DNA from: a virus
Lineage: Duplodnaviria > Heunggongvirae > Uroviricota > Caudoviricetes
Strand: one strand, 5' to 3'
Length of the DNA stretch: 18,076 nucleotides
IMG/VR virus record: IMGVR_UViG_2731957842_000001
Span: 1-18,076 of that record
The translations under genes were made by a program, and so were the position numbers. Positions 1 to 18,076 of the stretch are shown piece after piece. Every line of letters begins with the position of its first letter. Positions within the stretch are counted from its first letter, which is position 1. The notes under the pieces are model-generated. The model was not told the origin of the DNA and did not search any database. It saw nothing but the letters and a program-made list of their open reading frames with translations.

Positions 1-553
1 GGCCAGTTCCTTTCCGGCCTGATAAACGCTGTTTTACTGCGTTAAGTTTTGCCTGTTGTGCACTGACACGCGCCAGCGCGTCGCGCTGACGGTTAAGCTG
101 GGCAGTGGTTTCACTGATACGGTTTTTCAGTCCCTGCTCATCATGTGCAAGATTGCGGGTATTAATTCCCACAGCGGCCAGTTCCCGCTGCTGGCGTTTA
201 ACGGAATCTGTCAGGCGGTTATATTTCGCCTGTAAGTCCTCCGCCGCACGCTTTGCGGATTCCAGCACTTTCGCCTGAGCACGGGTCGGACGTTCGGTGT
301 TTTTAAACTGTGTGGCAAGGGCTTCGGCCTCCTGCCGTGCCTTTTCAAGTGCATGACCAGTCACGGCGAGCTGTGCACTGGTCTTGCGGAACCCCTCAAT
401 ACGGGATGCGTGACCGTTCAGCTCGCGCAGTGATTTTTGTGTTTCCCGGATATCCCCCGACAGCGACTTGCTCGCTGTGCGGATGGATTTAAACGGGCGG
501 GATGCCTGGTCAACAGCCCTGAGCAATACCTGTAATTTTACATTGTTACTCAT
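1..553 (-). CDS. T: Tail tape measure protein, N-terminal part; 3' end runs off the window
   Basis: Minus-strand ATG at 553 (reverse complement of cat 551-553) opens a frame reading MSNNVKLQVLLRAVDQASRPFKSIRTASKSL..., coiled-coil-like and matching the recalled P2 gpT N-terminus. It sits immediately downstream of E/E', as in P2. Not in the ORF track because it is truncated by the window edge. Confidence 0.8.
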   Translation of the reverse strand, partial: MSNNVKLQVLLRAVDQASRPFKSIRTASKSLSGDIRETQKSLRELNGHASRIEGFRKTSAQLAVTGHALEKARQEAEALATQFKNTERPTRAQAKVLESAKRAAEDLQAKYNRLTDSVKRQQRELAAVGINTRNLAHDEQGLKNRISETTAQLNRQRDALARVSAQQAKLNAVKQRLSGRKGTG

Positions 554-973
554 TCGTGTTTCCGCTTCGCCGGAGCGCCTTTTCGCGCCATGTGATGAGT
601 TCGGTCAGGCTCATGGGATACAGTTCTGATGGCGGCCAGTGAAATATCACAGCCACATCTGCCATCAGGTCATCGACCGAGAGATTTTTCGGAAACGTCA
701 CTGCACCGAGTTCGGCGACAAAAAACCGACCACCTTACCGGCCAGCGCCACAAGGTCAGGCAGTTCCAGCGCGGCGACTTCCTGCTCGGTCAGCATCGGT
801 GCCGTCATGCGCGGCAGCACCTTAATCAGTGCATCGACTTCAGAGTTCGCGACCGCAGCCAGACTGACACCGCGCAGCGTCCCGGCATTGGGTTTCATCA
901 GCGTGACCTGTTCGATAACCTGCTCACCACGCTTGACCGGATTGTCCAGGGTAATCACATTTTCTTTGTTCAT
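546..973 (-). CDS. E+E': Tail assembly chaperone E+E', -1 programmed frameshift product (~142 aa)
   Basis: Hand translation in the -1 frame from the T_TTT_TTG heptamer continues ...VAELGAVTFPKNLSVDDLMADVAVIFHWPPSELYPMSLTELITWREKALRRSGNTNE to a stop at 546-548, overlapping the T start. Length is as recalled for P2 E+E'. Confidence 0.7.
698..973 (-). CDS. E: Tail assembly chaperone gpE (zero-frame product)
   Basis: 91-aa ORF MNKENVITLDNPVKRGEQVIEQ...; same length and position (between FII and T) as P2 E, and contains the slippery site near its 3' end. Confidence 0.85.
   Translation of the reverse strand: MNKENVITLDNPVKRGEQVIEQVTLMKPNAGTLRGVSLAAVANSEVDALIKVLPRMTAPMLTEQEVAALELPDLVALAGKVVGFLSPNSVQ
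719..725 (-). other. Slippery heptanucleotide T_TTT_TTG for the E/E' -1 ribosomal frameshift
   Basis: Plus strand 719-727 is caaaaaacc; on the minus strand the zero-frame codons are GGT TTT TTG, giving an X_XXY_YYZ heptamer at the conserved tail-chaperone position. Confidence 0.7.
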
Positions 974-1029
974 GGTTTTCTCACTTCTGAATCGGTGTTA
1001 ACCGGTCAGCCAGGCTGACCGGATGAAAA

Positions 1030-1548
1030 TCACAGGCCGATATTGCGGCGGTGTTGCTCCAGCCGGTCGACGCCGTTCACCTTCTCAATCATGTTGATGG
1101 TGTCGATTTCGACCAGCTCCTTACCGTCCATCGTCAGCCGGAAATAGGTGCAGACCACGGAGATTTTCGACTCGGTGTCTTCTCCCTGTTTGCCCTCGCC
1201 GGTGTCGATTTCTTTCTGACGTCCACGCATGACCACTTCGACGGCCACCGTTTCGCCGGTATCGTCGCGCTGGTAAGAGCCTGCAAAACGAATCGGCACG
1301 GCATCCACGCCGGTTGCGGCGTAAAGCTCCCAGATAACCGAATCCGGGAAGCCCCCGAGCGACCACTCCATTGACAGCGCATCATCATCAAGGCCGAGGT
1401 CTACCGGTGCGCTGCCGTTCATCCCCGCACCGCGATAGTTTTCGAGCTTACGGGTCAGTTTTGGCAGCGTGACGGACTTTGCAACGCCCTGATAGCTGTA
1501 GCCGTTCAGAAAGACGTTCATTAACTTGAGTTTGCGCGGCATTGCCAT
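1030..1548 (-). CDS. FII: Major tail tube protein
   Basis: 172-aa ORF MAMPRKLKLMNVFLNGYSYQGVAKSVTLPKLTRKLENYRGAG...; length and sequence match recalled P2 gpFII, directly downstream of FI. Confidence 0.9.
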   Translation of the reverse strand: MAMPRKLKLMNVFLNGYSYQGVAKSVTLPKLTRKLENYRGAGMNGSAPVDLGLDDDALSMEWSLGGFPDSVIWELYAATGVDAVPIRFAGSYQRDDTGETVAVEVVMRGRQKEIDTGEGKQGEDTESKISVVCTYFRLTMDGKELVEIDTINMIEKVNGVDRLEQHRRNIGL

Positions 1549-1560
1549 CGGTCAGGCTCC

Positions 1561-2751
1561 TTAATTGCTGTTAACCGAGGTGACCAGATTTGCCAGGTAT
1601 TTATCGGTAATACGCTGGCGCAGGGTCAGGTTTTCGAGAGGAGGCACCGGTGTATAGTCGTAGTCGATATACAGTTTTCCGGCCTTGAGGGTTTCCGCAT
1701 CGTTGGATTCTTCGCTGAACCAGCATGAGCCATCCACGATATAGCCGTTTGTTTTCAGCTCACGGAATTTGGCATTGATGCCGTCAACGATGTCGCGAAT
1801 CAGCGTTGCGGTGATGGGCTTGTCCACCGCCCACATGTGCGCCTCAGCCATCGTGTCGGCCAGCACCTGCGCGGTGCGGGTGTAGTTTTCAAAGAGGAAC
1901 AGCGGGTCATCAGAGCAGGTACGGTTACCCCAGAAGCGGAAACCGTCGCGGCGAATCAGCGTTGTGACGCCTGACTCATTAAGCAGGTCAGCATCGGTGC
2001 CGGACTCCTGCAAATCCCAGAATACAGATGCGCTGATGCCGGTAACACCGTTCACACCGACGTTGGACAGCGTTTTATGCCAGCCCTGCTCCTGGTCGAT
2101 TTTGGCACGCAGCCCCAGCGCACGGGCGGTGGCATACGCGGTGGCGGTGGTACTGGTGACCGTATCCCATGCGAGGAAATCCGGCCAGATGACCATCAGC
2201 TCACGCTGGCTGAAATTCTGGCGGTAGGCTTTCACCTCGGAAATGGTCTTACAGCCCCATGCGCTGATATATCCGAAAGCGCGCAGCTTCTGACAGACGG
2301 ATGCCAGTGCAACAGCCACCTCTTTGGTATCCAGCCCCGGCACACCGAGAATACGCGGTTTAACACCGGTTACCGACTCCGCCGCCAGCAGGGCTTTTAG
2401 TCCGGTGTACTGACCGTTTTCGTCGGTGGTGCCGATGATATTGGAAACGGTCTGCGCGAGTTTCGTTTCCTCGTCATCACCGGTGCCGTCTTCCACGCGC
2501 ACGACAACGGTGACCGGTTTTGACTGGTCAGCGATGGCCTGCAACGATGCCGCCAGCGTGCCTTTTTTACCGGCCTTTGCAATTGCGCTCTGCACATTGG
2601 TAATCAGCACAGGTTTATTGAGGGGGAAGGTTTCCGCATCCGCATCGCTGGCCGTGCAGACCATGCCGACAATGGCAGTGGATACGGTGGAAATGACGCG
2701 GGTGCCGTCGTTAATCTCCAGCACCTGCACGCCGTGATGATAGTCACTCAT
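1561..2751 (-). CDS. FI: Contractile tail sheath protein
   Basis: 396-aa ORF MSDYHHGVQVLEINDGTRVISTVSTAIVGMV...; length and sequence match recalled P2 gpFI. Confidence 0.9.
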   Translation of the reverse strand: MSDYHHGVQVLEINDGTRVISTVSTAIVGMVCTASDADAETFPLNKPVLITNVQSAIAKAGKKGTLAASLQAIADQSKPVTVVVRVEDGTGDDEETKLAQTVSNIIGTTDENGQYTGLKALLAAESVTGVKPRILGVPGLDTKEVAVALASVCQKLRAFGYISAWGCKTISEVKAYRQNFSQRELMVIWPDFLAWDTVTSTTATAYATARALGLRAKIDQEQGWHKTLSNVGVNGVTGISASVFWDLQESGTDADLLNESGVTTLIRRDGFRFWGNRTCSDDPLFLFENYTRTAQVLADTMAEAHMWAVDKPITATLIRDIVDGINAKFRELKTNGYIVDGSCWFSEESNDAETLKAGKLYIDYDYTPVPPLENLTLRQRITDKYLANLVTSVNSN

Positions 2752-2810
2752 CCGTTTAACTCCGTGGTTAATGGGTGAGTGGTATTTTCAGTTGTGCCGG
2801 AGATGTCAGG

Positions 2811-3404
2811 CTATTTGTCCCGGTTGGCTAAGGGATGACACAATTTATTCTTTGTCGCTGATGAGGGAAATTTTTTATAGAGCGTGGACAGGCCAATATC
2901 AAAAATCAGCGCCACACGTTGACGAGATTCCCCCGCAGCCAGCAACCGTCCGACCTGCTCCCACTCACTCGCGGTGAGTTTCGGACGCCTGCCACCAATA
3001 CGACCTTTAGCTCTGGCCGCTTCCAGTCCGGCGCGTGTCCGCTCGACAATGAGTTCTCGCTCCATTTCAGCCAGGGCACCCATCACATGAAAGAAAAAAC
3101 GCCCCATCGGCGTGCTGGTATCAATAGCATCCGTCAGACTGCGAAAATTAACGCCGCGTTCGCGCAGTTCCTCAACCAGAATGACCAGATGCCGCATACT
3201 ACGCCCCAGCCTGTCCAGCTTCCAGACTACCAGAGTGTCACCTGCTGATAATGTTCTGAGCAGTTTTTTCAGTCCCGGTCGGTCGGACTTCGTGCCGCTG
3301 ATTTTATCCTCAAAAATCCGCTCGCATCCTGCGCACTCCAGCGCGTTACGCTGCAATTCCGTGTTCTGGTCATTTGTTGACACGCGTACATAGCCAATAA
3401 GCAT
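2811..3404 (-). CDS. Site-specific DNA invertase, serine recombinase of the Hin/Gin/Pin/Cin (Din) family
   Basis: MLIGYVRVSTNDQNTELQRNAL...LVVWKLDRLGRSMRHL...FRSLTDAIDTSTPMGRFFFHVMGALAEMERELIVERT...GRIGGRRPKLT is near-identical in pattern to Gin/Pin, with the catalytic Ser in RVST and a C-terminal HTH. I take the second ATG (3404) as the start because AGGGGG sits 6 nt upstream of it; the track ORF starts 2 codons earlier at 3410. Confidence 0.9.
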   Translation of the reverse strand: MLIGYVRVSTNDQNTELQRNALECAGCERIFEDKISGTKSDRPGLKKLLRTLSAGDTLVVWKLDRLGRSMRHLVILVEELRERGVNFRSLTDAIDTSTPMGRFFFHVMGALAEMERELIVERTRAGLEAARAKGRIGGRRPKLTASEWEQVGRLLAAGESRQRVALIFDIGLSTLYKKFPSSATKNKLCHPLANRDK

Positions 3405-3459
3405 GAGCATCCCCCTGAATAAAAACCGGAGATGATGCCTGTTGCACGTAATCTCTGCA

Positions 3460-3485
3460 TTTTCTTAAACGTTGGTTTGGGAGAA
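3460..3485. other. Candidate gix/hix/pix-like inversion crossover site (degenerate 12-2-12 inverted repeat)
   Basis: TTTTCTTAAACG-TT-GGTTTGGGAGAA; the right half matches the recalled gix right half GGTTTTGGATAA at 10/12, the left half only about 7/12. It lies 56 bp upstream of the invertase start and at the 5' end of the tail-fibre fragment, where Din crossover sites are found. Confidence 0.35.
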
Positions 3486-3486
3486 G

Positions 3487-3690
3487 GTTCGGCATTACCC
3501 GTTGGCGTGCCTGTTCCGTGGCCTTCCGCCACTCCGCCAACAGGCTGGCTGAAATGCAACGGTGCCGCTTTTTCTGCTGAAGAATACCCGGAACTGGCAA
3601 AGGCTTATCCGACAAATAAATTGCCTGATTTACGTGGTGAGTTTATTCGTGGCTGGGATGACGGGCGTGGAGTGGATAGCCGGTCTTCAA
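3487..3690 (+). pseudogene. Remnant of an alternative tail-fibre C-terminal (variable) segment, truncated
   Basis: Plus-strand frame encodes ...PVGVPVPWPSATPPTGWLKCNGAAFSAEEYPELAKAYPTNKLPDLRGEFIRGWDDGRGVD, the conserved motif I recall just distal to the crossover site in Mu S/S', P1 S and e14 tail fibres. No N-terminal constant part precedes it and it runs straight into antisense gene R; the track ORF 3432..4043 is a chimera. Confidence 0.6.
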
Positions 3691-3701
3691 AACGCTTAAA
3701 C

Positions 3702-4169
3702 TCATTCATCCCACTTGCTCACCAGTTCGCCATTGATATACAGCTCCACCGGGCGGGTGACCGGCTCCGGCGGCGGGGGTTCCGGGATATTCTTCACATG
3801 CAGTGCGCCGTCCACCTCGCTGACCAGCGTGCGCTCGGTCAGCATCAGACTGATGCTGATATCAAAGCTGCTGTCATTGTTGATGTCTGCATAAAACGTG
3901 AAGCCCTTTTTCTGACCTTCGTCAGTGGTCATGATGTCGGGCTGATTTTCCCGCAGCCACGCCAGCACCGGCACGATGAGCAGGTCAAAATCACCGGTAA
4001 AGTCGGTCACAATGACATTGAGCGTGTAACGCTTTTCGAATGACAGCGACGTCGCCAGTGTGGAGGCAATACTCCCGTTATCCACGAATATCCGCAGCAT
4101 CTCGGGGCTGGTTTTCAGCACCGTGACGGCATCAGTCAGTGCCCTGCGCAGGCTGTCGGGTTTGAGCAT
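3702..4169 (-). CDS. R: Tail completion protein R
   Basis: 155-aa ORF MLKPDSLRRALTDAVTVLKTSPEMLRIF...; same length as P2 gpR and in the expected position after the lysis genes. Confidence 0.8.
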   Translation of the reverse strand: MLKPDSLRRALTDAVTVLKTSPEMLRIFVDNGSIASTLATSLSFEKRYTLNVIVTDFTGDFDLLIVPVLAWLRENQPDIMTTDEGQKKGFTFYADINNDSSFDISISLMLTERTLVSEVDGALHVKNIPEPPPPEPVTRPVELYINGELVSKWDE

Positions 4170-4422
4170 CGTTTTCGTCCTGACAGTGTTTAATCATTTT
4201 TACCTGGCTGGCACAGCGTGCCAGCGCGTTCTCAAGCTGCCGGATATCGGCACTTAAATCGCCGTTCGTCTCCGGGTCACTGCCCGGCATCGGGCAAAGA
4301 CTCACTTTCGGGCAGGCGTTGGCGACAATCACTGGCGTCAGTGCAGGCGGGGCGCTGGTGCAACCGGCGCACAGCATCAGGCAGGTCAGCACCGTACCAG
4401 CGGCGAAAATCTTCGTTTTCAT
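4132..4422 (-). CDS. lysC: Outer-membrane lipoprotein spanin (o-spanin), LysC/Rz1-like
   Basis: 96-aa product MKTKIFAAGTVLTCLMLCAGCTSAPP... with a lipobox (LCAGC), embedded in the +1 frame of lysB; the track ORF is longer because of an upstream alternative start. Confidence 0.75.
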   Translation of the reverse strand: MKTKIFAAGTVLTCLMLCAGCTSAPPALTPVIVANACPKVSLCPMPGSDPETNGDLSADIRQLENALARCASQVKMIKHCQDENDAQTRQPAQGTD

Positions 4423-4702
4423 TGAGTAATCTCGTGATGGTTTTCTCGCGCTGTGCTTCACGCTTCGCGGCGTTCTCCAGTTCCTGACGCAGTGCCACCT
4501 GCGCCAGCTCGTTTTTGTCTGCCCTGGTGAGCGCAACATGAAGCTGATTTTTCAGCATGGTGATGGTCGTCTGCTGCCCGCTGGCGACGTTGTTCGCCCT
4601 GTCCAGTGAGGCGCGCAGGCTGGCGTTTTCATGCTTCGCCAGAAACAGCCCCGCCACCGCCAGCGATAACAACACGACCAGTGCAATCATCAGCTTTGAC
4701 AT
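4277..4702 (-). CDS. lysB: Inner-membrane spanin (i-spanin), LysB/Rz-like
   Basis: 141-aa ORF with an N-terminal TM helix (MSKLMIALVVLLSLAVAGLFLA) and a coiled-coil periplasmic domain; same length as recalled P2 LysB. Confidence 0.8.
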   Translation of the reverse strand: MSKLMIALVVLLSLAVAGLFLAKHENASLRASLDRANNVASGQQTTITMLKNQLHVALTRADKNELAQVALRQELENAAKREAQREKTITRLLNENEDFRRWYGADLPDAVRRLHQRPACTDASDCRQRLPESESLPDAGQ

Positions 4703-5115
4703 AGTTCCCGCCCCTCAAGACGCTGACGGCAGGCCGTGCGTATCAGCCGGAAAAACAGCGACGCCACGAGATAAATCAGCGCGGTAAAAATCCACCCGGC
4801 AGCGACCAGCGCGATAAACGTCGCCACCATCACCACCAGAGCCGCCGCCCGTCTGCGCCACGGCACCGGCTGCAAAAACAGCGACGTGACAATCTTCACG
4901 GCCAGCGATTCCGGCGGCAGCTCCCGTCCGTAGCGTTCCAGTACATACTCCGTGGCATACACCCCGACACCACCGGCAACCACACAGATAACCGTCGCCA
5001 GAATCGCCCAGGTGGCGACAAAACTGACGGCCACGCTCTGCGGGTAAATCAGGGACAGTGCCAGCATCAGCGCCAGCGACACGTGCAGCATCAGTGAAAG
5101 GGATAATTTCTTCAT
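4690..5115 (-). CDS. lysA: Lysis-timing membrane protein LysA
   Basis: 141-aa multi-TM protein (MKKLSLSLMLHVSLALMLALSLIYP...) between endolysin and lysB, as in P2. Confidence 0.75.
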   Translation of the reverse strand: MKKLSLSLMLHVSLALMLALSLIYPQSVAVSFVATWAILATVICVVAGGVGVYATEYVLERYGRELPPESLAVKIVTSLFLQPVPWRRRAAALVVMVATFIALVAAGWIFTALIYLVASLFFRLIRTACRQRLEGRELCQS

Positions 5116-5129
5116 GGTGTTTACTCCGT

Positions 5130-5627
5130 TTAAGCCGGTACGCCGCCAGCGGTACGCCAGACGGTGACCAGTTTTTCCAGTGAATGCTCACGCTGACCGT
5201 AACCGGCACCCGGCAGGGACGCCCAGATATTGCGACAGCGTGAAATGGCGCGCTCAATGCGTCCCGCCCGGATGTCATCCAGTGCACCGCGTTCGCGGAT
5301 CAACTGAATGGCAAGTCTGTCCTGTGACAACGGACTGAAATCCGGCAGGGCAAGCTGTTTGCGGTAGTGCGGCCAGAACAGGTAAAGCTGCTGATAGCGA
5401 CCGGAGGCCGTGGATTTTTCACCGCGACGGTTAAACACCTTCGCCGGTCGGCCATGCGCGAACGGGTGGTCACTGTAGTCGGTAAAAATTTCCGGCTTCC
5501 CGTCCAGTCCGGTGACTATCACGTCATAGCCCCGGTTTTTCGTCAGCGGATGATTCGCCGTCCCTTCGGACACGGCCAGCATGTCGAGAAAGGCGGCGAT
5601 ATTCTGGTGCGTGTTAATTACCGGCAT
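5130..5627 (-). CDS. K: Endolysin (lysozyme-type)
   Basis: 165-aa ORF MPVINTHQNIAAFLDMLAVSEGTANHPLTKNRGYDVIVTG...; matches recalled P2 gpK in length and sequence. Confidence 0.9.
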   Translation of the reverse strand: MPVINTHQNIAAFLDMLAVSEGTANHPLTKNRGYDVIVTGLDGKPEIFTDYSDHPFAHGRPAKVFNRRGEKSTASGRYQQLYLFWPHYRKQLALPDFSPLSQDRLAIQLIRERGALDDIRAGRIERAISRCRNIWASLPGAGYGQREHSLEKLVTVWRTAGGVPA

Positions 5628-5908
5628 TACGGTTTCCCCCTGCCCTTAAAGCGGCGCTGAATGGCAATCTCAATCACCTGATAACCGGCGATACCCAGCA
5701 TGGAGCCGATGCCGCACACCGCAGGCAGTGACAGGTCAGGAAACTGCACCAGAACAACACCGGCAACCATCGAGACAAAACCACCGAGCAACATGCGCCC
5801 GATAAACAGACGCGGGGTGATGGGTTCACCACCGGCAAGCACCTTGCCGACAACAATCAGCACCCCAATCATGAAAAGCGACAGGACGCTTTTTTCTTCT
5901 GCTGTCAT
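5627..5908 (-). CDS. Y: Holin
   Basis: 93-aa ORF with hydrophobic TM segments (MTAEEKSVLSLFMIGVLIVVGKVLAGG...); overlaps the K start in an ATGA arrangement, as P2 Y does. Confidence 0.85.
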   Translation of the reverse strand: MTAEEKSVLSLFMIGVLIVVGKVLAGGEPITPRLFIGRMLLGGFVSMVAGVVLVQFPDLSLPAVCGIGSMLGIAGYQVIEIAIQRRFKGRGKP

Positions 5909-5911
5909 GCG

Positions 5912-6115
5912 TTACTCCCACAGATTGACAGTTTCAGCCACGGGCGCTGTCTGAACGTCGGGCAGTTCGACGGCGGTGCCGTGTGGCAGCACCGCACCCA
6001 GTTCAGACAGTCCCGGATTTGCGGCGAGCACGGTCTCAACCACGCCCTCAGTGCGCCCGTAATACCGGACACAGATGGCGTCGAGCGTGTCGCCCTGTAG
6101 CGCAAAGGTCTTCAT
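5912..6115 (-). CDS. X: Tail protein X (LysM-like)
   Basis: 67-aa product from the internal Met: MKTFALQGDTLDAICVRYYGRTEGVVETVLAANPGLSELGAVLP...; its start overlaps the L stop. Confidence 0.7.
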   Translation of the reverse strand: MKTFALQGDTLDAICVRYYGRTEGVVETVLAANPGLSELGAVLPHGTAVELPDVQTAPVAETVNLWE

Positions 6116-6624
6116 CAGATTTGACTCACGATGCAGCGCGGCTTGTCCTGGATACGCGCCACCGCCCAGCGCATATCCCGCCACAGCTCATCAATGGTGC
6201 TGTCTATGCTGTCGGCCTTTTTGTCGCCTTTCGCACTGGCATCCACGCCGCGATAACGCTCATAAAGCGACGCGGTCGCCATCGCACACACGGCGCGCTC
6301 GTAGTAAAAAACCTTGATGCTTTCACCGTCGATGTCGTCCGCCGGGACGTCCGCCAGACGCGTAAAACCGGCGGCAATTTTCTGTTCGCGGTACTCGTAC
6401 AGCTCCGCATTCGTCTCCGCCATGCCTGACTTGATGGCCTCTCGCAGACGGGCGGGGGCGACGGTCTGCTCAAGGCGCATACGTTCCCGGACGCGCTTCG
6501 GGTCGATATCGGGAAAAAAGAACGTGTTTTTAATCACCGGCTCGTCGCCTGCCGGTTGCGGGATGACCACCGTACCCTCACCGGACACGGGAGCCTCCTT
6601 TCGCGGAATAATCAGCGTCATCAT
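6115..6624 (-). CDS. L: Head completion / stabilisation protein
   Basis: 169-aa product starting MMTLIIPRKEAPVSGEG at 6624 with an AGAGG Shine-Dalgarno 5 nt upstream; the track ORF extends further from an alternative start. Confidence 0.8.
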   Translation of the reverse strand: MMTLIIPRKEAPVSGEGTVVIPQPAGDEPVIKNTFFFPDIDPKRVRERMRLEQTVAPARLREAIKSGMAETNAELYEYREQKIAAGFTRLADVPADDIDGESIKVFYYERAVCAMATASLYERYRGVDASAKGDKKADSIDSTIDELWRDMRWAVARIQDKPRCIVSQI

Positions 6625-6723
6625 GACTACCTCTGAAAAGTCGGGCGGTGGACGCCGGTGCAGTGTCAGGTGATTCACCCTCACTGACCGGCGTGCCGCC
6701 CTGGCGCGGGGCGCATTCGGTTG

Positions 6724-7461
6724 TTAACTGGCTTTCTTTTTCGGGCGTCCACGTTTTGCCGGTGTCGCACTCCGGGTCTTACGCGGGGCGCGGGTGACCG
6801 CTTTTGGCTCCGGCTTCGGTTTCAGCTCCCGCTCCAGTCGTTCAATCTCTTTTTTGACGCCTGCCTGACAGTCGAGCTGTGTCGCACGTTGCAGGTGTGC
6901 CAGCGCACCGGCGGCATCACCACCGTCACGCAGAAACAGACCGGTGATTTTGTGCAGCTTTGCGCGCACTTCATCAGGCATGTCAGCCGTGGCGGTCAGT
7001 TCAAGGGTGTCCGTCAGCAGGCGGGGATCCACAGACTCACCGGCAGCGTGAGCGCGCATGGCCGCGAGCGCCACCTCCTCGGTGAACATGTACGGCGGGG
7101 TGCGGCGGTGTTTACCCGGCATGGTCAGACCGTACTTCAGGGCGTAACGGGCAATCTCCAGCGCGCCGGCAATATCACCGGTATCCAGACGCCACAGCAT
7201 GACCGTCATCAGAATGTCATCCTGTGCGCCTTTGCCCTGCTCCAGCACGCCGTTCACCCACGGCAACCAGAACGGCAGCAGTTCGCGTTTTTTTGCGGCC
7301 TTCAGCTCTTTTGAATAAATCGCTTTCAGTGTGCGCTGGTCTGCGGCGAGCTTAACCAGCATCTGCTCATAGACAGTTGCATGTCGCAGCGGGGCGGCTT
7401 CCCGCTGCGCGGTCATCGCTGCCGAGACCCGCATCATGTGGCGCTGTGCGGGACTCGTCAT
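6724..7461 (-). CDS. M: Terminase small (endonuclease) subunit
   Basis: 245-aa ORF with a basic C-terminal tail (...RAPRKTRSATPAKRGRPKKKAS), directly downstream of N; matches recalled P2 gpM. Confidence 0.85.
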   Translation of the reverse strand: MTSPAQRHMMRVSAAMTAQREAAPLRHATVYEQMLVKLAADQRTLKAIYSKELKAAKKRELLPFWLPWVNGVLEQGKGAQDDILMTVMLWRLDTGDIAGALEIARYALKYGLTMPGKHRRTPPYMFTEEVALAAMRAHAAGESVDPRLLTDTLELTATADMPDEVRAKLHKITGLFLRDGGDAAGALAHLQRATQLDCQAGVKKEIERLERELKPKPEPKAVTRAPRKTRSATPAKRGRPKKKAS

Positions 7462-7464
7462 CGG

Positions 7465-8538
7465 TTACGCTCCCGGCTCTGCGGTCGCCCTGGCCGGTGT
7501 GGAGAAATCACCGACCTTAATTTTTTCCACCAGACAACCGGCGGCGTAGTCTTCCACCACGTAATCAATGTTCATTGACTCGTAGTTCTCCACGCGGTCG
7601 AGTTTCGGGTTTTCCACAATCACGCGGCGATGGCTGTCATCCATGTAGTAGATGGACAGGTTTTCCAGCTTCGTGATGAGCATCGCATCCGCCGGGAAGT
7701 ACGGGACACGTACCGCCGGCAGGTTACCGATGCGTTTCTGGCTGATGATGACGTCAGCGGCCAGCATTTCGCTGTTGTCCTGCTCCTTGTTGACGATGGG
7801 GAAATACTTGTCCGCCAGTAGCTGACGCCCCACAATCACCACAAGGTCAGGGTCTTCCTGATACCACGGCTCAATCAGGTTGTTGGTCGCATCCATCACC
7901 AGTGCATCGAGGCTGGCATAATCACCGCCCTTACCCACGCGGATGACCTCAGAGGTCGTGTGACCTTCCTCGTCAGTAACCTTGCTCATCACGCGCGCCG
8001 GGGCTTCATTGCGGTATTTCTGCAGCCAGCCGACCGCCACATCCTGCAGCATCGGGTTACTGCTGCGGTCAGAGGTTTCGGCACGCTTCACGCCGTTAAA
8101 ACCGGCCATGATGAAATCAAGGGACTGGCGTTTGATAATGGCGTTACGGACACGGAGCTGGAAATCCTGATAACGCGCCCACAGGTCCAGCGTTTTGTAG
8201 CGGATATAAAAATCGAAGTTAATCTGGTCGCATTCGTACTTGTTTGACGCCAGCTTCGAGAAGTCCTTCGGCTGGCGCTCGGTGCCACCGGCGGTGTCGG
8301 TGGTGCTGGCGATGGAGCCGGTGACACCGATGCCAATTTTTTCCCCTTTCATTTCGCTGACCGGCACAATGTTGATGCGGGTCAGAAAGTCAGAGGACTC
8401 CTGCATGGTGTTCATCAGGGTCTGGGTGACCGACGGTTCAACGGTGAATTTTTTCGACACATCACCGGCGTCGATGCCGTTCAGTTCGGCAACACGGGAC
8501 AGGTAAGCATTAAATTTAAAGCGGGTTTCCTGGCGCAT
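7465..8538 (-). CDS. N: Major capsid protein
   Basis: 357-aa ORF MRQETRFKFNAYLSRVAELNGIDAGDVSKKFTVEPSVTQTLMNTMQESSDF...; length and sequence match recalled P2 gpN. Confidence 0.9.
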   Translation of the reverse strand: MRQETRFKFNAYLSRVAELNGIDAGDVSKKFTVEPSVTQTLMNTMQESSDFLTRINIVPVSEMKGEKIGIGVTGSIASTTDTAGGTERQPKDFSKLASNKYECDQINFDFYIRYKTLDLWARYQDFQLRVRNAIIKRQSLDFIMAGFNGVKRAETSDRSSNPMLQDVAVGWLQKYRNEAPARVMSKVTDEEGHTTSEVIRVGKGGDYASLDALVMDATNNLIEPWYQEDPDLVVIVGRQLLADKYFPIVNKEQDNSEMLAADVIISQKRIGNLPAVRVPYFPADAMLITKLENLSIYYMDDSHRRVIVENPKLDRVENYESMNIDYVVEDYAAGCLVEKIKVGDFSTPARATAEPGA

Positions 8539-8596
8539 AGTTTTTCCTGAAATTAAGGGTTAATCGTGAAGGTTTTCCCGGACTGACTGACGCCGG

Positions 8597-9451
8597 TCAG
8601 CAGTTCGTCATCAGGGCGTCACCGCCACCACCGGTGGCCTTGCTGCGGCGCTGCTGGGTCAGACTTTCGGTGTGGTCGAGACTGTTTTTCAGGCGGGTGA
8701 ATGCCTGGCTGGTTTCATCCGCCCTGTCAGTCACCTCCTGCTTAAGTGCGGAAAAGGCGGTTTCCATCTCAGCGAGGCGCTGCTCAGTGGCGCTCAGTTT
8801 TTCCTGCACATGTTCAGCAACAGCGGTCACCGCTTCATGCACATCATTCAGACGGGCGTCATCGCTGGCCTGTTTGCGGCCAAAAATGGATTTCACCTTT
8901 TCGGTCAGGGCGGTGAACACGGTTTCAGGCAGGTCTTCAAATTCCAGCTCAACGGGCGTTGCCACTGAAATCAGGTTTTCAGGGCTTAATTTGAAGCGGT
9001 TCAGAGGGTTGTGTTTTGCCGTGCGGCAGAATTCCAGGTATTCCGTGCCGAGGCTTGCCGGGTCATCGGTGACGGCCAGCCCCACCAGATAACATTTGCC
9101 GGTGTTGGCAAAGTTCGGCTGAATTTCCATTGAGGTGTAGACCTTCTGCGCGGCCTTGTTCATCGCGATAAGGTCATCGGTCGGGGTGATTTTCGCAAAC
9201 AGCGCCCATTTGCCTTTCAGCGCCGAATCGTCATCAATCTTTTCGGCCTTCAGTTCGACCACATCGCCATAACGTTTAAAAATACCGTCAGGCAGGATGC
9301 CGCGCAGATGTTCCAGGTTAATGCGGCAACCGTAGACACGCGGGTCAAAGGTTTCGGCCATTTCCTGAATATCCTGCGCACTGATGACACGCCCGTCACA
9401 GGTGTCACCCTCAACGCCGATACGAAAGAATTTTGAGACTTTTTTTGCCAT
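8597..9451 (-). CDS. O: Capsid scaffolding protein
   Basis: 284-aa product from the internal ATG at 9451 (MAKKVSKFFRIGVEGDTCDGRVISAQDIQEMAETFDP...); the track ORF starts further upstream. Confidence 0.85.
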   Translation of the reverse strand: MAKKVSKFFRIGVEGDTCDGRVISAQDIQEMAETFDPRVYGCRINLEHLRGILPDGIFKRYGDVVELKAEKIDDDSALKGKWALFAKITPTDDLIAMNKAAQKVYTSMEIQPNFANTGKCYLVGLAVTDDPASLGTEYLEFCRTAKHNPLNRFKLSPENLISVATPVELEFEDLPETVFTALTEKVKSIFGRKQASDDARLNDVHEAVTAVAEHVQEKLSATEQRLAEMETAFSALKQEVTDRADETSQAFTRLKNSLDHTESLTQQRRSKATGGGGDALMTNC

Positions 9452-9624
9452 TGTCAGGAGTCCTGAATAGTGATTAGAGGAGTCACATGTCGGCATCAGT
9501 TTCCCGACGATGCGCATCCTCCGCCATCAGTCCCGGATGGCTTATCACTGACACAACAGCACCTTAGCGAATCGCGGGGCGCGACTCAGTAGCCTTGCCG
9601 TGTATTCATCACGGCGAGGTATTC
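9452..9624. promoter_or_regulatory. Divergent late-promoter region between O (leftward) and P-Q (rightward)
   Basis: 173-bp intergenic region flanked by divergent operon starts. It contains the inverted repeat GTCGG-N10-CCGAC at 9489-9508, loosely like the TGT-N12-ACA element of Ogr-dependent P2 late promoters. No -10/-35 could be pinned down by eye. Confidence 0.35.
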
Positions 9625-11397
9625 ATGACCATCACCACAGACACCACTCTTTTACACGACCCGCGTCGTCAGGCGGCGCTGCTGTACTGGCAGGGGTTTT
9701 CCGTGCCGCAGATTGCCGCCATGTTGCAGATGAAACGCCCGACGGTGCAGAGCTGGAAACAGCGCGACGGCTGGGACAGCGTTGCCCCCATCAGCCGTGT
9801 CGAAATGAGCCTGGAAGCGCGGCTGACCCAGCTCATCATCAAACCGCAGAAAACCGGCGGTGACTTCAAGGAAATTGACCTGCTGGGACGCCAGATTGAA
9901 CGACTGGCGCGGGTCAACCGCTACAGTCAGACCGGCAACGAGGCAGACCTTAATCCGAACGTCGCTAACCGCAACAAAGGCGGGCGTCGCAAACCGAAAA
10001 AGAATTTTTTCAGTGACGAAGCCATCGAAAAGCTGGAGCAGATTTTCTTTGAGCAGTCTTTCGACTATCAGTTGCACTGGTATCGCGCCGGGCTTGAGCA
10101 CCGCATCCGCGATATACTGAAATCCCGCCAGATTGGCGCAACGTTTTATTTTTCCCGCGAGGCGCTGCTGCGCGCCCTGAAAACCGGCCATAACCAGATT
10201 TTTCTGTCGGCCAGTAAAACGCAGGCGTATGTGTTCCGCGAATACATCATCGCCTTTGCCCGTCTGGTTGACGTTGACCTGACCGGTGACCCGATTGTCC
10301 TGGGCAATAACGGCGCAAAACTAATTTTTCTCGGCACCAACTCCAACACCGCACAGAGCCATAACGGCGACCTGTACGTCGACGAGATTTTCTGGATCCC
10401 GAATTTTCAGGTACTGCGTAAGGTGGCATCAGGTATGGCCTCACAGAGTCACCTGCGTTCGACCTATTTCTCCACCCCGTCCACGCTGGCGCACGACGCC
10501 TACCCGTTCTGGTCAGGTGAACTGTTCAACCGGGGACGCGCCAGCGCCGCCGAACGCGTGGAAATCGACGTCAGTCATAACGCCCTTGCCGGTGGGCTTC
10601 TCTGTGCGGACGGCCAGTGGCGGCAGATTGTCACCATTGAGGACGCCCTGAAAGGTGGCTGCACGCTGTTCGACATTGAGCAGCTCAAACGTGAAAACAG
10701 CGCCGACGATTTTAAAAACCTGTTCATGTGTGAATTTGTTGACGACAAGGCGTCGGTGTTCCCGTTCGAGGAGCTGCAACGCTGCATGGTCGACACGCTG
10801 GAAGAATGGGAAGACTATGCGCCGTTTGCCGCCAATCCGTTCGGCTCCCGCCCGGTATGGATTGGTTACGACCCGTCACACCGTGGCGACAGCGCCGGAT
10901 GCGTGGTGCTGGCACCGCCGGTGGTGGCCGGTGGCAAATTCAGAATACTTGAGCGTCACCAGTGGAAAGGCATGGACTTTGCCACCCAGGCGGAATCCAT
11001 CCGCAAACTCACCGAAAAATATAACGTTGAATACATCGGGATTGATGCCACCGGCCTCGGTGTCGGCGTGTTCCAGCTCGTGCGCTCGTTCTATCCCGCC
11101 GCGCGCGATATCCGCTACACGCCGGAAATGAAAACCGCAATGGTGCTCAAGGCAAAAGACGTTATCCGCCGTGGCTGTCTGGAATATGACGTCAGCGCCA
11201 CCGACATCACCAGCTCGTTCATGGCTATCCGCAAGACCATGACCAGCAGCGGACGCAGCGCCACCTATGAGGCCAGCCGCAGCGAGGAAGCCAGCCACGC
11301 CGACCTCGCCTGGGCAACCATGCACGCCCTGTTAAATGAGCCACTCACCGCCGGTATCAGCACTCCGCTGACATCCACCATTCTGGAGTTTTACTGA
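9625..11397 (+). CDS. P: Terminase large (ATPase) subunit
   Basis: 590-aa product from the ATG at 9625, with GAGG 6 nt upstream; the stop overlaps the Q start (TGATG). Length and sequence match recalled P2 gpP. Confidence 0.9.
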   Translation: MTITTDTTLLHDPRRQAALLYWQGFSVPQIAAMLQMKRPTVQSWKQRDGWDSVAPISRVEMSLEARLTQLIIKPQKTGGDFKEIDLLGRQIERLARVNRYSQTGNEADLNPNVANRNKGGRRKPKKNFFSDEAIEKLEQIFFEQSFDYQLHWYRAGLEHRIRDILKSRQIGATFYFSREALLRALKTGHNQIFLSASKTQAYVFREYIIAFARLVDVDLTGDPIVLGNNGAKLIFLGTNSNTAQSHNGDLYVDEIFWIPNFQVLRKVASGMASQSHLRSTYFSTPSTLAHDAYPFWSGELFNRGRASAAERVEIDVSHNALAGGLLCADGQWRQIVTIEDALKGGCTLFDIEQLKRENSADDFKNLFMCEFVDDKASVFPFEELQRCMVDTLEEWEDYAPFAANPFGSRPVWIGYDPSHRGDSAGCVVLAPPVVAGGKFRILERHQWKGMDFATQAESIRKLTEKYNVEYIGIDATGLGVGVFQLVRSFYPAARDIRYTPEMKTAMVLKAKDVIRRGCLEYDVSATDITSSFMAIRKTMTSSGRSATYEASRSEEASHADLAWATMHALLNEPLTAGISTPLTSTILEFY

Positions 11398-12430
11398 TGA
11401 GCAAGAAAAAAGGGAAAACACCGCGACCTGCGGCAAAAACAATCACCGCCAGCGCCCCGAAAATGGAAGCATTCACCTTTGGCGAGCCGGTGCCGGTACT
11501 CGACCGCCGTGACATTCTGGATTACGTCGAGTGCATCAGTAACGGCAGATGGTATGAGCCGCCGGTCAGCTTTACCGGTCTGGCAAAAAGCCTGCGTGCT
11601 GCCGTGCATCACAGCTCACCGATTTACGTCAAACGTAATATTCTGGCTTCAACGTTTATCCCGCACCCGTGGCTTTCCCAGCAGGATTTCAGCCGCTTTG
11701 TGCTGGATTTTCTGGTGTTCGGTAATGCGTTTCTGGAAAAGCGTTACAGCACCACCGGTAAGGTCATCAGACTGGAAACCTCACCGGCCAAATATACCCG
11801 TCGTGGCGTGGAGGAGGATGTTTACTGGTGGGTGCCGTCCTTCAACGAGCCGACAGCCTTCGCGCCCGGCTCCGTGTTTCATCTGCTGGAGCCTGATATT
11901 AATCAGGAGCTGTACGGCCTGCCGGAATATCTCAGCGCCCTTAACTCTGCCTGGCTGAATGAGTCGGCCACGCTGTTCCGCCGCAAGTATTACGAAAACG
12001 GCGCACATGCCGGATACATCATGTACGTCACCGATGCCGTGCAGGACCGCAACGATATCGAAATGCTTCGCGAAAACATGGTTAAGTCGAAAGGCCGCAA
12101 CAACTTTAAAAACCTGTTTCTCTATGCCCCGCAGGGGAAAGCTGACGGCATTAAAATTATCCCGCTCAGTGAAGTGGCAACGAAGGACGATTTTTTAATA
12201 TCAAAAAAGCCAGTGCCGCAGACCTGCTGGATGCGCACCGCATCCCCTTTCAGTTGATGGGCGGCAAGCCGGAGAACGTCGGGTCGTTGGGTGATATTGA
12301 GAAAGTGGCAAAGGTCTTTGTCCGCAATGAGCTTATCCCGTTACAGGACAGGATCCGCGAGATAAACGGCTGGCTCGGTCAGGAGGTCATCCGCTTTAAA
12401 AACTACTCACTGGACACTGACAACGGCTGA
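11397..12430 (+). CDS. Q: Portal protein, reading frame interrupted by an apparent 1-nt deletion in a T-run at 12191-12196
   Basis: The frame from ATG 11397 reads 266 aa of portal sequence, then ...KDDFLISKKPVPQTCWMRTASPFS to a stop at 12257. The -1 frame from 12197 reads NIKKASAADLLDAHRIPFQLMGGKPENVGSLGDIEKVAKVFVRNELIPLQDRIREINGWLGQEVIRFKNYSLDTDNG to a stop at 12428-12430, just before a terminator. Joined with a T7 run, the product is about 344 aa, as recalled for P2 gpQ. Confidence 0.8.
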
Positions 12431-12435
12431 ACATC

Positions 12436-12457
12436 GCCGCCTGCGGGCGGCTTTTTT
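12436..12457 (+). terminator. Rho-independent terminator after the P-Q operon
   Basis: GCCGCC-TGCG-GGCGGC stem-loop followed by TTTTTT, beginning 6 nt after the Q stop. Confidence 0.6.
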
Positions 12458-12599
12458 ACACCCCGTCATCACGCACTCACACGCTCACCACCGCACAAAA
12501 CACCCCGCAGACACACCAATGCCCCGGCGCACAATCTAAACGCTGTCACGACGCGCTCAGACGCTGAAAAAATAAAATCAGCACCACCGCCAGCGCGCA

Positions 12600-12618
12600 G
12601 TGCTTTCCCCGCCTCGCC
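12600..12618. other. cos cohesive-end sequence of the P2/186 type
   Basis: GTGCTTTCCCCGCCTCGCC is the reverse complement of GGCGAGGCGGGGAAAGCAC, which I recall as the 19-nt P2 cohesive end. It sits just distal to Q, where cos lies in P2. Confidence 0.7.
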
Positions 12619-12742
12619 CGCCCGCTTCATGGGGCGGTTTTAATGCAAATGCATTCTGGTTCCATGCATTTTGATGGCAATAGTATACGCACAAAATTTA
12701 TCGGACATAACGTATGCATTTTCATGCACCGTCATGCCCCCC

Positions 12743-12830
12743 TTGACAATCCCATGATTTTTTAGAGCAAGCTTGCATTCCATACTGTCAAAACACATTA
12801 TATACTTGGGCTTTTTATACAAGGACTTAA
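12743..12830 (+). promoter_or_regulatory. Candidate promoter/RBS region for the ATPase-partner operon
   Basis: TTGACA at 12743-12748 and TATACT at 12801-12806, but their spacing is not canonical; AAGGA Shine-Dalgarno at 12821-12825, 7 nt before the ATG. The exact promoter is unresolved. Confidence 0.3.
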
Positions 12831-12832
12831 AC

Positions 12833-14531
12833 ATGTTAACAAAATTCTCAGGAAAAAATTACAAAGCATTTAAGGATTTCTCGTTCGAGATTAAGCCTAT
12901 AACGGTGTTATTAGGAGCAAATAGCTGTGGAAAAAGCGCACTTATCAATTCACTTTTGATGTTTTCACAAACAGCAGAAACAATAAACATTTCCGAATCA
13001 GCACTAAGATTAAATGGAAATAAGGTTGGCATGGGGGAATCTCTGAATATCATCAGAGAAAAAACCCAAAAACACCTTAAGTTTTTCATTTGAAATATCA
13101 AATCAACAATCCTTGCGATACGACATTCACAAAAGCAAGCGCGATTTTATTGACTTCTATTTTTCACTTGCCAGATATTTGGGACAAGTATTAAAAAGTG
13201 CGGCATCAACAACACCCAGCAGTGATTTGATGAACAATAGTTTTAATGACACATTAAAAACTATTGATAAAATCGAATCAAACTATATGTTTAGAGACAC
13301 TTACAACTCTGCACAACTTAAAGCCATTTCTGATGGTGTTTGCGAATTATTATCAAAATACAGACAACTACCTGAGGATGTTGCAAAAAAATCCCGTCCA
13401 CATCTCGATCGACTAGCAGAGTTTGTTAATATTGTTTCTTTCGAAAACATTCAAAGCAGCTTAATGTCATTAGCATCTCTTAGTGCAAAAAAAATATCCC
13501 CCAAACGAATTGATTATGATTTTTGCTTTGATAAAAAATCAAACCAACTAAAAATAACCGGGTGCGCTTTTCATAATCACTTAGGCGAATGCATCACCAG
13601 CTTGGGTATATCTAAAGGGAAATTCTTTTTACGCTCTGACGTTATTAAAAGAACTCACTTAAGCAAATCCCGAGAAGAGATATCGAAGCTAATCAATTTC
13701 AATTCACTATCCCTTATAGATGAAATTCAAAACGTTAATTTCATTGACAAACACATTGTGTCCCTTGACCCATTCGCTAGTTTATTCTGCAACTATCTTG
13801 AGAAGCTAACAAAAGCATTTATCTCTGAGTTTAATGGTGTAAAAATAAATCATGTCAGCCCATTAAGGGCATTCCCTCAACGCTACTATCTTTTAGACAA
13901 GTCTATACAGCATACTTTTCTTAATGTTCTGGAAGGTAATGAACTGGCTGAGGTGTTAAAGAAAAATCCAGAAATAAAAAATAAAATTAATATTTTACTG
14001 GCAAAGTTCAATCTTGAAGTAGATGTCGTCATGGTTAATGACATCATTCATAAGATCAACATCACCCAAGATTCCATCTCTCTAGAGTTAACAGATGTAG
14101 GTTTTGGCATATCTCAGGTTTTACCTATTTTGGTTCAAGCCTATTTGTCCCCTAAAAATTCCATCACTATTATAGAACAACCAGAAATTCACTTACACCC
14201 CAAAATGCAAGCATGGCTCACTGACGCTTTAATTCACATTGCATTAAAAGAGAAAAAAAGATTTATTATTGAAACTCACAGTGACGCTCTAATCAGAAGA
14301 ATCAGATTGCGTATTGTTGATACTAAATCGAGCCTTACACCAAATGATGTAATGCTTTGCAATCTTGAAAGAAAATCTGAAGATAATGTCACTAGTTTAA
14401 AAGTGATTCCTATTACCGAGGATGGAGATATAACTTGGCCTGCGGATTTTTTAGACATTGAAATTCAAGACACACTTCAAATCCAGAATTTTAAAGTTAA
14501 AAAACATCTTAAAAGTAAAGGTCTGTTATAA
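12833..14531 (+). CDS. SMC/OLD-type ABC ATPase (AAA_15/AAA_21-like), frame interrupted in an A-run at 13059-13064; ~565 aa if bridged
   Basis: N-terminus MLTKFSGKNYKAFKDFSFEIKPITVLLGANSCGKSALINSL carries a Walker A (GANSCGKS). This frame stops at 13093, while a second frame is open from 13047 and continues ...KPKNTLSFSFEISNQ... to 14531. The C-terminal region has a signature-like GFGISQ, Walker B ITIIEQPE and H-loop HLHP, with a long helical insert between. The region is ~30% GC. Its stop is immediately followed by the next gene's ATG. Confidence 0.75.
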
Positions 14532-15533
14532 ATGTTTTACACTCATTGTATAAGCCCTGAATTCATGGGGCTTCACATCAAAAATATGGACACTTTTATT
14601 TCGATTTTTATGGGTGTTTTAATGAATCCGAAGAACCAGATCGTTTTAGATGAGGCAGGAATAATTGAACAACAATATTTATTAAGTCTTAATAACGACA
14701 AATCAGCTTTTTTGCTCTACCAAACTTGGGAGAAAGCCATAAAATCAGACAGTTGCCAAGGTAAACTATTACTTTCTTCTCCCAATATATCATCTTCAAT
14801 ACATGATTATGTAGTTTCAGCTATTTCATGTGCTATAACCACAAACGACAAAACAATATTAACTGCTGATAACAATTTGTACAGCGCGGCTTTACCTGTT
14901 TTATCCAGACAAAGAATTCACTTACTGGGAATAAGTCATCTAACCCCTCAATCATCAGCAAGCATTATAGGTAAACATATGTCTTTTACAAAACTTGATT
15001 ATGATATTGCCTGGTCTCTAGAGAGATTGGTTCGGCTTCATCGAAAAGGGAACACAGAGGATGACTTAAATGACTTACTCCGTGAATACTTGCTTGCGAA
15101 GGAATACGAGATAAAAGACCAAACTCGTGAAGGCATATCTACAAGTGGAAAGAGCGCCGGAGAACTTGATATTATTGTTGAGCACAACTCAAACATGTTT
15201 GCAATACTAGAAGCAATGAAGCTTAGTCAGATAAACAAGGAGTATATCACCATTCATTACAAAAAAATGCTTGTCAATTACAACCCTCTGGACGTAAAGA
15301 GATTATTCCTCATTACTTATTACGATGGAAAAAAATTCGATACTTGGTGGGATAACTACGTTGAATTTGTAAAAAGTATAGACTACACCACATTAAACCC
15401 TGAAGTCGAAAACACAACATTTGTTAACACAGAAAAGATTAACACGAACTTTGGGAATGTAAAAAAAATGCTACACCACGGTCTGGCTAATGGTGAACAA
15501 TTTTCCGTCATACATTATGCAGTAAAACTGTAA
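14532..15533 (+). CDS. Partner protein of the ATPase, function unknown; candidate effector
   Basis: 333-aa ORF starting 1 nt after the ATPase stop (TAA-ATG), with the same low GC. No family recognised by eye. Weak motifs: VLDEAG plus a downstream DYD (possible Toprim/DUF4435-like) and GELDIIVEH...ILEAMK (possible restriction-endonuclease-like). Followed by a strong terminator. Confidence 0.65.
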   Translation: MFYTHCISPEFMGLHIKNMDTFISIFMGVLMNPKNQIVLDEAGIIEQQYLLSLNNDKSAFLLYQTWEKAIKSDSCQGKLLLSSPNISSSIHDYVVSAISCAITTNDKTILTADNNLYSAALPVLSRQRIHLLGISHLTPQSSASIIGKHMSFTKLDYDIAWSLERLVRLHRKGNTEDDLNDLLREYLLAKEYEIKDQTREGISTSGKSAGELDIIVEHNSNMFAILEAMKLSQINKEYITIHYKKMLVNYNPLDVKRLFLITYYDGKKFDTWWDNYVEFVKSIDYTTLNPEVENTTFVNTEKINTNFGNVKKMLHHGLANGEQFSVIHYAVKL

Positions 15534-15540
15534 CTCTTAT

Positions 15541-15569
15541 AACGTGGTGATTGATATCACCACGTTTTT
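15541..15569 (+). terminator. Rho-independent terminator after the two-gene module
   Basis: Perfect 10-bp stem AACGTGGTGA / TCACCACGTT with a 6-nt loop, followed by TTTTT, 8 nt after the partner gene stop. Confidence 0.65.
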
Positions 15570-15834
15570 ATCCTAAAACAAAATAACAGAAGTTTAGTTA
15601 AAACCGCCTTTCAATTCTTTTAGATATATGGTCTACATACCAGAATTATTATTTCAGGTAATCGTCCGCATGATGAGTTCATTGCTATCCATTGCTCTAT
15701 AGTTTCGGCTATCAACATATCGAACAACCTGACCTGTACTCACCAATTTGCATAAAACTGTCACACCCCAAGGTTTTTACCAACACTGAAAATAACACCA
15801 ATCAGATAATTATCTATTTAGATTAACTTAGTTA

Positions 15835-16323
15835 TCATAAATTCCATTCGGATACTGTTGAATAACCAAGCCACTCATCAGCGACCGGATACGTGAATTT
15901 TTTCCCGTCATAATTTACGGTCGCGCCACGCGCCAGCGCCTCAAGCTCCCATCGCTGCGGCCTGATACCGTTCTGAGCAAGGTCAACGCGGATACGGGTG
16001 ATTTGCATTCGTTCCGACCGGGTCAGTCTGGCCGACGGTGCAATTTCATATGGTTTTAACGGGCTTCCGTTTCTTTGCTGACGGTTTTGCGTTCTCCGAC
16101 CGTGTTTTAATGCGCCCCTGAGCGCCCTCACAACCTCCGGGTCATTCCATTCTATAACCCCGTCATCAACCAGATTAAGCACTGCTGCAGCGTGCTCAGA
16201 CGGTGTGGGAGCCTGTAATGAAGTATCACCACCGGTGAGCTTTCCACAGTTATTGACAGGACTCCGAGGCGCGGCGATGCCGCTTTTTAAAGTCAAAGGC
16301 TCAACGACCGGCACTTTCGGCAC
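15835..16323 (-). CDS. Hypothetical protein, likely last gene of the phage early-region operon
   Basis: 162-aa ORF at phage-like GC, transcribed toward cos as P2 early genes are. The start is uncertain: GTG at 16323 with no convincing ATG or Shine-Dalgarno. No family recognised. Confidence 0.45.
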   Translation of the reverse strand: MPKVPVVEPLTLKSGIAAPRSPVNNCGKLTGGDTSLQAPTPSEHAAAVLNLVDDGVIEWNDPEVVRALRGALKHGRRTQNRQQRNGSPLKPYEIAPSARLTRSERMQITRIRVDLAQNGIRPQRWELEALARGATVNYDGKKFTYPVADEWLGYSTVSEWNL

Positions 16324-16425
16324 AATGCGCCAGTCCGTGGTTCTGGTGATATGAATATGACGCGCGCCGAGATGCGGCGCGTAATTCAGCCTGTTGTTCC
16401 TGAATAAAATCTACGTTGTCCGGCA

Positions 16426-16716
16426 TTACCAGTTCCTTTTGTCGTTCAGTTTTTTAAATTCATCAGCGCAATAGCTGGCGATTTCTGTCGTTAATTTCGT
16501 CAGTTCATCCACGGAGGAAATTTGCTTGTGAAATACAGCGCGTTTAACAAGTAAATTGACCACATCAGACAGGAGATTTAATTTATCCGCATAAATGGCT
16601 ATAGTTGATTCCACCATATCCCCAGTGTTTTTATCGCGTTTAATATCAGCTAGCGACAAATCACCATTTTTCATGACTGAAATCTTCAGCCAGTTATTAA
16701 GCAATATATTTTTCAT
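16426..16716 (-). CDS. Hypothetical protein
   Basis: 96-aa ORF, ~38% GC, overlapping the upstream ORF by 4 nt (operon-like packing). No family recognised. Confidence 0.4.
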   Translation of the reverse strand: MKNILLNNWLKISVMKNGDLSLADIKRDKNTGDMVESTIAIYADKLNLLSDVVNLLVKRAVFHKQISSVDELTKLTTEIASYCADEFKKLNDKRNW

Positions 16717-16964
16717 TCGCCATATGCCCTCTCCGCAGAATCAATCATTTCCCGGCCATTATCGGTAATACAGAAACCTTCTCTTGATTTGGTCACAAGC
16801 CCCCATTTCCCCATTGCTATAAATGCTTTTTCCACACGACTAGGACAGGAGCGGAAGACATCGCTTGAAGGATGTAGTGGAGTCTTGTCATCTAATTTTT
16901 TAAGTAATGAAAGTTGATAATCTGTTAAGCGTTTCCTGAACCATTTTGTATTTGTCATCTCCAA
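16713..16964 (-). CDS. Hypothetical protein
   Basis: 83-aa ORF, tightly packed with its neighbours on the same strand. No family recognised. Confidence 0.4.
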   Translation of the reverse strand: MEMTNTKWFRKRLTDYQLSLLKKLDDKTPLHPSSDVFRSCPSRVEKAFIAMGKWGLVTKSREGFCITDNGREMIDSAERAYGE

Positions 16965-16972
16965 CTTTCCTG

Positions 16973-17197
16973 TTATTTATTGAGTCCTAGATTATGGAAT
17001 TTGGCAGACTCCTGACTGAGCAACTCGACTATCTCCACGCGGGATAACTCCGCCTTTGTGATGTGGCGAATCATGGCGTCAAGATGCGACGAAAAGCGCG
17101 TCGCTGCATCGGCCTGTGCTTCGGTTCTGGCCTGTTGCAGCATTAATGCGTATTTACCGCACTGATTTTCAGAAACTGTATGCATGACTTTCTCCAA
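16973..17197 (-). CDS. Hypothetical small protein
   Basis: 74-aa ORF in the same co-directional cluster. No family recognised. Confidence 0.35.
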
Positions 17198-17248
17198 GCA
17201 AAAAGAAGCCCCGCACGATTAAGTGCGTTAAAAACTTTGGTTAATTAC

Positions 17249-17755
17249 TTAATGTAGATATTGCTCTGGTTTTACCGACGTCAGAATTGTCGGTGCATAT
17301 TCAAACAGACTGAATAATTCACGTAATGCACGGAATAAAGCATCACGCCAGTAACATGACTCTTCATTAATTCGCCAGTATGGCTGATTAAATTCATTTT
17401 CTGTCAGTCGTGCGTGCATAAATAAAGTACGGCGCTGACTGACAGTTAAAAAGCTAATATATGCATACTCACTTGCACCGACCTGACGGCGTTTTGAGAA
17501 TGCCCCACGCAATTCATCAATTGCACAAACCAGCCGTTCACGTTCGACGTCGTTCATTTCTTCAAAACGCATCGTTGCATGACGCTGTTTTAACTGTGCA
17601 TGGAAGCAAACCGTTAGCCGTTCGCGCTCCATCATCTGATTATAATAATCACATGTCTCCTGCCAGCGAGGGACGGCAAGATGCTTACCAATTATCCGGC
17701 GCATAGTTGCTGGTTGTTTTTCAACGAGATTGAGCGTCATCACTGTCATTTCCAT
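17249..17755 (-). CDS. Hypothetical protein
   Basis: 168-aa ORF (MEMTVMTLNLVEKQPATMRRIIGKHLAVPRWQETCDYYNQ...) in the same cluster. No family recognised. Confidence 0.45.
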   Translation of the reverse strand: MEMTVMTLNLVEKQPATMRRIIGKHLAVPRWQETCDYYNQMMERERLTVCFHAQLKQRHATMRFEEMNDVERERLVCAIDELRGAFSKRRQVGASEYAYISFLTVSQRRTLFMHARLTENEFNQPYWRINEESCYWRDALFRALRELFSLFEYAPTILTSVKPEQYLH

Positions 17756-18003
17756 ACCCTCCGGCTTTTCAGAAAGGTCAGAGCCTTTTTTAACGGACTC
17801 TGTTTTTTGGTGCGGATAATGATTCCCTTACGCCCCTTACCGTGGGTAATGGTGAAGTCAATCGCCCTGGGGCTTTCGTTACGCAATAACTGAGCAATAC
17901 AACGAGGCTCGTTCATCCTTTCCACCTTAAGCCGCACGGCCATGTCTTGATTTGCTGTAACTAATGCGATTTTTCCAGTCATGCCATTCTGTCGGAGCTT
18001 CAT
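17746..18003 (-). CDS. Hypothetical basic small protein (alternative to the partial ORF below)
   Basis: ATG at 18003 (the track lists a TTG at 18006), very K/R-rich. It overlaps the partial ORF 17927..18076 in another frame, so at most one of the two is real. Confidence 0.25.
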   Translation of the reverse strand: MKLRQNGMTGKIALVTANQDMAVRLKVERMNEPRCIAQLLRNESPRAIDFTITHGKGRKGIIIRTKKQSPLKKALTFLKSRRVWK

Positions 18004-18076
18004 CAACTAGTTGGGCTGCGTACTTGTCCCACTCACGGCGATTAATCCATAACTCAGCATGACCGCCCGGCTTTAA
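17927..18076 (-). CDS. 3' end of a gene entering from beyond the right window edge (partial)
   Basis: A minus-strand frame is open from the window edge to the stop at 17927-17929: LKPGGHAELWINRREWDKYAAQLVDEAPTEWHDWKNRISYSKSRHGRAA. It has no start in the window, so it is absent from the ORF track. Confidence 0.25.
   Translation of the reverse strand, partial: LKPGGHAELWINRREWDKYAAQLVDEAPTEWHDWKNRISYSKSRHGRAA

Follow-up and report, generated by a model that had tools for sequence, protein, structure and literature searches.

A probable deletion scar of about 5.6 kb between genes R and FI of a P2-like prophage in Escherichia coli VL2874

The window analysed in this study, 18,076 bp in length, is the entire contig JTFE01000060.1 of assembly GCA_001441335.1 from E. 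coli VL2874. This strain, whose genome record is JTFE00000000, is a clinical bovine-mastitis isolate of phylogroup A and ST10 (PMC4725725); sequencing on the Roche 454 GS FLX Titanium yielded 280-336 thousand reads (230-291 nt), from which Newbler 2.6 built the assembly (PMC4556653). From the read numbers and read lengths, we computed a draft coverage of ~13-20x. Pfam searches returned Phage_GPO, Phage_cap_P2, Phage_term_smal, Phage_GPL, holin, LysC, P2_Phage_GpR, sheath, and tube matches in P2 order, and the window DNA is 97-99% identical to annotated P2-like prophages, which identifies the window as a P2-like (Peduovirus-type) prophage. The ORF listing and Pfam placed the tube gene FII at 1030-1548 on the minus strand; beyond R, also on the minus strand, come lysC, lysB, lysA, K, Y, X, L, M, N, and O, followed after O by P and Q on the plus strand. 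We take the gene order of P2 to be Q P / O N M L X Y K lysA/B/C R S V W J I H G FI FII E T. The block from S to G is absent from the window, an absence accounted for by the deletion described below, and the tail genes retained besides R are those for the sheath, the tube, and E/E', together with at least part of T. The window starts inside the tape-measure gene T and ends near cox, and the contig stops short of int, C, ogr, and D. For comparison, we aligned the window with four relatives, namely the prophage of the O55:H7 strain USDA5905 (L001; NZ_CP039837.1, 1966903-1991973), which gave the best match to the left side of the R-FI interval, that of XJ34 (L002), that of E. coli TO73 (L003), and L005.

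The interval between R and FI is where the window departs from the P2 plan. Its left border is FI (1561-2751, minus strand), an intact tail sheath gene of 396 aa that matches Pfam Phage_sheath_1, Phage_sheath_1C, and Gp18_domIII_N and is colinear with L001 10962-12152. Its right border is R (3702-4169, minus strand), an intact tail completion gene of 155 aa that covers the whole of P2_Phage_GpR (E = 6e-45, 1-133/133) and has the same length as its counterpart at L001 18686-19153. The initial annotation had counted 950 bp from the R stop (3702) to the FI start (2751), and we obtained exactly the same figure. Within this space lies an intact serine DNA invertase gene of 197 aa (2811-3404, minus strand), or of 199 aa if translation began at the in-frame ATG farther upstream (3410). 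The protein carries a Resolvase domain (Pfam, E = 8e-53, residues 5-137), an HTH_7 domain (residues 140-183), and the motif YVRVSTNDQ, so that it has both the size and the domains of the Din family (Gin/Cin/Pin/Hin). It also matches the Mu Gin structures 3uj3 and 4m6f over residues 1-182 (E = 4e-94), and all 197 of its 197 residues agree with those of WP_000905108.1, the invertase encoded by the intact prophage L001. No exact match to the Ogr-type late-promoter motif TGT-N12-ACA was found upstream of FI, and the overall count of this motif was at the chance level.

Next to the invertase gene, on the plus strand, is a fibre fragment of 82 codons (3435-3680; Pfam Collar, E = 2e-15) that corresponds to the start of the L001 CDS at 12836-13381. 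This fragment is the beginning of a silent alternative tail-fibre C-terminal segment (collar domain), cut by the deletion. Inside it, at 3460-3486, lies a complete crossover site of the gix/cix/pix type (26-27 bp; ATTTTCTTAAACGTTGGTTTGGGAGAAG), homologous to the L001 arm at 12861-12887. Just past the crossover site begins a match to the fibre gene of strain 2452, in which 69 of 70 aa (99%) are identical to residues 350-419; in strain 2452, the same fibre allele stands in the expressed orientation, joined to the constant part of H. Pfam, structural comparison, and alignment to relatives thus agree with the initial annotation in assigning a Din-family invertase, a plus-strand fibre fragment, and a crossover site to the R-FI interval; the similarities involved are much stronger than chance would give.

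The initial annotation also had R abutting the fibre fragment. The fragment does lie next to the R region, but the two are not in direct contact: the first 10 codons of S (3709-3679) survive, and ~23 bp of S separate them. The S start codon (3709-3707) overlaps the R stop and opens a 34-codon ORF (S' remnant, 3605-3709, minus strand), in which the start of S is fused out of frame to the antisense strand of the fibre sequence. Its translation runs MNEFKRFEDRL/STPRP... to a stop, compared with MNEFKRFEDRLTGLIE at the N-terminus of intact S. On the opposite strand, the fibre frame crosses the junction and continues antisense through most of R, forming an ORF at 3432-4043 (plus strand; publicly called as 3507-4043). 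This ORF (3432/3507-4043), recorded as a 'tail collar' gene overlapping R, is spurious.

In all relatives examined (L001, L002, L003, and L005; 97-99% identical), S-V-W-J-I-H-tfa lie between R and FI. The intact order is R, S, V, W, J, I, H, tfa, an invertible segment (tfa' and the alternative fibre C-terminus), the invertase gene, and FI. L001, for instance, is annotated as FII, FI, recombinase, 'phage tail protein' (plus strand, 546 nt), tfaE (plus), tfa (minus), H-like fibre (minus), I, J, W, V, S, R, and lysC. One arm of a 27-nt inverted repeat (TTTTCATAAACGTTGGTTTGGGAGAAG and its partner) lies beside the invertase gene (12861-12887), the other within H (14841-14867). Relatives with the same invertase hold a Mu-G-like segment that contains a pair of opposed tfa genes along with a silent alternative fibre C-terminus; the inverted repeats and the opposed tfa genes of L001 bear out the earlier suggestion that the ancestor had a Mu G-like invertible fibre segment. 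That fibre segments of P2-like E. coli prophages do invert has been demonstrated by experiment in EPEC E2348/69 (PMC4272514). In L003, an ISEc12 element (IS21-family, 10324-12626) lies within the invertible fibre segment and splits tfa, which represents another decay route for the same module.

Alignment to L001 located the missing DNA. Window positions 1-3664 correspond to L001 9403-13065 (99.0% identity) and positions 3678-10081 to L001 18662-25071 (97.8%); the two blocks are colinear, nothing in the window matches L001 ~13080-18661, and ~5,583 bp of L001 are therefore missing from the window. The same gap was seen in the alignment to L002. The lost DNA comprises the distal two thirds of the silent fibre segment, tfaE, tfa, H, I, J, W, V, and S beyond its first 10 codons, and with it went the second crossover site, which lies inside H. 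When the window was compared with the sequences to the left and to the right of the gap in L001, L002, L003, and L005, the junction fell at 3678-3680, where codon 82 of the silent alternative fibre segment meets codon 10-11 of S (31 nt into S); R is complete and untouched. The initial annotation had proposed a deletion running from the inverted alternative fibre segment to just past R, and the break mapped here by alignment to intact relatives lies where it predicted. Intact P2-like E. coli prophages with an invertible fibre segment, such as those of USDA5905 and EPEC E2348/69 and phage pro483, match the window in gene order and, to either side of the scar, in DNA sequence (97-99% identity); they share the invertase-proximal crossover site and the silent fibre start and encode an identical invertase protein, whereas the window is without the 5.6 kb and most of gene A.

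The junction itself contains a short homology. Up to the break, the fibre allele closest to the window is that of L005 (99.2% identity), with the sequence GGATAGCGGTCGTAC; the sequence on the S side is GGTCAGCCGGTCTTC, and that of the window is GGATAGCCGGTCTTC. The two sides share an exact microhomology of 3 nt (AGC) within a 7-of-8 imperfect direct repeat, AGCGGTC on the left and AGCCGGTC on the right; the 3-nt figure presumes an ancestral fibre allele of the L005 type, as the L001 or L003 alleles share 1 nt only. A random join would show at least 3 nt of microhomology with a chance of ~0.05.

From these observations, we consider it very likely that the interval is the scar of a single ~5.6-kb deletion by short-homology recombination in the P2-like prophage of VL2874. 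The ancestor would have carried a Mu-G-type invertible fibre segment and a Gin-like invertase gene between the fibre genes and FI. At the time of the deletion, the segment must have been oriented with this fibre C-terminus silent, on the strand opposite to H. RecA-independent illegitimate recombination may then have joined fibre codon 82 to S codon 10-11, through either slipped mispairing or microhomology-mediated end joining at AGCGGTC and AGCCGGTC. Such an event would have taken out the rest of the invertible segment with both tfa genes, H, I, J, W, V, S, and the second crossover site.

The scar does lie beside a crossover site and an invertase that looks active, and serine invertases can occasionally delete DNA between directly repeated sites. 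The Gin-like recombinase might thus have resolved the crossover site against a directly oriented site or pseudo-site near the R/S boundary. The product junction of such a reaction would fall in the central dinucleotide of the site, whereas the actual junction is ~190 bp from the center of the crossover site; the site itself is whole, and the 190 bp of fibre sequence after it are colinear. In addition, no second crossover site or pseudo-site was found in the window at <=3 mismatches, the copy at 3460-3486 being the sole one. We therefore regard a deletion made by the invertase as extremely improbable; a scar beside a recombinase gene need not be the product of that recombinase. Deletion mediated by an insertion sequence was ruled out, as no IS sequence is present at or near either this junction or the second one described next.

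A second deletion, of 2.18 kb, was found near the other end of the window. Positions 3678-16384 correspond to L002 16909-29606 and positions 16381-18076 to L002 31786-33481. Relative to XJ34, the deletion takes the 5' three quarters of the replication endonuclease gene A, the DUF5405 gene, and most of the TraR/DksA gene, and it leaves a 3' remnant of gene A of ~183 codons (15835-16384, minus strand) that ends at the second junction. This junction (16381-16384) has a microhomology of 4 nt (GTAA), for which the random chance is ~0.016. Both junctions are of the short-homology kind, and the same style of event therefore happened twice. The initial annotation considered the loss of tail genes only; its account of the tail module stands, but the deletion in gene A, which went unmentioned there, disables the prophage further.

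The two junctions were then sought in public collections. A BLAST search of positions 2600-4300 against 5,426 complete E. coli genomes gave thousands of partial matches, none of which spanned both sides of the tail junction. BLAST against the phage and plasmid sets likewise gave no match covering both sides, and no exact match to this junction was present in the GTDB species representatives or the JGI metagenomes. The second junction is absent from the 5,426 complete E. coli genomes and from the phage and plasmid sets. Both junctions are thus private to the VL2874 contig, and no independent assembly confirms either deletion. The truncated portal protein encoded in the window (11397-12257) is present on one public contig, JTFE01000060.1 itself.

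This privacy bears on whether the scar could be an assembly artefact, in which Newbler joined non-adjacent parts of one prophage, or of two P2-like prophages, while the tail genes are truly present in the strain. The source is a low-coverage 454/Newbler draft (~13-20x), two 'deletions' found nowhere else occur in one contig, and its ends, within T and close to cox, could coincide with the borders of repeats shared with a further P2-like element. Contig ends in Newbler assemblies often represent repeats, and VL2874 may carry a second P2-like element that shares T-U-D-ogr and int-C-cox with this one. The contig also contains four homopolymer indels relative to the relatives, of a type typical of 454 errors: T7 to T6 at 12191, which truncates portal Q to 286 aa; A7 to A6 at 13065 and A6 to A5 at 13068, which split an AAA ATPase gene; and AA to AAA at 24, which shifts the frame of T near the contig end. 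With 454 chemistry as the source, sequencing error is a more probable cause of these four indels than pseudogenisation, and the portal and ATPase frameshifts should be annotated as probable 454 errors.

Against an artefact, overlap assemblers need tens of bases, and the two sides of the tail junction share 3 nt (8 nt imperfect). The longest word common to the 600-bp neighbourhoods of the endpoints is 11 nt, so that there is no repeat that could have misled an overlap assembler. Several chimeric reads would have had to break at the same base, and this would have had to happen twice within 18 kb; moreover, both junctions resemble classical microhomology deletions. We therefore consider a misassembly unlikely and infer a genuine deletion.

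A different explanation is that the lineage normally lacks or relocates its baseplate and fibre genes, as in a satellite-like or helper-dependent architecture. Apart from the homopolymer indels, the remaining genes are intact, as this explanation would have it. Relocation was named in the initial annotation as a finding that would overturn its reading, and the relatives examined, every one of which carries the block between R and FI, speak against it. Adjacency of R and the invertase gene was found in 0 of the 5,426 complete genomes, and the truncated S' and the truncated fibre gene are broken genes, not a designed boundary. The replication gene A is deleted too; because the A protein of P2 is cis-acting, its loss could not be made good by a helper. 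A satellite-like design is accordingly very improbable.

Short-homology deletion, which remains the preferred origin of the scar, separated the site-specific invertase from its substrate. An invertible segment has two inverted crossover sites; L001 has both, and the window has one, the invertase-proximal arm of the 27-nt repeat. Of the two fibre C-termini, the tfa genes, and the constant N-terminus that such a fibre switch comprises, the window retains 82 codons of one C-terminus, with no tfa and no H. The retained site is of the same type as those of Mu G/Gin, P1 C/Cin, and e14 P/Pin, with the AAAC..GGTTT core, and the match to Gin is full length. What is switched, in Mu G, P1 C, and e14 P as in the relatives of the window, is a cargo made up of a fibre C-terminus with tfa, whereas the window keeps one site and one truncated cargo gene. 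Because only this single site and single truncated gene are left, the invertase, which has no partner site in cis, would not be able to invert anything there. The invertase protein is 100% identical to the copy in the intact prophage, and for this reason the Fis-bound recombinational enhancer is probably unchanged as well. The invertase could act in trans on other Din-type segments.

The consequences for the prophage appear to be severe. It is not a complete inducible genome, as it lacks S, V, W, J, I, H, and tfa together with three quarters of A. With no baseplate, fibre, or S encoded, it should be unable to form functional tails, and, judged from its sequence, the deletion in gene A would leave it replication-defective too. 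The element is a decaying, defective prophage, a product of ordinary prophage decay, and the VL2874 prophage should be annotated as defective. Prophage decay by deletion is well known, and the P2 remnant ogrK-yegZ of K-12 is a cryptic prophage. Cryptic E. coli prophages have likewise lost morphogenesis and replication genes by deletion while some of their genes stayed intact; compared with them, decay is at an early stage here, with two clean deletions in an otherwise intact-looking element of ~18 kb or more and no IS elements. A defective prophage with a retained invertase is also on record in e14 (PMC4272514). The scar itself has not been described before, whereas orphaned prophage invertases, as in e14, and deletional decay are already known, and the scar reveals no new mechanism. 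The locus is a cleanly mapped case of early prophage decay, in which tail assembly and replication have each been put out of action by a short-homology deletion, and its wider significance is little.

It could be argued that the remnant is not the outcome of random decay, and that the invertase, intact and identical to the copies in active prophages, was kept for action in trans on e14 P or the fibre segment of another prophage in this ST10 strain, or the element was domesticated for its lysis, capsid, or defence-hotspot genes. The one observation in favor of this idea is the intactness of the remaining genes, and we consider it decidedly improbable; ordinary decay is the reading that we retain.

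A cargo locus occupies ~12822-15533 (plus strand), at the position of old/tin in P2, and encodes an AAA_15/AAA_21 ATPase followed by a 333-aa protein. The best PADLOC matches of the ATPase were NsnB, PDC-M55A, HEC-03B, and AriA, and the 333-aa protein had no Pfam or PADLOC match. The pair is probably a two-gene anti-phage system in a known P2 hotspot. Elsewhere in the window, several small differences from XJ34 were noted: the terminase small subunit gene M has two in-frame 3-nt deletions, the N-O intergenic region has gained 4 nt (6805-6806, 8581), and the spacer downstream of Q carries several short insertions (CG, T, CGCAC, and CACAC; 12464-12482). These differences in M, the N-O region, and the Q spacer look like ordinary allelic variation.

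Follow-up and report, generated by a model that had tools for sequence, protein, structure and literature searches.

The P2-like prophage contig analysed here raises the question of whether its portal gene Q has been broken by mutation or whether a base is missing only from the deposited sequence. The window (the whole stretch of DNA that was analysed, 18,076 nucleotides) is the entire contig JTFE01000060.1 of assembly GCA_001441335.1 from E. coli VL2874. The original prediction, made from the letters alone, was that gene Q is interrupted at a run of six Ts, and it left the choice between a real lesion and an artefact open, which we judge to have been correct. The features concerned are as follows.

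11397..12257, + strand: gene Q (portal) as encoded, a 286-aa ORF, deposited as KRR52433.1
12191..12196, + strand: T6 run, T7 in relatives; a single missing base breaks the Q frame
12197..12430, + strand: C-terminal 77 codons of gpQ in the -1 frame, from ORF reading and protein identity

The six Ts at 12191-12196 are flanked by A12190 and A12197, in the context ...ACG AAG GAC GAT TTT TTA ATA TCA AAA AAG CC.... The ORF at 11397-12257 encodes 266 native gpQ residues (to F266) followed by 20 out-of-frame residues, LISKKPVPQTCWMRTASPFS, which are unrelated to portals and end at a TGA stop (12255-12257). The -1 frame from 12197 starts with NIKKASAADLLDAHRIPFQLMGG and ends with ...DTDNG and a stop at 12430, and its full reading is NIKKASAADLLDAHRIPFQLMGGKPENVGSLGDIEKVAKVFVRNELIPLQDRIREINGWLGQEVIRFKNYSLDTDNG. 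A 57-aa gene covering the C-terminal part of the portal is annotated separately over 12257-12430. When gene Q was aligned to gene Q of L-413C, there was exactly one gap in 1,035 bases, and it fell at the T run, which is T7 in L-413C. The predicted interruption at the T6 run was thus borne out both by the ORF reading and by this single gap. Translation likewise agreed with what had been proposed for the two frames, namely a stop at 12257 after 20 foreign residues and a portal-like tail in the -1 frame from 12197 to 12430. The deposited Q does not form one uninterrupted frame of about 344 codons, being broken at 12191-12196, and adding one T gave a portal of 344 aa, as had been expected. The break had been placed 77 codons before the C-terminus; the position is right, while the loss amounts to 78 residues (267-344), since the count of 77 starts from N268, a trivial difference. 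Judged from the alignment with L-413C, which excludes a chance pattern, the T shortfall is a true property of the deposited sequence. The longest homopolymer of gene Q is T7, which is therefore the expected weak point for polymerase slippage and base-calling alike.

The identity of the gene as a P2-family portal gene Q was confirmed by full-length similarity and by its context between terminase gene P and cos.

9625..11397, + strand: gene P (large terminase subunit, 590 aa), intact, with Pfam Terminase_6N/6C
12600..12618, no strand assigned: P2-type cos cohesive-end sequence GTGCTTTCCCCGCCTCGCC, identical to the L-413C genome end

The TGA stop of P shares one base with the ATG of Q, and the L-413C record ends in 25 bases that align without a mismatch to window 12594-12618. 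Between the Q terminator and cos, 13 bases (12463-12475) are shared with L-413C and missing from the XJ34 prophage, an ordinary intergenic indel polymorphism. With one T inserted, 341 of the 344 residues of Q match L-413C gpQ. Against P2 gpQ, the restored protein has 98.8% identity. It agrees at every position (residues 1-344, 100% identity) with the translated portal of Yersinia phage vB_YpM_50, which is viable, and with a gpQ allele found on at least 1,000 contigs in the protein collection. The stretch after the break (12197..12430) is 100% identical at the protein level to XJ34 gpQ, and, read in the portal frame, none of the 4 codons that differ there changes an amino acid. Since the restored protein is a common allele and these differences are synonymous, Q carries no sign of decay beyond the one base. 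At the DNA level, the Q region is 97-98% identical to gene Q of P2-group phages, and a 'phage portal protein' gene with 97-98% DNA identity to it is present in 1,672 of 5,426 complete E. coli genomes. Restored Q matches Pfam PF04860 (Phage_portal) over residues 89-327 with 53.3 bits (cut-off 39.1). As encoded, Q matches over residues 89-238 only and falls below the cut-off, with 31.8 bits, because the portal domain is cut at residue 266. It had also been considered that portal homologues might truly end at the position equivalent to 12257. This is excluded, as portal homologues down to 45% identity run on beyond it through a conserved C-terminal region (HRxPxQxMG ... FVRNELxPLQ ...). A search by sequence for a solved portal structure that would name the lost structural elements returned none.

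To compare the run with that of other genomes, we used an 81-mer around it. Complete E. coli genomes gave 1,097 records (1,170 places) that match the window 81-mer, none of them exactly, and the best 8 of these records differ from it by one extra T only. A T6 query with the commonest flanking haplotype was exact in 1 of 1,492 matching records (1,689 places) from complete E. coli genomes. The run is T7 in all 80 IMG/VR relative loci and in the phage records listed. Moreover, all 10 sister prophages listed, each with a 333-aa cargo protein identical to that of the window, have T7 and a 344-aa Q. The exact 286-aa Q product is recorded on JTFE01000060.1 only. The lesion is therefore a one-base change in a long A/T run that is private to the assembly, as an artefact would be, and T6 was absent from the relatives examined.

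The lone exact T6 record among the 1,492 is E. coli FORC_082 (NZ_CP026641.1), whose Q (FORC82_RS08510) is annotated by PGAP as a frameshifted pseudogene in a truncated prophage. We sought the sequencing platform of FORC_082 in the literature and found no paper. The assembly collection indexes the 57-aa portal C-terminal fragment, as a separate gene, in 278 blocks. At 10 places sampled from these, T7 -> T6 was the commonest lesion (6 of 10 split-portal loci), on backgrounds that are 96.6-98.6% identical to each other. Extra homopolymer indels in the same gene were seen in assemblies L003, L004, L006, and L010, which points to noisy consensus sequences. An A8 -> A7 contraction near the start of the gene is common to L004 and L010.

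According to its published description, the VL2874 genome was assembled with Newbler 2.6 from Roche 454 GS FLX Titanium reads into 141 contigs, with a mean read depth of 25 (s.d. 26) and an inferred read error of 1.17% (PMC4556653). The same description gives 99.41% of bases at Q40+ for VL2874, below the 99.80% of VL2732 in this one-strain comparison (PMC4556653). A second paper on VL2874 makes no mention of prophages or frameshifts (PMC4725725). In 454 assemblies, homopolymer miscalls cause artificial frameshifts that affect 2.1-2.8% of genes, and these frameshifts are biased towards A/T runs and rise with run length (PMC3277595). The assembly is thus what an artefact of this kind presupposes, namely pyrosequencing at a mean depth of 25 without polishing on another platform.

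If the lesion is such an artefact, other discrepancies of the same type can be expected in the assembly, and they were found at 13059-13072 and at 24-26.

13059..13072, + strand: two homopolymer shortfalls in the ATPase gene, A7 -> A6 at 13059-13064 and A6 -> A5 at 13068-13072
24..26, - strand: A3 where two relatives have A2, a gap against L013 and L014

The two A-run shortfalls are four bases apart (window GAGAAAAAACCCAAAAAC, relatives GAGAAAAAAACCCAAAAAAC) and break an AAA_15/AAA_21 ATPase gene at 12833-14531 (566 aa) into pieces of 86 aa and 433 aa. All five complete genomes with the ATPase gene have 88 bases where the window has 86 and are otherwise identical, all 10 sister prophages listed have two more bases at window 13059-13072, and the alignment with the XJ34 prophage shows both shortfalls as well. 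Once restored, the ATPase differs from the XJ34 protein by 1 aa. The nearest sister, found via the 333-aa cargo protein, shares 98.7% identity with the window from P to A. In the 3.2-kb cargo region the identity is 99.85%, with 3 substitutions and the two A-run gaps as the differences. At this distance, the sister shows the indels to be private but is too far removed to date them. The ATPase shortfalls are probably the same kind of 454 error as that in Q. The extra A at 24-26 lies 26 bases from the contig end within a tape-measure (gpT) fragment and is probably a read-end error that shifts the frame of the last residues of that fragment. The single-base indels private to the contig are all homopolymer length changes, and all four are coding and frame-breaking. 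For eight other runs in the contig, 7-8 bases long, the relatives show the same length. We also considered the C6 at 12737-12742, upstream of the ATPase gene (C5 in XJ34), as a fourth error and rejected it, because 6 of 10 sisters also have C6, which makes it a natural polymorphism.

The ATPase gene and its 333-aa partner span 12833-15533, between cos/Q and gene A, the site at which P2 carries variable accessory genes (old/tin). The best PADLOC match of the ATPase was NsnB (177 bits), with weaker matches to PARIS AriA, GajA, and PtuA. Its partner matched nothing in PADLOC or Pfam, and the assembly collection has the identical 333-aa protein in 315 indexed blocks. Together with this uncharacterised partner, the ATPase is a candidate for an anti-phage system of two genes.

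The original prediction held that the element may be intact if the interruption of Q is an artefact. This is not supported, as S, V, W, J, I, H, and most of gpA are missing. The losses lie at two junctions.

3677..3679, no strand assigned: deletion junction 1, the invertible tail-fibre segment joined to the first ~30 bases of gene S
16381..16384, no strand assigned: deletion junction 2, with 4-base microhomology GTAA, from alignment with intact relatives

At junction 3678, about 5.6 kb has been lost (H, I, J, W, V, S; baseplate and tail-fibre genes). Window 1-3678 corresponds to L014 8353-12029 and window 3678-9079 to L014 17612-23019. The match to PSS-08-2 breaks off after 235 bases of the invertible tail-fibre segment that adjoins the invertase, and resumes in early gene S. 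A Hin/Gin/Cin-type invertase (197 aa, Resolvase and HTH_7) is encoded at 2811-3404 and is followed by the invertible tail-fibre fragment. The 178-aa 'Collar' ORF at 3507-4043 is a chimera across the 3678 junction, antisense to gene R. At junction 16381-16384, about 2.2 kb has been lost, comprising three quarters of gene A (its N-terminal part) together with a DUF5405 gene and the greater part of a TraR-like gene. What remains of replication gene A is its C-terminal ~550 bases (window 15835-16426), with a 57-aa remnant ORF at 15835-16008, while gpA has 762 aa in the ten sister prophages listed. No complete E. coli genome spanned the 3678 junction, and ORF look-ups for both junctions did not find either of them elsewhere. 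Likewise, in a search for independent assemblies of the deleted prophage, the 286-aa product, the 3678-junction ORF, and the 57-aa gpA-remnant ORF were found on this contig only. With their short microhomologies, the two deletions look like illegitimate recombination rather than repeat-driven misassembly. Apart from Q, the genes of the head and packaging module (O, N, M, L, P) and cos are intact. As assembled, the prophage is defective with or without a working Q.

We consider it very probable that the T6 run is a homopolymer undercall in a low-coverage 454/Newbler consensus. This reading is favoured because the genome is a 454/Newbler draft, the lesion is private to the assembly, and similar shortfalls split the adjacent ATPase gene. 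The DNA of VL2874 would then carry T7 and an uninterrupted 344-aa portal gene Q. In pyrosequencing, a run of identical bases is read as one light pulse, whose intensity is hard to resolve at runs of 6 to 8, A/T above all, so that the consensus loses a base. From the missing base, its uniqueness, the platform, and the companion errors, we infer that the reads rather than the DNA are at fault. The alternative that the lesion is a real mutation seems unlikely. It would be a replication slippage from T7 to T6 in an already defective prophage, which would make Q a very young pseudogene in VL2874. Without the 78 conserved residues of the C-terminus, its 286-aa product would very probably not make a working portal. 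Other inactivating lesions do exist in the prophage, at 3678 and 16381-16384, as decay would predict. These two deletions, with 1-base and 4-base microhomology, are unique to the contig, look real, and are typical of illegitimate recombination. Purifying selection on Q may therefore already be relaxed or gone, and genuine slippage is plausible, which counts against an artefact. Runs of seven U or A are also under-represented in E. coli genes, for which the authors of that study suggest frequent indels or transcriptional slippage as a possible cause (PMC4066793). Signs of relaxed selection elsewhere in Q (amino-acid changes or stops) were sought and none were found; there is no amino-acid change in the other 344 codons relative to the common functional allele. 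The T6 allele was found in no independent assembly, T6 occurs in at most 1 of about 1,500 matching finished E. coli records, and 454 is the platform most prone to exactly such an error. The double ATPase shortfall, too, is difficult to account for by real mutation, and it shows that homopolymer errors are present in the consensus. Two independent real contractions 4 bases apart in an otherwise near-unchanged ATPase gene are very unlikely, while correlated undercalls within the same reads are typical of 454. The lack of amino-acid change and the synonymous-only downstream differences fit an artefact or a very recent event equally.

The two explanations can also be compared by rough estimates. 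Eight other 7-8-base runs are correct, so the per-run error rate is not high; with 1 of 9 other such runs wrong, the chance of a 454 consensus error per run of at least 7 bases in the contig is roughly a few percent to ~10%. For a real contraction, we used as the clock the divergence of the cargo region, which amounts to about 5 x 10^-4 substitutions per site on the window's branch, and assumed that the indel rate of a 7-base run is about 5-50 times the per-site substitution rate. With these rate ratios, a neutral T7 run would have roughly a 0.2-2% chance of contracting, and finished genomes give about 0.07% (1 of 1,492 matching records). Set against each other, the error chance and the contraction chance give odds of roughly 10:1 or better for an artefact. 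Published figures are similar to our per-run estimate for the contig. A further point against an artefact is that T7 -> T6 occurs on several other backgrounds, in 6 of the 10 split-portal loci and including one RefSeq complete genome with the FORC_082 portal pseudogene; some of these changes in other assemblies may be real. It is accordingly conceivable, though we regard it as highly unlikely, that real mutations recur at the T7 tract of gpQ, as a hot spot through which P2-like prophages lose their portals again and again, with VL2874 as one instance. Domestication of prophages could then often begin with the change from T7 to T6, or the change could serve as a reversible switch.

A functional split of Q, by -1 ribosomal frameshifting at U_UUU_UUA, by transcriptional slippage, or by a reversible on/off switch of the T tract, is extremely improbable. 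The T6 allele does place the heptamer gaU UUU UUA in register, and a -1 slip would re-enter the portal frame exactly. A downstream stimulatory structure is lacking, however, as the fold of 12186-12290 is no stabler than shuffled sequences (z = +0.49). An AAGGA element lies merely 3 bases upstream of the heptamer, whereas stimulation of -1 frameshifting in dnaX needs a spacing of roughly 10-14 bases. Moreover, U_UU.U_UU.A is absent from the heptamers listed with >0.1% frameshifting without stimulators in E. coli, and the best unstimulated heptamer motifs reach about 0.3% (PMC4066793). Nor is the split arrangement conserved, since the relatives are in frame with T7 (80 of 80 in IMG/VR and 10 of 10 sisters listed). 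In distant Peduoviridae, the DDFFNIK residues are kept but the T run is broken by synonymous TTC TTC, TTT TTC, or TTC TTT, and thus the tract itself is not under selection. With no structure, a weak heptamer, and neither tract nor split conserved, we rejected programmed -1 frameshifting and transcriptional slippage.

The biological weight of the Q frameshift is very small. If real, it adds a further inactivating mutation to a P2-like prophage remnant that is already without baseplate, tail-fibre, and replication genes, and even then the T6 lesion is an ordinary late decay step of a defective P2-like prophage. Its practical use is as a caution: frameshifts in A/T runs of this 454-only draft, including those that split the candidate defence ATPase beside Q, should not be taken as pseudogenes by default, and tools that score the intactness of prophages would miscount them.

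Compared with gpQ of P2 and Peduovirus, the window has the same gene order, with the stop of P overlapping the start of Q and cos 170 bases downstream, and differs in that Q is one base short in T7 and is split into ORFs of 286 aa and 57 aa. In FORC_082, the split portal likewise shows T7 -> T6 at this position, and the prophage there is truncated too (its scaffold gene is partial). Unlike the window, it has another background (3 SNPs within the 81-mer) and other cargo genes, and it comes from a finished, PGAP-annotated genome. In comparison with the homopolymer errors of Roche 454/Newbler assemblies, we saw no difference in kind: the Q lesion is a single-base undercall, the A/T run has 6 or more bases, the draft was built from 454 reads only and at moderate depth, and further undercalls accompany the lesion in the same contig.

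Follow-up and report, generated by a model that had tools for sequence, protein, structure and literature searches.

We identify, directly beside the cos site of a heavily deleted P2-like prophage, an AT-rich island whose two coupled genes encode an SMC/Rad50/OLD-type ABC ATPase and a partner modelled as a PIN-like domain joined to a PD-(D/E)xK nuclease domain. We consider it likely, with a probability of about 70%, that these two genes form a mobile module directed against phages (or against mobile elements), of the class that combines an OLD-type ABC ATPase with a nuclease effector. The pair is a plausible new two-gene variant of that defence class, a function that we infer from what it resembles, and it looks like the NsnB-NsnC core of the Menshen system working without the NsnA sensor. 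Throughout, the window refers to the whole stretch of DNA that was analysed, 18,076 nucleotides in length, and all positions are counted within it.

An AT-rich island between cos and gpA

The composition profile of the window is at 0.52-0.62 GC up to position ~12600, falls to 0.33-0.38 across 12601-15800, and is back at 0.50-0.54 by 15801-16400. An earlier note on this DNA had described a drop in GC content after a cos-like sequence, lasting about 3.2 kb and then recovering; all of these features are present, but the floor lies at ~33-35% rather than at ~30%. On the basis of this profile, the cargo island is placed at 12640-15834 (no strand assigned), between cos and a remnant of gpA.

The left edge of the cargo slot is formed by the 19-mer gtgctttccccgcctcgcc at 12600-12618 (no strand assigned), and the island begins directly 3' of it. 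This 19-mer is the reverse complement of GGCGAGGCGGGGAAAGCAC, which we take to be the cohesive-end sequence of P2. It lies immediately 3' of the portal gene, matching the published gpQ-cos-gpA map (PMC9122126). The boundaries of the slot are the portal gene gpQ on the left (11397-12430, plus strand), which is frame-shifted at a T-run, and on the right the C-terminal 162 codons of the replication endonuclease gpA (15835-16323, minus strand), beyond which a deletion junction falls at 16381-16384. In P2-like phages, the gpQ-gpA interval has been validated as a hotspot for defence systems (PMC9122126). Gene context and that study together place the island where P2 carries old and tin, as the earlier note had proposed.

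The island contains only two non-overlapping open reading frames, both on the plus strand and abutting one another. The stop codon of gene 1 (TAA, 14529-14531) is followed at once by the ATG of gene 2 at 14532, so that the close coupling previously claimed is confirmed; and the predicted terminator was likewise found 3' of gene 2, where a hairpin resembling an intrinsic terminator, with an 11-bp stem followed by a T-run (15541-15566, or 15541-15571 in its longer delimitation, plus strand), closes the operon. The gap between cos and gene 1 is ~190 bp; between gene 2 and gpA there are ~300 bp of non-coding DNA. An Rfam scan of the island returned chance-level matches only, while a promoter scan placed none upstream of gene 1 and gave a total count not above that of shuffled sequence. 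Of 5426 complete E. coli genomes, just 5 contain the whole 3.25 kb island, at 99.6-99.8% identity and in each case flanked by the portal and replication endonuclease genes.

The ATPase and its partner

Gene 1 (12833-14531, plus strand) runs from an ATG at 12833 to the TAA at 14529-14531, and its intact protein has 566 residues (WP_069914504.1). In the window its frame is broken. The 5' part (12833-13093, plus strand) comprises 86 codons up to a premature TGA at 13091-13093, and encodes the N-terminus with the Walker A motif GANSCGKS, whose lysine is K34. The remainder, in another frame (13073-14531, plus strand), encodes the hypervariable inserts, R346, GFGISQ, IIEQPE, H483 and a putatively DUF3696-like C-terminal tail.

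Gene 1 is an SMC/Rad50/OLD-type ABC ATPase. Three of the four motifs on which the earlier note had based an SMC/RecF/OLD-type assignment (GANSCGKS, GFGISQ and IIEQPE) are present as described, and fold and profile matches agree with them. The protein matches AAA_15 and AAA_21 in Pfam; its AF2 model (pTM 0.82) finds its nearest folds among Rad50, SMC, OLD, PtuA and GajA, with Rad50 and SMC heads as the top structural neighbours. The best PADLOC model is NsnB (3.2e-52), aligned over protein residues 1-548 and profile positions 1-339 of 345. The next models are PDC-M55A, HEC-03B and AriA: the model labelled HEC-03B matches the C-terminal part (residues 407-561, 1.7e-40), and AriA matches over the full length at 1.8e-27. 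A housekeeping transporter ATPase, which the note had named as a match that would count against its reading, was considered and rejected, for the best similarity of gene 1 is not to transporter nucleotide-binding domains. One motif must be reassigned. The sequence HLHP had been called the H-loop, but it lies directly 3' of Walker B within a conserved PEIHLHP stretch; we take the H-loop histidine to be His483, an invariant residue that lies further downstream, within ‘ETHSD’.

Among 65 homologs, the Walker B pair E449-Q450, R346 and the signature G424-F-G426 (GxG) are invariant, and R346 appears to occupy the Q-loop position, with arginine in place of glutamine. The cores of the protein are conserved (column consensus 0.70-0.82) and its inserts are hypervariable (0.31-0.42). 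Since glutamine stands at the position of the catalytic glutamate across the whole family, the Walker B EQ points to a switch operated by ATP binding, with hydrolysis slow or lacking; it could also signify an inactive ATPase. The C-terminus is a short beta/helix tail that lacks a Toprim domain. PF12476 (DUF3696) aligns to residues ~503-542 at 15.1 bits (E 0.029), below its cut-off of 22, and the model places a terminal helix at 542-562. The same Pfam family is listed in databases for five homologs of 40-44% identity, and is weak or faint in both of the gene tables fetched.

Gene 2 (14532-15533, plus strand) is intact and encodes 333 residues, 99% identical to the common allele. The earlier note could not assign this protein to a family. 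Its structure model (pLDDT 85) shows a PIN-like N-domain (residues ~1-135) and a C-domain of PD-(D/E)xK, or restriction-endonuclease, fold (~150-333). The predicted nuclease fold thus favours the idea, already put forward in the note, of an ATPase paired with a nuclease effector. The N-domain has only two conserved acidic positions, where a canonical PIN site has four acids. In the C-domain, E176, D196, Q197, D213, E227, H242 and K245 are conserved across 146 diverse representatives. The lysine of a canonical ExK motif is absent from its place: K230 is not fully conserved, and the lysine that is, K245, sits on the next helix.

Gene 2 has no match in PADLOC, Pfam or NCBIfam, and a marginal one only in PHROGs; scanning its sub-domains to an E-value of 10 yielded DUF6602 and DUF2463 at marginal level, neither of which we use; and the gene 2 profile found 0 matches among PDB sequences at E up to 10. 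A profile search with the N-domain alone returned a single fragment. The nuclease domain is represented by more than 1000 cluster representatives, some of them fused to Roc-COR and STAND NTPases (Roc-COR/LRR and nSTAND3 architectures), as expected for a shuffled effector of conflict systems. If the pair is active, gene 2 would establish a widespread type of nuclease domain for which Pfam has no model. We also observed one 308-residue protein consisting of the C-domain only (P0070), on a short contig that carries no ATPase.

Pairing, distribution and the state of this copy

The two genes are adjacent and on the same strand in all 29 related loci, 27 of which were screened by tblastn and two read from gene tables. 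Their spacing varies from an 8-nt overlap, through direct abutment, to gaps of a few to 66 nt. The two have diverged in parallel, with identities of 41-93% for the ATPase and 28-89% for the partner. The pair is spread across the Gammaproteobacteria on phages, plasmids and islands, and its locations include P2-like hotspots in both orientations, an IncFII plasmid, integrase/resolvase islands and solitary inserts.

The pair might instead serve the phage itself, in its DNA metabolism or in host takeover, as a Rad50/SMC-like ATPase and nuclease employed in recombination, replication or host-DNA degradation. That the pair is phage-borne, and that Rad50 and SMC heads are the closest structural neighbours of gene 1, would fit such a role. 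However, gene 1 has no coiled-coil insert and no Mre11-like partner, and the pair occupies a variable accessory slot rather than the conserved P2 core. It is also rare, being present in only ~11 of 5426 complete E. coli genomes, compared with more than 2000 matched by the cos-proximal flank of the query, and it is found outside phages, between housekeeping genes. We regard a role in phage DNA metabolism or host takeover as quite improbable.

It is also conceivable that the locus derives from a canonical three-gene Menshen system that has recently lost nsnA, given that the ATPase matches NsnB best and its partner has the architecture of NsnC. But the short gaps on either side of the operon do not accommodate a third gene, and none of the 18 gene tables that carry precomputed Pfam annotation shows a DUF262 protein next to the pair. 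These tables span Enterobacterales, Pseudomonas, Aeromonas and Shewanella, with partners down to 28% identity, and the lack of a DUF262 neighbour across such a diverse set implies that the two-gene form is old and stable. Recent loss of nsnA is accordingly very improbable indeed.

The frame break in gene 1 is real in the sequence. Alignment with XJ34 and 2014EL-1343-2, together with the blastn indel list, shows that positions 13059-13072 (plus strand) read A6-CCC-A5 here and A7-CCC-A6 in intact relatives, i.e. two 1-nt deletions in adjacent poly-A runs. E. coli XJ34 (NZ_CP098231.1, 3047187-3050438) provides an example of an intact copy. The portal gene is frame-shifted as well, at 12191, where the window has T6 and its relatives have T7. 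About 2.2 kb has been deleted, comprising most of gpA, a DUF5405 gene and traR, and the baseplate and tail-fibre genes are also gone.

Thus, either the module is inactive here, its ATPase frame being interrupted, or the sequence contains homopolymer errors. The first possibility, that a decaying prophage carries the ATPase as a genuine pseudogene, concerns this locus and not the family. The stop after 86 codons, the shifted portal gene and the missing stretches all speak for such a remnant, and the locus may be dead. Yet each of the three small indels removes one base from a homopolymer run of 5-7, a pattern that we associate with sequencing or assembly error. Disabling mutations of other kinds were not seen, gene 2 is intact and almost identical to its common allele, and the 566-residue ATPase is intact on more than 250 contigs. 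On balance we give the dead-remnant explanation somewhat less than even odds.

The same disruptions bear on the possibility that the pair is an addiction module, in which a nuclease toxin and a neutralising ATPase stabilise the carrier prophage, plasmid or island without any role in phage defence. Such a toxin-antitoxin arrangement could account for the carriage of the pair by mobile elements, among them a plasmid; a nuclease on its own might be toxic; and AAA_21 bears the description ‘putative AbiEii toxin’ domain in Pfam, although this label is a family name and not a tested function. Among six near-identical E. coli copies (five complete genomes and this window), however, two have a disrupted ATPase beside an intact nuclease gene, which is evidently tolerated. 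Moreover, the simple toxin-antitoxin model has been tested and rejected in validated relatives: PARIS is non-toxic when either gene is deleted, and the toxicity of WonB depends on the presence of an active WonA. We judge this explanation unlikely. As a speculation, the independent poly-A frameshifts that interrupt the ATPase in two of the E. coli copies could represent on/off switching of a costly system, as opposed to sequencing error.

Proposed mechanism and comparison with known systems

The pair has already been catalogued, as ORF555/ORF333 of P2-EC5 (AM157364.1, whose type of variant is the commoner one) and as system #69 of Rousset 2022, and is otherwise listed as ‘hypothetical’. The tables of tested systems in PMC9122126 do not include its family, and a literature search by accessions and by ORF555/ORF333 found no functional study of the pair.

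By analogy with its relatives, we propose how the module might operate. The ATPase would form ATP-bound dimers or tetramers, whose paired C-terminal DUF3696-like tails would clamp the PIN-like domain of the partner; the PIN-like domain would serve as an adaptor and not as a catalyst, and the clamp would keep the PD-(D/E)xK domain inactive. The hypervariable inserts of the ATPase may sense a phage product or a nucleic-acid structure. The resulting change of nucleotide state would release or activate the nuclease, which would then cut phage or host nucleic acid and block infection, possibly by abortive infection. More broadly, and only tentatively, as we put it at slightly worse than an even chance, the NsnB-NsnC pair could be an autonomous immune unit: an ATPase with a Walker B E-to-Q change would sense infection directly through its hypervariable inserts and control, via the PIN-like adaptor, a previously unnamed PD-(D/E)xK effector domain shared with ROCO- and STAND-type conflict systems, so that NsnA would be an optional add-on sensor and not part of the core.

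If active, the pair would add to the ABC-ATPase and nuclease group a family missed by PADLOC v2, Pfam and NCBIfam. It would also indicate that Menshen's transducer and effector can function in the absence of the ParB-DUF262 sensor, a point that would bear on the way in which that system detects infection. The invariant Walker B EQ provides a naturally occurring case in which to ask whether effectors of this kind can be gated by ATP binding alone, with no hydrolysis.

Membership in PARIS, Septu, Gabija, AbiL and OLD was rejected, as these have the wrong effector and lower ATPase scores. Gene 1 lacks the fused Toprim nuclease domain of the OLD family (P2 Old, GajA): Old is a single polypeptide, whereas the nuclease here is separate and of another fold. 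PARIS resembles the pair in combining an OLD-type ABC ATPase (AriA) with a separate nuclease, in cos-proximal hotspots of P2 and P4, and its AriA oligomers hold AriB until the trigger arrives. But AriB is a DUF4435/Toprim protein, gene 2 is a PIN-like and restriction-endonuclease-fold protein that matches nothing in Pfam or PADLOC, and gene 1 scores far higher with NsnB than with AriA.

WonAB, a validated abortive-infection system that requires both of its genes, is likewise carried by prophages or islands, as a two-gene operon that pairs an OLD-type ABC ATPase (with a Q-loop arginine) and a PD-(D/E)xK nuclease. Membership was nevertheless rejected. Gene 1 matches an E. coli WonA homolog in the Walker B region only (BLASTP E 4e-4, 32% over 71 aa), and the gene 2 profile aligns to an E. 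coli WonB homolog at an hhalign probability of 1%. The WonB homolog used is a single domain of ~145 aa without the PIN-like domain, and the Walker B of WonA is EE, in contrast to EQ in gene 1.

HEC-03 (Hma-embedded candidate 3) also consists of two genes, for an ABC ATPase and a PIN-fold protein; it is protective, and both genes are required (bioRxiv 10.1101/2024.01.29.577857). The HEC-03B model matches the C-terminal part of gene 1, as noted above, but no HEC-03 model matches gene 2. The HEC-03 partner is VapC-like and is taken as the effector, whereas the PIN-like domain of gene 2 lacks the canonical acids and is fused to a restriction-endonuclease-fold domain.

Menshen comprises NsnA, NsnB and NsnC (Millman 2022) and has been analysed in PMC12065111, where the predicted NsnB4-NsnC2 complex has DUF3696 tails clamping an inPIN domain. 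The published survey was seeded on DUF262 (PMC12065111), and thus by design could not find systems that lack NsnA. Our pair differs from Menshen in two respects: there is no gene for NsnA (a ParB-DUF262 and ParBDB sensor, immediately upstream of the ATPase in Menshen) in the window or, across the 18 annotated gene tables, beside the pair, and the PD-(D/E)xK fold of gene 2 is absent from the 15 described NsnC-C families, which include BECR, Toprim, PLD, DUF4160, PB-UF1 and DUF2103-like (PMC12065111). Gene 1 finds its best match, at full length, in NsnB, and shares its reported deviations, namely a replaced catalytic Walker B glutamate (EQ here, EN in NsnB), a Q-loop arginine and a GxG signature; its C-terminal helix, with a sub-threshold Pfam score, may correspond to the DUF3696 helix of NsnB; and gene 2 has the layout of NsnC, a PIN-like N-domain without the canonical acids followed by a C-terminal effector of nuclease type.

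The AT-rich island and its place in the prophage

The composition profile of the window gives a GC content of 0.52-0.62 in the P2-like structural genes, 0.33-0.38 over an island at about 12640-15830, and 0.50-0.54 thereafter. The earlier note had described an AT-rich island next to cos; the sharp fall and return are as it stated, at a level of 0.33-0.38 rather than about 30%. The left edge lies directly after the 19-mer of a P2-type cos at 12600-12618, and the right edge is the stop codon of a minus-strand gpA remnant.

By ORF reading, the island holds two plus-strand genes: gene 1, for an ABC ATPase, runs from an ATG at 12833 to a TAA at 14529-14531, and gene 2, for its 333-aa partner, runs from an ATG at 14532 to 15533, with zero bases between them. 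Downstream of gene 2, at 15541-15566, lies an 11-bp-stem hairpin with a T-run, and the tightly coupled genes and terminator proposed before are confirmed. The terminator is separated from the gpA stop by about 270 bp of AT-rich sequence (15567-15834) that is part of the conserved cargo; this stretch is at least 99.6% identical in the five complete E. coli genomes that carry the island, and contains no ORF longer than 44 aa and no Rfam match. A second AT-rich stretch, at 16400-17000 in the early region (GC about 0.38), carries a DUF5405 gene (16426-16716) and an 83-aa ORF (16713-16964) with no Pfam match.

Terminase and portal genes border the island on its left, and the gene for the replication endonuclease gpA borders it on its right, which places it in the cos-proximal gpQ-gpA locus. 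In P2 this locus is occupied by old and tin, and its role as a defence hotspot, with 1,650 gene arrangements, has been demonstrated (PMC9122126).

Decay of the prophage and the frame break in gene 1

The window prophage lacks about 2.2 kb found in its relatives, comprising most of gpA, a DUF5405 gene and traR/dksA. At the deletion junction (16381-16384) the two aligned blocks share 4 bp, and a 162-codon C-terminal part of gpA is left on the minus strand (15835-16323). The P2 baseplate and tail-fibre genes are also absent: the space from the tail sheath gene (1561-2751) to gpR (3702-4169) contains only a serine invertase (Resolvase and HTH_7; 2811-3410) and a fragment of a tail-collar gene (3432-4043) in their place. 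The window prophage therefore cannot be viable. Its portal gene (11397-12430) is frame-shifted at 12191, with T6 versus T7 in relatives, which leaves two separate ORFs (286 and 58 aa).

The frame break flagged earlier is real in the window sequence and lies in gene 1. Positions 13059-13072 align as A6-CCC-A5, against A7-CCC-A6 in two copies from E. coli that are otherwise nearly identical, so that only 86 codons are translated from 12833; an unbroken gene encodes 566 aa (WP_069914504.1). All three small indels between the window and its close relatives are single-base losses within runs of 5-7 identical bases. Such losses in homopolymer runs are a pattern associated with sequencing error, and the frame breaks may be artefacts of sequencing. 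Conversely, the large deletions show genuine decay of the prophage, and the window ATPase may be a true pseudogene. In the complete genome of E. coli 2014EL-1343-2 the ATPase is annotated as two CDSs, with an A9 run versus A8 near the equivalent of window position 13486, so that the poly-A run affected there is not the run affected in the window. These different breaks could reflect either recurrent slippage or recurrent sequencing error.

The ATPase and its nuclease-fold partner

Gene 1 matches AAA_15 (1e-21) and AAA_21 in Pfam, with ABC_tran scoring below threshold. The best PADLOC model is NsnB, the ATPase of the Menshen system (3.2e-52, full length), followed by PDC-M55A, HEC-03B (C-terminal part) and AriA (1.8e-27). 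These searches bear out the SMC/RecF/OLD-type ATPase that had been read from the sequence. Across 65 homologs the Walker B motif E449-Q450-P-E, with Gln at the usual catalytic Glu position, is invariant, as are H483 and R346, the latter at the inferred Q-loop position; the signature reads G-F-G-I-S-Q. For NsnB, the same three departures have been reported (EN, Q-to-R and GxG). The nucleotide-binding cores are conserved, and the inserts (93-338) are hypervariable. The C-terminal tail has a sub-threshold DUF3696 match. PF12476 is listed by the database for five homologs of 40-44% identity, and is weak or faint in both of those whose gene context was fetched.

For gene 2, searches of Pfam, PADLOC and NCBIfam gave no match, and PHROGs gave only a marginal match; a word-index search returned 32 clusters, and an exhaustive profile search many more. 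Its AF2 model (pLDDT 85) has two domains. The N-domain, in which D40 and D92 are the only conserved acidic positions and a conserved Cys-x-x-Pro lies at the end of beta1, is similar to the 'inactive PIN' (inPIN) of NsnC. In a fold search, residues 150-333 match the restriction endonucleases OkrAI (8.7), BglII (8.6), BamHI (8.4) and BstYI (8.2), with McrC, NucC and HamA as further neighbours. The residues conserved among 146 diverse representatives of this C-domain (E176, N180, D196, Q197, D213, E227, H242, K245 and Y250) fit a putative PD-(D/E)xK site whose lysine has shifted to the following helix.

The C-domain by itself is widespread (1086 representatives at E up to 1e-3), and in other organisms it forms fusions with Roc-COR/LRR GTPases, nSTAND3 NTPases and pentapeptide repeats. 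Among four such homologs (P0056, P0074, P0125 and P0138) it is C-terminal in Roc-COR/LRR GTPases and one nSTAND3 NTPase, the single internal case being P0056, a tandem Roc-COR protein. Such a distribution is typical of conflict-system effector domains that are shuffled among proteins. Pfam has no model for the C-domain, which appears to serve several conflict-system architectures as a shared, unnamed effector.

Distribution of the pair and comparison with known systems

Linkage of the two genes is strict. In a tblastn screen a gene 1 homolog lies directly upstream of a gene 2 homolog on the same strand at 27 of 27 loci, and gene tables give the same order at two more, in Shewanella and Aeromonas. 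The proteins diverge in step (41-93% identity for the ATPase, 28-89% for the partner). The pair is mobile: P2-like hotspots in E. coli, in Serratia and in Providencia carry it, as do IMG/VR contigs, and there it faces either way with respect to the phage. It is also found on an IncFII plasmid, in Klebsiella and Pseudomonas islands with recombinases, and as solitary inserts among housekeeping genes. No gene for a ParB-DUF262 protein (NsnA) adjoins it in any of the 18 locus tables that carry Pfam annotation.

At one Pseudomonas locus (L009, 910-4599) the pair adjoins a gene for a 1229-aa YobI-ATPase protein, and at another (L017, 2006-3894) an unknown gene clustered with a DUF4325 gene and a PIN gene; these defence-like neighbours suggest small defence islands. 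On one E. coli contig (L006, 9283-15386) baseplate J, tail-fibre and Mrr_cat genes come directly after a P2-EC5-type pair, in place of the portal gene, which suggests a P2-like prophage that is rearranged or chimeric.

Of 5426 complete E. coli genomes, 5 carry the window-type allele and 6 the P2-EC5-type allele. The latter entered the databases with the phage P2-EC5 sequence AM157364.1, labelled 'ORF555 and ORF333, hypothetical proteins', and all database names of the pair proteins are 'hypothetical protein' or 'AAA family ATPase'. In Rousset et al. 2022 (PMC9122126), WP_069914504 with a hypothetical protein is listed as an 'AAA_15/AAA_21 + hypothetical' arrangement and the other allele is system #69 (62 of 18,150 loci); the pair sequences are not in the tested-system tables of that survey, and we found no functional test of the pair in the literature.

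By analogy, the pair is most likely an autonomous NsnB/NsnC-like module. For complex formation, trigger, substrate and phenotype we infer a scheme in which ATP-bound ATPase oligomers would hold the partner's PIN-like domain between paired C-terminal tails, like the clamp predicted for the NsnB4-NsnC2 complex (PMC12065111). Infection would be sensed by the hypervariable inserts, and a change of nucleotide state would free or activate the REase-fold nuclease. Because of the structural neighbours, DNA is favoured as the putative substrate; it may also be RNA.

Two validated two-gene relatives offer a comparison. HEC-03 combines an ABC ATPase with a PIN protein. WonAB combines an OLD-ABC ATPase with a PD-(D/E)xK nuclease that docks on dimerised C-terminal extensions, acts by abortive infection via translation arrest, and has rRNA or tRNA as its suggested substrate; direct comparison ruled out the pair as a WonAB homolog. 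The Menshen survey was seeded on DUF262 and so could not detect pairs lacking NsnA, and none of the NsnC effectors it gives has a REase fold (PMC12065111). Motifs, folds, linkage and hotspot support the ATPase-plus-partner module of defence-system architecture first proposed, and sharpen it to an NsnB/NsnC-like pair: a candidate two-gene form of a known kind of defence system, catalogued before and still unnamed.

What the first reader, a model, noticed from the sequence alone, without database searches (positions are those of the whole stretch)
13047..13093. Frame break in the ATPase at an A6 run: two overlapping frames that would encode one continuous protein
The N-terminal frame (Walker A) stops at 13093, while the downstream frame is open from 13047. 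Removing one A from the run at 13059-13064 (gagAAAAAAccc) gives a continuous ...GESLNIIREKPKNTLSFSFEISNQ.... The gene is therefore either inactivated, subject to slippage in the homopolymer, or the base is a sequencing error.
Basis: seen in the sequence. Interest (0 to 1): 0.5.

Follow-up and report, generated by a model that had tools for sequence, protein, structure and literature searches.

The report
Likely 454 homopolymer error splitting ATPase
The broken ATPase gene is really in the deposited sequence, but it is most likely a base-calling error of the old 454 sequencing chemistry (two A-runs each read one base short), because the same gene is intact in every other genome examined but one, which is split at a different A-run.

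Summary
The frame break is present exactly as described: frame A runs from ATG 12833 to TGA 13091-13093, and frame B is open from 13047 to 14531. The proposed repair is wrong in detail. Thirteen other assemblies of the same cassette (99.7-99.8% identity in the complete genomes) read A7-CCC-A6 (three read A7-CCCC-A5) where the window reads A6-CCC-A5. The window therefore lacks one A in each of two adjacent runs (net -2) and does not carry one extra A. The intact protein has 566 aa (...IIREKNPKNTLSF...).

The window is the whole contig JTFE01000060.1 of E. coli VL2874. That genome is a Roche 454 Titanium/Newbler draft (depth 25, read error 1.17%). The portal gene 870 bp upstream is broken the same way (T7 to T6). 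An independent re-assembly that is otherwise base-identical (SRR2070767) shortens two further A-runs. The truncated products occur in no other sample.

Best explanation: 454 homopolymer under-calls in a 34% G+C gene (confidence about 0.85). Main rival: real slippage mutations in a prophage that also carries two private large deletions (about 0.11). Programmed frameshifting, phase variation and two separate genes are not supported.

The gene is an AAA_15/AAA_21 ABC-type ATPase. It is paired with an unannotated 333-aa protein predicted to be a PIN-like plus restriction-endonuclease-like nuclease, in the P2 gpQ-gpA defence hotspot.

The parts
12833..13093 (+). N-terminal fragment of the ATPase as it reads in the window (86 aa, Walker A GANSCGKS, out-of-frame tail KTQKHLKFFI*)
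   Evidence: Translation. Called as an 86-aa AAA_15 product in GCA_001441335.1.
13047..14531 (+). Second frame, carrying the rest of the ATPase. It holds the insertion domain, the putative Walker B IIEQPE and the putative H-loop ETHS (motif assignments by eye). The annotation calls only a 433-aa product, from 13230.
   Evidence: Translation. Pfam AAA_15/AAA_21. Gene calls.
13059..13064 (+). A6 run that is A7 in every other assembly (first missing base)
   Evidence: Alignment. Allele census: A7 in 13 of 13 other assemblies.
13068..13072 (+). A5 run that is A6 in the closest relatives (second missing base)
   Evidence: SNP context places the window with the A7-C3-A6 alleles (2-3 SNPs in the cassette), not with the A7-C4-A5 alleles (about 9 SNPs).
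14532..15533 (+). 333-aa partner gene starting directly after the ATPase stop codon. Predicted N-terminal PIN-like domain plus C-terminal PD-(D/E)xK restriction-endonuclease-like domain. Intact in the window.
12191..12196 (+). T6 run that is T7 in all relatives. It splits the portal gene Q into 11397-12257 and 12254-12430. Same kind of -1 change, 870 bp upstream of the ATPase break.
   Evidence: The portal is 344 aa and intact in all other loci.
12618..12637 (+). Terminator-like hairpin upstream of the cassette, at the cos-proximal end of the structural genes
15541..15566 (+). Terminator-like hairpin (11 bp stem plus T-run) directly after the partner gene. It closes the two-gene cassette.

Best explanation
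The frame break is most likely a consensus base-calling error of Roche 454 pyrosequencing and not a property of the organism.

In flow-based sequencing a homopolymer is read as one light pulse, and long A/T runs tend to be under-called (established knowledge). Here the true A7-CCC-A6 was written as A6-CCC-A5. That is two under- bp apart and a net loss of two bases. It throws the 566-aa ATPase out of frame after residue 76, so that the N-terminal frame stops 10 codons later.

The real gene is then a single intact AAA_15/AAA_21 ABC-type ATPase. It forms a two-gene operon with a 333-aa predicted nuclease, in the cos-proximal gpQ-gpA cargo hotspot of a P2-like prophage. It is therefore probably the sensor/motor half of an anti-phage system.

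Shown: the break, the intact homologues, the sequencing platform, the parallel errors, and the private distribution of the allele. Inferred: that most reads under-called at these sites, and the defence role of the cassette.
For: 1. Platform. The window is the whole contig JTFE01000060.1 of GCA_001441335.1, which is E. coli VL2874 (PMC4725725 Table 1). It was sequenced only with Roche 454 GS FLX Titanium and assembled with Newbler 2.6 (PMC4556653). Mean depth was 25 (sd 26), inferred read error 1.17% and Q40+ bases 99.41%, with depth, read error and Q40+ poorer than for VL2732, the only other strain visible in the excerpt.
2. Type of change. All three frame-breaking differences from relatives are -1 changes in A/T runs of 6-7 bases (T7 to T6 at 12191-12196, A7 to A6 at 13059-13064, A6 to A5 at 13068-13072). 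Every other gene whose ORF length I compared with relatives is full length.
3. Read-set noise. A separate Logan assembly of run SRR2070767 has 0 mismatches to the window over 5,684 bp. It carries the same three deletions plus two more -1 changes in A-runs (A6 to A5 at about 11406, A8 to A7 at about 13487), at sites where Newbler agrees with the references. Homopolymer length in these data therefore depends on the assembler and is biased downward.
4. Private allele. The exact 86-aa, 433-aa and 286-aa truncated products occur only in this assembly, and the 86-aa product also in its re-assembly, within a 153-billion-gene index. The identical 333-aa partner occurs in 315 index blocks. Nine of the 10 loci shown have the 566-aa ATPase, and all 10 have a 344-aa portal.
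5. Adjacency. The SNP context puts the window 2-3 SNPs from A7-C3-A6 alleles, so two independent changes in neighbouring runs are needed. That is expected for correlated flow errors. It is unlikely for independent mutations, since about 40 runs of 6 or more bases are available.
6. Published behaviour of the platform. 454 consensus homopolymer errors are biased to A/T, rise with run length and can frameshift 20% or more of genes in low-G+C DNA (PMC3277595). The cassette is 34% G+C and the ATPase has 10 runs of 6 or more bases.
7. Prior from related elements. Pseudogenes of defence genes are rare in P2 hotspots, even in defective elements (PMC13586616).
Against: - No reads or quality values could be inspected, so the under-call is inferred and not seen.
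- Both assemblies agree on A6-CCC-A5, so most reads must carry it.
- Longer runs in the same gene (A8 at 13487, A7 at 13385 and 14253) are called correctly by Newbler.
- The prophage carries two large private deletions: about 8 kb of tail-fibre/baseplate genes and 2.2 kb of gpA. If these are real it is defective, and real decay of the portal and cargo genes would not be surprising.
- Homopolymer slippage is also the commonest real frameshift mutation.
Confidence: 0.85

Rival explanations
1. The changes are genuine mutations. In strain VL2874 the P2-like prophage is decaying, and replication slippage has removed one base from T7 in the portal gene and one each from A7 and A6 in the ATPase. The ATPase would then be a true pseudogene and the defence cassette would be dead.
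For: - The contig lacks about 8 kb of tail-fibre/baseplate genes and 2.18 kb of gpA relative to complete relatives. The gpA junction sits at a GTAA microhomology.
- Neither junction is found in 5,426 complete E. coli genomes, so the element looks defective.
- Two assemblies of the same strain agree on the three -1 alleles.
- A/T runs are natural slippage hotspots (established knowledge).
Against: - The data are 454-only.
- The re-assembly shows further, clearly spurious -1 calls in the same stretch.
- Two independent hits in adjacent runs 9 bp apart are improbable for real mutations when the cassette differs from its nearest relatives by only 2-3 SNPs.
- The alleles are seen in no other sample.
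- Defence pseudogenes are rare in P2 hotspots, even in defective elements (PMC13586616).
Confidence: 0.11
2. The A-tracts are a contingency (phase-variation) switch. Slippage in the runs would turn the ATPase-nuclease system off and on within populations, and VL2874 was caught in the OFF state.
For: A second assembly (CP024228) has the same ATPase split at a different run, A8 to A9 at window position about 13487. The gene has 10 runs of 6 or more bases.
Against: - Tract lengths are invariant in all other assemblies: A7 in 13 of 13, A8 in 12 of 13.
- Tracts of 6-8 A are shorter than those of typical phase-variable loci (general knowledge).
- The window's state needs two changes, not one.
- One deviant comes from a sequencing chemistry with homopolymer problems. 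I could not find the method used for CP024228.
- The runs are what a 34% G+C, Lys/Asn-rich gene would be expected to contain.
Confidence: 0.02
3. The full-length protein is made from the broken sequence by programmed recoding, either +1 ribosomal frameshifting or transcriptional slippage on the A-run.
For: Homopolymeric A-runs can support transcriptional slippage and -1 frameshifting. A genuine programmed -1 site (gpE/E+E', G_TTT_TTT_G) lies elsewhere in this window.
Against: - The break is not conserved. Twelve of the 13 near-identical homologues, and the 48%-identical ORF555 of P2-EC5, are single continuous ORFs.
- Frame B is +1 relative to frame A, which would need a rare +1 shift. I saw none of the signals known for such sites.
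- The 98 nt downstream fold no better than shuffled sequence (z -0.37).
Confidence: 0.01
4. The two ORFs are separate genes with independent starts.
For: The automatic annotation-aa and 433-aa products.
Against: - One Pfam AAA_15 match spans the junction.
- Walker A lies in the first piece and the remaining ATPase motifs in the second.
- All homologues, down to 48% identity, are fused.
- The 433-aa call begins 137 nt after the first ORF's stop codon, at an internal ATG, leaving a stretch that is conserved coding sequence in homologues.
Confidence: 0.005

Closest known systems
Roche 454 / flow-chemistry homopolymer under-call errors in consensus assemblies (for example Luo et al. 2012, PMC3277595)
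   Same: A 454-only Newbler draft. All changes are -1 changes in A/T runs of 6-7 bases within low-G+C DNA. They produce artificial frameshifts in genes that are intact elsewhere. A second assembly of what appear to be the same reads disagrees at further homopolymers.
   Different: Two errors sit in adjacent runs and are shared by both assemblies, so most reads must be wrong at these sites. That could not be verified without the flowgrams.
PARIS (AriA AAA_15/AAA_21 ATPase + AriB DUF4435/TOPRIM), a hotspot defence system of P4 satellites
   Same: The ATPase matches the PADLOC AriA profile over its full length (E 8.5e-28) and the same Pfam families that Rousset et al. used to detect AriA. It is a two-gene ATPase-plus-predicted-nuclease cassette next to cos in a P2/P4-type element.
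   Different: The partner has no DUF4435/TOPRIM match and is predicted to be PIN-like plus PD-(D/E)xK. The ATPase is longer (566 aa) than the AriA profile (373 positions); aligned with P2-EC5 ORF555, residues ~100-335 are poorly conserved. It is not a PARIS member.
Menshen NsnB, PDC-M55A and HEC-03B ATPases (PADLOC candidate and validated systems)
   Same: These are the best PADLOC hits to the ATPase: NsnB 2.7e-52, PDC-M55A 3.9e-40, HEC-03B 1.3e-39.
   Different: For all three the best-scoring matched stretch covers only the C-terminal part of the ATPase (residues about 312-560). The partner family matches none of the companion genes of those systems.
ORF555/ORF333 of prophage P2-EC5 (AM157364; E. 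coli ECOR5)
   Same: The same two-gene cassette in the same kind of phage. ORF555 is 48% identical over its full length and ORF333 is 42% identical. The gene order is the same and the two genes are closely juxtaposed.
   Different: It is a divergent allele, annotated only as hypothetical proteins, and has no frame break.
dnaX-type and P2 gpE/E+E'-type programmed -1 frameshifting on homopolymeric heptamers
   Same: In intact homologues the zero frame reads GA[A AAA AAC] CC[A AAA AAC], which formally gives two X_XXY_YYZ heptamers. A -1 slip there would end at the same TGA (13091-13093).
   Different: Homologues need no frameshift to make the full protein. There is no downstream structure, and the motif is not conserved as such in P2-EC5. 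The window's own break would need a +1 shift, not -1.

Membership tests
454 homopolymer base-calling artefact | The sequence derives from flow-based (pyrosequencing) data without polishing by another chemistry | tested here: met
   The contig is JTFE01000060.1 of E. coli VL2874. Roche 454 GS FLX Titanium with Newbler 2.6 is the only method described (PMC4556653).
454 homopolymer base-calling artefact | Each discrepancy with close relatives is a +/-1 length change of a homopolymer, preferentially a long A/T run | tested here: met
   T7 to T6, A7 to A6 and A6 to A5. No frame-breaking indel lies outside homopolymers in 17 kb of alignment.
454 homopolymer base-calling artefact | Homopolymer lengths are unstable between assemblies of the same reads | tested here: met
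   The Logan assembly of SRR2070767 has 0 mismatches to the window but two extra -1 changes in A-runs. That SRR2070767 is the VL2874 454 run is inferred from sequence identity, not from metadata.
454 homopolymer base-calling artefact | Raw flowgrams or an orthogonal chemistry give the longer run | not testable with these tools
Programmed ribosomal frameshift or transcriptional slippage site | The two-frame arrangement is conserved in homologues | tested here: not met
   The ORF is a single 566-aa reading frame in 12 of 13 other assemblies (annotated or called as one gene in 3 of the 4 complete genomes fetched and in 9 of 10 further loci). The one exception is broken at a different site. P2-EC5 has a single 555-aa ORF.
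Programmed ribosomal frameshift or transcriptional slippage site | A stimulatory RNA structure or other recoding signal lies next to the slip site | tested here: not met
   The 98 nt downstream give an MFE of -9.4 kcal/mol, z -0.37 against shuffles.
Phase-variable contingency locus | Tract length is polymorphic among strains or populations | tested here: not met
   The first run is A7 in 13 of 13 other assemblies and the second is A6 in 10 of 13 (A5 in the three C4-allele assemblies, by a synonymous A-to-C substitution). The only other deviant is A8 to A9 in CP024228.
ABC-type AAA_15/AAA_21 ATPase (OLD/AriA/GajA-like clade) | Full-length match to the family profile, with Walker A and the C-terminal ATPase motifs in one chain | tested here: met
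   Pfam AAA_15 at 76 bits (cut-off 32) over residues 2-487, and AAA_21 at 65 bits (cut-off 27). Weak PDB hit to the OLD-family nuclease 6p74.
PARIS (AriAB) | The partner is a DUF4435/TOPRIM protein (AriB) | tested here: not met
   The partner has no Pfam or PADLOC hit. The fold search gives PIN-like and REase-like domains, not TOPRIM.
Menshen (NsnABC) | NsnA and NsnC companion genes are present | tested here: not met
   There is only one partner gene, and its family of 31 members has no Nsn hit at E <= 1.
P2-like prophage gpQ-gpA cos-proximal cargo (defence) hotspot | Located between portal gene Q and replication gene A, with atypical composition and variable content | tested here: met
   Portal at 11397-12430, cassette at 12833-15533, gpA remnant from 15835. 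G+C is 34% against 56.5% for the structural genes. The hotspot is defined in PMC9122126.
Anti-phage defence system (functional claim) | Experimentally shown protection against phage | not testable with these tools
   No experiment on this cassette was found in the two hotspot papers read. It is absent from PADLOC v2.0.0 as a system.

The most novel reading that the evidence does not exclude
The A-runs of this hotspot ATPase are genuine mutational switches. Slippage in them (A7/A6 here, A8 in CP024228) would reversibly silence an uncharacterised ATPase plus PIN/REase-like nuclease defence system carried by P2-like prophages. That would be a phase-variable phage-encoded immunity gene. A weaker version is that VL2874 holds one of the rare true pseudogenes of a P2-hotspot defence system.
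Probability: 0.03. Interest if true: 0.5.

Novelty: not a real feature. Interest (0 to 1): 0.06.

Why it matters
As a frameshift it matters little. It is best treated as an assembly error that should be corrected (A7-CCC-A6, and T7 in the portal gene) before the contig is used for gene-content or pseudogene counts. It is also a reminder that 454-era drafts inflate apparent pseudogenes in AT-rich cargo genes.

The cassette itself has some modest value. It is an intact-elsewhere ATPase paired with a predicted PIN-like plus restriction-endonuclease-like protein. It sits in the known P2 defence hotspot, is absent from PADLOC, Pfam and NCBIfam as a system, and its exact partner protein is indexed in 315 blocks of the public collection. 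That makes it a reasonable untested candidate for an anti-phage system.

Tried and rejected
- A pattern scan of GTDB species-representative genomes, allowing A6/A7 and A5/A6 variants, found nothing. This is uninformative, because that collection holds one genome per species.
- Looked for the deletion junctions (about 3678 and 16384) and the truncated products in other genomes, hoping for an independently sequenced relative of this defective prophage in which to read the A-runs. None exists in 5,426 complete E. coli genomes or in the exact-protein index.
- Considered a single 2-bp 'AC' deletion from the A7-C4-A5 allele as a one-step real mutation. Rejected as the favoured path because the window's flanking SNPs (12889, 12988, 13103 and others) match the A7-C3-A6 group.
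- Tested the -1/+1 recoding idea. There is no conservation and no downstream structure.
- Tried to find the sequencing method for CP024228, the other split allele. The literature search gave nothing useful.
- Sequence searches for the partner protein all came back empty: Pfam, PADLOC (single sequence and 31-member family), NCBIfam, PHROGs and PDB sequences. Only the fold comparison gave a lead.

Full report
OBSERVATION

The sequence reads as the first-stage reader said.
- An ORF starts at ATG 12833 (MLTKFSGKNYKAF...GANSCGKS...) and stops at TGA 13091-13093 after 86 codons.
- A second frame, +1 relative to the first, is open from 13047 (after TGA 13044-13046) to 14531.
- The overlap holds an A6 run (13059-13064), then CCC, then an A5 run (13068-13072).
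- Removing one A gives a 565-aa ORF. Pfam AAA_15 matches it in one stretch, residues 2-487 against profile positions 3-374 of 374 (76 bits, cut-off 32), and AAA_21 also matches.
- The Walker A motif lies in the first piece. The conserved C-terminal ATPase core (my reading: Walker B IIEQPE, H-loop ETHS) lies in the second piece.
The two ORFs are therefore halves of one ATPase domain and not a chance overlap.

WHAT THE INTACT GENE LOOKS LIKE

Five complete E. coli genomes hold the same 1.76-kb stretch at 99.7-99.8% identity. I fetched four of them.
- In three the ATPase is one 566-aa CDS (WP_069914504.1 or a near-identical protein), followed directly by a 333-aa hypothetical protein.
- In the fourth (CP024228) the ATPase is split at a different site.
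- The identical partner protein occurs in 315 blocks of the public gene index. Of the 10 loci shown, 9 have a 566-aa ATPase, and all 10 have a 344-aa portal gene.

The alignment and an allele census over 13 other assemblies show A7-CCC-A6 in 10 assemblies and A7-CCCC-A5 (a synonymous CCA to CCC change) in three. Only the window and two copies of the same strain read A6-CCC-A5.

The window is therefore two bases short, not one base long. The true peptide is IIREKNPKNTLSFSFE.

Within the cassette the window differs from A7-C3-A6 alleles by 2-3 SNPs. It differs from the A7-C4-A5 alleles by about 9 SNPs, including sites that flank the break. The ancestral state is therefore A7-C3-A6. No single contiguous deletion converts that into A6-C3-A5, so two separate -1 events in neighbouring runs are required.

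WHERE THE SEQUENCE COMES FROM

An exact look-up of the 86-aa product returned two contigs.
- The first is the window itself. It is the whole 18,076-bp contig JTFE01000060.1 of GCA_001441335.1.
- JTFE00000000 is E. coli VL2874, a bovine-mastitis ST10 isolate (PMC4725725 Table 1).
- The genome paper states that these genomes were sequenced with Roche 454 GS FLX Titanium and assembled with Newbler 2.6 (PMC4556653).
- For VL2874 the assembly had 141 contigs, mean read depth 25 (sd 26), inferred read error 1.17% and Q40+ bases 99.41%.
- The second contig is a Logan assembly of run SRR2070767.

SIGNS OF A PLATFORM ARTEFACT

1. The portal gene Q, 870 bp upstream, is broken in the same manner. T7 in all relatives is T6 in the window (12191-12196), which splits a 344-aa gene into 286-aa and 57-aa pieces.
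2. Across about 17 kb alignable to a complete relative, the only frame-breaking differences are these three -1 changes in A/T runs. The other indels are one in-frame 6-bp change, four intergenic ones and one more near the left contig end, in the tape-measure gene, that I did not examine further. Every other gene whose ORF length I compared has its expected length.
3. The Logan contig is identical to the window at every one of 5,684 aligned positions. It carries the same three deletions and shortens two more A-runs: A6 to A5 near 11406 and A8 to A7 near 13487. At both sites Newbler agrees with all references. So in this read set homopolymer length depends on the assembler, and every deviation is an under-call.
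4. The truncated products (86-aa, 433-aa and 286-aa) exist in no other sample.
5. Luo et al. 2012 showed that 454 consensus homopolymer errors favour A/T, grow with run length and can frameshift 20% or more of the genes in low-G+C DNA (PMC3277595). The cassette is 34% G+C, against 56.5% for the structural genes, and the ATPase has ten runs of 6 or more bases.
6. The adjacency of the two errors fits correlated flow errors in the same reads. This step is my inference from how the chemistry works. For independent real mutations, a second hit in the neighbouring run out of about 40 candidate runs would be a coincidence.

THE MAIN RIVAL: REAL MUTATIONS

The contig is not a complete prophage. Relative to strain XJ34 it lacks about 8 kb of tail-fibre, baseplate and part of the S gene, and 2.18 kb of replication gene A.
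- The gpA junction sits on a GTAA microhomology.
- Neither junction is seen in 5,426 complete E. coli genomes.
- The truncated gpA remnant product is also private to this assembly.

If these deletions are real, the element is defective, and real slippage mutations in the portal and cargo genes would not be surprising. Both assemblies also agree on the three alleles.

Against this rival:
- The 2026 survey of P2/P4 hotspots found that pseudogenes of defence genes are rare (about 2% of P2 pseudogenes). [quoted passage not shown]
- The need for two adjacent hits, and the demonstrably noisy read set, both favour the artefact.

I put the artefact at about 0.85 and real mutation at about 0.11.

OTHER READINGS

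- Programmed recoding is not supported. Near-identical homologues and the 48%-identical ORF555 of prophage P2-EC5 (AM157364) are continuous ORFs. The window would need a +1 shift. The 98 nt downstream fold no better than shuffles (z -0.37).
- In intact homologues the zero frame contains two formal X_XXY_YYZ heptamers (A_AAA_AAC, twice), and a -1 slip would end at the same TGA. Such strings are expected in a Lys/Asn-rich, 34% G+C gene, and nothing else supports a function for them.
- Phase variation is not supported. Tract lengths do not vary among the other assemblies, except for A8 to A9 in CP024228. I could not find the sequencing method for that genome.
- 'Two separate genes' is refuted by the domain match across the junction and by the fused homologues.

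WHAT THE GENE IS

The cassette (12833-15533) lies between portal gene Q and the remnant of gpA. This is the cos-proximal hotspot of P2-like phages that holds old/tin in P2 and many defence systems elsewhere (PMC9122126). Terminator-like hairpins at 12618-12637 and 15541-15566 bracket it.

The ATPase:
- Its best PADLOC hits are NsnB (2.7e-52), PDC-M55A and HEC-03B, each with its best-scoring stretch confined to the C-terminal part of the protein.
- It matches AriA over the full length (8.5e-28).
- PHROG 21420 and the OLD-family nuclease 6p74 are weaker relatives.

The 333-aa partner:
- It has no hit in Pfam, PADLOC, NCBIfam, PHROGs or PDB sequences.
- It belongs to a small family of 32 clusters; the members that carry a source name are from Enterobacterales and Pseudomonas, and every name given is 'hypothetical protein'.
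- An AlphaFold2 model built on 31 sequences has mean pLDDT 85.
- From the secondary-structure layout I assign the PIN-like fold to about residues 1-135 and the PD-(D/E)xK-like fold to about residues 190-333.
- Invariant acidic and basic residues (E211, D213, E217, E227, K245) lie in the second domain.

The cassette therefore works like the ATPase-plus-nuclease defence pairs (PARIS, Gabija, Septu). It is a member of none of them, because the partner is not TOPRIM/DUF4435 and no Nsn companions are present. Its defence role is an inference from location and domain content and has not been tested.

VERDICT

The frame break is real in the database record, but it is most probably not real in the bacterium. 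It should be scored low. Decisive tests are inspection of the 454 flowgrams, or Sanger/Illumina resequencing of VL2874 across 12150-13120.

Noticed in passing
window 11397-12430 (break at 12191-12196): The portal gene Q is also split (286 aa + 57 aa) by a T7 to T6 change. It is intact (344 aa) in all relatives. Same kind of -1 homopolymer change as in the ATPase.
   Followed up: yes
window about 2844-3678 and 16381-16384: Relative to complete P2-like prophages, the contig lacks about 8 kb (tail fibres H/G, baseplate V/W/J/I, most of S) and 2.18 kb of replication gene A (junction on a GTAA microhomology). Neither junction occurs in 5,426 complete E. coli genomes. The prophage is either defective in VL2874 or the contig is mis-joined.
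   Followed up: partly
window 14532-15533: The 333-aa partner of the ATPase has no match in any profile library. It is predicted (pLDDT 85) to be an N-terminal PIN-like domain plus a C-terminal BglII/BamHI-like PD-(D/E)xK domain. Together with the ATPase it is an undescribed candidate defence pair in the P2 hotspot. A 42-48% identical copy is ORF555/ORF333 of P2-EC5 (L018).
   Followed up: partly
L001/L011 (CP024228) at the position equivalent to window 13487-13494: Another assembly has the same ATPase split into 227-aa and 349-aa CDSs by an A8 to A9 change. It could be an error of that assembly or a real variant. The sequencing method was not found.
   Followed up: partly
window 698-726, minus strand: The conserved P2 gpE/E+E' programmed -1 frameshift site (G_TTT_TTT_G, just upstream of the E stop at 698-700) is present with its T6 run unchanged. 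It is a genuine recoding site in the same window.
   Followed up: partly
window 2811-3410, minus strand: A 199-aa serine recombinase (invertase-type) sits next to tail-fibre fragments, as in P2-like phages that carry an invertible tail-fibre segment. It lies right at the edge of the 8-kb deletion.
   Followed up: partly
window 12737-12742: An intergenic C6 run upstream of the cassette varies among relatives (C5, C6 or interrupted by T). This is natural variation or further homopolymer noise. It has no coding consequence.
   Followed up: no
L007 (Logan SRR2070767) at window-equivalent positions 11406 and 13487: The re-assembly of the same strain shortens two further A-runs (A6 to A5, A8 to A7). 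This breaks the portal start region and the ATPase a second time, and shows how unstable homopolymer calls are in this read set.
   Followed up: yes
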